Assembly (NCBI GenBank): GCA_903813345.2
Contig: CAIIXF020000001.1
Span: 558,001 to 622,000 of the forward strand
Source of the DNA: Owenia fusiformis
Taxonomy: Eukaryota
Length of the DNA: 64,000 bases
Direction of reading: 5' to 3'
Shown: in pieces, positions 1 to 64,000 of the stretch
Position numbering within the stretch: position 1 is the first letter of the stretch
How the letters are laid out: every line of letters begins with the position of its first letter
Notes under the pieces: model-generated
What the model saw: the letters and a program-made list of their open reading frames with translations, nothing else
Told to the model about the DNA's origin: nothing
Database searches by the model: none
Position numbers and translations under genes: made by a program

Positions 1-3000
1 TGCAAAGATCACATTTCTCTTCTTAGTTATTTACTTACATGCTTATTGTTTTAATACCCCGATAAATTAGGATTTATTATTGTTTATCATTGGAGATTTT
101 TGAGGCAATTGTAGCATTGGAATGAACCCATTGAATTGCTCGCCATATTCTGACAGCCCTTTAGGCCATATATGCAAAAGTGTTAAAGGGTTCAGTGTTA
201 AGAGTTTATATTCATTTTTCGGAATAATATGATTTGCAAGACGAGGCAAGTATTTGCCAATAATCAAGAATAGGAATTGTATCAATTAATAGCGATCTCA
301 TCGTTGTAACGAGTATCAATGTCTATGCACTTGGATTGTTTTGATGAATTGCCTTAGGTCAGAATGGCATTAAATTCTTGAGTAATGTTGCAGAGTAAGA
401 GCCGGGGCATACTATGGTTTTAAAGATTAATTAATTGTACATGTCTTTACTTAAATTACATTTGAATATATATATATTAGTACCCTGAAGTGTTTTCAGC
501 CATTCTTACCACTGTTTTATGCACAGGAAAAGGTGGATGTCATGGTGGTATAGACAGTATTTAGTATTTACGCACTCTGAGAATAGAAAATTACATTTTA
601 TTCCTGACTATACGTTTTCAGTCGGTTGGCCCGAGAATAGAAAATGATAAAATAAAACCTATGCATAATTGTTAAAATCAAGTGACGTCGAACGCTAACT
701 TTGGATATGTGCAGAATGAAGTTATATCAGTATGTCATATACGTTAATTAATCCTCTAGGGAATAATCTGGAACAATATTCAAAATTGCAATTTTCCACT
801 GTCGTAATGTAATTTGTGTCCTCGGTGTGTTGTTTAGAGGGCTATCAATCGCAAGAGGGCGAAATGACACAAATTTTTATTCACCATACACACCATGTTT
901 GATTCTTAATTAAGACGACTCCGATAACATTGTATGTTTAATCAACGGAAGTTGTCTTGGTGATAGCAAAAGTGTCAGTCGGTGTTTTTTGTATTTTTCA
1001 CGTGACACGGAAAATGAAAAATGCATTTTTGATGAGACTGCACTGTTGTAAATGCAACTGCAAAATTTAGACGAGTGCAGGCGACTAAGACATGAATGTT
1101 TCTTTATGGACCACTTATTTAATAATAAATTGTTTCATTATACACAGAGGTGAGGAAATAGCGAACTCCTAGATGATTCTAATCCATCGATCTATCCGTA
1201 CTCCCTTGGCTGGCTTTTGTAATTCCCTTAGTTGTTCGTCGTCAGTCGTCATCAATCGGCATTAGTCTGCATCAATTCATATTTTGACAGTTGTTTTGTT
1301 TTGAGTCTTGAGAGGGCCGTTGAGAATTATTGTCCTTGGGATATAGTCTAATAGTCCATTATCGTGACTTTTCGTGACTTCTTAACTACCTGTACATTGT
1401 CTATGCTGGATTCAATTTAATTTTATTATTGCCCATTTCGCATGGTCATGGAAAGATTTACATCTGCCACAATTGCTGATGTTTGTTCGTATAGCCATGA
1501 AGTATTATAAATATTTAGAACGAGGTAAGGTCAAGGAATCAGGCAATACATCATCGATAATGTATCATTTTTAAGTGAATGAAGTTGCATCACAGATACG
1601 CGTTACCACACCGATGAGTGTCCGATTCACGTCGAGCCAATTTGGTAAAAATGCATATAACGTGCATAAGTACAATATGAACAGAGATGTACATATGTAG
1701 CATAAATGCATTGTACTCGTATATAAAATATGAATATAGTGCCAAAATATACTTCTCCAAAAAGGACCGTGATTTTCCTCATAGGTTTACATGTTAACCC
1801 CCATATTTGTTTGAACGACTATTTTCTAGGCTTGAAACAAAAGAAAATCTGATAAAGTGAATAAATCAATATCTTTTCCTTTATCCTTTTTTGAGGAGTA
1901 TATATTATACGAAGAATTCAATCCCAGATGTTTCAGAAAATGAAAGTATATTATTTTCACTGGCAATTTCCAGTTTACATTAAGGTAAGAAACTGTGGTA
2001 AAGCCCATTGCCTAATTTCTGCCAGGTGTAGAAAATTAAATGTCGGAAATATTATCTCTAATTGTTTCCTTCTTGTTTTATATGTATATTTTGTTCAATG
2101 TATTGTATTGTATTTCCTCCTTATAAAAGAAGAGTACAAGAATAAGAATAGTATAAAAGTAATGTTTACATAAAAAAATAACATATGAAATTAGAACAAT
2201 TCAAAGAACGTTTACATAAACGAGAACATATAATATTTAAAACGCATCAATTCATAAAACGTATAAACCATTTTACAAGAGGTATACAGTTCAAGAGCTG
2301 GTTAACATAGTTAAGGTGTAAATGATTTCTGGTATTTTATTTGCATAATGTGATATAAAACATTCCCATGTTTCTGGTTTACAGTCTTGGACAACATCAG
2401 TGGTCCCTCCAAGTAATGTTTCTATCAAAATATTGAACCTTTTTGAACAAGAAAAAATAACAAAAACACTAATCTAATCTGGCTTGCGGAAAAGGATTCC
2501 CGAAAGAGATTATTTCGATGAGACCATATAATTATGTTACATGGACTGATTGTGTTCTTGTCAACTTGAATTAGCATGCTTCACTCTTTATGACCTTGAA
2601 ATAATAGTCACTTTAGGATCATACCTGACTCAATAAATATTGATTTGCGAACCATTGTGTCAGCCGTCAACACATTTGTATAATTTTTGTGATAATCACT
2701 AAATCAAGTAATGTTTAACTTGGTAACAAACAATTCTAGGTCATATATCCGAGGTGAAATTACTCCAATAGGTATCATAGAGTAATTGTTTAATATATTT
2801 GAAATAACAGTTGTCGTCGGAACTTCACAATGTGTGACTGTAACACTACCTTATTAACTATAAAAAGCCAAACCCAATAGTTTAATTTAGTTTGGTTCAA
2901 TATATTTAATTAATCGACCATCGCATGAGGAACATACCTATTAAGATTTGCATGTTGAACTCTGGCCATCCTTGGGCCAGGAGTAATTCATATTACATGA

Positions 3001-6000
3001 GCTGCAATGGAAACAGTGGAGGACCGAGCTTGAAGGATGAGCTCCTCCACTCTCGTGACAACTTTAAAGCTTCGAAATTCTCATGCAAATGTTATTATAA
3101 AAGTTGGAATCTGGGACAATTAAAACATCATAAACCAGCACTCTGAATATAGTGTATTTTTAAATATCGCAGCGTATTCGCATTCGGCGAGACTGACTTT
3201 AGAAATACAAAATGGTTAACACATGTGTTTATAAAGCAGGTTGGATTGTTTTACAGAAACTTGTGCTATATTTGTCGTGGAGTCAACAAATGTAAAACAA
3301 CCTTGTTTCCCTTCGTGGGCCGGTAGGTGTCTCAAAGAATACTATTGCCCTAAGCCATCATTGTATCGTGCATGTCTTGTAACATGGTTTAGATTTATAA
3401 ACATCCAATAAGCTTTGTTTTGTGAGGATGCAGCTGGGGAAATGTTTAATGAATCTCAATTCAATTACTTAATATCTTAATGTAACTCAATTGGGATCAT
3501 GTGGAAGCGCATGCTTTACTTCCAAGATTAGATGTTTGGTTAAAGAAATAGCGCAGAGGATCAGACAGAGCTCGTAGTCAAACTGCCGGTCATTCCAACA
3601 TTAAATATATAACTTTTATAATCAACCACAGCATTGATCTATGAAGACACTTCGAAAATAGTAACTTTGACTTACTGGGCTTATGCCGCGAACAAGCAAT
3701 TGGATGTTAGACTTGGTGTAATAACTCCCTAAGATGTTGCTACAAGATTATCGATTTCAGGATTAAGAACTCTAATTCTGACTTATCAGTTATACCATTA
3801 AAACTGAAAATATGATAATAGCTGCCTACTTGTATAATATTACTGTATATTACCACGGGTGATTTAATGGTGCGTGTTGAGTTGTCTTGCTAATCCATAT
3901 GGAGTTGAATAACTTTTAAAAGATATGCGACAATATGACCAGTCCCAGTAGAAATATGCAATTTTGGATAAAGGTTGCAATGGAAAGAGCAAATAAAACA
4001 TCATAATGAAGTCATAAACCGCCATTAACAGATGTGTAAAATTTGTCTGAAAATGTCTAAAATGTAAAGACAAGCAACCGAAAACTTCGCCGAAGGGGGA
4101 GCTCTGACATAATGCGTAATTATAAAAGCGTAACCTGTAAATAATGTAAATCCCATATACCCCCAAAGTGTGATTCATCACACAATAAAAGGATACATTT
4201 GTACACCCTTTCTCGAGATTTCAGGAACCATACAAACTCTTTAAGACGGCAACGTTGAAGACAAATTATTGTCGAAATCACTTTAAGAAGGAGGTATAAA
4301 GTGTGACTGCGTATATTTAAGGTGGTCTACATTATAATTAGGGCTTGTAACTAAATAGCTAGTAGCCTTTTTCTGAAGGTAATGATTGTAACAGGGAGAA
4401 AGAAAATATGCAATTTTGGCCTAGAATTAAAGATTGCTGGATGAGTTCTGATAGCCACCTTGTGAAAGTGATTTCGGGAAAAATTTAAATCGATTACGAA
4501 GCTTAGGTCCTTACATGGTCAATGAACAATCAACAATACAAATCAAGCACCAGGGACGATAAAACACACAAAGATGCAAAAGTATATTTGAACTTAGATT
4601 TGTTCATCGTTAAACCAATATGGTCAGGGACAGAAATTGAATTTAGATAGGAAAATATGAAGATTTGTTTGCACTGCCAGTCCTCGTGACACAAGAGCTA
4701 ATTCTATAATTATTTTATGTATGACTCGTGTATGTATATACTGTTACCAAACATTGCTTTCAAACGTCGTGGAACAAGAAGAACAAATGAATTAATCTGT
4801 TATTTATTACCTGCGGGTGTTCTGTCGAACCAGAGCCTAGTAAAAGTATAATTATTTTGGATTAACGAAATGAACAGATTACATAAAGCTATCAAACAGT
4901 CCAACGCTATCGTCATTCGTGATTTTTTATTATAGGCGGCGTGTCTAATGATTTCATGATTTTGCGAAAAATATTCATGTAGTTCACAAATTCGCGTGAA
5001 TATGCGTATCGAGAAATCATTGAGTAACAAATCTAAACCAAAATGATCTACAGTGTATCAGTATTCTTAAAAGAATTGTGGTAATCAAAATCAAATGATG
5101 CTTCTGGGTTATCAATAAAAGTTTTTCATAACATGATTTTGTTAACTCAAAAATTCAGAGATATAGCTTAGTTTCCAATGATTTAAATGATCATTTCCAA
5201 TGACGCTGTTTTCCCGGGGCTGTTTTAATTTCTAGGACTTGGTGGTTGATGGGGGTCTTAATACCAGTGGGCATCTCCTCTCCCTTTTCTTGCGATTTTT
5301 GCCACAGAATGAATTTTGTTCGTTTATTTTCTTCAGTGCCATGTAAATAAAAAGTATCAAAAATAGTTGACTTAAGCCAAACCCACTTTTGCTACGATGA
5401 CGACCGTTCGGTTTATCATATTCGTACGGTCAGTAGGATTTCAACGGTGGCCTCAGAATTGTAACCAATCAAAGAGCAGTCGCAAGTCGACCCGCACCCC
5501 CGACCCACGGTCACAAAAGGATCTTTGTACAGGTTTGGCTACGGTGACCGCAGGTATGAAAAAAGTCAGAGTTTTAATTTCTACGGCGACTCTAAGGCCT
5601 GTAAAAAGTCGATACGCCGTTTGCATAGAGAGTCAAGAGATCGCATTTTTATGTCTTTAGTACCATAAGTGGTGACATATTGTTAATTATAGTAATTATA
5701 ATAATTCCACTTTTTTGTGTTCGGCGTTCGGCCGAAATTGTAATCAATTCTTAGAATTCCCAATAACTTAACTGAAGCTTTACATCAGTATTGATGAAAC
5801 TATCCGTTTCTATGTAATAGTTCATATCTTTTAGAAATTACTAATCTAATGTTTCTGGTTATATTTCATAGGAATAAATTCAAATAAAGACAAAAGTTGG
5901 TTTTCTATTTGAGGCAAACATTGAAGGTTTGTACCATTGTAACCATTATGGTTGAGTTATTTATCTTATCAATTTCTAGGTTAATATTAATTTGCCATCA

Positions 6001-6707
6001 GGGAGTCTTTTTAGAAGTAAAACACTTAATTAGCTTAATTAGCTAGTATAGCCTAAATAGCTTAATTGGATATCATCATAATAATATTAAATTCAAACCT
6101 AATCTAGTCAATTAATATCACATAAAATCCTAATTAGCTTAATTAAGTGCATACTCACGTTCTCTGGAAAAATTAAGTGCGCACTACATAATAAATACAT
6201 TCGGTTAAGTGTGTGATACAGAGAGGTGGGAGGGAAGTCAAAATAAAATTTGTCACTGTACCTTCCTGGACCTCCTTCTAGGTGGAAAGTTTAGAATAAA
6301 AGAAATTGCATGTGAAGTCACATGTATGTGACCATGTGACCAAAAACCAAATGATGGGATTGGTCATTTTCTAAAATCCCCAATTATATAGACAGGAAAA
6401 TTCCCTGAGGCAATTGAAACAATAAAGCACATTATATTGCATATAATGTTTATTTATCATTACCATTTTTATCACCTTTGTTTTGATTTTGATGATGTAC
6501 TTTTTACAAATTTTTTCAACATGGCGGAAATGGGTATTTTTACTTTAATAAATATAACTTGTTCAATAATTGTATAGAGTATATTTTATGATGGATTGAT
6601 ATCTGAGGTTTAGTATATTTAACCCTGATAACATAGCATTTCACTTTTGACTTTATGGAATTTGGATTTGGATTCATGTTCAAGCCGATATTGTATACAT
6701 ATTAGTT

Positions 6708-7677
6708 TTTTTTTTAATACATTAGTTTTTTTTTTTTTTATAATATAAGGTTACATGATAATACATATTATAAGAAAGTATATAAGGGGGGTTTACAGGG
6801 GAGGGGAGAGACTATAATTACTTGATCTAAGTATAGTGGGTCAAATGTGAGAGTTTGGTTTTTCTATTTAGGTCTTCTTTTTACCCCCTTTCTGACTCTG
6901 TATGTATGTTTTGTAGTATTTGGTTTCCAGCTCAGAAAGGGGGGTTATACATAATTTTCTATCATTGAATTTATAAGATTCCATTTTCTGTCATGCAATT
7001 CTTCTTGTCCATGTGTTTTTGCAATATATTTGTCAGCCTTCTTTTCTCTTATTAAGTATCTTTGAAAAGCATTTATGGTAGGTGTTTTTTCTTCCAATTT
7101 ATTAATATACATGAATCTCTTTATGAGTAAGGTTGCTAGGTTTTGGCTGAGAGACAATCTTGGAGATCCTAACATAAAAGCTTGGTCATCAGGTATCTCT
7201 TCATTCAGGATTCTGTAGCATTGTTGTTTGAAATCTTCCATCACTTGGCATTTCAGGAAACCATGTTCTATATCGTCTATTTGGTTGCTATTGCACAGTA
7301 CGCATGTTTGGGTTTTTACTTTTTTCATTTTGAAAAGTATTTTTCTGAAGTATATTGCCCTATTTAGTATCCTATATTGAAAATATTTCATTTTCGTATC
7401 TTTTGTCAGTTTGTTTATTAGATTATATATTTTTTTCCATTCTATGTCTTTTTGAAAGTAGTCTCTCCATTTGGTTTGACCTGTAGGGGTCTTTTGCTTG
7501 AACTTTTTGCTGAGCTTTTGGTACGTTTTTTTATTGTCCCATGTTTTTAATCTCTCAATATTATCTTCGTCATCTTGTAAGTTGGTGTTTGCCATTAGGG
7601 TTTTCCACCTTGGTGGTATGCATCTTATAACAGTGTGGTAGTTGAGAAAGGTCTGGTTTTGTAAATTTACATACATT
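6708..7677 (-). mobile_element. 5'-truncated non-LTR retrotransposon (Tx1/L1-type ORF2 C-terminus, 3' UTR, poly(A))
   Basis: ORF 6945-7676 has IP..WK, FQYRILNR and a CxxC...H....C zf-RVT-like motif; poly(A) at 6706-6739 on the minus strand; 12-bp TSD TACATATTAGTT at 6696-6707 and 7678-7689. Confidence 0.88.
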
Positions 7678-8246
7678 TACATATTAGTTATTCGTAAAAT
7701 TATACCAATAACCTCACTGGCCAAATGACAGGGAGCGAATAGATAAATATCCTCTTCCTGGTATATCACGACGTGTTAATTATTTGAACGATAATGGCAA
7801 TTAAAATCATCCTGTGACGACTAACATCTAGTTTCTGTCATTGAAACTTGTGTCATTTGATATACCATTTGATATTCAAACACTTTCAATTAACTTGAAA
7901 ACAATACTCTTCTATGTCTTTTGTTATATAGATGAAAGACGATATTATAACCTTCAATTCATTACCACCAACATCGATCTTAAGTTTCATTTAAATAGCT
8001 ATATCCATAATCATACCGCAATTCAATTCCAGAAGGACGAGAAGGTACATTTGAACTAACTCGCGATGCAGAAATTCAGGTAATTGATTCTAATTTCATA
8101 ACTTTTCTTCTTTGCATCGATGGTTTGATTTTAGAATGCTTTTTGAGAAAACGTCTTACATATGATATGCTACGAGGGTAAAAAAACAGGTAGACTATGT
8201 GTCTTATCTAAAAATAGGCATAATGTCGTAATACTCATTTTGTATT

Positions 8247-8695
8247 GTCACATACACCTTTGCCATTCCCAGCGTCATTGGGAACCGTGTTGAAGCTAAA
8301 CGTCAGATTTACCTTTGCCATAATGATGCGCGGCGTCATTTGGCACCGTGTCGAAGCTAAAAGTCACATATGCCTTTGTCATGCACAGCGTCATAGGGAA
8401 CCGTGTTGAAGCTAAACGTCAGATTTACCTTTGCCATAATGATGCGCGGCGTCATTTGGTACCGTGTCGAAGCTTAAAGTCACATATGCCTTTGTCATGC
8501 ACAGCGTCATTTGGAACCGTGTTGGAGCTAAAGGTTACTAATAACTTTGTCATTCACAGCTTCATTGAAAACAGTGTTGAAGCTAAAAGTTACTAATACG
8601 TATACCCTTTCCATGCGTAGCGTCGTTTGGAACCGTGATAAAACTAAAGGTCACATATACCTTTGTCATTCGCAGCCTCATTGGGAACCATGTTA
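8247..8695. repeat. Minisatellite, ~56-60 bp unit, ~8 copies, with alternating dimer structure
   Basis: Recurring cctttg(c/t)cat...gcgtcatt(t/g)ggaaccgtgttgaagctaaa. Confidence 0.85.
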
Positions 8696-11600
8696 CAAAT
8701 CACAATAAGTGAAACATCTTTTCTTGTATTGGACATATAACATTTTTGTTTACTTGACAAATTCTAATTTGCATAAGTATTAGAAACATAAGGGTGATAT
8801 GAAAATTGAACTTCTAAAACAGATGTAATTTAAGTTAAAGGGAACTTTCTGCTATACCCGCCATGCTATCTGACCCGAACGAGCCACCTGGCGGTGAAAC
8901 TGGTAACTACACACTCGCATCTACTTTATTGAGAAGTGACGATGGAAACCAGCCAAAAAAGTTTATCTCCTGATGACCATTTTGAATGGTGTTTAAGACT
9001 TACACCGTCTAAATAGTGTATATTCCTCATTTTAAGACTTTGTTGAATGTATGGATGATTTAGAATATGATAAAGTGTTTTTAAAGCGACTAAGCAATCT
9101 AATCCTAATTATATTTTTCTCACAGATGTCATCTTCATCTCAAGACCTCATTGATTATCCGGCGAAATTCAATTTTATTACCCGGTTAAACACATGCGGA
9201 TAAATTGGATAGTATTACATATAAATATGTTACCTGGTCTTAATTATTCCAGAAATATTTGCGATGGATGGGAAACAGCACGAACTTAAATATTTAGACA
9301 TTTGAACCTATTAGTGAACTATATAATAAATTATAATTAACAATACCTTTGGGGATACTTTTACTATATTAACCTTGACTGACTGAGTTGAGTAAGCAAT
9401 TCGATGTTTGACTTGGAGTTAACATTCTCTAAGATATTGCTTGGAATTTTAAAGTTAAGAGCTATACTTCTGACGTAGGTCTGATTTTTGGTCAGGATTT
9501 AAATGATAGATGACGACGTATCAATTATAATTGATATCACTAGACTGATAAGTATAAAGAGCATTCGAATTAACGTGTGCAAGTCTACATTACACTAGCT
9601 TAATAATGTTTTCTAGGTGCACTACGATATTACTCAGAAGAGACGTGCCAATTTGGGAAAAGACATTTGCAACAGAAAACGCACCAAATGCAATAAAACG
9701 TTTATTAGTGCATTATACGATTGCATACGCTTTTCGGACGTTGTTCGGTTTGCAGGTTTTAAGATATGTTAGTCCAAATTCGTTTAAAACATACTTTTGA
9801 TCCATAAAATCAAATCGAATGATTGAAAAGGAATTGTATCCTTGTACTGTATTTACCGAACGCTCACGATCTCCAGTAATATCGTCATCGTGGTTTTGTA
9901 TAAGCATTTTCTCAGCCAAATCGATCATATTTTCCAATTTACTTTGGTCAAGCATTCCAAAATAGGCACTTTGACAATTGCATGTCAAATTAAATGTTTA
10001 GAGACCATATCAGTGCTGTTATAGTCAATTACAAATCAGCAATACAAGCCAATTTACTGTGATAATAAAAGACAAAGGAGATACGATTTCTAAAATGCCC
10101 TTTGAAGCTGAGCTTATATCAAGTGCTACGGTTAAATCAATGTCACTTTAAGAATTTATCATGGTCAGAAATGACAGAAAGTTTTGTATGAATAGGTCTA
10201 ACGAGAAGTGGAAATATGAATAGTTGTTCGTACTGTATTTGATCCAACATCAAAAAATTTTATGGATAACATTTTTATTATTTCCATGCCGTGATACTCG
10301 TTCTCTCAACGATCGTTTAATATCTGTATATTACTGGGGGATGCATTCACCTCGCCAAAGTTCCTAAACACGCAAAAAGTGATCGAGATGTTGGTTCAAA
10401 TCTCAAAGCGTTGATTATGTATTTAAAGTTAGTTATAATGTCAGAAAATAACGACATTCTGTGGATTTCATTTTTTCAAAATATGGGTTGGGTACCCTGG
10501 AGCCAATCCTTCTTGTCCATTTTTTCAAAAATTGAAATATATATGTAATTATGTATATGAGGCTATCCTGACAACCAGTACTGTGGATGAGATGGGACCG
10601 CAAATAATTTGCCCGGTTGACGTCACATATTCAGGGAAAACACTAAAAGTGTTTCGGAAACATTTCTGTTAAGTTTCACAAATATTGGTCCAGTCGGTTC
10701 TGTTTCTCTCTGTTTTCCACGATAATTTCACATTAGACGCCAAAATGGAATGACGTTCGATAACGGTTTGTCGTATAATCCGTCAAAAAGTAGTTACCAA
10801 AATGTGGAAAAGAAATTCTAGGTATACCCTCAATTAAGTGAAAGTACAAACTGTTCCAACTTTGCTGTCAACCCTAATAAACCATATTAATTGCTGACGC
10901 TTCCATTATTTTCATCTAGCATCGAAAATTCCACATATTCTGGCTTTTGCTGAATCTGATGAATACAACAAAACAATCGCATCAAGCGGCAATATTTACG
11001 AAAGCAATTCGACTTGCTTATAAAACAACGGCAAAAAGATGAAACTAGGCTCAGATTTTTTAAACAACTTGATGAAATAAAAACAAACATTAAATGAGTT
11101 TTCTTTAAACCCAAACATAATTGGTGGTTTTTGAATAGATTTAAAGAGGTTACTCCAGAATATGAAGAATCTATAGCAGACTATAACACAGCAATATTTG
11201 AACAAATATTTGAGATGCATACTAGTATGTTGAAATATGTTTGCCATCACACTTTCACTCTGGTTTTATGCACTATATAAGACACAAATCATAAATCTTT
11301 ACATAGTTCACTGCATTGGAGTATCATTATGTATCAATTCTAGTCATTGTTAAATTTGGAACACTATAAAATACACCTTTCTGTGAGTCAGAACTGGTAA
11401 AATTTTCATCGTGAATTAGACCAAGGGGAATTTTGGAAATACTAAGAGACGAGGAACCTAGAAATTAATTCAATGAAAGAAATTTTGTAAAATATTAAAC
11501 TTGAGATTTTGACATCGACCTTTGACACTCAAACTTTTGGCTTTTTAAGGCCTCTCAAGTTTAAAAGGTCAAAGAAGGTCAACCCAAAGTCGGATCTCAA

Positions 11601-13470
11601 TTTCGATTTCAGAATCCTTAGCAAATTTTCTATTGAGTTGATTCTAATCTCGACGGATTTGGAGAACCTATTTGTTGACTTAATTATTTTCGGGACGCTA
11701 AATCTCAAAAACCGGAAGGATAATCAAAAAACGCTTTCCATCTGAGATACACGATTACATAAGAATCAAGAGTTAATGAATACAGAGATAATTGACAAAA
11801 TGTAAACTTTACTTAGAATTTGAAATTTGATTTTTATCTAGGTCATGACCTAGATAAAACTTTAGACAAATTTCCGATTAGGGCAGTCACATACCCTAAC
11901 CGACTCCCCGATTTACCCAAAGTCTTCTAATTGCTGAGAAACGTGTTCACATAAGAATGAGAATATAGGCAAAAGCAATTGACTCCAGATGTTCAATCTG
12001 GAGTGTAATAAAACATAGCAAAAGCAATGATATATATCACAGACAAAGCATCGAACTTGTGCTTAAATTTCAACTTAATAACTGTATATAAATTTGACTT
12101 GAGATATTCGGTTGTTTTGAAAATGAGACTACCGTGAAGATGGATGGGACGAGCATAGGATTGAATATTGAAATAAATCTTTCAGACAGCTCAATTCAAA
12201 GATTACAAGGGTTTGGTCACGCATTGGGTTTTCGATCCAAACGTGATTCGTTAAACATTGCTTTACATGCAAGGACTTTTATATTACCCCCCGAAATAAT
12301 ATCTTAACATCTCACAAAAAACGAAGATACACAACCTCCTCTCTTGAATGTACTTTTGCTTTTCACTCGAGTTTGCTTGGGCTTTTTGTTGAAATATAAG
12401 CGCAAGTGCTCATGGGAAAATACCAAATATGATTACTGATCACTGCAAGAAAAGGAAAACACCTAAGAGTGTACCAGTTATAAGAAAGGAAAAGTTTTTA
12501 AAAAAATCAAAAGTTCTAAAAAAGTTCCTCGAGAAATACTAGACCCGGTTATTCTGGCATTATATCCAGCTCCTGATCATCAAGTATTTGTATATCATAT
12601 TTAAAGCTACATCAGCTGTTTGGTAGAAAGCTAATGCGTACTTTATTTTCATTTCCAAATGTAGTTTTTTTATTTATTGCATCGAGGTATGACATATGCG
12701 TCTGTTTTAGAGAGTGAGTCGTGCGTCTAGCGTTGTGTGAGGAGTTATGGTTGGCGGAGTATTACCCATTATACACCACTTTAGTTCTAATAACTCAAGT
12801 ATATAGCCCCCGTTGCAGCTAACATGTATATGAGGGGTATAAAACAGATTTTATGTTTCTCTCTTATCTTGTTAGATGTTTTATCGTAACGTATACCAGT
12901 CAGACAGGAGTGACATCTATGTACGGGAGACGTCGAATAGGTGACCTGTTCGACTTTTTCCCCCATAATTGTGGTAACTCAGCATAATACACTTCGGTTT
13001 TTTCCAGAACGAATGCCATAAGTCTACATAAGCAAATTATTTTGCGTGATAACAGATGATCATTTAGGGTAGCAATAACAAGCAAATTTCACGTTGAACT
13101 TTTATATTTTGTATTTTCTATTGTGTGTTATTCCTTAATTTCCTTATCGATCTTTGCATGGTGATTACATAGGATAGAAAACAGATGGATATAAATCACT
13201 ATAAAACTATTTTTGGGTTGAAATGTTGCCGATTCGTGCATATAGTATAACAATACCTGGCGAGCGTAGAAAAGCTACTGGCCGCAGAAATGATAGACCG
13301 CACGGCGGCCGTGGGAAATGTGACTGGGGTGTTAGTTAAAATCAATCTATAAGAACGGTGCACGCAGTAATTTGATTCAGGTACATTTGAATGTTGATTT
13401 ATTGTTCGTTAGGTTTGCCCAATAGAGAGTTCATCTGGGTTAGAGTTTGATGCGTATTGGTTCAACAATC

Positions 13471-14520
13471 TGGGTATACCATATTGGGGTATTCCACATT
13501 GGGGTATTTCACATTTGGCTATTCCACATTTGGCTACTCCACATTTAGAAATTATACATCGGGGTATTTCACATTGGGGTATTCCACCTTTAGGAATTCC
13601 ACATTGGGGCATTCAAAATTTGGGTATTCCACATTTGGGTATTCCACATTTAGGCATTCCTCATTGGAGCATTCCATATCGGGGCATTCCACATCGAGAC
13701 GTTCCACATTGAGGCATTCTTCACAGGGGTATTCCACATTTGGGCATTCCACACTGGGGCATTCAAATTGGGGTATTCCACATTTGGGCATTCAAAATGT
13801 GTTTTTTGGGCATCCCTCATTGAGTCATCGGGGTATCCCACACTGGGACATTGCTCATTGGGGTATTCCATATTTGGGTAGTCCACCATTGGGCATTCCC
13901 CATTTGGGGTATTTCACAATGGGGAATTCCACATTGGAGCATTCCACGTTTGGGTATTGCACATTGGGGTGTTCAACATTGGAGCATTCCACGTTTGGGT
14001 ATTGCACATTGGGGTGTTCAACATTTAGGTATTCAACATTGGAGCATTCTACGTTTGGGTATTCCACATTTGAGTATTGCACATTGGGGTGTTACACATT
14101 TGGATATTGCACATTGGAGCATCCCACATTTGGGTATTCCCGTTTGGGTGTTGCACGCTTGGGGTTTCCACGTTTGGGTATTTCACATTTGGGTATTGCA
14201 CATTTTGGTGTTCCACATTTGGGTATCCCACATTGGGATATTCCACAAAGTGGTATTCCAAATTTGGGTTTTCCACATTAGGGTATTCCACATTGGGTAT
14301 GCCATATTGGGATATTCCACATTTAGGTATTCCACATTAGGGTATTCCACATTGGGTGTGCCATATTGGGGTATTCCACATTTGAATGTGCCACATTTGG
14401 ATATTTCATGAAGTGATATTCCACATTTGGGTATTCCACAGTAGGGTATTTCACATTTTAGTTGTCCACGTCGGGCATGTCATACTGGGGATTCAACATC
14501 TGGGGACGCCACATTTGGGC
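13471..14520. repeat. Minisatellite, 15-bp unit TGGGTATTCCACATT, ~70 degenerate copies
   Basis: Direct reading; accounts for the repetitive GYSTF/GIPHW/VEYPN ORFs. Confidence 0.95.
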
Positions 14521-17405
14521 ACTGTACCTAAATTAATAGTGTCAGTTAGTAATCTTGATCTTTGAAACACTTTTCAGTAACTTATTGTTAAAAAATGATA
14601 ACCCTCGATCTCCAATTTATTTTGATTACACATTTTTATAGTTTGCTAGATAAATATTTCAAAACGGACTTTTGCTAGCTCATGGTTTCCCCACTTTGTC
14701 TACAGAGCACACGATAATCCGTTTGCCATTGATTGCATTTTGTAAACCATGAGAATTAAGGGGCCACCGGAGAGGAATAGGTCGTACATATACTATGACC
14801 ACAATACAATTTGATCATCAATTGAATTAGCTTGTTGGCTTGTTAAAGATTAAATGTATACAATTACATTTTAGGATGACGTATAAAACAGCTGTAAGAA
14901 CATTTATTTGTATCTCATAAAGACTTTCCAATAATTTGTTATGGGGATGAATTATGAAGTATTATTGAGTCTACTGTATTATTAATTGAAAGTAATCCAT
15001 CTTTATAATGGTACATAGCGGAGTGTAATATAGCAGATCGTATAAGGACAAATCAAAGGTTGCATTTCTAAGTTCATGAAAACAATTACCCGATATGTCA
15101 CGCCTTTTTCTGTCTGCGGTATAACAAAATAGCTTTAGTCATTCACGGAAAAGTTGATTTTTTAGTTTTTTACACGAATCAAGACTTTTTTAGACTCAGA
15201 TGATTCAGCTATTGGCCATATTGAGACTCACAGAAAAACCAAAACCAAATGATTAAAGGAATTTCGAGCGATAGGAAAGCCCAAATAAATACAATGTAGT
15301 TTGATTACTTTCTTGGACGAGACCAAATGCCATTGTCATATTCATATTTTTAATCATTTTATCGTCTCTGTAGCACTGCGTGCACGCATTTTGGGAGAAC
15401 TCGAACGTAACGTGTACTATTATGACACTAGAAATTGTTCAATTTGTTCAAACGAAGACCTCAATAATAACTATTTTCCTCACACCTTCTTTCTCAATGG
15501 AGTAAATGAAGGCCTGTCAGGTGAAATAACCTCTCTATTAATTTGGAGAGTCGCCAGCATAATCTTGATAATTGAGAAGCGAATAACAAGATAAAATTGT
15601 GTACCTGTTTTTTTTGTACTTTTGTTATAACACACAGTTACTCATAATTTCGTGACATTTTCAATTTAAACAAAACATTAGATCGGTGGCTTTATTTGGA
15701 TTGATACATCCCACTTGGACATGGAAATCCAATCTATTTGTGTAAAGTTTGATCGATCGTGAAAGATACGACGCCTAAAAATACATAAATACGTGTAAAA
15801 ATCGTTATTTAGAGTAATTAAAAGGCCGCTTCAATTAAAGAATAATTAATCAATTGAGCTTCTATTGCTCGACTTTCCGGGTCGCATAATAGAGTTTGTT
15901 TATCGAAAAATATTATGTTTTCAAAGAAATGTCATGGATCACTCCCAGGAAATTATATGTAGCAGTGTACCTGTAGAGACAATGTATCGTGCTAGTATTT
16001 CTATCTACTTCACCTAATTATTTCATAAAGTCATTTCCTTTACATATCATACTTAAAAGCACCAAGCGAAGATATATTCTTTTGAGAGTCATTCAGTGTA
16101 AAAATAAAACTGGGACAACGCCAGATTGATATTTTATTCATTTATTTGAATACTTGTTATCATTACTTTTTTGTTACGTCATATCAATGTCAAAGGAAGT
16201 AACATATTCGGAGTGAAACTTACACGCTTCTTGTACATTAATAGATTTACTGAAATGTATCTTATATTGCTTTAAATGTTTGCTTCACTGACCCCACGAC
16301 TATTATCTATCTTTGCCTATATGGTTTTTTGCCAACAATATTCTACAAACAGCTTGATGAATCAATTCTATCTCTGGTAGAATACTAGAAATAAATGTAA
16401 AATGTATTTTACGTTCAGAAATATGGAATTAAACCAACGTCCTCGATTTGCAACTTAACTGTACCCTCTTTCCCTTTTAAACGAGGTCACGTGGTAGGGT
16501 AGTGTGAAAACAGTGACAGACACATGAAAAATGTGTATTCCATAACCTACGGTTCTCGGTACATAACTAGGGGGAATATATTGTGTATCTAGGGAGCGAT
16601 ATCCAAGGCCCGAACCGGGATAGATACAGTATTCATCCTGTCCTGCTTCCGAAAAGCGAATAAAGATATATTCAAACTTTTGTTAATCTTGATAACATAA
16701 CAATTCATTGTGAAAATCTCACGACGTGAAAAACTTATTTTTCAAGACTGAGTAAATGTGTACCTTAACTATGAAAGTTGATGGAGTGGACATTTGAAAG
16801 GTCGTATATTTGAATTTTTAATAGTTTTTTAAATGGTCATAATTATGTACTGTTGTGTTGCTGATACCACAATTTTTGCTGTTATGAACATTTACATTAT
16901 GAATGAAAATAGAAACCGATTGTCAAAATACATTTTGATTAAAAAGCATGATTGATTTCCTAAGTTTAACCCTTGGTGATGAAAGGGTTAATATCTAATT
17001 TTGCATTCAACCAAAATTCAAATAGAGGTTAGATTCTTAAAACTGACACTCAGCTTTCCAACAGTGTATTGGAACCTTGGTGCAGAAGAGTTACTTAATT
17101 TAGAATCACCAAGGAGAGCACTTCGAGACTCTATTTTGCTCAAGTAATAACTGTATTTGGACATATCTTTTTTTGAGTGTTCTGTAAAAGAGTGAAGAAA
17201 TGACATTGCACTATTAAATGATCTATTCTATAAAGTTATAGCATTGATAGGGATTTCATTGTGGCTTTTCTAAGCAAGGCTCATGTTTGGCCATTATTTG
17301 AAAAAAAGTCTGAGGTTTTTGAGGCCTTGCGTTTTTCGAGGTTTTTGCGGCCTATTTACAAATGTTTAATACGATAGACTATTAGTTGTTTTTACATTCT
17401 TCTTA

Positions 17406-18197
17406 CCCTACTATCACACCAAACTAGTTCTCACTACGTTCTCGAAAACGGGCTTCAACTGTGTACGAACGGACTGGACGTACTAAGAACCGTTTGGGAT
17501 CTATTTACAAACTTCATCGAACGTACTCGAACGGGTAGGTCCTCTAGAACTTAGACAATGCTCAAAATGTTCTCGTGGTCGTCACGTTCTACAATTAGAA
17601 CGAGTGACAACGTACTAACGACGAGCTGGACGTACTACGAACGGAACCGTCGTACTTCAATCCTACTAGGGACGTTTTAACAACGAGTTGAACTGTCTGA
17701 AGACGTGTTGAGAACGAGGTAGAACTCATTGCAAACGGGTTTAAACTGACACTGCTTATGAACGAGTTAGCAAAAATATAGCTATCACACCAAACAAGTT
17801 GCCACTGCGTTCTTCAAAACTGGTTCTAAACTATGTGCGAACGGTATGAACGTAGCTGCAACTTTCTAAGGTCTATTTACGAACTTTATGAACGTTCTCA
17901 GACGGGAATGTGATTTTAGAATTTTGAATCGATTCAAAATTCGATTGCGACCATACCGTTCTGTTATCAGGTCATGATGACCTTCTAGACTAAGGGACGC
18001 GTTCTACGGCGTTGCACACCGACGTGGTGCGACCTGAACGAACTGCGAACGAGGTGGACGTATTGAAGACTGTTTAAGAACGAAGAAGCTAATTATTTCA
18101 GACATATTTCCCGACCACAGCCAGATCGAGCCCGTTTTACGACGTTTTCGTAGGACTGGCAAGAACGGGTAAGAACGAGTTTGGTGTGATAGGGGGG
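17406..18197 (+). mobile_element. PIF/Harbinger-type MITE (family H1), internally dimeric
   Basis: TIR CCCTACTATCACACCAAAC / GTTTGGTGTGATAGGGGGG, TTA on both flanks; near-identical copy at 33930-34748. Confidence 0.82.
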
Positions 18198-20818
18198 TTA
18201 CTTACACTCTAAGCTTTCGAGAAACGAGCAGACTGATAATATATCAATAGAACAAAAATGTTTTGTTATTGGTATAGTAACCCATTCTGACAATGAACCC
18301 CGGGTTCGCCTGAGTGTGATAGTACATGCACTGAAAGAATGATACAGAAATCTTTATTCTGAAAATAGATCGAGACTATAGTCGTTCATTGTATATTCTT
18401 TCCCATTATAGTATCATCAAAGACATGACGTTGCTCAACATATTGCTACCCGGTTGGTCATTCTACTGGTTAACAATGCAACATTGATCCAACGCAGTTG
18501 AAAGATCACATAAGCCAAACGCTCTTAATCCATTAATATCGATCTGGAATTAATTGAAGAAAATCAATGTTACATCATAACAAATGGTTCCACCTCTTTC
18601 TGTTTCAGCACTTTGTATGTGATCAAATTCAATATTTGTTAATAAATCAATGTTTTGTTCCCCATGGACCTGAGCGAGGACCTATTTTTCCAGAGACTTA
18701 GAAACGTTGATCATAAACGATTAACAAAATACAAAGCGAATTATTGATATTGGCCAGGTGAAGTATTTAAGAAAGGATCTGTTTAAATACAGTTGAATTA
18801 ATAGTTGTTGCCCGATCTTCATCGTACTGGATTATATCTTACATGGTAAATTACCTTACATTTAATGGATATATATCTACAATCATAACGTACCTGATTA
18901 TTGCTTATGTATAAAATCTGGAGGGCATCATTACTCCCAACTTAAATCTTTAATATCCACTAAATACGGGAGTAGAATTCAAATATTGGATATCGCAGAA
19001 GTTTACTCGCAACGTATGACTAAATAGATATGCTTCTTTGGACAAAAAAGTAATAGATGATCGGGAATTCAGTTCATGCCTCAATATTTTATCTTGCACA
19101 CGTTTCAGTATTTTCCACAAGAGGGACATAAAGTATCTTCAAGCTGTTGAAGTGTTCTTATCTTCTTAGTCAGGGGTCGGTAAGTTGTAAGTATCAATTG
19201 GTTACTAAGCGCAACACTAATATTTTCAGATCTGTAGTTTCTCGCAACTATGATATTACAAATGATTATTGAAAGTTCAACTTGATATACTGAATATGTA
19301 CAGAAAGAGAAAAAGTATAATTTATTACGATTTTTTCTTCAGTGAAGTATCTTATTTCAAAATACATACCTAGAATACATGCTGTGTAGCAATTGACTAT
19401 TTGATCTTACGTTGTACTCTAGGGGCGAGGAGGGAAATTCTCAATAAATGGAGTATAGTTGGTTTGGCAGCATTTTCAGTTAGGGAAGAGTCTTTGATGA
19501 AATTTCCACCTAGGTGATAGCTTCACAGAGTGGTAGGAAGTTCTTTTTTTGAAGAGTTAGCCCCCTACCCCACAAAAACACCCCACCCCGGGGAAAAAAA
19601 TTGTTCACACTTAATAACCTTAGATATTTTGATGTTTGTAAGTGACATACATAGATATTATATATATGAATCATTTGCAGTATAATTGATGCTGATTACT
19701 CCTAAAAAAATTGAATATTAGTACAAAGTGTGTACCCCAGAGGGCAAATTCGTGACCCATTTTCTTACTATTTTGATCCTAACTTTTCAACTAGACAATG
19801 TAAGAGGTTGAAAAAATTCATGTGAAGTGCCCAATAGCAGGGTTAGTAACCCTGAAAGATGCAAAGCCATGGAAGAGGTAGGAGCTGAGAAAAAAATTGT
19901 TGATTTTTCGAAAAAAATTGACATTTTTGACAGCTGGATTTTGTGTATGACTATAGCTGACCCCTATAGTTCCTGGATCCATCCCTCTATGATGATATAT
20001 ATGGTTTTATAGTGTGGAACTAAGATGTAAAACATAATTAAGATGGGTTTTAAGGAAGTTTAAGGTTTTAAGCAAGTCCAAAATTTGAAAAATTGTAAAT
20101 ATAAGGTTTCAAATTTACGAATTCCAGGTAGAGCCATGGCAGACCCCTATAGTTTCTAGATCCATCCCTCTATGGTGATACTCATGGTATTGCTGTATGG
20201 AACTAATATGTAAAACACAATTTAGATGGGTTTTAAGGAAGTTTAAGGTTTTAAACAAGTTCAAAATTTGAAAAATTGTAAATATAAGGTTTTAAATTTA
20301 CGAATTTCAGGTATAGCCATGGCTGACCCTTATGGTTTTTACATCCATACCTCTATGATTAAATATACAGTTTTAGAGTGTGGGACTAAGATTTAACATA
20401 CCCAAAATGAATTTTAAGAAAGTTTAAGGTTTTAAACAAGTCAAAAATTTGAAGAATTGTAAATGTATGTTTTCAAATTTATGAATTTCAGGTATAGCCA
20501 AAGATGACCCTTATGGTTTTTTACATCTATACCTCAGTGATGAGATATATATTTTTAGAGTATTTTACTAAAATGTAAAAGATGCATAGGATGAGTTTGA
20601 AGGAAGTTCAAGGTTTTAAACAAGTGCAAGAAAAATTGATCCCGAAAATTGGTCTCAAATTCACGTTATTCAGGTGCCTTGAATGAGCCCTGATAATTGA
20701 AGGTTATGAGCATAATGGTAACAACTGTGATATCATGGCTTAGAGACCAGGTGTAGAATATATACCTGTTGCAGCAGTTAGTCTGCTGCATATAGATGGA
20801 GTGAAAAGTCATGAACTA

Positions 20819-21338
20819 CAGTAAAATCTTTCTAATCTGAATGCTACTAGATATAGTATTTGGACCAGCTAAAAGCGTTCAAATTAGAAGTGTTTGAATT
20901 TTGAGGTTTTTACATCTGCAATATTCTGGATTTTGAAGAAATATGAATGCATTCTCAATGAAAAATATTAATAAATATTAATAATATTTATACTGACCAT
21001 CCAAAAAGCTTAATAGCATTCCAAAATCCAATTCAAAAGTTTTGATATCATAACAATTCAGTGTTAAACTGACAATATTTGAGCAATTTTGTAAGAAATA
21101 TGTGATATTTGGTAAAAAAAAGTTCAAGTTAAACAGGTTGATTTTTCAAATATGAGTGTTCACTGTTCAAATTAAGAGGTGTTCAGATTTCAATTTTTAA
21201 ACATAGGAGTCAATGGGAGGAAGGAAAAATTGAACTGGAGAAAAGTGTTCAGATTGGTTGGTTTTCAGATAAGTCAGGTGTTGGGATGATTGGTATGTGT
21301 TCACAATAGTCAGATGTTGGGATATACAGGTTTCACTG
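20819..21338. mobile_element. Degenerate Tc1/mariner(pogo)-type MITE nested in the Academ element
   Basis: TA-CAGTAAAATC... and ...GGTTTCACTG ends; right TA not retained. Confidence 0.45.
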
Positions 21339-21659
21339 CTGATATATCATTTATACAAGATGATGAACTAGAACTACTGTACTAGGTGCATTTGATAATT
21401 TTTACCACAATGTTATACTATGTCAGGAAAAGAAAGCACCCATGACACTGTGCTTGTACAACTTGAAAATCAACAACACTTTAACATTTGATAAAGGTGT
21501 CTACCAAATGAGTAATCCACATAAATTCAAATACAAGCACTTGGCATGCTATTCCCTATGATCATTAGTTTCATTAATTTCTCTAGAATCTAAAATTGAC
21601 CTTGGGTTTATGAGAGTAGTAAATTTGAATGCAGTTATATGGAATATTGAATTGGCTGG

Positions 21660-22350
21660 AATTGGACACACCTTGCCTAGAAATGTGTGAGTAAACTATG
21701 ATCTTATATGGATACAAACAGTTCATTTGACAATGATCATCTATCTTATCCTGTAAAATCAGAACTTAAAAAGGGGTTTCAAATGGAGATCGATGAAACC
21801 ATACCACAAATTGATAAAAGTTTCATGATTGATGCAATGGCTATGACAAAGGGAAAATGAAGATTAACTTATATGTTGAAATTTGGAAAGTTTTGGAAAG
21901 CTATATTTGACTACTCCATCAAATCTAGTAAAGGAGCCCAAAGAATAGATTTCATATTAGACTCCTAGCTAGTTGTCTCCATCAGTAAAGGATTCTGAAA
22001 GAATGCGAAGAATGGATGCTTCCCCTATTGAACTTTAATCCATAGAAGAAATTACACCATTACCTAAAAATATGAATACCTTTGTCCAAGTAATATAAGA
22101 CCAACTTTCAAAGATTACAAAGAAATTCAATAAAGCAGCATTCTAAAAGTGTGCCAAATGTCAAGATTGTTTTAAGTGGAACTATTGGAGAGAACTCAAA
22201 TATCTGTGAAAATGATAACTGAAATCTCCTGTTAAATTCCACTCCTGAAGAGGCTGATTTTAAAATTATTCACTGTTTTACATTCAGCAGAACATGTGGG
22301 ACTGCAGTAATTTGCATCAAATGACACTGATATTATAATTTTGTGACTAT
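21660..22350 (+). pseudogene. Remnant of XPG/FEN-like nuclease domain of an Academ protein
   Basis: Motifs EEAD and SxDTD plus the upstream RID..D/SxKxxER.RR block, interrupted by stops and frameshifts. Confidence 0.7.
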
Positions 22351-23035
22351 CATTTCAATGAATGAAAAAGTCAGTATGTAAACATTTTCTACAATGTCTG
22401 TTTGTTTGAAACATATTGATCATATCACCATACATGTATATACTTTTTTGATCTACATGAAGATTTTAATGTGACAAGACCCTTTTACCTTTAGAGTTCC
22501 TTATATCATTGCACTAACGGAAGTTTCTAGCCCCGGGGGGGGGGGGGTATGATCCTCATAATCCTTATTTTCCCAAATAATTACTGTTGCCCGATGACAA
22601 ATTTTTTTATTGGGAGTGTAGTGATTATAATTTGATAATTCATAACAACATTTTGTATTAGGAGATGATCATTGCTTAATTACAGTATGGGCATAACAAA
22701 ATATAGAGAAAACATGTTTCTTTTAATTAACCATGTCTTTATGTATTTTGATAATGCAGAACAGTACATTGAACATGTTGATCTGAAAAAGTAAAAATGC
22801 TATATCACATAATAAATATCATCAAATAATAATCAATTAGTTATAATCCATTTAATCAATCAATTACTACACTGTATACGATATCCCTAGGAGCAGTTAC
22901 ACTTACTGGGGGATTCACATGTAACAATACATGTAACATGGATCAAACCTGACCACAATATTTTCAACATCTAATTTCTAAGCTAAGTCATACATTCAAA
23001 AAGAGGGACATCCAGGGCTATACCTGAAATCGTAA

Positions 23036-23707
23036 AGGAGGACTGAAAGTATCGCAACAGATTTCAGCAATCATATGTTGGATTTTGGCTATTTTCTGAG
23101 GATTTGAGGAGGTGCATATGTTAGGCCAATGCATTTCCTCCAGGAAAAGCACCCAAAGAGATGATAAAATAATTTCTATTTTGAGACAGAGAAGGTGCAA
23201 ACAACCCACCCACATGCATAAATATATATGTGTATATGTATAAATATATGTGTTTTTACATACAGTTAACCCCTTTAAATGAAAAATACATTCCATCAGA
23301 GATTTTAAAGATATCAAATATGGGTGACCAAAATTAAGCTGAAAGCAATGGATCACATGAGTTTTCCCTATGGGAAAATAACAGGAAAATATTGTTTTCC
23401 GCTTTATCTAAAAGAAATTTATCCTTTTAATGGTTAACTATGTCTCAAAACGCAACATATTGATGCAACAAAAATTGAAAAACCAGGGGTGAACGGGCTT
23501 GAAAATCAGGACATTTCCCAAAAAACATGTGGGTGGATTGTTTTCACCTTCGCTGTCTCAAATTCCAAACTATTTTATCATCTCTAAGAGTTCTTTTCCC
23601 GTAGGTAATGCAATGGCCTATCATATGCACCTGCTTAAATCCTCAGAAAACAGACAAAATCCAACATATGACTGTCTGAAATCTGTTGCGATACTTTCCG
23701 TGCTCCT
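23036..23707. mobile_element. MITE with ~140-bp TIRs (AGG...CCT ends, Kolobok-like) nested in an Academ subterminal repeat
   Basis: AGGAGGACTGAAAGTATCGCAACAGATTTCAG vs CTGAAATCTGTTGCGATACTTTCCGTGCTCCT; flanks rejoin into the ~180-bp repeat unit. Confidence 0.7.
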
Positions 23708-24992
23708 TTGAGACCTGATATTTCTCAATTTTTCAAATATTGCACTTGTTAAAATTCTTAAACTTCCTTTAAATTCATCTTCAGTATGTTTTACATCTTA
23801 GTCTCACACTCTAAAAGTATATGTTTCATCATAGAAGTATTGATGAAAAAGCCATAAGGGTCATCCATGGCTATACCTAAAATTCGTAAATTTGAAACCT
23901 TATATTTACAATTTTTCAAAGTTTGGACTTGTTTTAAATCATTAACTTCCTTAAAACCCATCTAAATTATGTTTTACATCTTTAGTTCCATACTACAAAA
24001 CCATAAATATCATCAAAGAGGGATGGATCTAGAAACTATAGGGGTCAGCCATGGCTATAGCTGGAATTCGTAAATTTGAAACCTTACATTTACAATTTTT
24101 CGAATTTTGGACTTGTTTAAAACCTATAACTTCCTTAAAACCCATCTAATTTATGTTTTACATCTTAGTTTCACACTATGAAAGCATAAATATCATCAAA
24201 GATGGATGGATCTAGAAACTAAAGGGGTCAGCCATGGCTCTACCTGGAATTCGTAAATTTGAAACCTTATATTTACAATTTTTCAAATTTTGGACTTGTT
24301 TAAAACCTTTAACTTCCTTAAAACCCATCTAAATTATGTTTTACATCTTTATTCCACACTATGAAACCATAAATATCATCATAGAGGGATGGATCTAGAA
24401 ACTATAGGGGTCAGCTATAGTCCTACACAAAATCCAGTTGTCAAAAATGTCAAATTTTTCGAAAAATCAACAATTTTTTTCTCAGCTCCTACTTCTTCCA
24501 TGGCTTTGCAACTTTCAGGGTTACTAACCCTGCTATTAGGCACTTCACATGAATTTTTCAACCTCTTACAGTGTCTAATTGAAAAGTTAGAATCAAAACA
24601 GTAAGAAAATGAGTCACGAATTTGCCCTCTGGGGTACACACTTTGTACTGATATTCAAATTCCTTAGGAGTAATCAGCATCAATAATACTGCAAATTATT
24701 CATATATATAATATCTATGTATGTCACTTACAAACATCAAAATATCTAAGGTTATTTAGTGTGAACAATTTTTTCCCCAGGGTTGGGTGTTTTTGGGGGG
24801 TGGGGGACTAACTCCTCAAAAAAAAGAACTTCCTACCACTCTGCGAAGCTATCACCTAGGTGGAAATTTCATCAAAGACTCTCCCCTAACTGAAAATACT
24901 GCCAAACCAACTATACACCATTTATTGAGAATTTCCCTCCTCGCCCCTTGAGTATTGAGAATGTTAACCAAAATGTACTAACAAGTACGGAG

Positions 24993-25118
24993 GCTACAAA
25001 TGCATATTTCAATGCTACAAATGCACATTTCAATGCTACAAATGCATATTTCAATGCTACAAATGCATATTTCAATGCTACAAATGCATATTTCAATGCT
25101 ACAAATGCATATTTCAAT
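24993..25118. repeat. 21-bp tandem repeat GCTACAAATGCATATTTCAAT x6
   Basis: Direct reading. Confidence 0.95.
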
Positions 25119-27220
25119 ATTTTGCATCTGACTATTGCTTTTAGAGTTTAATATTTATATTCAGCTGAATTGCAGCCAGTAGATCAATGCATATAATCAA
25201 CAGAATTAATTCAAATTCAAATTAAATAATTCCTTTGATTCAATTTAGTCAGAAAAATTTAGACTGGGTCAATAAGTTCAATTGATTTGTTTCATAACTA
25301 AGTGTTTCTAAATGACTCAAAAGATTCAAAAGATTCACTGACAATGTATCATAGAATTTACTTTTTAGACTTTTGAATGGCTTTAAAACAAATCATTAGA
25401 ATATCGTGTAGTGTTTGATTTACAATCATTATCAGCTCTGGATCGAATTCTAATTTCCTAGATTATTTTTCACTTGTAATCTGCTTATTTTAGAATTGGT
25501 TTGATCGTATTAAGAAGAATGAGCAACGTATATTAACCGTGATAAGATCATTGCTTTATTGGCGGAAGTATTTTCATTAGATGGGCCTTTTGGCTTTGCG
25601 GAGTTCTCGATGGATTTCCGATTTGTAGCATTTTGAACGACACGATCGTGTCGCAACATAATATTGTTTAAGACAGGTCATCAGTCACATCGTAATATAT
25701 AAGGATTAATTTAACTAAAATTCGTATAGGAAAAACAGAAAAACAAAGTTTATTATTTTTAATCATTTGATTATTGAACACTGTGTAACGAGGAAGCCAA
25801 ATAGTGTCACGACAGAGTGGAATGCATCACACTGTATAGGTAGTTATCAAACCGAGGTTGTATTGAACGTGAGTTTTTTGAATGGCATCTATTGATTTTC
25901 AATTAATTACAATTAATTTCAGCTAATTGACATCATTATACAGAGTCAAGTTCAAGTCAAGAAACTATATGATATCGACGTCTAAAGACGAATCTATGTC
26001 AAGTGAGAATTTATTATTGTCGCAATGTATTGCAGATATAATGCATGGGATACTGTGCAATTTCTTTGTAGATCCACAATTAATCTATATTACATTAACA
26101 CGAAGAATATGTCGAGATTTTGAATCATCAAGATTCGAAATACTTTGTAAAGCTGAGGCTTAATTTGACGGCGTTTCGTTTTAGTAGGTATGTCACGTAG
26201 CAATCTTATTTCGTTCATCATTACGAATAATTCCACAAAAAACTCTAAATATTGTAGTTATGTTGTGGCACTTAGCAAACGAAAACGCTTGTTGAATACA
26301 TTGAACACATTCATCAAAAACGAGAATGTTTGTTCAGTCTACAAGTATAGCAAAATCTTTTCGAGAACGAAAAAAACTGAAGTATCTTTTGTAAATAGCT
26401 ATTGTCAAACAGAACGCTGCAATTAGCTTAGAACTCCTGTATATAATCCATTACTGTTTACAAAACCTATCAAATATCTTTTATAAGTTGATCAGAACTA
26501 TTTATATACTCGATGGGTCATTTAGTCACTTTTTGGGGGGTATTTGTATTATACCACGTCTAATCATATATTAATATAATGATAGAATTGACAATGTGTT
26601 ATGAAATCAATGTCACACATGTTATCGAGAAAATATCCTTCATTAATAATTAACAAAAATTAAAAATTGGTTTTATCAAATGTCCCGTCCATGAGGATTA
26701 AGATGAAGAATGTTGAAAAAGAAAAAATGTTGAACACTAATCGGGTCACACGGGTAAGCAAGTCATCACAAATTGGCTCTTTGATACAAAGTGGGTAGGT
26801 TTGCAGTCGAATATTATATATTTGATTCTAATATCTTGTGTAGAATATAAAACGTTCATGTCTACCTGGATTTTGAATAAATTATAAATGAAGGACTTGC
26901 GTCAATATAAATTTGTAATACTTTCATTGTTAACGGTACAATACACAAAGCTGTATCGTACATTGAAGAATGGGTAGAATAGTACCATTTATTTTCGATT
27001 ATCATAACAAAACACGAAATCTCGTGACAAATAAAAATAATCATAATTGTTGTCAACGTTGCAACCGAAATACAAATTAAATCGATCGGTTTATAGTATG
27101 CATAATACTATAATACAGTAAATGAATCGGTCGTCGATACATTCATTTTTTGTATAATTTTAACATTGGTATTTGGTTCAGTTGTAAACGTTTTGTACAA
27201 TATTACAGTAATATTAACAA

Positions 27221-27635
27221 TTGGTTGGGCGGCATATATACTATGTGAAAGTAATGTAAAATAGTAAGATCAAGAACAATTTAATCGTGAAGGTTGGGTA
27301 TGATTTGGTTGGACATTATACAGTTTGAAGTAATGTGAAATAGTAAGATCAAGAACAATTTAATCGTTAAGGTTGGATATGATTTTTTGGTTGGGCAGTA
27401 CAGTGCCAATTATAAGTTACGCTGAATAGTAAGATCAAGAACAATACATCGTAAAGGTTGGATATGATTTAGTTGGGCATGTAATGTATTATAGTACAGT
27501 GCTAAGTAATGTTAAATAGTAACATTAAGAACAATGCATCATTAAAGTTGGATATGATTTGGTTGAGCATGTACTGTACAGTGCTAAGTGATCTTTAATA
27601 TAGTTAGATCAAGAACAATTCAGTTGGCAAGTTGA
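27221..27635. repeat. ~75-85 bp tandem repeat, ~5 copies
   Basis: Recurring aatagtaagatcaagaacaat...aaggttggatatgattt.gttgggc. Confidence 0.85.
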
Positions 27636-27752
27636 GCATTTACTCATTTACTTTCCTACCACCCTACAATATTTCATAACCATCAGCCTATAGTCACAAT
27701 TTTACATCACTTTGTACAACATGCCTCAGGCTTTAGTCTACTTTGGCATTAA

Positions 27753-28624
27753 TGCCTTGGTCACTGCATAGGCTCCGATTTTCACTACGGCGAAATCTTT
27801 ACAAGAACAGACAAAAGAAAGATGCAGAAATAGGGAATTATGCTAATAGTATCGGATGGACAGGTAGACATAGTATTTGTTTATATGAAAGGGTGCACTT
27901 TGATGAATAGACCACGTGCAGTATGGCAAGTGATTTTAGACGGTCATATCTTTCACCATGAGTACTTCCTTGGCATGAATACAGTGTTTTTATTAAAACA
28001 ATATGTTTTCTTTCAATTGAAGTACCCATGATGATAAAAATATCATTCAAACAATTCGAAAAATTGTGAATAGGGACCCCATGTCAACATTTTTCTTAAA
28101 ATATTGAACCTATTTACTCAAGAGAGGATCTTTTTTTCTCATTTTATTGCATGAAAACATTGTTATCCTGGAAGTTCTGTCTATCAAAGTATTTCGTTTT
28201 CAAATGTTACATTCACGCCATGTGAACAGTCATACTGGGTCATACAGGAATTTAGTATAAATCTAGAGGCCTGCGATCGACCGATGTCCTGGCGGGTGCC
28301 TACGGCCATCGGCAGATAGCCTTGTGATACCCGTGCGATGTCTTTCAGATTCAATTGATTGCGGGCGCCGTACGATGCCTGTACTAATGTGACCATACTC
28401 ACGATTAGATCAAGACATCGGTGAAAAGTCACCGGCGCCCAGTCGATTTATGCCTTGATCACATTTGCTCCGATTTTCACTACGGCGCCTGGCCGATTGA
28501 GTATTTTGTTCAAAATTGAATACATTATTGAGCAAAGCACTCAATCGGCCTGGCGCCGGCCGATGGATCGGAGCAAATGTGACCCAGGCATTAGAAATCG
28601 GCCGGCGCCTATGTGACCTAGGCA
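27753..28624. mobile_element. PIF/Harbinger-type MITE (second family)
   Basis: TGCCTTGGTCAC...ATAGGC vs GCCTATGTGACCTAGGCA, TAA on both flanks; GC-rich internal repeats. Confidence 0.65.
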
Positions 28625-28649
28625 TAACGCGCCATGGTCAAACCTGCAC

Positions 28650-28780
28650 AGTTTTCAATGGTCCGAATGCATTCCTCAGTAGGTATGGCCTGAATGAGAC
28701 AGATGATCTCACTTTTGAGGTCTGAAATTGTCCTGAAGTCATTCTCATACACTCTATATTTGCCGTATCCCAACGGGTAG
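28650..28780 (-). pseudogene. IS630-Tc1-mariner transposase C-terminal fragment
   Basis: LGYGKYRVYENDFRTISDLKSEIICLIQAIPTEECIRTIEN matches the WG.LK..VY...TI..LK..I...I..IP...C...IEN tail of these transposases. Confidence 0.6.
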
Positions 28781-29709
28781 GGACATTTTGAACTACGTGT
28801 GCAGGTTTGCCCAAAGCTCTTAACGCCCACTAGGGCATGTGCTGTAACATTGTGACTATCTGATGTTCATAAAACATAGTAGACTGGTAGGATATTGAAT
28901 GATGTACAAATGTCGAAAATATCAGGGACTTAAATTACAAAGATATGAGGCAACTGGCGTAAGGGACTCAGTTTTTACCACCCTGTAGTATACAGTTCTG
29001 TGCAGATCCAATTACAATAGGCAAGTGTAAAATGATTTCGTTGGCATACATACGATAGTAAAATGTAAGCATGTTTTAATTACAATTAGCAATGGAAGAT
29101 ATTGGCCTGATCCGGACTGTCTATGCTTTTAGAAAGGCGAATATTATGAAAAAAGCATCAAAGACACCTTAATTTTTACGTTTGCCTTTGTATTAATAAT
29201 TGAGAGTGAATGACCAGAACGAACTGATGACAACTAAAAGGCTATTAGGCAATGGTTAAAGTCTGTCAAGTAATAGGGCGTAGGTCAATATGTTTGTAAT
29301 AGAATCAGTCAGTTTCTGTCAAGTGAAGCTAACATCATTATCGATACAATTAACTCAAATGAACACATTCAGAATATTAGATAATATAACATAAAATAAG
29401 TTCGCTACCCAGTACATGATTCATAGCAAAGGATGGGAAGATTTATAAGAGCGACTCACACCAAGCAGACATTTCGAGTCATTAGCAAGCTTCTGCAGCC
29501 AACAGCCTTTACAAATTAACAACTTATAAACGCTGTTTCCAACAGGACTTGTACCGTGTACCTGGTGAATATGTCTGCACTACAAAGGCATATTTTTGTA
29601 AATTCTTATGTTATTCAAACAAAAATGTGGTTTCAGGCTACGCGAATACATTACTTGGGGTAAATGAAGCAAGTGCTAACAAACTGGCTGCGTGGCCCAC
29701 AGACATAGA

Positions 29710-29810
29710 ATGAAGTTGCTACAGATCGTTTTGATCATCTTCACTCAGCTGATTTTACTCTTTCACATGAGCAGAGCCAAGTGGAAGAATGGAACTAAAC
29801 CGACTACAAG
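29710..29810 (+). CDS. Gene 1 first coding exon, signal peptide [33 protein letters not shown](R)
   Basis: Acceptor tttcag ends at 29636, in-frame stop upstream of ATG 29710, hydrophobic signal-like N-terminus, donor AG|gtaagt, phase 2 matches next exon. Confidence 0.8.
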
Positions 29811-32800
29811 GTAAGTAACAAACCACAACTACACTCCTCTCAATAAGTTTATCCACCGGAATTCCCATTTTGGATCATTTATCGAACCTTTTTATGTCTT
29901 GTGACTTAAAAAACTCACCATTTGGCAAACATTTTGGTACAAATATAAATTACAGTCAGAAATTAATAAACGAATTTAATAAATTCCATCATCAACAGGC
30001 TCCAATATGCCATCCAATGATGACTTCCAGTTAACAAACTTATGGAGGGGAGTGTACCTCGTATACCAATCGATAGAAAATAAATTCTAAAATTTGCTTT
30101 TGATTGATTGACGTGTATTAAAATAAGTCGGCAAAGAACAAAACAAATATATTTCCCAACTCATATTTATAGACTATGATGTCTTTTAAAATTTGGTTGT
30201 TTTTTATTCAGATCAGTATTTTACATTTCACTTTAGTTTGTCTATTTGATAGTATCTGATAACCTGGCAATATGATCACTAAATATTATTTTCTTTCGTT
30301 GCTTCTTTCTGTTTCGCAAAGTATTATGTTAACCCCCTAATACAACAAAAATGATTTCAATCAACTATTTCCCAATGAAAGACTTTCACCAGATTCCGTT
30401 CATTAAGATACTGCATATTGTTTATTCAATATATTAACTTCTATTTTGTTTTATGGATCGAATAACATTAGGACACACTGACTTCTGAATTACAATACAA
30501 GTCAATATTTTTCATAATATAGCTGACTGTTTACCTATTGATCAATGTCCGAATTCCGAAACTGCAGCAAATTTTATTTGAGTCTAAAAACGTAACTCCG
30601 CAGCTGACTGTGTGTCGATTTAGAAATGTTACATTGCCACAAAAGTGTTTCTCACACAAACAATTTTGAAATATAGTTGAAGAAACTTTAGAGATAGAGC
30701 ATCAACAAACCTATATTGGCAGGAAGATAAATGTAAAACCGAATACTTCCTGACGTGAATAAAGATAAATTGATTTCAGAAAGTCAGTTTTGTCGGCTAT
30801 GTCATATCATAACCCTGGTCATATCGACCCCAATTAATCGTTCAAATTGATTTGTATCCGTGGTTTAGATTTTAATGATATATCTACGCTTGTTTGGTTT
30901 ATGGACACAATTATTCAATACCGTTGCATCATTTGTATATGAATACATGCATGTACATTTGAACTTCCCTATTTGTCTGCTAGCATTTGTTTACCAGAGT
31001 ATACACAAATCATTAGATAATGTGCGAACATCATCGAAAACCAATACTTCACCGCGTATATGTCTGGCTTCTTAAAATGTAACAATTTATAATGTGTTTA
31101 ATTACCGATGGTTTCTTTGCGTGTTGATAGGTCTGAGTTAATGCAACAGCTTTTAGATGGCTATGATAAATGGGAACCTCCAAGTGACGGTAACCTACAA
31201 TGTTGTAAAATTTGTAAATGTTGTTAAACACTAAGCGTGTTGTAACTTAGATGTTCAGGGGAGCCAAAAAGGTAACTCAAACAAATGTAAATAACTCATC
31301 ATCCAGCATAAGTTTAAAATCATATTTAGCACAATTTGCAAGAGAGAAACAAACGGTTTCAACAAATCGATCAAATTACAGAATATAGTATGCACACTCA
31401 TGAAATAGAAAGTGTAGATGTGTGCGATTCATTTTTCGCACTAAAATAGTCATCTTTCTGAGAGTGGGGTTCGTTCCCGGTCTTTGGTGTGTTGCTCTTT
31501 CCGAAGAGAGGTTGCTACCGGCCGGGTGTTTGATTTATAAAGAAAGGGGTGTTCAAGGCGAGTTTACATGAGGCCGACAAACCCCTTATTACTATACACA
31601 TGCATCTTGAGTTGTAAATGTAGACAATCTTTGATCGAAATTGCTCCAAAGATAAAAGTTTGGGGATTGATATCGGGTGATTTTGTCGCATTTGTAGCAT
31701 GTTTTTTAAAATGGCCATAAAATCGTGCCCATAAAAATTAGACAAATCAAACTCAGTGGAATGACAGAACATTGAACAAGGTTTAATTGTGCCAAACATT
31801 TGATTAGGTTACCATTTTGGCTCACCCTGTATATATGAATGTTGTAGAACGATAACTATTGTACTTTTTGCTAAATTTGCGACCGATTTTTATTGCAAAA
31901 TAGACACATAAAGATATCTCTTGAAAAAACTGATAAAATCGTTGGATAAGTAATAGAGTGGATTGGTTGAAATAATGTGATATTTTCACAATTTTTCTTT
32001 GTTGTTGAAATAAATTAAATGATGTGGTTTAAAACTCAAAGTGAAGTAAACGACTATCAAACATTTTTGCTTCGATTGTAAAGATGGCGATACCCTTAGC
32101 ATTCGTTCGACTTCACTTCTTGGTAGATAACTAGACTCTGCACTCTTAAAAATGAATTACTTGAGTATTTCCCAAGTATAAAAATTACTTTAAGTTAAAT
32201 ACTTAGTTTTACTTCATTTTACTTAGGTTTAACTTATATTGTCATTTTGAGTTTTTTAATTGCTTAATTATGTAAATGAGTATTACAATTACTACAGTAA
32301 GTATTTCAATTTTTCTCCTTGCATTAGTAAATTCACCATAAATGAATTACTTAAAAATTACTTAAAAATTATTCAGTAGTTCAAGATTATTTAAGTAATT
32401 TTTGACTTAAAATGAGTAGTACAATTTTTCAATATAAGGAAATCCAAGTAATAATTTTTAAGAGTGTGCGCACGGGGTAAGATGGCGAGTAATTCACAGT
32501 ACTGTAAAATCGAATGCTTTATCTTGAAATAGTAATAACTCGTTGTCAATATTATAACTCATTAGTATCGTGCTGATATTTATATCATCATCGATGGAAT
32601 GATTACTGTCAAGGACGAGGCGATGACATTGACACCTATGTTCTTGGCAGTATCAACAGATGTATCAACCGTTTTGTCTAACATTGAATGTTAGTTACAA
32701 TCCCTGAATGTCATTATCTTAACTCTAAGCCAATATATCACAAGCAACCTTGGCAATAACAATTAATCAGATAGATTTTCCTGATTCACTTGAACAAGCC

Positions 32801-35800
32801 TAATGTCATGTCTGTTGCCTTGATCAAGAAGCTACTTGTTCCTTTAAAATCTCTTATCATTCAACGATGGATGTAATGCAACACGTAACATGATCTGATT
32901 GATGATCTTCCAAGCATGCACGGATTCTGAAATTAGCATTGTTAACGGTAGCATATCTGAATTAATGATTTGTCTAATGAATGTTAACCTAATTTATATT
33001 ATCTCCGTATAACTCCTCGATTCATTCTCTTTAACATCAAGAATCCTCCTGAATAATAATAAAGTACACCATTCGCCAGCAATTGTTAATCCAATGGGCA
33101 ATTGGGCAATTTTTGATCCAACATATTTCTGATTCAATATTTCAGACAGAAAACCATGTATTTTATGTTGTAAAAGATTTTATCATCTTCAAATGATAAA
33201 AGATTCAAAATATTTAGTGGTAAAAAGTTTGACCTGCTTTTTTCGCCATCTATTCATTATTTTGAAATATGACGTATATCTGACCCAACACCACGTGGGA
33301 AACTGTGCAAATGTGTTTATTCGAGGCTCAACACCAGCAATTATTTTTATGTATACCTTAATCATGTCCAAAATGCATACTCGAAGCTGCTCTTCCCAGT
33401 CGTTCAGAAATGTCGAAAAACGGGCTAAATCTGGCTGTGGTCGGAAAATAATAAATATGTCGAAAATAATTATCTACTCCGTTTATATAAATAGTCTTCA
33501 ATACGTCCATCTCATTTGCAGTTCGTTTCAAGGTCGCACTATGTCGGTGTGTACACGTCCTGCAATAAATTGATATCCGATTGCATAGCGTCGTTAACGC
33601 CTCCCAAGTAGGGTCGAAGTACGGCAATTACGTTCGTATTCTAGTAGGTAATCTCGTTTAAAGAACGTTCTCACACGTTTTAATCACGCGAACGGTATGG
33701 TCGCCATCGAATTTTGAAATTATTCAAAATTTTAAATCATCTTCCCGTCCGAGCACGTCTCTGAAGTTCTTAAATAGACCGTAAAAGATGCAGTTACGTT
33801 TCTTCCGTTCGCAAACTGTTTAAAACCAGTTCAGCAACGCAGTAGAAAACAGTTTGGTGTGATCATGGGCTTTCAACTAGCCGTTTTTGAGAACGTAGTG
33901 AGAACTAGTTTGGTGTGATAGTAGGGTTACCCTACTATCACACCTACTATCACACCAAACTAGTTCTCACTACGTTCTCGAAAACGGGCTTCAACTGTGT
34001 ACGAACGGACTGGACCTACTAAGAACCGTTTGGGATCTATTTACAAACCTCATCGAACGTACTCGAACGGGTAGGTCCTCTAGAACTTAGATAATGCTCA
34101 AAATGTTCTCGTGGTCGTCACGTTCTAAATTTATAACGAGTGACAACGTACTTACGACGAGCTGGACGTACTACGAACGCGACCGTCGTACTTCAATCCT
34201 ACTAAGGACGTTTTAACAACGAGTTGAACTGTCTGAGGACGTGTTGAGAACGAGGTAGAACTAAATGCAAACGGATTTAACTGATTAAGAACGTATTTAA
34301 CACTGCTTATGAACGAGTTAGCAAAAATATAGCTATCACACCAAACAAGTTGCCTCTGCGTTCTTCAAAACTGGTTTTAAACTGTGTGCGAACGGAATGA
34401 ACGTAGCTGCAACTTTCTAAGGTCTATTTACGAACTTTATGAACGTTCTCAGACGGGAATGTGATTTTAGAATTTTGAATCGATTCAAAATTCGATTGCG
34501 AGCATACCGTTCTGTTATCAGGTCATGGTGACCTTCTAGACTAAGGGACGCGTTCTACGACGTTGCACACCGACGTGGTGCGACCTGAACGAACTGCGAA
34601 CGAGATGGACGTATTGAAGACTGTTTAAGAACGAAGAAGCTAATTATTTCAGACATATTTCCCGACCACAGCCAGATTGAGCCCGTTTTACGACGTTTTC
34701 GTAGGACTGGCAAGAACGGTTAAGAACTAGTTTGGTGTGATAGGGGGGTTACAAACTAAAATTCATTTAATGGAAATCAACAACCTGACATTATATTTTC
34801 AATTCACTGGCAAAATTAATATGGATTAATTCTTGTTCTCTATCCCAGATAGATCCAACGTAAGGTGTAATTAATATATTAAATTACAACTTCATCGGGG
34901 AAAATAGTTCATGACGACATACATGTGTTGGTGTTTCTTAAATTACAATGTATCGGAATTCGTGAATTTTTTTAAACGTTTTAAAATCCACTACCACGAT
35001 GAATAGAAAAAATCGATTGTTCCACTGTTTACACATTGCAAATCAATTTAATCACCGCCCACTTGTGTTATTCGATATTATTTCCTAATTAAACAGTCTT
35101 CACCACAAACCACACAACATAATATCACATATATTATAGGATTAAATTCGAGCCAGCAGCCCGCGTTTATTGGAATAGCATTAAGTACATCTGATACAAA
35201 AAATGAGTGAAAAAAAGAAAAAATGTAGCCAGGCCGCGATGCATCCAGGTACCTATGACGACCACGATGCCAATGTCATAGCGGCCACGATGCCGATGGC
35301 ATTAATGCCAGAAACCTCTTAGGTTCAAATATACCCAACATCCGTCCTCGGCTCCCAACCTCGCTGCTGATTTACGATGTTTAACTGCCTTCAAGGCATC
35401 AATAAGGCACCGTGTGCCTAATTAAAACATCTAAATCCAACAACCCATCCATATCTAATGATCAACTGTCATTAAAACCATTGTGGCTACACGTTTGTTA
35501 ACACGTCCAAGATCTCAAATTAATTCACAAATTTCGGAATAAACCAATTCTAAATTGTGACTATCTGTCAACTTGCAACATAAAAACTTGTATAAGGACC
35601 ATACCTGTATATAATGCCTTCTAGCACTATGCAAAATCTGTGAGTAACATGCCTCACTATCTAATACAGTAATCACGCACTGTCATTAATACATAACAAT
35701 AATCTAAATCACTGTCTACAGACTTGCAGACTAACCATAACATTGCCTTTTGGCAAAACACGTAACTCAGAAAGTTAATGAAACTTCCTTCCTTAATAAA

Positions 35801-38800
35801 CTGTCGTAATATGCGACATTGTTGGTCACAAAATACAAAAATTCCGTGATTATCACAAGAATACACGACCGGACTACAAAAATCATACGATCTTCTAAAA
35901 CTATTGTGATGAACAATATAATATCTGGAAAGCACCATGCTTTGCAAACCTTAATACAAACTTATCTCGTATTGCAACAAAAGCAAAAGAACAATTCTTC
36001 GAAACGTTGTAAATCTAACTATCTGTTTAATATAAAATGCAATTAGTTGACAAGCACTATTCTTAATGTGTTTGTCACACTGATATAACACAACTACTGT
36101 AAATGTTGTAAAGAAACACAACTATCAACTAAATTACCAAAATTGATGCCCTTCTGGAAATAGATATTACATATCTAAAAATATGAAGGACTTTCGGATA
36201 TAATCAATATCTTTAAAAGCAAAACTATGTGCCTTCCTTGAAACAATATGACAGAAACGCACTTAAATACATATTTATTCACTTAGATTCAATGCGCTGT
36301 CAGTAAAAAGCCATGCCTCGAGTTTCAGATTTATATGCACATTACATAATTGCTTCTTAGAAACCTAATATCTAAATGTTTTAATTAACTTAATTAACAT
36401 CCTATGCTATGCAATGCTTTGTAATAATTGCAGAAAATATACTTCCCAAAATAGTAATTATTGGGAACAGGTTACATCAACGTCAGAACACGTATACTTC
36501 ATTCAAAAACGTTGATTTGGTCAATAGCACTAAAGAAAATGTTCGTTGACTTCAATATGAAAAACTTTAGTTTATCGACCTGACACCGTTAAAACCCAGA
36601 TCAAAATCTTTGTGACCTTCGAAAGGGAAAAAGGTATGCCTCCTCGAACAATAAAACTAAATTTTCGAATCGGTTGTATGACAACTTACAACATTAACTA
36701 AAACTGTGTATAAACGCTTCGGTTGCTACTCGCAGAATAACACGATCCCATCGTGCATCCACTCACATAACCTACTCATGATCACATCATGTTATCCAAT
36801 CAGTTGAAATCGCGTTCGATTTCACTAACGCTAAGACGTTATATCAACCGGAAATAAAATAATTCAACTCTAATTTCAAACGTGTTGAATTTTAATTCTT
36901 CACGTACACATAGCAATGAAACACGGATTTGTAAAACCGATGTTCTTTTTGGTTAACGTTTTAACATTGTATTTTTGTAGATGGCTTAAATGTTCTTAAA
37001 ATTTTGTTTATTATGTGCATGTAGTAACTCATTCAATAAAATGTAAATGTTGTAAGTCGTCTGAATATTGTAAATAGTAAAAATAGCTTATATAAATATT
37101 GTAAATATATTTTGGCAGGGCTGAATTGATGGTGCAACTGTTGAGAAAGTATGAGAAGGGCAATGCACCAAGAAAAGGTAGTTGTCATTTTGTTTCAGAA
37201 CAGCAAGGATTACTCATTTTGAGGTGTCATAACTTTACAGGGTTATTTTCATAACTCTATTGTATAGTAATTAGCAAAATCTAAATGTAGCTAATTGGCA
37301 AGTAGCATACTTAACTAAGCTTGCATTCGCGAATGCAACTTTCGGCTGTCGGATATAGGATTAACCTTCGATTTAACAAAAGTTGCATTTACTAATACAA
37401 GCTTAGATTTAAAGGATAGGTATAAAGTGTATATATTCTTTAATGTTGTTCATTGAATCAAAACGAAATATACACTACCCTCCAAAAGTTTGGCAACCTT
37501 AGCTCCCTCATTGAACTACGTGTTCAAGCCTCTTTTTGTTTGAATTTTTATTTAAATAACTTGTGAGGAAAATACTATCGATTGAAATGTAACTTGACTT
37601 CATTTTCAATGCCTCCAAATTTTCCCAATTTTTCCTCAATTACAATAGGTCGAAAATTGATAATTTTTGAACATCGTTATTCCCATGTAAACCAATGGGA
37701 AATCGGGGTGGGTTCGGGGAAAATCTGATTTCAGGTATCTATCCAGTAAAAGATTCACCAAAATCTTAGGTAAGTAATAAGGAAAGCAAATTGACTACCC
37801 AACTTGTATTTTTGCAAGAACTAGCTATGGGATGGATGGATCTTCTATCATATGATCGACTTGAGCCAAACCTACTTTTTCCCATTTGTTTACATGGGAA
37901 TTTCAAATTTTAAAAACTCATCATATTTATCATCAATTTTCGACCTATTGTAATTGAGGAAAAAATTGGGAAAACTTAAAGGCATTGGAAATGAAGTCAA
38001 GTTACATTTCCACCAACATTATTATAAGTATTCACAGGTTATGTAAATAAAAATTCAAACATAAAGAGGCTTTAACAAGCAGTTCAATGAGAGGGCTATT
38101 GGAGGGGGTGTACAATAAAAAATAGAAATGTACTTACTTATTTATATTAAAGGAGCTAAAATCGTAAATTCATGAAATTAAAACGTAATGTTTATTCTTC
38201 AAGAAGCATTTATATATTTCAAAAGAACATACACACTTTGTTTTATAGGACCAACAGACGTGAAGCTCGGAATCTACATTAACAGTTTCTACTCCATTAG
38301 CGAACAAACTATGGTAAAGTAATTTAATCATTAAACATTGTCTACTACGGTTACGTAATTACATATTTGTAAATTGTGTAAAACTAACGTTATTGGTGAT
38401 TAAACATTATTGCTGGATATTGTATGCCCGCGGTGCAAGTGGATTGCGTAAAAATAGCTTATCCAAGCGCACCTACACTCACACAATTCTTTCGAAAGTT
38501 GTCACTGCTTATTGCAATGTAACTTCTGCAATGCTCTAGCAACGAGTAGACGCGGTTGACACATGCAAGCAGCCGATAAGGTTGCCACAGCGTAATTAGC
38601 GGTTTAAGTGCGCTTGAGTGAACTGCCTTTGTTGAAAACGTCTGACCATGTAAATTTGCAACGCACGCGCTCATCGTTCTGTTTTATGATACCTTGGGCC
38701 ATGGGGATAACTGATTGAATATTATGCAACATACTTGCGCCGCGGGCAGTTTAAAAACGCAGTCCATGTACAATGAAGGTATAGTCGTTATACTATTAAG

Positions 38801-41800
38801 CATTATGTACAACTATAGTAAAGCGTTAAATGACTCCTAGTATCGTAAATTCTTTGACATTATAATTTATTAGATTATTAAACATTATGTTACAGCATGG
38901 GCTTTCAAGAGAAAGTAGACTAAAGGGTTAATCCATGTGGTTAGTGTGTATACATATAGTAACGCATTACCATATCAGCATATCAAACATATTGAATTGA
39001 GTAATATATTCTGACTTAAAAATACAATGCTTCCCATGACAGCACTTGTGAGTGTCTCGAATAAGAAATCCCAGTAGCCCAACGGTTGATGGTACCCAGT
39101 AATGTTGAAAAGTACTTAAATGGTGTTACCAAGTTAAATTGGGTTTATACATGTTTTCGTTTATAATTATAACTTTATTTTATTGCTATCTTATCCAGGA
39201 TTATTCCATTAATATATACCTGCGACAAAGCTGGAACGATCCAAGATTGCAATTTGAACCATTCAACGGCAAAGATAAACACATGATTAAAATGGAAGAT
39301 GGTACTTGGGATTTGATTTGGACTCCTGATGTGTTCTTCCGGTAAATATAGCCAAATAGACAGCATTGATATTGTAGTCTTGCAATGCTTTTCAGGGCTC
39401 TAACTAGGGTTCCATCACATATTTATCCGGGTATTGAAGAGATTCGTAAAACATTTCAATTTTACTTCCATTGGAGATCAAGAAAGCTTGTATGTGCAAT
39501 TTAAGAATAGAAATAGTATTGTAATGTCCTCAAAAATTACAATTGGAATCCGAAATTTGTTGTTTTCATGAATTACCTTTTATGTCACTTGTAAACGTCA
39601 CCTTTCAGCAATGAGAAGAAAGCAGAGTTCCACTATGTCACGATTCCAAACCGTCTTCTAAGACTTACTGACAATGGCGACATTTGGTATGCTTCCAAGT
39701 ACGTAATGAATAACATTATCATCAGCTTATTGAATTATATTATATTGATACTTTATGTTTGATCATCTTCATATTACAGATTAATAAAATGATATAATAA
39801 CATTATATAATAGCATCACTGCCTCTTGAAAAGTTACATTAAGAAAACAATTGGAATTTTCACAGTTTGGAAATTATCCTATGTATGTAAAACTATTTCC
39901 CTTAAAGTTCATAAATATCACTTTTGACCTTTTAGAATTACTGCAACACTGTCGTGTCCGATGGATTTACACAAATATCCTCTTGATGAACAGCGTTGCC
40001 CGATGATGTTCGAAAGTTGTACGTATAGAATTATTCTTTTATTTTCAACCACGAAGATATATCTCAGTCAATATTTTCTGATATGCTTACTCCTCGATTT
40101 ATTGTTATTAAACGCATTCTTGTTAATGTTTTTATAAGTTTTGTTTTGAATAATTATCCTGAGTATGTTTTAGTGACTTGTTAAGACTAATTTATTATAT
40201 TATATAGTTTGTACACAAATAAAGTATAAGATGAGCGATGGTAAACTCTGATACGAATTCGAATTACTAAACTTATAATAACATGGGTTAAGTTTTTCGG
40301 ACCCCTTAGTGAACGCAGTGGTATGGTCTTTACATTCTCACGGTGTCACAAGGTCTGATAAGCATTACTTTGCTAATCTTTATGTCAAATTATGTATAAG
40401 CCTGAATGTTTTAGAAATGGAGCCAGCCTGCCTTTTAATCGCTTCATCGAGGATTCACCTGTCAGCTCGAAGAATTTTCAGATCAAATACACATTTCTCT
40501 CTCCATTTGAGTTACCAATTTTCGATATATATTTATATGCATTGGGTAATCATACATTAATTCGACACCCACTTCAATATGACCATAAAACTAAGTATAC
40601 TTAATATCATTACATTAATGATTCTTATTCATTTGCAGTCGGCAATACCATGGATACCATGATTTACAAATGGCTTCCAGAGCCTGTGGTGCATGAAAAA
40701 AACCTCAATTTACCACAATATGTCTTACAAAAACATGTCTTAATAGATTGTTCACAAAATTATACAACAGGTAGAATGTATTTCAGCTTGCATGTTGACC
40801 CTTCGTATATGTGTATTGTCCACAACATTATACTCGTATATGTGTAGTGTCCACAACATTATACTCGTATATGTGTAGTGTCCACAACATTATACTCGTA
40901 TATGTGTAGTGTCCACAACATTATACTCGTATATGTGTAGTGTCCACAACATTATACTCGTATATGTGTAGTGTCCACAACATTATACTCGTATATGTGT
41001 AGTGTCCACAACATTATACTCGTATATGTGTTGTGTCCACAACATTATACTCGTATATGTGAAGTGTCCACAACATTATACTCGTATATGTGTAGTGTCC
41101 ACAACATTATACTCGTATATGTGTAGTGTCCACAACATTATACTCGTACACTCCCCTCCATAAGTTTGGCAACCTTTTTTCCCCCATTGAACTACGTGTT
41201 AAAGCCTCTTTACCTTTGAATTTTTATTTACTTAACCTGCGATGAAAATACTTATACTATTGATGGAAACTTAATTTGACTTTAATTCCAATACCTCCAA
41301 ATTTTCTCAATTTTTTTCCTCAATTACAATAGGTCGAAAATTGATGATGAATTTGATGAATTTTTGAAAATCGACATTCCCATGTAATCCAATGGGAAAT
41401 AGTAGGTTTGCCGCAAGTCATATGACAGAATATCCATCTATCCGAATCCTTGCAAAAAATACAATTTAGGCAGGTAATTGAATTTGCTAACTTTATTTAA
41501 CAAAAAATTGATATGTTCCTTCAGGTTCAACAAAGTTATAGGGCTTTAAAGTCAAAATTGTTTTTCAAAAAACCTCTCCCATTGAAATAACACAGGAGGC
41601 GAAAAATTATTTTCAAAAATGACTTTGAAGCGCTGTAACTTTAATATTCATCAAATAAACTAAACACTTAGTGTTCAAAAAGGTTAGACAATTCAATTTT
41701 CTATATACAAATATTTTTTGCTGAATCTTTTACTGAAAAGATATCCTGATTTCTGATTTGCCCCGAACCCTCAATTTCCCATTGGATTACATGGGAATGA

Positions 41801-44800
41801 CGATTTTCAAAAATTCATCAAATCTATCATCAATTTTCGACCTATTGTAATTGAGGAAAAAAATTGAGAAAATTTGGAGCTATTGGAAATAAAGTCAAGT
41901 TACGTTTCCATCAATATTATACGTTAATATATCGCCGGTTAAGTAAATAAAAATTCAAACGTAAAGAGGCTTTAACACGTAGTTCAATGGAGAAAAAAGG
42001 TTGCCAAACTTATGGAGGGTAGTGTATATGTGTAGTGTCCAACATTATACTCGTATATGTGTAGTGTCTACAACATTATACTCGTATATGTGTAGTGTCC
42101 ACAACATTATACTCGTATATGTGTAGTGTCCACAACATTATACTCGTATATGTGTAGTGTCCACAACATTATACTCGTATATGTGTAATGTCCACAACAT
42201 TATACCTTGAGTGGGTCACCATTCCGTATTAGTCGATACAATTGACCATTTAATGACAAATAGTGACTTTATCCTACGGAAACGAAGATGATGTTTCACA
42301 GACGGTTAGTAGTGATACTGTATTGCCCATGCTCTGGGTAAATAATTGTAATTTCCAGAGACAACAATTACATATCTGTGGATAGAAGAATGAAAGAACC
42401 TTAGGGTCCCAACCCCCTTCTTTTACTTTGCAAAAACGTTAAGAATGAGAAAAGTTATGAAACTCCAATAATCGAAACTAATGTCACTTGTTGGGACGGT
42501 ACTACACGAGCTGGGTAGGCCGGTGACCTTCGTTATATCTCTAAATGAACTATTTCAACAGTTTAAAAGATTCGATGCAAATTCACATGTTAATACGGAA
42601 TGTGTCAATAAAACTTGAACTCACCGGGTTGTTGGGACCCTAAGGCTTTTTCATTCTCACATCCATATATATGTCTTTGTTGGCTATATATAGTACAATC
42701 AATTTCCTAGAGCGTGTGCTAAACAGTATCGCCATCAGGTCCTCTTTTGAAAGACAATCTGCGTTTCTGAAGAATAAGATCAATTTTATTCCGTATTAAT
42801 GTACAAATAAACAAATCGAATGGAATGTTGACCCACACTAGATGATTTGCAATGTCGTAGATTCTACCCTCTATGTTCAACCACAAACAACAAACGTTTG
42901 TTCACTACGCTATTCTTTTTCACGCGTTTTACATTCAGTGGTCAAGTTTAAAATACGAACACTAGTCATTCGCAAATACAACTGCCGGTTCCAGATTCAC
43001 CAATTATTTTGGAAAATTAAACATGTCATTTTGAAGTTAAAATAACGGACAGCCCTATAGCTATCTGACAGTGATTATATGACTTTTTATTATGCCAATG
43101 TAAACATCGATTATGATAAATAAAGCCGCTCGGTTGAACTAGCGAACAGATCTTAAGTCACTGTTACAAACTTAAGTCAGTGTTCGTAGCTGCTTAGATA
43201 GGCAGATTAATCCGTCATCCAGGTCAGTGATAGTGTTTGACTCAATATCTTGTAGCTACTGGTATGTATTGCAGGTACCATTCGTTTATTCACCCGGCAG
43301 CCGGCAGTTGAACTCCTGAATGCTACCAGAGTTGGTAGATTCAACGTGATGTACACATGTATAGCTCAACAATAAAAAACAAGAAGAGGATTGAATGATG
43401 CTGAATATGACCGGACGTGTCAGATTTGACCATTCAATATTAAGTTCGCTAGAAGTTCGCGACGAAAGACAATGAGCCAATTTGCTTGAGTTTACAAATG
43501 AATATAGCCACGTGGTTACATTTAACAAATTGTTTGTTGGAAGACAGAGACAAGGGTCGTTGGGTAAAGAATTTGACTTTCAAACCACCTAACCTTTATT
43601 GCATGTCGAGTGATCGTTGCTAGAAGGCGCACGTATGTCACCATGTTTAATTTAGAATATTAGATTTAGAGGTCGCTTTCATTATTTAATGTTGACCGTG
43701 TTGTTTAGTTCACACCAAGGGTGCATTGCAAGGTCGCTTTAATTGTTAAATGTTGACCGTGTTGTTTAGTTCATACCAAGGGTGCATTGCAAGAATGCGT
43801 TAAGTTAGCTTCTAGTAATGCGCCTCTGGTACATGTCGTTGTATGAGAATAATAATGTCCGAAATGTCATTTTTGAAAAAATGAGATTTTCACAGATTTC
43901 CACTATTTAAATCATCCTCTTTCTTCTGCGATATCCCCTTATCTCCATCTCTTCTTAATATCCTGCTTTTCAGTGTCAAATTGTCCTCCATAAAGATTTC
44001 AAATATACATTTTTACTTTGTTCTATGTACCATTTTAACCAATCAAATTGTTTGAATTACACCATGTGCCTAGGAATTATTAAATTACAATTTTAAACTG
44101 AAATTTGAATTTATTTTTGAAAAAAATGAATACTGAAATTTGTTTAAGAAAATCTTAAAACTCATGAATGTTTTAGTGAATTTACACAAAATGATAAAAT
44201 CAATATACAAAATGACAGATAGATAGTATTGAAGTTACAAACGCCTAAACTTTTAAAAATTGATTTCCCAGCTTCATAAAAATGTGAGTTGGGACATTTT
44301 TATTCTCATACGGCGATGTTTCTGGATTTCGTCCGTTAAATAGATCACAGTACAAAGTTACAGTTGTTGCCTTATCAATATAAACTTTACGGACTATTTA
44401 ATCCACCATAAATACAAGACGTGGTATTTGGGTTCCCCGAATGGTATATTCGTGTCAATTTAGGAAACATGCAAACTAAAGCTTTGTGTGACATCAGTAT
44501 CATACATGTCACATACCATGGACCAAGACACGATACAGTTTTCTCATACGAAGGTCGAAATCACTTGTTCGTTGTTCTTGCACTGTTGCAAAATTACGTC
44601 ATATTGTTATCTCCCATAGCTTTACCCATATACAAGCTATTGTTGCTATATACTTAAGATCGCTTTTAATCAAGGAGCTCTCAGTTCTAATAAAAACTTA
44701 TTTTCATTTTAGGATTGTGGTGGTCGACCATAAAATGATTATATTTGAAAGGTGTATAACATATAGCGTTCGGGTTAAACATTCTTTTGAATTCATTATA

Positions 44801-47800
44801 GTTACATATCATTTATTACAGTTGGCCATACTATGGATACACTGGTTTATAAATGGCTTGATACTGAACCAGTTGCAAAAGAGCCGGGTTTGCAGTTGCC
44901 CCAATTTAATCTTAAAAAGTCATTATTACACGATTGTTCCCAAAACTACACGACAGGTCGGTAGGCATCCGCAAATGCATGCATGTTTATGTTATGATAA
45001 AATAGGTAAATAACCTACCTCACCCTACTATCACACCAAAGTAGTTCTCACTACGTTCTCGAAAACGGGCTTAAACTGTGCACGAACGGATTTGACGTAC
45101 TAAGAACCCACTACTTAAGTTAAGAACTTAGAGCATGCTCAAAAATTTCTGGTGATTGTCACATTCTGCAATCAGAACGAGTGACAACGTACTAGTGTCG
45201 TACTTCAATCCTACTAGGGACGTATTACGACGTTGTGTAGTGAGGCGTAAATTGCAGCCGTGAGTACCCCCAATTAGGAAAATAGGGGATTATAAATGTG
45301 TTCTGCACGGATTAGGGACACGGATGTTTACTATTTTAAAACGAGTTCAACCGTTTTTAAATTATGTGGATAATTCAGTAACATATTAGGACGTATTGAG
45401 AACGAGGTACAACTAATTGTCAACTGGTTTAAGCTGATTAAGGACGTAATTGAACTGCTTGGATACATTGTGTACACGAGACGAACGCACAATTTAACCC
45501 GATCTAAACTTGATACCAACGTACTGCAGACGGAATAAAGACGAGATGAACGTATTAAAAACTGCTTATGAACGAATTAACAAAAATAGCTATCACACCA
45601 GAACCAGTTGTCACTGCGTTGTTCAAAACGATGCCGAATCGGTTTTAAACTGTGTGCGAACTGAATGAACGTAGCTACAACATTCTACGGTCTGTTTACG
45701 AACTTCATGGACTTTCCCGAACGGGGAATGTGATTCAGAATTTTGAATCGATTCAATCGATTTATAATCAGGTCATGATGACCTTCTAGATTAGGGGACG
45801 CGTTATACGACGTTGCACACCGACGTGGCGCGACCTGAACGAACTGCGAATGAGATGGACGTATTGAAGACTGTTTATGAACGAAGTAGCTAATTATTTT
45901 AGACATATTTCCCGACCACAGCCATATTGAGCCCGTTTTACGACGTTTTTGTAGGACTGGCAAGAACGGGTAAGAACTAGTTTGGTGTGATAGGGGGGTA
46001 ACATACATTGTATACCCTTTAAACAATACAGAGTGTCGCATGCTGGCCTTACCTATTCAAAACAGCTTATTGAATTTTGTGGAAACCAAAGCAATGTACA
46101 CTCATCTAAATCTCATTATAAACACATTATGCAAATGATCTTATCCGTGGCCCTGGGTTTGTTTACATTACTGCGGAATTAAACTGATCGTGTCAGTAAA
46201 AATGGTGACCTTACCCTTCAAAAGTTCGGCGCGCGATATCACAGAGGCAAGTCTCTGGCCATAGGGAACTGATTGTACTTTGTAAACAATTGTAAACCTG
46301 TCAACAGAATAGTTAAAATTAGCGAAGTGACCTCTTTTGTTTACAATTGACAAAACGTAAAAATAGAAAACTTGTTACGAACTGAGCAGAGCAGTGCCGT
46401 TCCACCAGTTAAAGATGTTCAATCCAATGCCACGTACGTGCTACCACGGAATTGCCAACCTCCAGGGGTATCTTATGAATGAGCAATTCCGAAGTAACAC
46501 GTGGTCTTGCGTTGTATGCCTACAACTTTGTCTGGAGAAATATTACAAATGACACTTTCCAGCGCAGTTCGTGTAAAGCTATGTCGCCTTTTCTATTTTT
46601 TACGTTTTGGCGAATGTAAACAAATGAACTTGCTTGGCAAAGGCTTTACACTTACAATTGTTCTCTATTCAAAGTACTATAAATTCCAAGAGACTCGAAC
46701 TTTTGAAACATTTTCGTATGGAAAGGATCAGTTATGTTTCGTGGTAATCAAGATATACTGTTAACACTTCTCTAAGCTACACAACCGGCATTATAATGGC
46801 CTTTTTATACCCACCACCCATTTCCGTTCACTCGACTCCCGTTAGGTTACAGTAAAAAAATTTCGTTATATCCGTTCATTCGCCATATAAATAGTAAACA
46901 AAGCATTATATTTCAGGAAGACAGCATTTTGTTATGTAATCGATTGACGAGAGATTCGAAACCAAAACTGAATGCTCTTTTTTCGTACACAAGTCTCACT
47001 TATTCAGAATACTTGTATTTTATATATCGCGAATCATGATAGATAATGTTTTACTAGTCGGCAACATTTCATTATTTGAACGTCACATAGTGGTGATTTG
47101 TATAAATTGACTTTGTGATGTCAGTTTGCATACTGTAGTCTCCTTAATCAGTTTTTCTATTGTAGCAAAATAATTGTCAGTGACACAAACAGCAAAAACA
47201 ATTATGCATGTTGTTTGCTAATGTAATGGCTTACTGTTGTGTGATGTAATGATGTAAAATATGTTTATGATAAGAATAATCTGCAAAATGCACTCTATTT
47301 GAAATTTCGATAAGGAACATAATACAAAAGAACATTTCAAGAGGTCTCATAGTCAATTTATGAGTCATACATGTCTCATTATAGACTAAATGACGTCATT
47401 GTAATTGTTAGAATTGTATGCAAATAATGTTATTTTTACATGGTGCATTTTGTTGTTTATTGCTGTACGTTTTTATTTTTATTCGACTTTACCTGTTCTT
47501 GTGCACTGTTTTTAGTTGGACACACAATGGAAACATTGGTTTACAAATTTCTGCCGACTGCAGTGGATTACGAGGCATTAGATATATCAAATTTTATATA
47601 CAAAGGGGAAGCTTTGACTGATTGTTCTCAAAATTATTCAACAGGTATTTTCAAATTATTTCTTATTGCATCACCTCGATCTTGCTGAATGACGAAAATG
47701 ACAGTTTGTTTACGAAATACCATGTTTCCTGGTTGTTGTTTTTTTGTAACATTTTGAAAATTATACTTTCAAACAACAGACCTAGGCTAAAGCCTTTAAC

Positions 47801-48971
47801 ATAATGCCAGGAGTTTCACACTACAAACGGAAATCATAATCAAGGTGTATTGTAAGAATTCTACGTCATATCACACCACTTATGTGCATGTATTGTACTG
47901 TGTCTAAGTGTGCTTTTGCATGTTGTGTAATTTGTGAAATGTAGATCAGTTCGGTGTGAAAGTATATTATGAATTATTACTCCTTTATAAATATTATTTT
48001 AAGATATATGTACAGTAAAACTTAAGGAGGGGTGATGAAATAGCACAAAATGATACAGACAGATTAAATTCAAATGTTGCAATCAACTCCTTAAATAGTA
48101 GAAATTATCAGTGACCTAGTTCGTAAGAATAGCAGTTTAATCAAATATAAATTGATAAATAGAATAAAAATTATCACATTTTCTTGAAATAATACAACTG
48201 CAAATATTCAGCAACTAATATTAAAACATTCATGTACATTCCAGGTGCCTACCCATGCCTTCAAATCGATTTTATTCTCAAAAGGGACATTGGATACTAT
48301 ATGATCCAGCTCTATATACCCAGTGTTTTGATAGTTATTCTATCATGGGTAGCCTTCTGGATTAGCATTGATGCAATTCCAGCTCGTGTCACAATTGGAC
48401 TTCTTACAGTGCTTACAATGACGACACAGAGCACAGGAGCAAGATCTCAACTTCCAAGAGTATCTTATATCAAAGCCATAGACGTTTGGATGTCAACCTG
48501 CTTGTTGTTTGTGTTTGCTTCGTTACTTGAATTTGCTGTTGTAAATGTGTTTTCACGAAAGGAGGTCAAAACAAGGACAGCTGCAACTTTGAAGAGAAAA
48601 CGAAAAGAAGACGAGATGGCACTCGAACAGGTTTGTAAAACTATGCATGTTCTCTGACTAATACCTTACGAAGGTAATCGTTATTCGGAAAATGTTCTCA
48701 TCAATACATTTCATTACAAGTGATTAATATGATTATTATAAGATATGAACTAATATATAATATTTGGTATTCATTTCAGATAAATATAGTTACACACAAT
48801 GGAAGGGACTTCAAGGAAGTGAGAGAGAAAATAACCAAAACAAAATATATAAGAGACCCTGACGGAAGGCATAAAGCTAGAAGGATAGACAAAATTGCCC
48901 GAAAAGCTTTTCCTGGTGTTTTTGTAGCCTTCAATCTTATATACTGGGTAACATATAGCTTTTCAGAATGA
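29710..48971 (+). CDS. Gene 1 (spliced): glycine-receptor-like Cys-loop ligand-gated chloride channel subunit, 415-417 aa depending on cassette exon. Join 29710-29810, 37119-37177, 38249-38313, 39199-39341, 39609-39698, 39936-40018, [40639-40770 | 44822-44956 | 47516-47644], 48245-48630, 48780-48971
   Basis: All junctions are GT-AG and phases are consistent (1251 nt with cassette A). Contains signal peptide, loop D YLRQSW, loop [12 protein letters not shown], Cys-loop [15 protein letters not shown], loop C disulfide C...GAYPC, M1-M4, and the PAR motif before M2 (anion selective). Confidence 0.93.
31256..31829. mobile_element. Tc1/mariner-type MITE
   Basis: CAGGGGAGCCAAAAAGGTAAC / GTTACCATTTTGGCTCACCCTG-TA. 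Confidence 0.6.
32141..32466. mobile_element. EnSpm/CACTA-type MITE
   Basis: CACTCTTAAAAAT / ATTTTTAAGAGTG with 2-bp TSD TG; AT-rich internal ttactt repeats. Confidence 0.75.
33390..33926 (-). mobile_element. Older diverged H1 MITE copy, inverted
   Basis: Reverse-complement similarity to 17406-18197; ends GTTTGGTGTGATAGTAGGG. Confidence 0.75.
33930..34748 (+). mobile_element. H1 MITE copy
   Basis: Near-identical to 17406-18197; TTA flanks; 13-bp terminal duplication. Confidence 0.85.
37119..37177 (+). CDS. Gene 1 exon: (R)[19 protein letters not shown](G), N-terminal helix
   Basis: ttggcag acceptor, gtagtt donor; LL..Y....P pattern of Cys-loop receptor N-termini; phases 2/1 fit neighbours. 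Confidence 0.78.
37473..38110. mobile_element. Tc1/mariner-type foldback MITE (family T1), diverged copy
   Basis: TA-CACTACCCTCCAAAAGTTTGGCAACC...GGAGGGGGTG-TA; long internal inverted arms. Confidence 0.8.
38249..38313 (+). CDS. Gene 1 exon: (G)[21 protein letters not shown] (beta1)
   Basis: ttttatag acceptor, ATG|gtaaag donor; resembles the GlyR IFINSFGSI..TTM segment. Confidence 0.92.
38425..38748. mobile_element. Unclassified inverted-repeat element
   Basis: TGCCCGCGGTGCAAGT / ACTTGCGCCGCGGGCA arms. Confidence 0.55.
39199..39341 (+). CDS. Gene 1 exon: [17 protein letters not shown]...IWTPDVFF(R) (loops D and A)
   Basis: Within ORF 39139-39345; ccag acceptor, gtaaat donor; canonical WxDPRL and WxPD motifs. 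Confidence 0.95.
39609..39698 (+). CDS. Gene 1 exon: (R)[29 protein letters not shown](K) (loop E)
   Basis: tttcag acceptor, gtacgt donor; NEK..FH.VT..N.LLR...NG motif. Confidence 0.95.
39936..40018 (+). CDS. Gene 1 exon: (K)[27 protein letters not shown] (Cys-loop)
   Basis: ttttag acceptor, gtacgt donor; C-x13-C signature. Confidence 0.95.
40340..40355 (+). promoter_or_regulatory. Candidate splicing docking site ACGGTGTCACAAGGTC
   Basis: Complementary to related motifs at 44481-44498 and 47109-47125, and to local 40297-40313. Confidence 0.4.
40639..40770 (+). CDS. Gene 1 cassette exon A: (F)[43 protein letters not shown](G)
   Basis: 132 nt, phase 1-1, atttgcag acceptor, gtagaa donor, open frame. 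Confidence 0.92.
40804..42205. repeat. 31-bp minisatellite CGTATATGTGTAGTGTCCACAACATTATACT (~11 + ~6 copies) split by a T1 MITE
   Basis: Direct reading. Confidence 0.95.
41149..42024. mobile_element. T1 Tc1/mariner-type foldback MITE
   Basis: ~250-bp TIRs starting CACTCCCCTCCATAAGTTTGGCAACC; TA TSD confirmed by the interrupted minisatellite unit. Confidence 0.92.
42208..42840. mobile_element. Degenerate foldback MITE
   Basis: GTGGGTCACCATTCC / GGAATGTTGACCCAC outer arms; CCTTAGGGTCCCAAC / GTTGGGACCCTAAGG inner arms. Confidence 0.6.
43669..43792. repeat. ~62-bp direct tandem duplication
   Basis: aggtcgcttt...atgttgaccgtgttgtttagttca...ccaagggtgcattgca occurs twice. Confidence 0.9.
43832..44318. 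mobile_element. Unclassified TIR MITE
   Basis: GTATGAGAATAATAATGTCC / GGACATTTTTATTCTCATAC arms. Confidence 0.55.
44822..44956 (+). CDS. Gene 1 cassette exon B: (F)[44 protein letters not shown](G)
   Basis: 135 nt, phase 1-1, ttacag acceptor, gtcggt donor; not shown as such in the ORF track, translated by hand. Confidence 0.9.
45023..45998 (+). mobile_element. H1 MITE, longer variant, 66 nt downstream of cassette B
   Basis: Same TIRs and body as 17406-18197 with extra internal segments; flanks TCA/TAA. Confidence 0.82.
47516..47644 (+). CDS. Gene 1 cassette exon C: (F)[42 protein letters not shown](G)
   Basis: 129 nt, phase 1-1, tttttag acceptor, gtattt donor; within ORF 47440-47688. Confidence 0.87.
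48245..48630 (+). CDS. Gene 1 exon: end of loop C, beta10, M1-M3 and start of intracellular loop
   Basis: 386 nt; [10 protein letters not shown]...YIPS...SWVAFWI...[17 protein letters not shown]...[13 protein letters not shown]; ccag acceptor, gtttgt donor. Confidence 0.96.
48780..48971 (+). CDS. Gene 1 last coding exon: intracellular loop and M4, stop TGA
   Basis: tttcag acceptor; [24 protein letters not shown] is a typical M4 motif. Confidence 0.95.
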   Translation: MNIVTHNGRDFKEVREKITKTKYIRDPDGRHKARRIDKIARKAFPGVFVAFNLIYWVTYSFSE

Positions 48972-51900
48972 CACGATTCCAGGGTTTGGATATACATATT
49001 TGCTCTATAATGTGAATGAAACTATCATTTTGCATAGATGGATACCTTCTCAGTGAAGACTATGTAAATTATGCAGATTTTGTGATATCATTTTCTTGAT
49101 GAGCCACGTCAACTCCATTACAATTGTATAGTTATATTTATACTACTTGCTATGCTATAAGCTTATGGAAAAATCATCAAATACAGCACCACCCAAATCA
49201 TTAAGGTAAGAACTAATAGGTCGCAATAACATATCAAAATGCTTGAGTTGGTCTAGTTTAGTGCAAGTATTTTATGAATTGTGATATGATTTTATAACCG
49301 TGGATGGTCAAACTATTAGTCCATGGTATGAAATCTCTAGGACTTCTAATAAAGAAGCTGGTAGCATACTATGGCGCAGCGATATTTGACCTAATAATAA
49401 CATACCTTAACAATTTTTATTATAACCATTTAATGTACTTCCGGCTTTTAGGCTGAATTATGCCTGTCACTAGCAGAGGACAAAAAATTACCAAAAACTA
49501 AAATCAATACCCTAAATTATGTAATCCGTGCATCGGCGTTTTGTATGATTTCTCAGCCATTAATGTAGTAAATGTTACAAATGAATTACTTTGAATTCAT
49601 ATTAGAATGAGAAATGCTTAAATTATGCAAGTTTTTCACAAAATGGGTCTCGATATATTTTGATATATAGGCTGTTATTCCGCGGTGAACATTGTCAATA
49701 AAGGAGGGCCTCTTCTTTTTCCTTGACTAATTGCCACTCCTTCTAAAATTCTATTTCTTGTTGTTAGCTAGTGCTCAGTTGCTTATACAACAACCATCAA
49801 GACTTGGTCGAATTCATGAGTCAATGAGAAAAATCGCTAAATATCTTCCTAAAATCTGATGATATCCAGCGGTAAGGTCAAATAACCATCAGAAAATCTG
49901 ATGATAGCCAGCAGTAATGTCGAGGAATAATTGTAAGGCGTTCGATTGCATATGACTCTTACAGATTATTAGACATGCCCTTGGTATATATGAACATTCC
50001 AATACCTCTGTAACATTGAGTTGGATATAAATATTACATATTGTTATCGTCTTATGTATTATAAAACATGAACAATAACTTGTTATTTGACCCCTTGCGA
50101 TAATATGGATAAACTCTGGTAATAAAATGTTTTAAATGGTAAGAAAACTAACATGTTCGCAATCATAAATTACCTAAATATTCGACACACCTTTGTTGAA
50201 TCTGCTTTTCTTGTATTTGAAAAATCAAACAAAATCCGAAAAGTAGTGTAATTACACCAATTAAACACTGGCATTTTCAGTAAAATTATAGCAAATGTTT
50301 ACATTATGATAATCTAGTTTAGTGTCCATATACTTAAAATAACGGTCTGTGTCTTATGAAACTTCGAATCAAAATATTTACATTGATGAAAGACATTTTT
50401 CAAACCGAAAGGCGGAAGTTTTTTCAGCAAATGGTATTTAAAAAAATCAAGACATATGCACCTCCCTACATATTGCTTCAAATGTTGCTGCCCTATAGTG
50501 TGCTATGGATCATTTATATTTGGAAGTCATACCATAGACTATATCGTTCACATCAAATATGCATTAAATCACATTCTAAAAGTAAGATGGACTTAATTGT
50601 ATGTGTCATACTTCACTTATGTACAAATGTAAATGATATAAGATGTAAAAATCACCAACGATCATGTGCACATTGTTCACATTGACATATCATAACAATT
50701 AATTTGTAAATATGTTCATTTAGTATAAAAAGAGAGAAATGTGTGTATTACTAAAGAAACTTGAAAATGTAAAAATCATGTTCGATTCAAATTCGAAAGT
50801 AGTCTCTTTTTCAAATTAACTTCACTAGTTATGTTAATAAGCTTAGCTGCATCTATAATGTAACATGCCACTAGTCTATCAGTTACACTAACTTGTCTGC
50901 ACATGGGGACATTTTCTTACACCGTTCTATATCGTAATTTAGAAGTGAAGAATTGTCACGTGTTTATCGATTTTATGTTGCGGGAACACCATATTTAGTC
51001 GGCTCCACTCTTATACACATTCTTACTATTCATCCTATCGTCTCTATGTTTAATTGAGAAAAGACATATTGCTTTCGTTTATCTATTACGGTGCCATACT
51101 ACCAAGCGAAATTTAATAGGGATCAATATAGATGGCATATCATGCGTGAGTTGTTCTTCATCCTTGTCACATTATTTTTATGTTGATATTGATATTCAAA
51201 ATACATTACATTGATCTTTGACTAAGTTGATAATAATTCTTCTCGTTTCATAATCATTTTTCTAGATTTGCTAGATTTGATTAAATTAATTTTGGGCAAT
51301 GAATTGTATTTAGATGTTAAAAAATGCCATCTTTTGACGTCATCGAGGCCTTTAGGATAACCATATATAGAAAAGGTATCCTGACAAAGATCCGTTTTAA
51401 CGTTTTAACGAGGAATGAATGGCGTATTGTGCAGGTGGTTTAAATATGCTGTGCTACCGATTTCACCTTCCAATTCTACAACTTTACAGTCATACAAATA
51501 CTTAGTTATAAAGATACTTGGTATCATATATTGCTGATGTCATCAATGGAACTGCTAATAGACTTATTTCAGAATAATGATTTGAACAAATTGATAGCTG
51601 TATTTTGGTATTGTATCCTATAAAATCTTTATGTGAAATAAAAATGTAGCTATCAAGTTTAGTCTTAACTTTAGTTTTAGGCGTTCTGATAATCCAAAAT
51701 GTTTAAAATGTTATTCAAAACAAATTAGAAATATTTATAATTATTGTGTTTTCATTTCCCGAACATCGTAAAGTATTGCGACCTGTATTGGAATTAGGGT
51801 ATTGTATGTATTTCTCCAGTTCTTTACAAGTAAGGGCTTTGTAAGACTTTTCAAAAAAGTGTGTTGGTTTATGCTGAATTTAAGTAGTATAACCTTGAAA

Positions 51901-52252
51901 ATCATCGATGTACTTGTGATATACTTGTGATATACTTTTCCAGCTGTAAGTTATATGTGTTACTTGTGAAAATGTCTTTCATTACCATGAAGTTGTACCT
52001 GTAAGATACTCATGATCACTGATGACTTTAGCACACCCAGTTAAGTATTGTCGACTTCTTCCACAAACAAGAAAAACTGGAATATGATATAAGGGTTTTT
52101 ATTGTTTTAAATTAAATTAAATATTACCCACATCATATTTCAATTTTTGTTGCGTGATGGATTGAACTATTCTAGTGCTTACATGTAATTATGAAAAATA
52201 AAAAGCCTAAAGATATTATATTGTCTGTAATTTATAAATTTAAGCAAACTAA

Positions 52253-52540
52253 CCCGCCTATCACACCAATTCCGTTCTTTCTAGTCCTACAAAGATGTCG
52301 CAAAACGAGCTAAATATATATGACCGTGGTCGGGAAAATTATCTACTTCGTAGTAGGTCACCTCGTTTGAAGTACGTTGTTACACAATTGTTACACGATA
52401 TTGTTATCGAAATTTGAAATGGTTCAAAATTCTAAATCACACTCCCCTCTGAGCATGTCTATAAAGTCCAACCCGTTGGTACATAGTTCAAGCCCGTTTT
52501 TTGAGAAGGTAGTGAGAAATAGTTTGGTATTATAGTAGGG
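52253..52540 (-). mobile_element. Internally deleted H1 MITE
   Basis: Both degenerate TIRs present. Confidence 0.65.
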
Positions 52541-52981
52541 TTACATATAGCGTACATATGCGTGCCAATGCCCTAGAGGCATGGCAGACTTGTTGAAAAA
52601 GTAATACGATCATAAACTACGACAAATAAGTAAATAAGCATTCAACTCTACATTTATCAATGTCATGGTGATGTTCAGAAATTAAACAAGATTTGATATC
52701 GTTAAAACTGCGCATTTGTAAGCTTTCAAGAATTATTTCTACTTCAACTTTTGAGGACTGTTGACTTAACGCTACATCGATGCTCGTACTACTTAAGTCA
52801 TCACTTTAGAACTAAAAATCTGCTTCCTTCCTCTCCCAATGTCAATTTCTATTTCTTTCAACGCATCTTCAAATGCGATATTATGGTGTATTTTGTTGAA
52901 TGCATGATAACGAACGAAAAATGTCTACATAGTTTAGTCAATCATGAACGAAATGGACGTACATTGGTCCAGTCATTTAAA

Positions 52982-53530
52982 CCCCTATCACACCAAACTA
53001 ATTCTCAACCGTCCTAATACAAAAAGTCGTAAAACGGGTTTAGTCTGGGTGTAGTCGGGAAATAGTACTTCAATTTACGCCCGGCTACACAACGTGGTAA
53101 TACGTCCCGAGTAGGATTGAAGTACGACAGTTCCGTTTAAGAGAACGTCCAATTCGTCTTATGTACGTTATCACTCGTCCTAAAATGCATCAACGTTTGT
53201 AAATAGACCCCAAACAGTTCTAAGTACGTCGAATCCGTTCGTACATAGCTTGAGCCTGTTTTAGATAACGTAGTGGGAACTAGTTTGGTGGAACACCCTA
53301 CTATCACAACGTCACAATTTTCTGATGGTCATCGCGTTCTGCAATTAGAGCGGAGGGCAACGCACTTAAGACGACCTGAAGGTACTACGAACGGAACTGT
53401 CGTACTTCAAACCAAGTAGAGATGTTTTTAGAAAGTGATAAATTGTCCGAGGACGTATTTTGAACAAGATAGAACTGATTGCAAACGGGTTTCATACTAG
53501 TTGGCACTGCGTTCTTCAAAAGGTTTCCGA
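52982..53530. mobile_element. Two degenerate H1 MITE pieces, head-to-head (minus 52982-53290, plus 53297-53530)
   Basis: Similarity to the H1 body on opposite strands on either side of ~53293. Confidence 0.6.
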
Positions 53531-54699
53531 ACTGGCTTTAGATATATGTGCATATATCCATATAATATATAAATATATTTTCACAGCATTGTGGAGGTCA
53601 TTACTAAACCACCGCACCAATGCCCCATCCTATACATCTGCTCTTATCAAAACCACGATTACTAATGACCTTCAGATGGAACAACTCATCCATGCTGCCT
53701 ATTAATCAGATGAGGCGATTTGTGATTTTGGTGTGTTCAAACCGATGACGGACAAGATGAGAGGATTCAGATATGCGACCTTTACAGACCTCCACAATGG
53801 CGTAAAAATGCCCTGAGGAAACGTTTTCTCGATGGGTTCAGATCCATGTTCCACGAATGGGTTCAACGCTAGAACAATTGTATCAAAACCACGAAAACTA
53901 TTTTGAGCATTTTAATTGAAACATGTGTTACCATAGTAACCATATTTTTAGTCCAATGAGAGTAAAGTGCATAAAATTTGTTACACCAATTGCTTAATCC
54001 ATTTTACATATTCTGTGAAAATTTCAAATAAAAATCCACAAAACTTTTGATTTAAATAGATTTTTCTCAGAACTTATTGATCGACCTGGTATATCGCAGA
54101 ATTTAACTGTTTAGTGAGTAGGGTTATGCGTAGTTGAGGGGCATTGGAAAGTGGTGGAGATTTAAGAAGTATAATGCGAAAAAGATCAATTTTTGACGTA
54201 TTCCTGAGATCAAATCCATCTCATTTTGACGCAATAAAAGCTGCCGAAAAGAATAATCTAAAGACATCATAAAGATATACATAGCTAATTGTCATTCAAA
54301 AAACCAAAGAGTTTGAGCCATTTACTTCATTTTGATCAGGTCATATAGATGGCTCATTTGAGCAATAGAGGTAATGATTATTGAATACGGCCGTAGTAAT
54401 AAAATAACCTTAACCCCAAAATGCCTGAGTATGCCAGACCAATCCTAAAAAGTTAAATGTTTACCTCATCCTCGACTCATCTCACAAAACACACACAACA
54501 TGGCATAATAGTTTCTGTTGAGTACTTGGTCTTGGAGCTAGTCTAGCCATGTGCAATGTCAACGGTACTAATAAAGTATGTCCCTTTAGTCCATTTAAAT
54601 TTCTAATTTTGATTTTTCTCAATGTTAACATAACGAGGAAAGAGAAAACTGCATGTCAATAAAAAATCAAAGTGATCACTTAGGCTATACCCCTTTCGG

Positions 54700-55485
54700 G
54701 CATTTGAAAGTTAATGTTACACTTTTCATATGCTTGTTGGCATTTGGAGGTTAATGTCATAATTTTGATATGCTTGTTCGCATTTGAAGTTTAATGTTAC
54801 AATTTCCATATGCTTGTTCGCATTTGAAGTTTAATTTTACAATTTCCATATGCTTGTTCGCATTTGAAGTTTAATGTTACAATTTCCATATGCTTGTTCG
54901 CATTTGGGGTTTAATGTAACAGTATCCATATGCTTCTTGGTATTTGAAGGTTAATGTTACAATTTTCATATGCTTGTTCGCATTTGACGATTAATGTCAC
55001 AATTCCACATGCTTGTTGGCATTTGGTGTTTAATGTAACATTATCCATATGCTTCTTGGTATTTGAAGTTTAATGTTACACTTTTCATATGCTTCTTGGC
55101 ATTTGAAGTTTAATGTTACACTTTTCATATGCTTCTTGGTATTTGCAATTCAATGACACTATTTCCATATGCTTCTTGGCATTTGAAGGTTAATGTTACA
55201 ATTTTCATATGCTTCTGAGCATTTGTTTAATGTCACAATTTTTATATGCTTCTTGGTATTTGAAGTTTAATGTTACACTTTTCATATGCTTCTTGGCATT
55301 TGAAGTTTAATGTTACACTTTTCATATGCTTCTTGGTATTTGCAATTCAATGACACTATTTCCATATGCTTCTTGGTATTTGAAGGTTAATGTCATAATT
55401 TGCATATGCTTCTTGGCATTTGAAGTTAATGTCACAATTTTCATATGCTTCTTGGTATTTGAATTTTAATGTTACACTTTTTATA
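54700..55485. repeat. 40-bp minisatellite GCATTTGAAGTTTAATGTTACAATTTCCATATGCTTGTTC, ~20 copies
   Basis: Direct reading. Confidence 0.95.
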
Positions 55486-55593
55486 AGCTCGTTGAAGAAT
55501 TGAATTGAATAAAAAATAAATGAATAAATAAAGAAATATAGGGTAATCGTACAGGTACAAGTCGGACTACACTTTCAACCAACCCATGCTCCC

Positions 55594-55802
55594 CATGTCT
55601 TGGACGATAGGGTCACAAAACCTCCACATGTCCGAATTAGATCTTCCTCAATTTTGCTTTGATCCATAGTTGTACCCTACAAGGATCTACAGTCTACTTG
55701 CTTCCCATCTCCAAGAATCCTTGTAGGGTACAACAATGGATCAAAGCAAAATTGAGGAAAATCTGATTTGGACATAAGGGGTGTCCCAATCCGTCGAGAA
55801 TG
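55594..55802. repeat. Foldback inverted repeat, probable small MITE
   Basis: ~43-bp near-perfect arms at 55644-55686 and 55717-55760. Confidence 0.75.
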
Positions 55803-56278
55803 CAAGACCATGATGAATATTTAAAAAACACATAATATAAGATCCATGAACAGGATTCATCACACGGTCTTGTGTGGAGCCGGTGTAAAAGGGTAGGTGG
55901 TCCTATCAAATTTTGGCTCTATTCTCTATTGTTTTTTTATGGTGACCTAATTACAATTATTTTCCCTATTATTTATACACAATCAGGGCCAGTAAGGACC
56001 GTAAAGAAAGGGGACCATAATCCCCAGGGACCATAATTTCCTTTACACCGGTATTCCCAAACCTTTAGAGGGGTGTATTTCTGTGTATGTTTGATGAGGT
56101 TTTGGTATACATTGCGTGGTTACTCATTAAAATAACACTGTAATAGTCGAACACAATCGTGGGTTTATTCAGTAATAAATTGAGCTTAAAATGTAATGAT
56201 GGTGCAAACGTGTGTTTCACAGTATGTTACATTATGACGCAATATTATATTTTAATAAAATAGTACAAACATAGAGTG

Positions 56279-56458
56279 TCATGCAAACTTGTATGTGAGC
56301 CAGTATATCAAATTAAAAAGAACAAATGATAAGGGAAACATCTTTCTTGCTAGTTTATCAATATATCTGGCTCTATTCCTCCCTTCTCCATCACGAACAA
56401 ATGGTCGTTTCTCTTTGACTTCTTTAAAGTCCCTTCCATTCCGAGTGACTACTTTAAT
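56279..56458 (-). CDS. Gene 2 last coding exon with M4
   Basis: ttttccag acceptor; [14 protein letters not shown]...[18 protein letters not shown] on the minus strand at 56164-56169. Confidence 0.95.
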   Translation of the reverse strand: MKVVTRNGRDFKEVKEKRPFVRDGEGRNRARYIDKLARKMFPLSFVLFNLIYWLTYKFA

Positions 56459-59107
56459 CTGGAAAATAGTATTTAAACACATTGAGTCAAAATAAGGAGG
56501 TTATACATCGGGAGATGTACAAATTGTTTAAATTTATACAAAGGGATCCGATGATTTTTCCGAGTTTGACGGATATATCACTCTGAATGAAGATTCCAAT
56601 ATACAATCCAGACCTTTTTATATCATAGATGATATTAAAAAATAATGATAAGTTATCAAAACTCAAACACTATTAAACGTCTTTAGGAGGCAAGTATGCA
56701 GAATATATAAGTACATGGAATATAACAAAATAGTAATCGTATTTATCAAAGTGATTTGCTTTATATAATTTATATTACAGCGACCATGGTATGGGAGAAA
56801 AAAAGGAGGATGACATAATGATCACATTCTCCATAATAAGTTTGGCAACAGGGGGACTCGATTTGCTCACCTATCGAAGCATACACTCCCCTCCATAAGT
56901 TTGGCAACCTTTTTTCCACCATTGAACTACGTGTTAAAGCCTCTTTACCTTTGAATTTTTATTTACTTAACCTGCGATGAAAATACTTATACTATTGATG
57001 GAAACGTAATTTGACTTTAATTCCAATACCTCAAAATTTTCTTAATTTTTTTCCTCAATTACAATAGGTCGAAAATTGATGATTAATTTGATGAATTTTT
57101 AAAAATCGACATTCCCATGTTAACCAATGAGAAATGGTAGGTTTGCCGCAAGTCATATGACAGAATATCCATCCATCCGAGTCCTTGCAAAAAATACGAG
57201 TTAGGCAGGCAATTGAATTTACTAACTTTATTTAACAAAAAAATGATATGTTTCTTCAGGTTCAACAAAGTTATAGGGCTTTAAAGTCAAAATTGTTTTT
57301 CAAAAAACCTCTCCCATTGAAATAACACAGGAGGCGAAAAATTATTTTCAAAAATGACTTTGAAGCGCTGTAACTTTAATATTCATCAAATAAACTAAAC
57401 ACTTAGTGTTCAAAAAAGTTAGACAATTCAATTTTCTATATAAAAATATTTTTTGCTGAATCTTTTACTGAAAATATATCCTGATTTCTGATTTGCCCCG
57501 AACCCTCCATTTCCCATTGGATAACATGGGAATGACGATTTTCAAAAATTCATCAAATTATCATCAATTTTCGACCTATTGTAATTGAGGAAAAAATTGA
57601 GAAATTTGGAGGTATTGGAAATAAAGTCAAGTTACGTTTCCATCAATAGTTTAGATTATTTCATCGCCGGTTAAGTAAATAAAAATGCAAACGTAAAGAG
57701 GCTTTAACACGTAGTTCAATGGGGAAAAAAGGTTGCCAAACTTATGGAGGAGAGTGTATGCTAATAAATGTCCAAACTATCAGGAACAGAATTGAGATTT
57801 AATTATTCACAGATTTTAATAATTTAATTATTCACAGGCTTTTTTAAGTGATAAGATGAGAACCTCCGGTTACCAAACTTAATGAGGGGAGTGTAGCTGT
57901 TTACCTGCTCAATCGTCACATGCTCTTCCTTTAACTTCCTGTTCCCATTAAGTGTCCTATTTCTCCTCATTTCCTTTCTTGAAAATACATTAACAACAGC
58001 AAATTCTAAAAGGGACGCAAACACAAATAATAAACACGTTGACATCCAAACGTCTATGGCTTTAATATAAGATACTCTTGGAAGTTGAGATCTTGCTCCT
58101 GTGCTCTGTGTTGTCATTGTAAGCACTGTAAGAAGTCCAATTGTGACACGAGCTGGAATTGCATCAATGCTAATCCAGAAGGCTACCCATGATAGAATTA
58201 CTATCAAAACACTGGGTATATAGAGCTGGATAAGATAGTATCCTATGTCTCTCTTGAGTATAAAATCGATCTGTAGGCATGGGTAAGCACCTGGAACACG
58301 ACATAACGGGGGTAAAAGTCAATATACAAATCCATTTTAAAATCATAAGCGCAGGAAATGTTTACGTTTTGATGAGTTAAATCTTCTAAGTGAACAATTG
58401 ATAAGTTTATCATATACAGTCATTCACTTGGTTTAACCATTAATGATCCAAATCTTAAAATGTGTTCTGCAATTTATATTTTAAAACATTCATACAAACA
58501 CTGTATAGCACAATACTCCACAGTCAGACATAATACATTTTCCCACGAAATTGAACAGCAAACACGCCATATTGGTTATTGATTGCCACCAATACTCGTT
58601 TTTTCCCGAACAAAAACCTACCTGTGGTATAGTTTTGAAGACAATCCATCAATTTATTACCTACATATCGGTATTGTGGCAGTTCAAGATTGGAATCACC
58701 AGCGACTGGCTTAGGTTGTAACCATTTGTAATGCAATGTTTCCATTGTATTGCCAACTAAAATCATATAATTATCAGCCCTCTTGAACGAGGCGTCCTAC
58801 CATGTGAACATCATGCAGTTCCATGGTCCAATTTGGATGAACTATAACGTTTATGTTTTCATTCACTGTCCAAATTGGGCCAAGTTCATTGATGTCGTGT
58901 TTAGACCACCATACAGCATAGTTTTACAGTGGTCTAAATCAGGACATGAGGTGGTCACCTGGTTTTTACCTGTGCTGTAGTTCTGTCTGCATGTTTGCAA
59001 TTCATAGCCGACGTATCTGAATTGAGGTAATTCTGGTTCCTGCCCCATATCTAATGGTTGTGGGTCTGTTAGCCATTTAAAGTTAACAGCATCCAACGTG
59101 TTTCCGA
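56279..59107 (-). CDS. Gene 2 (partial, 5' exons beyond window): paralogous GlyR-like chloride channel subunit. Join complement of [59107-58970 | 58756-58622], 58290-57905, 56458-56279
   Basis: Same exon structure as gene 1, including a 386-nt TM exon; GT-AG sites; PAR motif; M4 [23 protein letters not shown]. Confidence 0.92.
56884..57756. mobile_element. T1 Tc1/mariner-type foldback MITE in the last intron of gene 2
   Basis: Very similar to 41149-42024; TA flanks. Confidence 0.92.
57905..58290 (-). CDS. Gene 2 exon: end of loop C, M1-M3
   Basis: 386 nt, ttccag acceptor, CAG|gtaaac donor; protein nearly identical to gene 1 through M3. Confidence 0.96.
58622..58756 (-). CDS. Gene 2 cassette exon Y: (F)[44 protein letters not shown](G)
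   Basis: 135 nt, phase 1-1, ttttag acceptor, gtaggt donor (minus strand). Confidence 0.9.
58970..59107 (-). CDS. Gene 2 cassette exon X: (F)[45 protein letters not shown](G)
   Basis: 138 nt, phase 1-1, atttgcag acceptor, gtaaaa donor (minus strand). Confidence 0.9.
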
Positions 59108-59284
59108 CTGCAAATACAATTTTGGTGGGGTATTTATACCTCCGAAGGGACACGGCGCGAGAGCAGCAGAAGCGGCAACAAGTGAATTGCAAATTGCTAA
59201 GCGTAGCTCTCGATGGCCGTGATTTGTAGATCAAACCGCAACAATATTGATATGAAATAGGGTATTATATTGAATCAGAAGAAC

Positions 59285-61283
59285 TGTGACGATCCTGCTC
59301 GTCATTTTCTATATTTATATCATTTCTCCTTACCTGGTACCTTGATCTTGATTGTAGTTGAGAAAATCACGTATAATTACTTTGTATTGAGCTTCAAATT
59401 CACGAAACTGTTTTGATTTTAAATTTGTTTACATTTTTCATGGAGGCCGCCATTTTGGATGGTCATGTGACTAGGAAATTATCTCATTTATATTTTTGAT
59501 TTTCTGTCATATAAAGAGCACTTTTAAAACTTAACTGGAACGTAACATGTTCTTATGATGTTATCAATCATGTATTTTGATGTTGCAAACATATTGTTAT
59601 ATGTTTAGACTTTGATGTATAAAAACGTTTTGTTTGAGTTTCGAGATTAACTTGTACACTCTGACATTGTGGACAGCCATTGATAGTTTGGGAAATCAGC
59701 TGTTTTCGTAATCAAGAATCGTTTTGAAGCCTAGAGAATCGTTTTGAAGTCAAAGATGTGTTTCTAAAGAAGGCCAACATGCCCGGGATGACGACAAAGC
59801 TCTTTGAAAACTGGGTGAGATATATTAGTGTATAATTTTGGTGATTTCACTGGCTGTTTACAATATTATTTAGCCGTAATAATTTTGCTGATTCTGATCC
59901 CATCTTTGGATTGTCTTTCTATTCATGTAGACGGAATATAATTTAGTCATTTACGAATAAAGATAGTAAGTTATTTTAGCAGTTTATATCTTTTTCTGTT
60001 GGATCATTGATGATCAGAGTGTGTCATAACCAACCATTTACCTGAACTATTCTACTTTGTCCACAATTGCTTCTGTCCACAATTGCTTCTGTCCACATTT
60101 GGGTTTGTACACAGTTGTAATTTGTCCACTTTACAATTCCCAACCCCCTAAATGGAAGACACAGCCTTACCTTGAAGACACAGTTCCTTTTAACAAGTGA
60201 TGTATGACCTGATATAGCAATTATAATATCTGTCCCTCCCAAATCTGATTTTCACTCATACAAGAAGGAGTGCTGCCCAAATTTTTCTTAAGTTTGGACT
60301 TAGAATATTTTCCCCTCCCCAATCTGATTTCCACTCATACTAGGGGAAGTGCTGCCCAAATTTTCCTTCCCCATGCTGGCCTAATATAACTCAAAACATA
60401 TTTGTCCACAGCTGTCATTTGTCAACAATTGTACAATTACACTTTGTCCACAATTGTGAAATCATATTTGTCCACAACTGTCATTTGTCCACAATTGTAC
60501 AATTACACTTTGCCCACAATTGTGAAATCACTTTTGTCCACAGTTGTCATTTGTCCACAATTGTGCAATTACACTTTGTCCACAATTGTGCAATTACACT
60601 TTGTCCACAATTGCGAAATCATACTTGTCCACAGTTGTCATTTGTCAACAATTAATCACACAGTGAGTCTTCACCCCTTCCATAGAGCCTTATAAATGAG
60701 AACAAGACGGTAAGTGACATATTCGGGGTTTTTGGTCCTAATAGAGCACGTTACCAATTCTATGATTTTTGTGGAAGCAGGACCAGAAACTTCACAGTGT
60801 TGGCTAAAGCGGTGGGATATGGATAGTGATAGTGGTACGTCTACTTTTGTGAACTGATTGGCTCGCGCATTATATCAAGATCGTGTTTTGCGTCATTTTT
60901 TTCTCATTATTCGGGCAGTGTAAACAAATTTAGTCATTCCCAAATTGTTAACACACATGTGTTTAGCTGCAAAAGGAAAACTCTTTGTGTGATACTTCTT
61001 TATGCTTGGGATTGTTTATTGTTTAAAATAGATGACCAGCTTGTACTCTTGCATTGTATGTTCTGCAAAACCTGAAGTGAAGAATAAACGAATGTCCACA
61101 TTGATGCAAGGCTGGATTTTTGAAGTCACAGCCATTTCTTCTAAGTGAATAAACCAGGTGTATGATTAAGTAAATAAAAATAAATTTTGTTATTTACTTG
61201 TTGTTTCATATTTGTGTGAAGAATAAAGTTGTATGTTGTCAACTGTAATAAATTGATCTGTGTGAAACTGTGGAATCTCTTAC
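59285..61283 (+). mobile_element. Putative 5' LTR/leader of a Gypsy-like element, interrupted by repeats
   Basis: Starts TGTGACGA, candidate end TCTTACA, lies directly before the gag-like ORF; second LTR not in window, boundaries uncertain. Confidence 0.35.
60053..60660. repeat. TTTGTCCACAATTG-based tandem repeats (60053-60130, 60401-60660) around a ~80-bp duplication
   Basis: Direct reading. Confidence 0.85.
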
Positions 61284-61305
61284 ATGGGAATAACTTGTGT
61301 GAAAT

Positions 61306-63006
61306 ATGGCCACGTCAGCTACTGAAAATACTTTGGAGACGACAAAGGACACAGCTCTACCATCTGAGGCATCTACTGAGCAAATGGAAGCCACAGATTT
61401 TGACATGAATGATGAGCTACTACAGTCAGCATTTGGTGATGGTGAAGTACATTGTAGTTTGCAGTCTAGACGTCAAAGAAAGGAACGAGATGTACACAAG
61501 ATGGCCTATGAATGCTGTGACACAGATGTCCTTAATATTGATACTGATGAACTGAAGAAAATTGCCGATCTCCCACAAATGAGATCTGTACCATTTGAAG
61601 ATAATTTGTACCCCAATAATTTCATGGATGATAGATGTCAGAGAAAATCTGCGACAATTGATGCTTTAGATCTGAGGAGTGATTTGAGATGGAACATGCC
61701 CAAAACGCTTATGAAATCACGAAGAAGACCTTTGTTAATGTCGATGAAAATCAAGACAGAATCTCTGATGCCTACAAATAATGATAATGACAAGCTTTTA
61801 TTGTCAGGAGCTGAAGCTATACCAAAAAGAACCCACATGCAAGTGCATGAAATGAAACGTGACGTTAAAGAAAAAGAGCAGACTTGTGAAGATAATAAGT
61901 TATTTTCACCCTCAGCATTTCCGACAGGAGCCAATGATTGTCCGAGAGAAATTTCAAAGCCAAGACTCAAAAGACAAGATGCTTTTTATCAGATGCCAAT
62001 GCCACAACCGAACTACCATGATGTATTATATGCTCCAATAGTGAAACTTGATGGTACAAAGGATGATTCTTCAGTGCTGCTTGGTGATGGCTTTGAGAGA
62101 CAGGCAGTCTACCTGAAGTCACAGAGACAACAGCCATCACTATTCCAGGATGATAAAACAGAAACTAAAGACAGAATTGTCCCACAAAAGTTTTCCCAAT
62201 CGGTGCATATTCCGTATGTTTCATCACCCTACAATTGCATGCAATGGGGAGATTCAGACCTTGATGACACAGGATTGATGACAGACCAAGAATATGTGCT
62301 GGACCAGGGTTATCGAATGCCATTGCTGAAAAAACCTAGAAATGATGATCGAAGTTACAGCGCTGATCTATATGGGCACCGAATTAGTGAGAGACCTTTG
62401 ACTAACCAATATATCAGTGTGAGAAGCCTAGGTCACGGGTCATGCTCTGATGAAAAGCTACCTAAATCTGACAGAGAAATGAAAGCTAAGGGAAAGTTTA
62501 TTGAACCCCAAAACGATGTTGATGTGGACGCTTGTGTGTCTTTCGCCAAGTCTGAGACACAGAATGAGGCACCATGTGTATCTCTCCAAGATGAAGCACT
62601 CACAAAAGGCCATGAGAAGAGAATTGTGACTGAACCTGATACAGTGTTCCAAATTGTAGCTTTGAAAAAAACAGCTAATCTTCCAAGTAAGGAACCATTT
62701 CAAGCCATGATGGATGATTTCAGAGCAGACATGCAAAGTTTGGTTACATCAGAAGTGGAGAAGTTGGAACAACAGTTGATGAAAAAGCTCATGAAAAAGA
62801 CAGAGAAGGAACCCAAGAAGAACAAGAAGAGGCGGGTGTATTGCAAACTCTGTGACTGCAGGGAACACTCAGTCTTCAATTGTGAATTCAGGCACCCTAA
62901 TTCACAGAAGCACGGATCTAAGGCTTGCTTCAGATGCGGGGAAGAAAACCACAGTGTGATGGACTGCCCCAAGGGCAGCCCCGAGCCAAAGGGCTCAGGA
63001 AACTAG
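61306..63006 (+). CDS. Gag-like ORF (566 aa) with two C-terminal CCHC zinc knuckles; Ty3/Gypsy LTR retrotransposon-derived
   Basis: CKLCDCREHSVFNC and CFRCGEENHSVMDC, ends SGN*; followed by a degenerate protease motif IPAIVDSESD near 63120-63150. Confidence 0.72.
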   Translation: MATSATENTLETTKDTALPSEASTEQMEATDFDMNDELLQSAFGDGEVHCSLQSRRQRKERDVHKMAYECCDTDVLNIDTDELKKIADLPQMRSVPFEDNLYPNNFMDDRCQRKSATIDALDLRSDLRWNMPKTLMKSRRRPLLMSMKIKTESLMPTNNDNDKLLLSGAEAIPKRTHMQVHEMKRDVKEKEQTCEDNKLFSPSAFPTGANDCPREISKPRLKRQDAFYQMPMPQPNYHDVLYAPIVKLDGTKDDSSVLLGDGFERQAVYLKSQRQQPSLFQDDKTETKDRIVPQKFSQSVHIPYVSSPYNCMQWGDSDLDDTGLMTDQEYVLDQGYRMPLLKKPRNDDRSYSADLYGHRISERPLTNQYISVRSLGHGSCSDEKLPKSDREMKAKGKFIEPQNDVDVDACVSFAKSETQNEAPCVSLQDEALTKGHEKRIVTEPDTVFQIVALKKTANLPSKEPFQAMMDDFRADMQSLVTSEVEKLEQQLMKKLMKKTEKEPKKNKKRRVYCKLCDCREHSVFNCEFRHPNSQKHGSKACFRCGEENHSVMDCPKGSPEPKGSGN

Positions 63007-63330
63007 ATGAGACTGATTCAGTGGGTCCAGAATCAGCCGAGACCTCTGTTGGACCCACTTAAATTGATGGCACAACCCGCAAAGGTCTTGCTGTGCATTT
63101 TAATATTTGGAAGTTCCTGATACCAGCTATTGTTGATAGTGAATCTGATGTGTATAATATTCCCACAAAGGCGAGATGGATGAATATATCAACAAAGGCC
63201 ATGTCTCAAACATAGAGATGACTGATGGAAGACCTGTTGAAGTGCATTGCATTGTGAAGTGTGAGTTTGGAATTAAAGATGCAAAAGTGAAACTTGATTG
63301 ATGGCTACAAATGTGTAATTTGCGAAAAAA
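63007..63330 (+). pseudogene. Decayed retroviral-type aspartic protease region
   Basis: AIVDSESD (DSG motif altered) among stops; no long ORF to the window end. Confidence 0.45.
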
Positions 63331-64000
63331 GACATTACATTTAAGAAGCTGAATTTACAGTTGTGATGGATACACTGATGGAGACTTGACATTCATCCGG
63401 TTGGTTGAATAAATGAAATGGACTTATTACCCATGTGTGAATGAATAAAGACTAATTGTGAGGAGTGCATGTGAAAACTAATTGTTTGTAATTGAAATTA
63501 TTCATCATTGTTTTCTTCAACTGGAAATAGTAGATATGACACAGTATTCAGAACCGGCCGGACTGAAAACATGTCTACTTGAACAATCGTGCATTATTTT
63601 ATTGTAGCAAAATATTTTGATTAATATTAAGAATCTCAGTCTGTAACACTAGCTATTTTAATGACATATGGAGTCACAGAAAATGATGGTGATGCATTGT
63701 ATTTGTATATAGATGTTTTGATAAAGACTGGGAATAAAGATTGAGATGAGAGAATTAGATGATCAGTATGTTTTAATGTTACTTGATTGTCTTGATAAAT
63801 AACACAAGCGTTACATTTGGTAGAATGTTTTGGATGTATAGACTTCGAAGATATGACTATGAACCTAGAGTGTGATTTAGTGTAAACCCTCAACTGAGCC
63901 TGAGACCCAAGTGTCATGTTGTGATGAAACAAACAGTGAGAGTGTCGCCCATGTGTAAAGTAGAAGTCAAAGGTGAAGCACCAGGCAATCTACATGGAAA

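What the first reader, a model, noticed from the sequence alone, without database searches (positions are those of the whole stretch)
40639..47644. Three-way tandem cassette array encoding the ligand-binding loop B/F/C exon of a GlyR-like chloride channel
Seen: three homologous, intact, GT-AG-bounded phase 1-1 exons (A 132, B 135, C 129 nt) lie between the single Cys-loop exon and the single TM exon. They keep G[NH]TM[DE]T..YK and DCSQNY[TS]TG but differ strongly across loop F/beta9. Established: this segment shapes agonist sensitivity in Cys-loop receptors, and insect Rdl uses two mutually exclusive versions (exon 6) of the equivalent region. Inference: including more than one would duplicate beta strands and skipping all would delete them, so the exons are probably mutually exclusive and give three receptors with different ligand-site loops on one pore. 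A three-member array in a non-arthropod GlyR-like gene is not something I recognise as described. Automated gene models would likely keep only one cassette.
Basis: partly seen in the sequence, partly recalled or inferred. Interest (0 to 1): 0.9.

Follow-up and report, generated by a model that had tools for sequence, protein, structure and literature searches.

The report
Alternative ligand-loop exons, annelid chloride channel
An annelid neurotransmitter-gated chloride channel gene carries three interchangeable copies of the exon that builds much of its ligand-binding pocket, and RNA data show at least two of them are used one at a time, the same trick insects use in their GABA receptor.

Summary
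Three homologous exons (132, 135 and 129 nt), each AG..GT-bounded and phase 1-1, lie between the Cys-loop exon and the TM1-3 exon. The gene is an Owenia fusiformis (annelid) anion-selective Cys-loop receptor.

Spliced transcript contigs from two public runs show exon6->B->TM directly, and a cassette-A piece bounded exactly at its exon ends. In one run A (4.37) plus B (13.9) add up to the constitutive depth (18.3), so A and B are used one at a time.

C was absent from both contig runs. Only one raw read, inferred from depth arithmetic, may join exon 6 to C. C has nevertheless been kept by purifying selection: synonymous sites are saturated, and dN is 0.13 in the conserved flanks.

The deposited models are A-only and a B+C double model; the RNA contigs do not show the B+C form. 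A tail-to-tail paralog has two such cassettes. RefSeq isoforms of two nemerteans swap the same exon, three ways in Lineus.

The receptor carries the lophotrochozoan glutamate-binding arginines, so it is probably a GluCl rather than a glycine receptor.

Verdict: a real mutually exclusive exon cluster, and a new member of a known kind. It is analogous to RDL exon 6, and I found no paper describing it.

The parts
29710..29810 (+). Exon 1 of gene 1 (start codon, signal peptide)
   Evidence: tblastn of P0022. The joined CDS equals P0022.
37119..37177 (+). Exon 2 (59 nt), the version used in the deposited models
38249..38313 (+). Exon 3
39199..39341 (+). Exon 4 (loop D Y-L-R and loop A F-F-R)
   Evidence: The joint 39340->39608 (GT..AG, cut +1) is seen in contigs of X9 and X10 and in one X13 read.
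39609..39698 (+). Exon 5 (loop E region)
   Evidence: The joint 39698->39936 is seen in X9 and X10 contigs.
39936..40018 (+). Exon 6, the Cys-loop exon. It ends with the first base of the Phe codon of loop B (ES-F).
40639..40770 (+). Cassette A (132 nt; loop B residue Asn). It is used in deposited model P0022.
   Evidence: In run X9 a 187-nt contig (depth 4.37) is laid only on 40639-40767, with 29-nt ends that do not continue into the introns.
40789..40794 (+). UGCAUG 19 nt downstream of the cassette A donor (candidate Rbfox-type intronic enhancer)
   Evidence: The role is inferred.
44822..44956 (+). Cassette B (135 nt; loop B residue His). It is the major form in the RNA contigs.
   Evidence: Joints 40018->44822 and 44953(+3)->48242(+3), both GT..AG, are seen in X9 (depth 13.9) and X10 (depth 23, within one 1790-nt contig).
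44976..44985 (+). Two overlapping UGCAUG copies 20-24 nt downstream of the cassette B donor
   Evidence: The role is inferred.
47516..47644 (+). Cassette C (129 nt; loop B residue His). It is the most divergent cassette: ISNF replaces the family-wide LPQ[FY]. Expression is not shown.
   Evidence: Depth is 0 in X9, X10 and X15 and 0.18 in X13. C is present, together with B, in deposited model P0023.
48245..48630 (+). TM1-TM3 exon. It starts with the second Cys of the loop C disulfide (AYPC) and holds the PAR anion-selectivity motif.
48780..48971 (+). Last exon (TM4 and stop codon)
   Evidence: The joint 48627(+3)->48777(+3) is seen in X9 and X10.
58970..59107 (-). Paralog (gene 2) cassette 2a (138 nt, AG..GT, phase 1-1)
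   Evidence: It is used alone in deposited model P0037.
58622..58756 (-). Paralog cassette 2b (135 nt), 213 nt downstream of 2a
   Evidence: It is used alone in deposited model P0038, and together with 2a in P0039.
57905..58290 (-). Paralog TM1-3 exon

Best explanation
Gene 1 (29710-48971, + strand) of Owenia fusiformis encodes an anion-selective Cys-loop receptor subunit of the spiralian GlyR-like/GluCl group.

One exon has been tandemly triplicated. It runs from the residue after the loop B Phe-Gly, through beta8, loop F and beta9, to the first Cys and the Y-T-T of loop C. Splicing puts exactly one copy between the Cys-loop exon and the TM exon.

The result is subunits with one pore and one complementary-face core but different principal-face and loop F residues. 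The loop B residue is Asn in A and His in B and C, where most relatives have Tyr. Almost all of loop F differs.

What is shown:
- A and B are each spliced in alone, and their ratio differs between samples.

What is inferred:
- C is a third alternative, rare or restricted to a stage or cell type.
- The swap tunes agonist potency or selectivity, or subunit assembly.
- The agonist is probably glutamate, because the loop A and loop D arginines of the lophotrochozoan glutamate site are present.
- Choice is probably made by trans-acting splicing factors. UGCAUG sits 19-24 nt downstream of A and B, but not near C.

What prevents double inclusion is not known.
For: Anatomy:
- The three cassettes are intact, homologous and in the same phase.

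RNA:
- X10 has one 1790-nt spliced contig (depth 23) reading exon 4 | exon 5 | exon 6 | B | TM | last exon, with GT..AG joints 40018->44822 and 44956->48245. That is B alone, without A or C.
- X9 has a B piece (190 nt, depth 13.9) with the same two joints.
- X9 also has an A piece (187 nt, depth 4.37), laid exactly on 40639-40767 with 29-nt ends on each side.
- In X9, 4.37 + 13.9 = 18.3, which equals the depth of the constitutive contigs (18.3 and 18.2).
- A is absent in X10, so usage differs between samples.

Selection:
- Synonymous divergence between every cassette pair is saturated (dS >1.2 or undefined), while dN is 0.30-0.65.
- In the 21 conserved flank codons, B and C differ at 9 codons synonymously and at 4 non-synonymously, with dN 0.13.

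Recurrence:
- The tail-to-tail paralog has two cassettes, with deposited either/or models P0037 and P0038.
- RefSeq isoforms that are otherwise identical swap this exon in Lineus (three versions in one gene, two in another) and in Tubulanus (two versions).

Identity:
- Pfam Neur_chan_LBD and Neur_chan_memb both match.
- The best solved relative is GlyR alpha-2, E=4e-110.
- The PAR motif and the loop C Cys pair are present.
- Y-L-R and F-F-R align with Y96, R98 and R135 of Aplysia GluClAc2. Those residues are described as glutamate-binding in PMC4178172 (section 21 read) and PMC4338433 (passages read).

Analogy:
- RDL exon 6 variants diversify loops C and F and are expected to change agonist potency (PMC4019635 and PMC2064938, passages read).
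Against: - Cassette C has no contig in X9 or X10 and no depth in X15. The only hint is depth arithmetic in X13: 83 nt on exon 6, plus 59 nt in the C bin, plus 9 nt left over, equals one 151-nt read. That is not a listed joint.
- C is the most divergent cassette. It sits on a long branch and lacks the near-universal LPQ[FY] motif.
- The A junctions themselves were not among the 15 joints shown; 19 more were not shown.
- Only four runs were laid, and the two raw-read runs were sampled at about 6 and 12 in 100 and barely cover the gene.
- The deposited models P0023 (B+C) and P0039 (2a+2b) include two cassettes. All combinations stay in frame, so double inclusion cannot be excluded by frame or by NMD.
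- No ligand, current or splicing factor has been tested.
- The UGCAUG observation was made after looking. The motif is not enriched in the window overall: 42 found against 38.3 expected.
Confidence: 0.6

Rival explanations
1. This is a two-way switch plus a relic. Only A and B are used, and C is an exon copy that is no longer, or almost never, spliced in and is on its way to decay.
For: - C has depth 0 in X9, X10 and X15.
- C has the longest branch.
- It lacks the conserved LPQ[FY] motif.
- It has no UGCAUG within 200 nt downstream, unlike A and B.
Against: - C keeps an open frame, an AG with a good pyrimidine tract, a GT donor, and both conserved ends.
- Against B, its conserved flanks show 9 synonymous and 4 non-synonymous codon differences, with saturated dS. 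Constraint has therefore acted for most of its history.
- One X13 read may join exon 6 to C (inferred).
- Lineus uses three versions of this exon in its annotated isoforms.
Confidence: 0.3
2. The cassettes are not strictly exclusive. Transcripts with two cassettes (B+C, as in deposited model P0023) are real products.
For: - P0023 (B+C) and P0039 (2a+2b) are in the public annotation.
- All combinations stay in frame.
- No mechanism enforcing exclusivity was found.
Against: - In X9 and X10, B is joined directly to the TM exon, and the C bin has depth 0.
- In X9, A and B depths sum to the constitutive depth.
- A doubled beta8-loop F-beta9 segment would not fit the conserved Cys-loop receptor fold. 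This is an inference from the alignment to GlyR alpha-2.
- Gene predictors commonly chain in-frame duplicated exons.
Confidence: 0.07
3. The choice between cassettes is unregulated noise, and the protein variants are functionally equivalent.
For: No functional data exist. The flanking motifs are the same in all cassettes.
Against: - The A:B ratio differs between runs: 24:76 in X9 and 0:100 in X10.
- The cassettes have been kept apart long enough to saturate synonymous sites, while their ends stayed conserved and loop F diverged.
- The same exon is alternatively used in a paralog and in nemerteans.
Confidence: 0.05

Closest known systems
Insect RDL (GABA receptor) exon 6 alternatives (6a/6b, formerly c/d)
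   Same: - Both are tandemly duplicated, mutually exclusive exons in an anion-selective Cys-loop receptor.
- Both diversify loops F and C of the agonist site on a constant pore (PMC4019635 and PMC2064938, passages read).
   Different: - RDL exon 6 has two alternatives; here there are three copies, two of them shown in RNA.
- RDL is an arthropod GABA receptor and is not orthologous.
- Here the cassette also carries the variable loop B residue (Asn or His).
- Here every combination stays in frame.
Three-way alternative exons in insect Cys-loop receptors: GluCl exon 3 (3a/3b/3c) and nAChR alpha6 exon 8
   Same: These are three-member mutually exclusive clusters in pLGIC genes that arose by tandem exon duplication. 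Sources are PMC2064938 (passages read) and PMC13512814 (search listing and start of abstract only).
   Different: They affect other exons: the loop D region in GluCl and TM2 in alpha6. They are arthropod genes.
RefSeq isoforms of nemertean GlyR-like genes (Lineus longissimus cluster of P0060; Tubulanus polymorphus cluster of P0053)
   Same: - The same exon is swapped between otherwise identical isoforms.
- Lineus has three versions in one gene and two in another; Tubulanus has two.
- The Lineus gene with two versions lies in the clade sister to the annelid clade that contains the Owenia genes.
   Different: - These are database gene models only. I saw no RNA evidence and found no publication.
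- The three-way Lineus gene belongs to a different paralog clade.
- Orthology of individual cassettes is unresolved: supports on the nodes that place the Owenia gene 1 cassettes are 8-56.
Aplysia GluClAc2 (lophotrochozoan glutamate-gated chloride channel)
   Same: - It is the closest functionally characterised receptor retrieved, at 48% identity over 89% of P0022.
- It shares Y96, R98 (loop D) and R135 (loop A) by alignment.
- It shares the loop C Cys pair and the PAR motif.
   Different: - It lies in a separate molluscan clade in my tree.
- Its loop B is S-Y-G-Y where Owenia has S-F-G-N/H.
- PMC4178172 has no occurrence of 'splic', 'exon', 'isoform' or 'variant'.
Vertebrate glycine receptor alpha subunits
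   Same: - They are the best solved relatives: GlyR alpha-2 E=4e-110.
- The cassette aligns with the GlyR segment from loop B (FGYTMND) to the N-T-G of loop C.
   Different: - GlyRs have Phe at the GluClAc2 Y96 position and Ala at the loop A position, where Owenia has Tyr and Arg.
- From memory, not from any call: this segment is one exon in vertebrate GlyR genes, and the known vertebrate GlyR alternative exon pair (alpha2 3A/3B) affects a different exon.

Membership tests
Cys-loop (pentameric) ligand-gated ion channel, anion-selective two-Cys-loop group | Neur_chan_LBD plus Neur_chan_memb domains | tested here: met
   One search gives PF02931 at E=2.4e-46 (158 bits, cut-off 26) and PF02932 at E=3.8e-38 (132 bits, cut-off 28.1) for P0022. 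P0022 equals the A isoform joined from the window.
Cys-loop (pentameric) ligand-gated ion channel, anion-selective two-Cys-loop group | Cys-x13-Cys loop, a second Cys pair in loop C, and a PAR motif before M2 | tested here: met
   Read directly from P0022 and the window translation: [27 protein letters not shown] and DAIPARV. The first loop C Cys lies in the cassette and the second in the TM exon.
Cys-loop (pentameric) ligand-gated ion channel, anion-selective two-Cys-loop group | Ligand-gated chloride current | not testable with these tools
   Needs expression and electrophysiology.
Lophotrochozoan glutamate-gated chloride channel (GluClAc2-type binding site) | Loop A arginine (R135 of GluClAc2), plus loop D arginine (R98) and Tyr or Phe at position 96 | tested here: met
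   In the alignment, F-F-R-N-E-K and Y-L-R-Q are present in both Owenia genes, where vertebrate GlyRs have F-F-A and F-L-R. The residue roles come from PMC4178172 (section 21 read) and PMC4338433 (passages read).
Lophotrochozoan glutamate-gated chloride channel (GluClAc2-type binding site) | Orthology with a receptor shown to be gated by glutamate | tested here: inconclusive
   In the cassette-masked FastTree of 43 sequences chosen by me, the Owenia genes sit in an annelid-plus-nemertean clade. That clade is separate from the molluscan GluClAc2 clade. No characterised flatworm GluCl was included.
Lophotrochozoan glutamate-gated chloride channel (GluClAc2-type binding site) | Activation by glutamate | not testable with these tools
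   Needs oocyte or cell recordings.
Mutually exclusive exon cluster from tandem exon duplication | Adjacent homologous exons of similar length, in the same phase, each with its own splice sites | tested here: met
   132, 135 and 129 nt, all AG..GT, phase 1-1, with pairwise E from 5e-15 to 3e-9.
Mutually exclusive exon cluster from tandem exon duplication | Exactly one member per mature transcript | tested here: met
   Met for A and B. In one search, B is joined directly to exon 6 and to the TM exon in X9 and X10. A appears as a separate piece in X9. The depths 4.37 + 13.9 equal the constitutive 18.3. No cassette-to-cassette joint is among the 15 joints shown (19 not shown). The sampling is small: two contig runs.
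Mutually exclusive exon cluster from tandem exon duplication | Every member is expressed | tested here: inconclusive
   A and B are expressed. C has depth 0 in three of the four runs, and one inferred read in X13.
Mutually exclusive exon cluster from tandem exon duplication | A known mechanism that enforces exclusivity (frame/NMD, steric hindrance, U2/U12 incompatibility, or competing RNA pairings) | tested here: not met
   - All combinations stay in frame.
- The introns between cassettes are 4051 and 2559 nt in gene 1.
- All donors are GT and none matches the U12 consensus as I recall it.
- The duplex scan gave a best energy of -24.8 kcal/mol, against -23.3 and -25.5 in two shuffles.

The mechanism remains open. 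This does not bear on whether the exons are exclusive.

The most novel reading that the evidence does not exclude
The loop B/F/C exon is an old spiralian hot-spot for mutually exclusive splicing, present before annelids and nemerteans split and parallel to arthropod RDL exon 6. Under this reading the swap does more than tune potency. By exchanging the loop B Tyr-position residue (Asn or His) together with all of loop F, the three Owenia cassettes would give receptors with different preferred agonists from one gene. Examples would be glutamate against beta-alanine, GABA, taurine or glycine, or a proton- or metal-sensitive His form. Cassette C would be a cell-type-restricted third receptor.
Probability: 0.2. 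Interest if true: 0.7.

Novelty: new member of a known kind. Interest (0 to 1): 0.45.

Why it matters
- It shows that swapping the loop F/C exon of an inhibitory Cys-loop receptor is not an arthropod peculiarity. Annelids and, by annotation, nemerteans do it in a different receptor lineage. This exon therefore looks like a recurrent evolutionary handle on ligand recognition.
- It gives a natural three-allele experiment on which residues of loops B, F and C set agonist potency and selectivity in the lophotrochozoan GluCl/GlyR-like group. Only the Aplysia receptors of that group appear as characterised in the papers I read.
- It corrects the public Owenia gene models. The B-only form is the major transcript in the two contig runs laid, yet it is not among the deposited proteins I retrieved. 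The deposited B+C form is not supported by those runs.

Tried and rejected
- The look-up of sequencing runs (after two busy errors): no RNA holder listed. The runs later laid are judged only by what the lay shows.
- Fourth cassette: tblastn of A, B and C against the whole window found none in gene 1.
- Tandem double cassettes in other species' models: a motif scan of all 225 proteins fetched by then found two cassettes in one protein only in the two Owenia models P0023 and P0039. The other five multi-hit proteins were fused genes or unrelated matches.
- Cassette orthology: an IQ-TREE of 34 cassettes is unresolved. The nodes that place the Owenia gene 1 cassettes have supports of 8-56. I draw no conclusion on whether the arrays are ancestral or convergent.
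- Docking-site/selector RNA pairing: 30-nt windows of the first and last introns were folded against the inter-cassette introns. This gave 58 duplexes below -20 kcal/mol and a best of -24.8. Two dinucleotide shuffles gave 38 and 25 duplexes, with bests of -23.3 and -25.5. Nothing stands out, and two shuffles is a thin control.
- NMD policing is rejected, because all combinations stay in frame.
- Steric hindrance is rejected for gene 1, where the introns are 4.1 and 2.6 kb. For the paralog's 213-nt intron it looks unlikely, because a possible branch site lies about 20 nt from the acceptor, but it is not excluded.
- U12-type splice sites: none seen (the consensus is recalled).
- 5' splice-site strength: cassette donors match GTAAGT at 3-4 of 6 positions and constitutive donors at 4-6 of 6, so there is no clear contrast (counted by eye).
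- Whole-genome search: no genome is held for this window. Other paralogs and other oweniids could not be examined.
- The third protein-database search and the representative, atlas, structure and complex tools were not used. I judged that they would not answer whether C is spliced.

Full report
**Observation**

Each is preceded by AG and followed by GT, and each is open only in the frame that begins at its third base.

The upstream exon ends at 40018 with the first base of a Phe codon, which every cassette completes. The downstream exon starts at 48245.

tblastn of the cassette peptides against the whole window gives A-B E=5e-15, A-C E=4e-10 and B-C E=3e-9. It finds no fourth copy in this gene. 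The only other significant hits are two cassettes on the minus strand.

**The gene**

A search with the TM exon found 2255 proteins at E<=1e-3 among 2655 candidates, of which 120 were listed. Two Owenia fusiformis proteins were 100% identical to the query.
- P0022 (416 aa) contains A only.
- P0023 (460 aa) contains B and C one after the other.

Joining exons by coordinates reproduces both proteins exactly. The exons are 29710-29810, 37119-37177, 38249-38313, 39199-39341, 39609-39698, 39936-40018, the cassette, 48245-48630 and 48780-48971.

B-only (417 aa), C-only (415 aa), skip-all (372 aa) and A+B+C (504 aa) are also open.

P0022 has both Pfam channel domains. Its best solved relative is glycine receptor alpha-2, at E=4e-110. 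It has the Cys-x13-Cys loop, the loop C Cys pair and the PAR motif.

**RNA**

The run search listed no holder that is on record as RNA. I laid two runs kept as contigs (X9, X10) and two 2026 raw RNA runs of the same species label (X13, X15) on 39100-48980.

X9 and X10 behave as spliced transcriptomes.
- In X10, one 1790-nt contig (depth 23) reads exon 4, exon 5, exon 6, B, TM exon and last exon. Its GT..AG joints are 40018->44822 and 44953(+3)->48242(+3).
- In X9, B is a 190-nt piece (depth 13.9) with the same joints.
- In X9, A is a 187-nt piece (depth 4.37), laid exactly on 40639-40767. Its 29-nt ends on each side do not run into the introns.
- In X9 the constitutive contigs have depths of 18.3 and 18.2, which equals 4.37 + 13.9.
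- A is absent in X10.

So A and B are alternatives, each transcript has one of them, and the ratio differs between samples.

The A joints themselves are not among the 15 joints shown; 19 more were not shown.

C has depth 0 in X9, X10 and X15. In X13 the gene is barely covered. The bin depths correspond to 83 nt on exon 6 and 59 nt in the bin that holds C. With 9 unlaid bases that makes one 151-nt read, and X13 shows no read on the exon6->B joint and no depth on A. This is consistent with a single read joining exon 6 to C. It is my arithmetic, not a listed joint.

**Selection**

All cassette pairs, including those of the paralog, have saturated synonymous divergence (dS above 1.2 or undefined) and dN of 0.30-0.65.

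In the 21 conserved codons at the two ends, B and C differ at 9 codons synonymously and at 4 non-synonymously, with dN 0.13. C has therefore been under purifying selection for most of its history.

C is nonetheless the most divergent cassette. It has a long branch and carries ISNF where nearly all relatives have LPQ[FY].

**Relatives**

A paralog lies tail to tail on the minus strand. It has two cassettes, 2a (59107-58970) and 2b (58756-58622), separated by 213 nt. Its deposited models contain 2a only, 2b only, or both. Its 5' exons lie outside the window.

I examined the isoforms of 10 protein clusters.
- Three clusters have isoforms that are identical except for this exon: Lineus longissimus with three versions, a second Lineus gene with two, and Tubulanus polymorphus with two.
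- Six clusters have a single version: Lingula, two further Owenia paralogs, Dimorphilus, a third Lineus gene and Gigantopelta.
- In the Biomphalaria cluster only two of four members could be read at this place, and they agree.

In a cassette-masked tree of 43 sequences that I chose:
- The two Owenia genes are sisters (support 0.97).
- They group with Ridgeia and Dimorphilus (0.94).
- That annelid clade is sister to the nemertean clade holding the two-version Lineus gene (0.96).
- The three-version Lineus gene and the Tubulanus gene lie in another clade.

Alternative use of this exon thus occurs in at least two paralog lineages. The cassette tree cannot say whether it is ancestral or repeated.

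**Function**

Alignment with GlyR and GluClAc2 fixes what the cassette encodes. It begins right after the loop B Phe. It holds the G-x-T of loop B, with Asn in A and His in B and C where most relatives have Tyr. It then holds beta8, loop F, beta9, and the first Cys and Y-T-T/Y-S-T of loop C.

From memory, not from a call: the Tyr at this loop B position, together with the preceding Phe, influences agonist selectivity in the vertebrate glycine receptor.

Both Owenia genes have Y-L-R in loop D and F-F-R in loop A. These are the positions of Y96, R98 and R135 of Aplysia GluClAc2. Those residues are described as binding glutamate in PMC4178172 (section 21 read). The loop A arginine is described as the lophotrochozoan glutamate motif in PMC4338433 (passages read). 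Vertebrate GlyRs have F-L-R and F-F-A.

I therefore expect a glutamate-gated chloride channel, with the cassettes changing potency, selectivity or assembly. [quoted passage not shown]

**How one cassette is chosen**

This is not resolved.
- Frame/NMD, intron length in gene 1, and U12 sites are excluded.
- A duplex scan for docking and selector pairs did not exceed its shuffles.
- UGCAUG lies 19 nt after the A donor, 20-24 nt after the B donor and 14 nt after the TM exon donor. The nearest copy after C is about 240 nt away.

With about one plus-strand copy of UGCAUG per 2.7 kb, two sites within 40 nt of three donors is unlikely by chance, roughly 1 in 1000 by my Poisson estimate. I noticed this after looking, however, and the motif is not enriched window-wide (42 found, 38.3 expected). 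The link to Rbfox-type factors is recalled knowledge.

**Novelty**

Mutually exclusive exons in Cys-loop receptor genes are well described in insects. Examples are RDL exons 3 and 6, GluCl exon 3 with up to three versions, and nAChR alpha6 exon 8 with three (PMC2064938, passages read; PMC13512814, listing only).

Three full-text searches aimed at molluscs, annelids, lophotrochozoans, glycine receptors or Owenia turned up no paper describing this exon array. The Aplysia GluCl paper I read does not mention splicing. Two further searches concerned RDL exon 6 and Aplysia GluCl.

These searches cover open-access texts only. The original Aplysia cloning paper (Kehoe et al. 2009, seen only in reference lists) and all supplements were not available.

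The isoforms are already present in public annotations, so this is a new member of a known kind, and modestly interesting.

Noticed in passing
window 31131-31189 (+): There is a second copy of exon 2. It is also 59 nt, bounded by AG and GT, and in the same phase. It reads [21 protein letters not shown], which is closer to the paralog's exon 2 than to the annotated exon 2 at 37119-37177. Swapping it in keeps the frame. Including both copies would shift the frame, so it may be a second mutually exclusive pair. It lies outside the stretch laid with reads, so there is no RNA evidence.
   Followed up: partly
window 48239-48563 (+) and 57972-58296 (-): The TM1-3 exons of the two inverted paralogs are 92% identical in DNA over 325 nt. 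Codons 36-70 (end of TM1 through M2) are 99% identical, with dS 0.04. The cassettes and the TM4 exon are saturated, and the 80 nt of upstream intron are only 36% identical. This looks like a gene-conversion tract.
   Followed up: partly
window 40774-41236 and 41960-42298; arms 41176-41434 / 41740-41998; copies at 56882-57181 and 57591-57759: A repeat element starts 4 nt after the donor of cassette A. It has arrays of a 31-nt tandem unit and 259-nt inverted arms (88% complementary). Related copies lie in the paralog's intron between its TM and TM4 exons. RNA reads pile up on it.
   Followed up: no
window 45018-46003 (intron between B and C): This stretch has very high read and contig depth in all four runs, up to thousands in X9 and X10. 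Reads run off both ends into unlike sequence. It is most likely a dispersed, transcribed repeat. A similar ORF occurs at about 34417-34719.
   Followed up: no
window 61303-63006 (+): A 566-codon open frame without introns lies upstream of the paralog's cassette 2a, presumably inside that gene's intron. Its only Pfam hit is a CCHC zinc knuckle near the C-terminus, below the curated cut-off (18 bits against 20.8).
   Followed up: partly
proteins P0060, P0192, P0194, P0197 (Lineus longissimus isoforms): Besides the loop B/F/C exon, these isoforms also differ in residues 201-216/219, the Cys-loop exon region. That gene may therefore have a second alternative exon set next to the first.
   Followed up: no
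window 54668-55500: A tandem array of a 40-nt unit (15 register-shifted copies reported) lies in the space between the two tail-to-tail genes.
   Followed up: no
window 58812-58817 (-): In the paralog, the single UGCAUG near the cassettes lies in the 213-nt intron between 2a and 2b, 56 nt upstream of the 2b acceptor. This placement differs from gene 1.
   Followed up: no

Follow-up and report, generated by a model that had tools for sequence, protein, structure and literature searches.

Within the 64-kb window (the whole stretch of DNA analysed here), the annelid Owenia fusiformis carries two paralogous genes, gene A (+ strand) and gene B (− strand), which are convergently oriented and whose eighth exons are nearly identical over 194 nt and clearly diverged on either side of it. 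Why should two genes that differ at most synonymous sites agree so closely in one short stretch of one exon? We judge it likely that this stretch was produced by interlocus (non-allelic) gene conversion, in a single event or recurrently, between old convergent paralogs.

Two convergent genes for predicted anion-channel subunits

Genes A and B are predicted to encode GlyR/GluCl-like Cys-loop ligand-gated anion channel subunits. A domain search detects PF02931 (Neur_chan_LBD; E = 2.4e-46 and 2.6e-45) and PF02932 (Neur_chan_memb; E = 3.8e-38 and 6.2e-38) in the proteins P0022 and P0038, the closest solved relative is GlyR alpha-2 (E = 3.9e-110), and the translation of exon 8 contains, ahead of M2, the PAR motif, which is tied to anion selectivity. 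In a protein tree, A and B, whose amino-acid identity is 70% across 405 columns, are mutual closest relatives (SH-aLRT 97; terminal branch lengths 0.25 and 0.30) and form a lineage-specific pair of sister paralogs. Protein comparison shows that the M1–M3 block is nearly invariant in annelids and nemerteans. At the DNA level, the comparison within Owenia covers copies A and B, the Owenia paralogs P0058, P0081 and P0088 lying outside it.

In gene A (+ strand), tblastn places exons 1–6 at 29710–29811, 37117–37179, 38248–38313, ~39133–39342, 39604–39699 and 39934–40017; their counterparts in gene B (− strand) lie past the end of the window. Both genes possess clusters of alternative versions of exon 7, coding for loops F and C. 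Those of gene A are exon 7a (~40635–40769; tblastn with P0022 residues 180–233, 85%, the match overrunning the exon end), exon 7b (~44812–44955; tblastn with P0023 residues 178–225, 94%) and exon 7c (47516–47644; tblastn, splice sites set by eye), which codes for the remainder of loop B and for loops F and C and is the gene A cassette closest to exon 8. Those of gene B are exon 7b (~58614–58754; tblastn with P0038, 96%) and exon 7a (~58968–59111; tblastn with P0037, 96%).

Exon 8, which codes for pre-M1, M1–M3 and the beginning of the M3–M4 loop, is 386 nt long in both genes. In gene A it occupies 48245–48630, with an acceptor AG at 48243–48244, a donor GT at 48631 and a 100% match to P0022 and P0023; in gene B it occupies 57905–58290 and matches P0037–P0039. 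A distance of ~9.5 kb separates the two copies, which are on opposite strands; the window contains no third one. Exon 9, located by tblastn, follows at 48780–48971 in gene A (end of the M3–M4 loop, M4 and the stop codon) and at 56279–56458 on the − strand in gene B (M4 and the stop codon), so that intron 8 measures 149 nt in gene A and 1446 nt in gene B.

Synonymous identity is confined to one tract of exon 8

Global alignment of the two exon 8 copies, 48245–48630 (+) against 58290–57905 (−), confirms the count given in a first-pass annotation of this DNA: 48304–48497 in copy A and the reverse complement of 58038–58231 in copy B (− strand) match at 191 of 194 nt. All three differences, at 48336 (GTT/GTA), 48423 (ACG/ACA) and 48471 (ATC/ATT), are synonymous, and the tract is bounded by A/B differences at 48303 and 48498. 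It codes for most of M1, for M2 and for the opening residues of M3, together with the loops between them, of which the M1–M2 loop contains the PAR motif; transmembrane segments were assigned by alignment to GlyR alpha-2 and from the known GlyR topology.

The flanks are markedly different. The 59 exon nt immediately upstream (48245–48303) carry 9 differences, the same number as reported earlier; 7 are synonymous single changes and 2 fall in one nonsynonymous codon (48301–48303, ATG/CTT, M/L), making the upstream protein almost, not fully, identical. Downstream, the synonymous divergence previously noted in M3 is borne out, with 12 of the 23 codons in 48496–48564 differing, at 14 nt, while the protein is identical. 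Expressed as synonymous differences per site, the tract has 3/47 (dS 0.067), as against 7/11.3 in the upstream flank and 14/16 in the downstream flank. Nucleotide identity of the flanks is 80–84%, and an independent repeat search returns a 325-nt inverted pair, 48239–48563 and 57972–58296, with 92% identity.

Only the tract is young. In exon 9, A and B have the same residue in 38 of 60 aligned codons, with synonymous differences at 22 of 22.7 sites, i.e. saturated; similarity between the genes ends 6 nt inside the upstream intron; and the lengths of intron 8 are unequal. These three observations together point to an old duplication with a young tract inside it. Among degenerate codons that encode the same residue in both copies (n = 100), 3/59 differ in the tract and 19/41 in the flanks (Fisher p = 1.1e-6), and every other comparable part of the two genes is saturated at synonymous sites, in agreement with the earlier claim that synonymous identity here exceeds what protein constraint explains. 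Since the contrast is with flanks whose protein is itself nearly or fully identical, it favours conversion over constraint on the protein.

Distant homologs do not share the codons of the tract

Copy A was compared with homologous loci from metagenome contigs; of 80 such loci, 74 aligned without gaps and supplied 61 unique exons, all of them distant homologs. At tract codons with the same residue, third-position identity of copy A to these homologs is 0.26, approximately chance, as opposed to 56/59 between A and B. The first-pass annotation had allowed that the same nucleotides might be kept in distant species; they are not, and a deep RNA-level constraint on the tract is thereby refuted. Synonymous difference in the tract between copy A and the 61 homologs averages 1.03 (minimum 0.77), the flanks being similar, and the synonymous profile per 8 codons across 49 non-redundant homologs is flat (0.38–0.63), with no trough over the tract. 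Furthermore, the tract/flank ratio of pS is 0.08 for A/B, as compared with a median of 0.88 and a minimum of 0.29 in 1702 homolog pairs with flank pS > 0.4. Synonymous sites are saturated relative to these outgroups, so that the donor copy, and with it the direction of conversion, is not inferable from them. A signal of GC-biased conversion is absent, as GC3 is 0.30–0.33 in the tract, not above that of the flanks (0.22–0.47).

These data bear most directly on the proposal that synonymous sites are under selection in the Owenia lineage itself, an RNA-level function of M1–M2 (for instance a structure needed for editing, enhancers of splicing, or pauses in translation that allow membrane insertion) having retained ancestral codons in both copies. 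The median ratio of 0.88 accords with this proposal, since it means that homolog pairs in general diverge slightly less at synonymous sites within the tract region than outside it, and so do localised runs without synonymous change but with amino-acid changes in the M1 region of some unrelated pairs. In one such pair (L016/L044), 0/26 synonymous differences in the run stand against 26/54 (4/5000 permutations as extreme), and nonsynonymous differences are scattered within the run, a pattern closer to local constraint on synonymous sites than to conversion. The predicted fold of the tract is also slightly more stable than that of shuffles (z = −1.57). However, this excess is not significant, 11/200 shuffles being equally stable, and an Rfam search of the window gave no match. 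Two marks expected of an exon constrained by RNA editing or structure are thus lacking, cross-species synonymous conservation being absent and the fold not significant. Against the chance-level third positions and the flat exon profile, selection would need to constrain ~44/47 synonymous sites in a single lineage, and we regard this proposal as unlikely.

Read-derived contigs support two junctions of the tract

If the assembly or its polishing had gone wrong, with reads of one copy 'correcting' the other or with a local collapse, the true tracts could be as diverged as the flanks. The tract is short, roughly of read size, and sits within a paralogous exon; in addition, among the pieces listed, no long one links 48336 and 48423 to the flanks, leaving the centre of the tract phased to them by none. 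Two of the junctions between tract and flank are supported by read-derived sequence, in the first place by contigs of the DNA run X1, whose reads may derive from the same sample as the assembly. One contig (48441–49341) ties the A-specific letter at 48471 to the A flank, reproducing the junction 48471–48498, and a second spans 58202–59200. Both contigs end 30 nt from the closest copy-specific letter. Given Logan's word length of 31, they break exactly at the onset of the 31-letter words common to both copies (48441 and 58202), as would fit two copies with identical runs in common. Across 48212–48542, no alternative letters are listed in X1, though SNPs are listed nearby.

Separately, a marine metatranscriptome contig (X20), with a 134-nt insert on 57999–58132 and 4 other letters, reads from a B-type M3 flank into the tract for 95 nt. 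Its tally of change types includes A>G and T>C, at one place each, as would be expected if 58064 and 58112 had the letters of copy A in this fragment. In the raw RNA runs X22 and X24, depth is zero on exons 7–9 of gene A and ≤0.2 on exons 7–9 of gene B (exon 8 at most 0.19). Wholesale overwriting is further opposed by the three remaining differences within the tract, and flanks of 80–84% identity would allow 150-nt reads to be mapped uniquely. An artefact is very unlikely on this evidence.

Clustering of the differences exceeds that in permutations and in other pairs

A maximal chi-square scan of the A/B exon 8 alignment gives 28.0, a value matched by 0/2000 and 0/5000 permutations in two runs and ranking top among 1714 scanned pairs (A, B and the 61 homologs). 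Codon choice within the tract is varied, with 3 codons used for Ile and 4 each for Val, Ser and Leu, so codon bias offers no explanation for the A/B identity. That the run of unchanged synonymous sites is due to a local cold spot of mutation, to biased codon usage or simply to chance is scarcely credible even in a comparison limited to two sequences and one exon, given these permutations, this rank, the varied codons and the absence of a cold spot at this place in the homologs.

Discussion

Ectopic conversion between inverted paralogs, as the first-pass annotation had proposed, is the best-supported account of the tract. Three elements expected of a conversion tract are found together: linked paralogs, a local excess of similarity that includes synonymous sites, and freedom from constraint common to distant homologs. 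The functional gloss attached to the proposal, that conversion keeps the pore and the M2–M3 loop constant while the ligand-loop exons diversify, is unsupported. M3 is identical and pre-M1 is one residue off, yet neither is homogenised. Since the protein of pre-M1 (19 codons, with M/L the only change) and of M3 (23 codons) has been kept despite synonymous saturation, purifying selection suffices, and conversion is unneeded for a constant pore.

We infer the repair mechanism, as well as the neutrality, the recurrence and the role of orientation considered below. In the likely course of events, a break within exon 8 of one copy was mended by a non-crossover route, of which synthesis-dependent strand annealing is the probable one, with exon 8 of the other copy, ~9.5 kb off and inverted, serving as template. 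Some 200 nt, at most 48304–48497, would have been overwritten; three substitutions may have been gained later, or the patch may have been slightly mosaic from the start. As the longest stretch of invariant protein, M1–M2 would have the highest nucleotide similarity in the family and would be the likeliest site for a heteroduplex. Repeated events could then keep M1–M2 evolving in concert, as an 'island' between flanks that escape. An identity of 80–84% in the flanks counts against this account, being low for a new conversion to begin, and a history of recurrent events must therefore be assumed. It is plausible that the inverted arrangement aided conversion. Most likely, homogenisation arises neutrally, from the proximity of the copies together with strong constraint on the protein, and is not a device for preserving the pore.

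A broader reading would make the M1–M2 pore module a recurrent island of homogenisation among subunit paralogs, either since repeated conversion is favoured in subunits that co-assemble or through an unrecognised RNA-level need of M1–M2. It is hinted at by localised synonymous-poor runs in three homolog pairs, L016/L044 (above), L029/L034 (5/33 versus 39/59 synonymous; 0/5000 permutations as extreme) and L007/L077 (1/5000 permutations as extreme); we consider it improbable. As a further speculation along this line, transcripts reading through the convergent pair would form a hairpin paired at 191 of 194 positions.

For gene A and gene B themselves, several consequences follow from the tract. 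The dS of the pore exon would badly misdate the A/B duplication, and trees of lophotrochozoan GlyR/GluCl-like genes built from the M1–M3 exon can mislead. Primers and short-read mapping designed for A or B cross-react within the tract. More generally, the most conserved module of the channel is the place where paralogs can still swap sequence, and the patch offers a textbook-clean example of short conversion within otherwise saturated paralogs.

With vertebrate GlyR alpha and invertebrate GluCl, the Owenia genes have in common the LBD and membrane domains and the PAR motif; they differ in having clusters of alternative exon 7 (loops F and C) and in forming a lineage-specific A/B pair. Concerted evolution of near inverted duplicates is known from the arms of Y-chromosome palindromes and from the inverted hsp70 pairs of Drosophila. 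As is proposed for the Owenia pair, the template for repair in these cases is an inverted copy a few kb away on the same chromosome, an arrangement in which a crossover would invert, not delete, the spacer. There, homogenisation extends over entire arms or genes, non-coding sequence included, whereas in Owenia it is limited to ~194 nt of one exon, the introns, the remainder of exon 8 and exon 9 being saturated.

A narrow literature search found no published report of the A/B tract, and in one source that mentions Cys-loop receptors the term 'gene conversion' occurs only in a CRISPR reference (PMC8841521). A close parallel is provided by non-allelic conversion between channel paralogs and duplicated exons in Taricha newts, namely Nav1.1/1.3 and Nav1.4 exons 26a/26b (PMC8476164). 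The newt genes encode voltage-gated Na channels and the Owenia genes belong to the pentameric ligand-gated anion channel family. In the newts, conversion spread amino-acid changes conferring toxin resistance, and a species tree served to date it (PMC8476164), whereas the Owenia tract is identical in protein, so that nothing adaptive moved, and is known from one genome. By analogy with the newt sodium channels, a pore mutation, e.g. of the resistance type, could in principle pass between subunits (PMC8476164). In both systems, tracts are short (tens to hundreds of bp), lie in conserved pore-region exons of linked paralogs and are detected as a local excess of similarity over diverged flanks, and the length and same-chromosome proximity of the Owenia tract are consistent with the non-allelic conversion described there (PMC8476164). 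The Owenia tract is a clean but ordinary case of a well-known process and calls for no new mechanism.

Structure of the two genes

Mapping of predicted proteins onto the window (tblastn) places the near-identical tract in exon 8 of two convergent, tail-to-tail genes, A and B, whose proteins contain Neur_chan_LBD and Neur_chan_memb domains and have human glycine receptor (GlyR) alpha-2 as their best solved relative (E = 3.9e-110). The window derives from the annelid Owenia fusiformis: the translated exon at 48247–48630 is 100% identical to two predicted proteins (P0022 and P0023) of that species, and the inverted copy matches three further predicted proteins (P0037–P0039). On the + strand, gene A comprises exons 1–6 (29710–40017), three alternative exon-7 cassettes (about 40635–40769, 44812–44955 and 47516–47644), exon 8 (48245–48630) and exon 9 (48780–48971). 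On the − strand, gene B has exons 1–6 past the window end, two exon-7 cassettes (about 59111–58968 and 58754–58614), exon 8 (58290–57905) and exon 9 (56458–56279); of the five cassettes, four are placed by their tblastn matches. By alignment with GlyR alpha-2 and the usual GlyR topology, the tract starts within M1, most of which it covers, and runs through the M1–M2 loop (containing the PAR motif), M2 and the M2–M3 loop into the beginning of M3.

Within the ligand-binding site, the clustered exon-7 cassettes supply loops F and C and what remains of loop B. The predicted P0022, P0037 and P0038 isoforms carry a single cassette each; the tandem pairs in P0023 and P0039 probably reflect mutually exclusive splicing that was misannotated. 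In both genes the cassette closest to exon 8 starts with V-G, hinting that the exon duplication is older than the gene duplication. In addition, 31129–31191 (+), in the first intron of gene A, encodes a 21-residue match (67%) to residues 50–70 of the B protein, equivalent to the gene A exon at 37117–37179; it may be a second version of exon 2, either an alternative exon or a relic.

MITE-like elements with terminal inverted repeats of about 260 nt (86–88% complementary) sit in the gene A intron between cassettes 7a and 7b (41135–42038) and in intron 8 of gene B (56878–57767). A summed contig depth of about 1,000,000 in the DNA run X1, together with raw RNA reads, indicates a very high-copy, transcribed repeat. 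High-copy repeats also fill most of the space between the two 3′ ends (48976–50551, 52128–54491 and 55674–56067), with X1 depths of hundreds to 233,000, compared with about 50–100 for unique sequence, and with RNA reads on both strands. Two ORFs are probably transposon remnants: 61306–63006 (+), in a gene B intron (566 aa; a weak zinc-knuckle match below the Pfam cutoff), and 6945–7676 (−) (243 aa; a match to zf-RVT, a reverse-transcriptase-associated domain). A third ORF, at 13457–14281 (+), is repetitive, 274 aa long, and has matches of pentapeptide-like type.

Clustering of synonymous differences in exon 8

The 386-nt exons 8 of A and B align gap-free. As the first-pass annotation had reported, 48304–48497 matches the reverse complement of 58038–58231 at 191 of 194 positions, all three differences (48336, 48423 and 48471) being synonymous. 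The 59 nt upstream differ at nine positions, seven synonymous and the other two in one M/L codon (48301–48303), and downstream 12 of 23 codons differ (14 nt) despite identical protein. Synonymous differences per site are 7/11.3 upstream, 3/47 in the tract (dS 0.067) and 14/16 downstream, and degenerate same-residue codons differ at 3/59 in the tract versus 19/41 in the flanks (Fisher p = 1.1e-6). No permutation reaches the maximal chi-square of 28.0, either in a set of 2000 or in one of 5000; the observation is thus confirmed and far beyond chance.

The A/B score is the highest among 1714 pairs scanned. A few other homolog pairs, drawn from metagenome loci and not necessarily from one organism, have local stretches nearly without synonymous change in diverged exons: L029/L034 (differing codons 5/33 in the stretch versus 39/59 in the rest; score reached in 0/5000 permutations), L007/L077 (13/56 versus 22/28; 1/5000) and L016/L044 (0/26 versus 26/54; 4/5000). 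Conversion fits L016/L044 less well, since amino-acid differences are scattered inside its low stretch. Together, these pairs allow, with low probability, for a family-wide phenomenon at the M1–M2 coding region.

Age of the duplication and of the tract

Exon 9 is synonymously saturated between A and B: its 38 same-residue codons hold 22 synonymous differences in 22.7 sites. Similarity stops 6 nt into the upstream intron, and intron 8, 149 nt long in A, reaches 1446 nt in B, where it contains MITE-like repeats. A tree built from 28 family members groups A and B as sisters (SH-aLRT 97); they are 70% identical over 405 columns, and their end branches (0.25 and 0.30) resemble in length those of their nearest relatives, which come from Ridgeia and Dimorphilus. 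The duplication is therefore old and lineage-specific, in contrast to the young 194-nt tract, the sole recent part. Tract divergence is 6.4% per synonymous site, several-fold above the roughly 0.8% between X1 contigs and the window (43 differences over roughly 5150 nt, among pieces listed), so the last conversion event probably predates current polymorphism. By a rough estimate, it would be younger than the duplication by at least an order of magnitude.

Alternative explanations for the tract

Sequence constraint confined to the Owenia lineage is a less probable source of such a tract; the homologs in our comparison are distant relatives.

An assembly or polishing artefact that made the two copies alike in the tract is improbable. 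We compared four sequencing runs with 47400–59200, the results coming from the few pieces listed among about 30,000. X1, which may be the assembly's own sample, has contigs spanning 48441–49341 and 58202–59200, the former placing the letter specific to A at 48471 on one piece with A's flank. The distance from the end of each contig to the closest letter that tells the copies apart is 30 nt, as would be expected where two real copies sharing identical runs break a graph of, presumably, 31-letter words. Between 48212 and 48542, X1 has no other letters among those listed, with SNPs listed on either side. Moreover, a 134-nt insert from the marine metatranscriptome run X20 on 57999–58132 (97%, four other letters) bridges B's M3 flank and 95 nt of the tract; the tract centre is unphased among the listed pieces. 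The same insert is evidence of transcription in the field, either of gene B itself or of its counterpart in a close relative; in two raw-read RNA runs, depth is zero on A exons and almost none on B exons.

Deep RNA-level constraint is ruled out by distant homologs, among which third positions are chance-like and the profile flat. One scan of metagenome contigs gave 80 loci with exon homologs (74 gap-free, 61 unique). Against these 61, the synonymous difference of copy A averages 1.03 in the tract (lowest value 0.77), which matches the flanks. Third positions of same-residue codons agree with copy A at a rate of 0.26 within the tract, 0.32 upstream of it and 0.22 downstream, compared with 56/59 between A and B in the tract. 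Across 49 non-redundant homologs, the share of same-residue codons that differ lies between 0.38 and 0.63 in each bin of eight codons and does not dip over the tract. The tract/flank ratio has a median of 0.88 and a minimum of 0.29 in 1702 homolog pairs with diverged flanks; for A/B it is 0.08. The tract nucleotides are thus unconserved among distant relatives; conservation of this kind was what the first-pass annotation had named as refuting its proposal, and the conversion reading stands. The predicted fold of the tract is unexceptional (z = −1.57, equalled by 11/200 shuffles; whole exon z = −1.41), and Rfam has no matches in the window.

Codon bias is rejected, because tract codons are diverse (three for Ile and four each for Val, Ser and Leu).

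Probable gene conversion and conservation of the pore

Ectopic gene conversion is thus upheld as the best explanation, given the synonymous contrast and the weakness of its rivals, probably as non-crossover repair of one exon 8 templated by the other. The repair patch would be at most 194 nt, limited by 48303 and 48498. GC3 shows no excess in the tract over the flanks. Since the flanks are now only 80–84% identical, one new event between sequences this diverged would not be expected; more likely, conversion would have recurred, maintaining similarity in the best-conserved core as the flanks diverged too far to take part.

The further proposal that conversion keeps the pore constant is not borne out: M3 is identical in protein and the pre-M1 segment is one residue off, with both flanks synonymously saturated. 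Annelid and nemertean relatives show hardly any variation in the whole M1–M3 block, indicating that purifying selection alone holds the pore constant. Conversion is better regarded as resulting from pore conservation than as producing it.

In a narrow search of literature combining gene conversion and Cys-loop, such a tract is not apparent. Non-allelic conversion between linked paralogs is already well described, and the A/B tract is a new instance of this known process. A close analogue comes from newt sodium channels, where pore-loop exons are converted between paralogs and between duplicated exons (PMC8476164).

Follow-up and report, generated by a model that had tools for sequence, protein, structure and literature searches.

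The closest analogue of the exon pair described here is exon 6 of the insect GABA receptor RDL (6a/6b, formerly c/d), whose alternatives 'generate diversity in loops C and F' and likely influence agonist potency (PMC4019635, PMC2064938). Further cases are exon 3 of insect GluCl (3a/3b/3c), exons 3 and 8 of nAChR alpha6 and exon 4 of alpha4, which are described as mutually exclusive and tandem-duplicated (PMC2064938, PMC13512814). Alternative exons that recast loops F and C are a compact multiplier of receptor pharmacology and are well studied in insecticide targets. Vertebrate glycine receptors are not known to have an alternative loop-C exon; the alternative exon 3 of GLRA2 sits elsewhere in the domain.

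Here, the same device is described in the early-branching annelid Owenia fusiformis, in two adjacent paralogues with five cassettes in total. The window, i.e., the whole 64,000-nt stretch of contig CAIIXF020000001.1 that was analysed, holds gene 1 on the plus strand (cassettes A, B and C) and, on the minus strand, what is probably the 3′ half of a glycine-receptor/GluCl-like gene (gene 2), the tail-to-tail paralogue of gene 1, in which X and Y serve as alternative exons and whose array, like that of gene 1, probably expanded within its own gene.

Results

The minus strand holds the homologous exons X and Y, with an M1-M3 exon and then an M4 exon downstream of both. In window coordinates, the parts of gene 2 are the following.

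56279..56458, minus strand: last coding exon, end of the M3-M4 loop and M4, stop included (translation)
56459..57904, minus strand: intron of 1446 nt (joint 56458>57905 in runs X9 and X14)
57905..58290, minus strand: constitutive exon of 386 nt with the end of loop C (AYPC), beta10, M1, M2 with PAR, and M3
58291..58621, minus strand: intron of 331 nt between Y and the M1-M3 exon (joint skipping 331 nt; sequence)
58622..58756, minus strand: cassette Y, 135 nt, phase as X (translation, splice sites, isoforms P0027 and P0028, joint 58288>58620)
58757..58969, minus strand: X-Y intron of 213 nt, GT..AG (sequence, splice sites)
58970..59107, minus strand: cassette X, 138 nt, symmetric phase (translation, splice sites, isoforms P0026, P0153 and P0028, joint 58288>58968)
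59108..64000, minus strand: 3′ part of the long intron preceding X (tblastn of P0026, cassette profile)

The array of gene 1 consists of three cassettes.

40639..40770, plus strand: cassette A, 132 nt (isoform P0044; exon-6-to-A joint 40016>40639 in run X14)
44822..44956, plus strand: cassette B, 135 nt (joint 44953>48242, cut +3, run X14)
47516..47644, plus strand: cassette C, 129 nt (annotated solely within the B+C isoform P0045)

A preliminary description made from the sequence had placed the two genes tail to tail about 7.3 kb apart and had proposed that gene 2 is a paralogue whose corresponding exon forms an array of its own, of at least two cassettes. The coordinates agree, with gene 1 ending at ~48968-48971 and the stop codon of gene 2 starting at 56279 (spacing 7311 nt), and gene 2 is indeed a real paralogue with such an array, of two cassettes. 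In a gene tree built without the cassette columns the two genes are sisters (94/94; 71% identity over 364 columns), and their M1-M3 exons are 87% identical. The M1-M3 exon of gene 2, taken by itself, matches the Pfam domain Neur_chan_memb (PF02932, E 4.7e-34) and is 100% identical to Owenia proteins. The 3′ UTR of gene 2 reaches at least to ~56146 (contig ends 56146/56148). As a separate observation, the 1446-nt intron harbours a repeated element, bounded by inverted ends, that recurs in a gene 1 intron and shows repeat-like high depth and cross-joints to 41146-41349.

The exons for residues 1-194 of gene 2 lie beyond base 64000 of the window, and tblastn with residues 1-193 of P0026 gave no minus-strand match within it. 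The gene is not a fragment: the annotated Owenia proteins, of 427-473 aa, carry the full N-terminal ligand-binding domain. The public annotation already contains the complete 5′ half, together with four isoforms of consecutive accessions beside the two of gene 1, namely two with X only (P0026 and P0153), one with Y only (P0027) and one with X and Y in frame (P0028, 473 aa). The earlier expectation that more cassettes may lie past base 64000 found no support, the annotated isoforms running from ...CPMMFESF directly to X or Y and 59108-64000 containing no cassette. A profile built from 27 cassettes matched the six-frame translation of the window in exactly five places (E <= 1.7e-17; next match E 0.3), and neither tblastn nor this profile revealed extra or decayed cassettes in the window. 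When the X and Y regions of P0026 and P0027 were used as protein queries, only Owenia proteins were returned (2/2 and 2/3 candidates), in a search that was bounded by its word index and is not proof of uniqueness.

P0026 contains the Pfam domains Neur_chan_LBD (PF02931, E 1.1e-44) and Neur_chan_memb (PF02932, E 6.3e-38). The Cys-loop of P0026-P0028, encoded by an exon beyond the window, has two cysteines 13 residues apart, CPMDLAKYPLDEQKC, and these residues (C174 and C188) are invariant across 29 sequences. The M1-M3 exon in the window has IPARV, which supplies the P-A-R with which M2 begins; of the two cysteines of the loop-C disulphide in P0028, C279 in the cassette is nearly invariant and C290 (AYPC) invariant. 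A PAR motif and a second disulphide across loop C are hallmarks of anion selectivity and of the GlyR/GluCl type. Among solved structures, the glycine receptors alpha-2 and alpha-3 match best (E ~1e-108), and their segment opposite the cassette reads GYTMNDLIFEW...CTKHYNTG. Of the glycine receptor contact residues, the Y and T of loop C are retained in all five cassettes, and the Tyr of the loop-B Phe-Gly-Tyr is replaced by Asn in X, Y and A and by His in B and C. Its sequence places gene 2 among the Cys-loop anion channel subunits of the glycine-receptor/GluCl-like group. Lophotrochozoan GluCls, according to one study, arose independently from a glycine-receptor-like group (PMC4178172).

The lengths given beforehand for X, Y and the intron between them were borne out, with canonical splice sites on both cassettes. 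The two homologous exons lie next to each other, are similar in length and agree in phase, with AG and GT on either side, as is characteristic of tandem duplicates. Read in frame +2, X gives GNTLDAV...CRQNYST and Y gives GNTMETL...CLQNYTT, and the flanks (exon boundaries marked by a slash) are ...tttgcag/TCGG...ACAG/gtaaaa for X and ...attttag/TTGG...ACAG/gtaggt for Y. The residues of X run from the end of loop B through beta8, loop F and beta9 into the first arm of loop C. As a tblastn query, X retrieved Y with E 1e-11 and the three gene 1 cassettes with E values from 2e-7 to 1e-4, a similarity far above chance. X and Y differ at 22/44 aligned positions plus one indel (50% amino-acid identity).

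How the two arrays arose was addressed by a cassette tree, in which the best topology groups the cassettes by gene, (A,B,C) with 98/92 and (X,Y) with 88/79, from which we infer that each gene expanded its own array after the gene duplication. The preliminary description had hedged between an at least partly independent expansion and an array older than the duplication; the former is the better supported half, and the older-array arrangements were not rejected by AU tests (X+A, p-AU 0.24; Y+B+C, p-AU 0.36). An ancestral array is the less probable reading, one that nevertheless deserves weight: a two-cassette array would predate the gene duplication, with X orthologous to A and Y to B/C, and the present grouping by gene would reflect divergence or gene conversion within each gene. 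It would explain why the first cassettes, A and X, share the acceptor context tttgcag/TCGG, as had been noticed before, and B, C and Y start ag/TTGG, but this TC/TT difference amounts to one synonymous base. Y is closer to A (60%) and B (55%) than to X (50%), and in nemertean His-type cassettes the N-terminal part matches across species and the C-terminal part within species, which hints at partial conversion; against this, the nearest non-Owenia relatives examined have one cassette each in the annotation. A cross-phylum clade of His-type cassettes was neither supported nor rejected (p-AU 0.21-0.22), 44 columns being too few. The motif RYVG is present in X and Y and missing from A, B and C, as described previously, but it is poor evidence that X and Y have an origin of their own: Dimorphilus and Ridgeia, with single cassettes, and the Owenia paralogues P0084 and P0095 also have R-F/L-V/I after LPQF, and RYVG is therefore probably ancestral.

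Gene 2 is expressed, and X and Y are each spliced to the M1-M3 exon, in line with the earlier proposal that both cassettes are in use. This is seen in contigs of runs X9 and X14, which we take as RNA solely since the contigs are spliced, the runs not being recorded as RNA. The joint 58288>58968, which skips Y, is present in contigs of both runs, including the longest spliced contig (run X9, record 10), which consists of the last exon, the M1-M3 exon and X. The joint 58288>58620 from the M1-M3 exon to Y was found in one run X14 contig and one raw RNA read of run X19, so that run X14 has both joints. Every gene 2 joint is bounded by GT..AG on the minus strand. For the side upstream of Y, run X9 record 12 starts in Y (58677-58756) and its remaining 624 nt lie off the stretch, a length that would suit the 585 nt that code for the upstream part together with a short UTR; the pieces listed for this record include none from X. 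This contig and the annotated P0027 are the basis for Y without X, the upstream exon lying outside the window, and they suggest that X is omitted when Y is used. In gene 1, the joint 44953>48242 links B to the M1-M3 exon and skips C. Among the 15 of 34 joints listed, neither an X-to-Y joint nor any joint of cassette C occurs. Raw RNA depth on gene 2 is near nil (bins 57932-59200: 0 in X18 and 0.12 in X19) and gives no usage ratios.

The preliminary description had named co-inclusion of X and Y as the observation that would speak against it, and on this point the record is divided, with an X-only joint skipping Y on the one side and the annotated P0028 on the other. All five cassettes are multiples of three, hence co-inclusion would cause neither a frameshift nor a premature stop, and strict exclusivity is unproven. 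The annotation also holds P0045 (B+C). A genuine, translated X+Y transcript would yield a subunit with beta8 from X and beta9 and loop C from Y, and with ~45 residues looped out near loop F. An AlphaFold2 model of P0028 is compatible with such a fold: residues 196-215 (start of X) and 258-299 (Y from beta9 onward) have a pLDDT of ~77-89, and 216-243 fall below 50 (mean 67.9), a medium-confidence model that is silent on whether the transcript exists. However, the M1-M3-to-X joint skips Y in two runs, the joints listed include none from X to Y, gene predictors often chain in-frame duplicated exons, and the X+Y product would have an unpaired loop-C cysteine. We regard it as very unlikely that X and Y are combined in a translated isoform.

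Both cassettes look maintained on the evidence of their sequences, keeping open frames, canonical splice sites and the positions G-x-T, W, LPQ[FY], C and QNY[ST]T despite near-saturated silent sites (third-codon-position identity 36%). It is scarcely credible that one of them (X, which evolves faster, would be the likelier) is decaying or noise and lacks a function of its own, since X, despite having the longest end branch of the five cassettes (1.12 vs 0.41 for Y) and the lowest identity to the other four (38-50%), retains all of these features, sits in the longest spliced contig and is carried alone by two annotated isoforms.

Discussion

Alternative use of X and Y, the reading preferred here, suggests the following mechanism. 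The two cassettes are tandem-duplicated alternative exons for one module, from the last residues of loop B to the first arm of loop C, of which the spliceosome links either one to the constant M1-M3 exon, giving two subunit isoforms of 428 and 427 aa. Because the isoforms share the conserved QNY(S/T)TG contact motif, both loop-C cysteines, the Cys-loop and the pore, we infer that the effect of the choice would be one of tuning: switching cassettes would adjust how potently or selectively agonists act, as well as modulation and interface compatibility, and ion selectivity should stay as it is. The preliminary description had further suggested that the locus offers at least five ligand-loop variants, which might be mixed in homo- or heteropentamers.

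As to how the choice might be enforced, the reading frame is out, all cassettes being multiples of three, and so is steric hindrance, given an X-Y intron of 213 nt. A regulated choice of splice sites via trans-acting factors or RNA structure is assumed. Inverted repeats within 58250-60000 are short, with five perfect arms of 10-11 nt vs ~1.5 expected for 10-mers at equal base frequencies, an expectation that would be higher in AT-rich DNA. Duplex energies among the three introns were no better than those of 100 shuffles (z -0.57, +0.47 and -0.16) in a crude test by whole-intron folding, i.e., no intronic docking/selector pairing stood out above shuffles. The X-Y intron itself has two small inverted repeats that can form hairpins (I8 and I24).

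In other species, variation at precisely this exon was seen in three of the ten further isoform clusters inspected: Lineus c4, Tubulanus c5 and Lineus c6, with three, two and two cassettes, respectively. These RefSeq glycine-receptor-like isoforms of the nemerteans Lineus longissimus and Tubulanus polymorphus belong to the same spiralian family as gene 2, but to different genes, clusters 4 and 5 falling in another subclade of the gene tree, and their cassettes swap Tyr and His at the loop-B position, where X and Y both have Asn. They are database predictions on which no paper was found, and a literature search, conducted in a collection with few subscription journals, returned no annelid, nemertean or mollusc Cys-loop receptor with alternative exons for loop C. 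As this exon is expanded in both Owenia paralogues and in no fewer than three genes of nemerteans, one might suppose that the loop B-F-C exon is an ancient hot spot of tandem duplication, recurrently re-expanded in Spiralia, and that the dichotomy of His vs Tyr/Asn is older than the annelid-nemertean split; we consider this unlikely. The two loop-B types would be GHTMDT... and G[YN]TM[DE]T..., blurred by partial gene conversion. If true, spiralian glycine-receptor-like channels would splice-switch the chemistry of their binding site in the manner of RDL exon 6 and on a larger scale.

The locus opens no new class of mechanism. Its cassettes form a natural series of binding-site variants while the pore stays constant, which is useful for structure-function work, and the exon marks a spot where gene predictors may wrongly concatenate duplicates. 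Gene 2 resembles the vertebrate glycine receptor alpha subunits in the Cys-loop, in the second disulphide (across loop C), in PAR and in the conserved Y and T of loop C; those subunits have the loop-B Tyr in place of the Asn of X and Y, and glycine gating of gene 2 is a candidate function only. The insect GluCl and nAChR exons are likewise Cys-loop receptor exons derived from tandem exon duplication, but exons, phyla and subfamilies differ, and GluCl exon 3 lies near loop D, unlike X and Y, which cover loops F and C. By comparison with these receptors, the X/Y pair is, in our analysis, an ordinary example of a device long known from insects, in a gene that was already annotated. RDL comes nearest, being a Cys-loop anion channel with tandem alternative exons in the same structural region; it belongs to the GABA-gated subfamily and to another phylum. 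Its two variants differ at only a few residues, and the pair is conserved across insects, whereas in Owenia X and Y differ at half of their residues and two adjacent paralogues each have an array (3 + 2).

Gene 2 carries its own pair of alternative cassettes

Reading of the minus strand placed the 3′ half of gene 2 at 56279-59107, tail-to-tail with its paralogue gene 1, and the distance from the end of the last exon of gene 1 to the gene 2 stop codon is ~7.3 kb, as stated in the preliminary description. Two homologous exons encoding ligand-binding loops (cassettes X and Y) lie in this half, and tblastn of X and Y located cassettes A, B and C in gene 1 (slashes mark exon borders):

58970-59107, minus strand: exon X, 138 nt, flanks tttgcag/TCGG...ACAG/gtaaaa
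Between X and Y, minus strand: intron, 213 nt
58622-58756, minus strand: exon Y, 135 nt, flanks attttag/TTGG...ACAG/gtaggt
Between Y and the 57905-58290 exon, minus strand: intron, 331 nt
57905-58290, minus strand: M1-M3 exon, 386 nt, Pfam Neur_chan_memb (E 4.7e-34), IPARV motif
Downstream of the M1-M3 exon, minus strand: intron, 1446 nt
56279-56458, minus strand: last coding exon of gene 2
40639-40770, plus strand: cassette A, gene 1
44822-44956, plus strand: cassette B, gene 1
47516-47644, plus strand: cassette C, gene 1

A profile of 27 cassettes from several species matched exactly five places in the six-frame window (E <= 1.7e-17) and no sixth cassette, the next-ranked match having an E of 0.3. 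The array claimed for gene 2 (X, Y and the 213-nt intron) is thus borne out by exons, flanks, tblastn and profile, and every element of the earlier observation was confirmed. The X and Y proteins are 50% identical. Owenia fusiformis proteins match the gene 2 M1-M3 exon at 100% identity, and one of them, P0026, has the full ligand-binding domain (PF02931, E 1.1e-44) plus the membrane domain. Its residues 1-193 matched nothing on the window's minus strand, and therefore the 5′ exons exist, but beyond base 64000. Gene 2 is accordingly not a fragment, and the pseudogene reading, in which upstream exons would be lacking, falls away.

The best solved relatives were the glycine receptors alpha-2 and alpha-3 (E about 1e-108), in which the cassette aligns with GYTMNDLIFEW... 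In terms of glycine receptor anatomy, the segment begins in the last part of loop B and runs through beta8, loop F and beta9 into the first arm of loop C, with the first of the two cysteines of the loop-C disulphide in it. Conserved throughout the five cassettes are G-x-T, a Trp or Phe in beta8, the Cys and QNY[ST]T, and LPQ[FY] is kept in X, Y, A and B, not in C. At the loop-B position X, Y and A have Asn, B and C have His, and most relatives have Tyr; loop F and beta9 also vary, and the pore and the other binding loops are constant across cassette isoforms. Cassette choice would likely change how potent or how selective agonists are, or else modulation or the fit at interfaces. Lophotrochozoan glutamate-gated channels reportedly originated independently of the ecdysozoan ones (PMC4178172).

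Annotated isoforms and transcript evidence

Four annotated products of gene 2 have consecutive accessions: P0026 (428 aa, X only), P0027 (427 aa, Y only), P0028 (473 aa, X and Y together) and P0153 (439 aa, X and an 11-residue micro-exon after exon 2). These isoforms are already public in protein databases, as unnamed products. The micro-exon, EDILKDGTRIH, is encoded outside the window and occurs in one annotated isoform. Gene 1 has two annotated products, P0044 with A only and P0045 with B and C together.

Four sequencing runs were compared with 39900-59200. X9 and X14 consist of assembled contigs that are spliced, though not recorded as RNA. Record 10 of X9 (864 nt) joins 56148-56458, 57905-58288 and 58968-59139, that is, the last exon, the M1-M3 exon and X, with Y skipped. 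X14 contains the joint to X (58288>58968) as well as the one to Y (58288>58620), and one raw RNA read of X19 has the M1-M3-to-Y joint; on the minus strand, each of these joints is bounded by GT..AG. Record 12 of X9 (704 nt) begins within Y (58677-58756) with no X piece listed; its other 624 nt lie off the compared stretch, a length compatible with 585 nt of upstream coding sequence and a short leader, which suggests that Y is spliced directly to upstream exons. For gene 1, X14 contains the exon 6-to-A joint and a B-to-M1-M3 joint skipping C. These observations draw on 15 of the 34 joints and a small part of the contig pieces, and an X-to-Y joint is possible among the rest. In the two raw RNA runs, depth over the bins that span 57932-59200 was 0 in X18 and 0.12 in X19, essentially nil on gene 2. 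Record 10 extends 32 nt beyond the X acceptor into the upstream intron (59108-59139, minus strand), where it stops, ending in TATAAATA; this overhang could stem from a precursor not yet spliced, from the tip of an assembly or from a start within the gene.

Exclusivity of the cassettes

The lengths of X, Y, A, B and C (138, 135, 132, 135 and 129 nt) are all multiples of three, and the frame is therefore kept whether both cassettes are included or both are skipped; on sequence grounds, mutual exclusion is not enforced by the reading frame. The 213-nt X-Y intron is presumably too long for steric exclusion, and no intronic complementarity above chance was found at the X/Y introns. Co-inclusion of X and Y, named beforehand as evidence against alternative use, is indeed annotated in frame (P0028, like B and C in P0045), yet the Y-skipping joint to X was seen in X9 and X14. 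Among 120 proteins matching the M1-M3 exon, only these two Owenia models contain two cassettes in one protein. The AlphaFold2 model of P0028 (mean pLDDT 67.9, residues 216-243 below 50) draws on the start of X together with the beta9/loop C portion of Y, and might show a way to accommodate a co-included product, with no bearing on its existence. We consider co-inclusion to be probably an artefact of gene prediction, or else a minor product.

History of the arrays

In the tree without cassette columns, genes 1 and 2 are mutual closest relatives (94/94), with 71% identity over 364 columns, and cassettes are only 38-60% identical between the genes. Third-position identity among cassettes is 26-48%, so all the duplications are old. 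The preliminary description had left open whether the arrays expanded independently or pre-date the gene duplication. In the cassette tree, built from 27 rows and 44 columns, the cassettes group by gene, with support of 98/92 for (A,B,C) and 88/79 for (X,Y), and on balance we lean towards independent expansion in each gene. That an ancestral array predated the duplication seems rather unlikely given this best tree, although the groupings it would allow, X+A (p-AU 0.24) and Y+B+C (0.36), were not rejected, nor was Y+A+B+C (0.30). RYVG is shared by X and Y as described, but it is a poor sign of an origin private to them: Dimorphilus has the similar RFVK, Ridgeia has RLIT and two further Owenia paralogues have RLVE/RLIK, and the motif was more likely retained from the ancestor.

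Among the annotated isoforms of 10 other clusters, three vary at exactly the loop-C cassette exon: cluster 4 of Lineus longissimus has three cassettes, cluster 5 of Tubulanus polymorphus has two, and cluster 6 of Lineus has two that differ in four residues. No such variation was annotated in the other seven (three Owenia paralogues, Lineus cluster 7, Lingula, Babylonia and Patella). The alternatives of nemertean clusters 4 and 5 swap Tyr/His at the loop-B position; a clade of His-type cassettes from Owenia and nemerteans was neither supported nor rejected in the tree test. Tubulanus cluster 5 (P0070, P0138, P0139) also has three alternative C-terminal versions (M3-M4 loop and M4) among its annotated isoforms. 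Many top "longer" matches to the M1-M3 exon have two or three M2 PAR copies per predicted protein, for example UNC-49-like and AVR-14-like proteins of nematodes and a GABA-beta-like one of rotifers. The annotations there probably contain alternative 3′ halves strung together, or alternative pore exons.

Other features of the introns

The first intron of gene 1 contains an unannotated exon-2-like sequence (31129-31191, plus strand; tag/ acceptor, /gtaacc donor) that equals annotated exon 2 of gene 1 (37117-37179) in length, is closer to gene 2 exon 2 (66.7% identity, tblastn) and may be a second alternative-exon site. Exon 2 also differs between annotated isoforms of Owenia P0111/P0126 and of Lingula cluster 8. 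The long intron of gene 2 holds imperfect tandem repeats of CAATTGTGGACAAA-like units (~60400-60650, minus strand) and, antisense, a 566-aa open frame (61306-63006, plus strand), probably a gag-like retroelement remnant, whose sole match was a sub-threshold C-terminal CCHC zinc knuckle (E 0.0031, 18 bits against a cut-off of 20.8). One intron of each gene harbours a repeat whose ends are inverted (56881-57750 and 41146-42000). This repeat takes the majority of reads in each of the four runs, with depth reaching hundreds, and gives rise to cross-joints, for instance 41166>56881; it resembles a transposon family that is expressed or present in many copies, and lies outside both mRNAs.

Comparison with known systems

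Our literature search, of incomplete coverage, found no report of such alternative exons in annelids, nemerteans or molluscs. Two features alone are mildly unusual: neighbouring paralogues each have an array, and one exon is affected repeatedly across Spiralia. In insects, Cys-loop receptors with alternative exons that arose by tandem duplication are textbook matter, with RDL exons 3 and 6, GluCl exon 3, nAChR alpha4 exon 4 and nAChR alpha6 exons 3 and 8 as examples (PMC2064938), and Owenia genes 1 and 2 share this organization.
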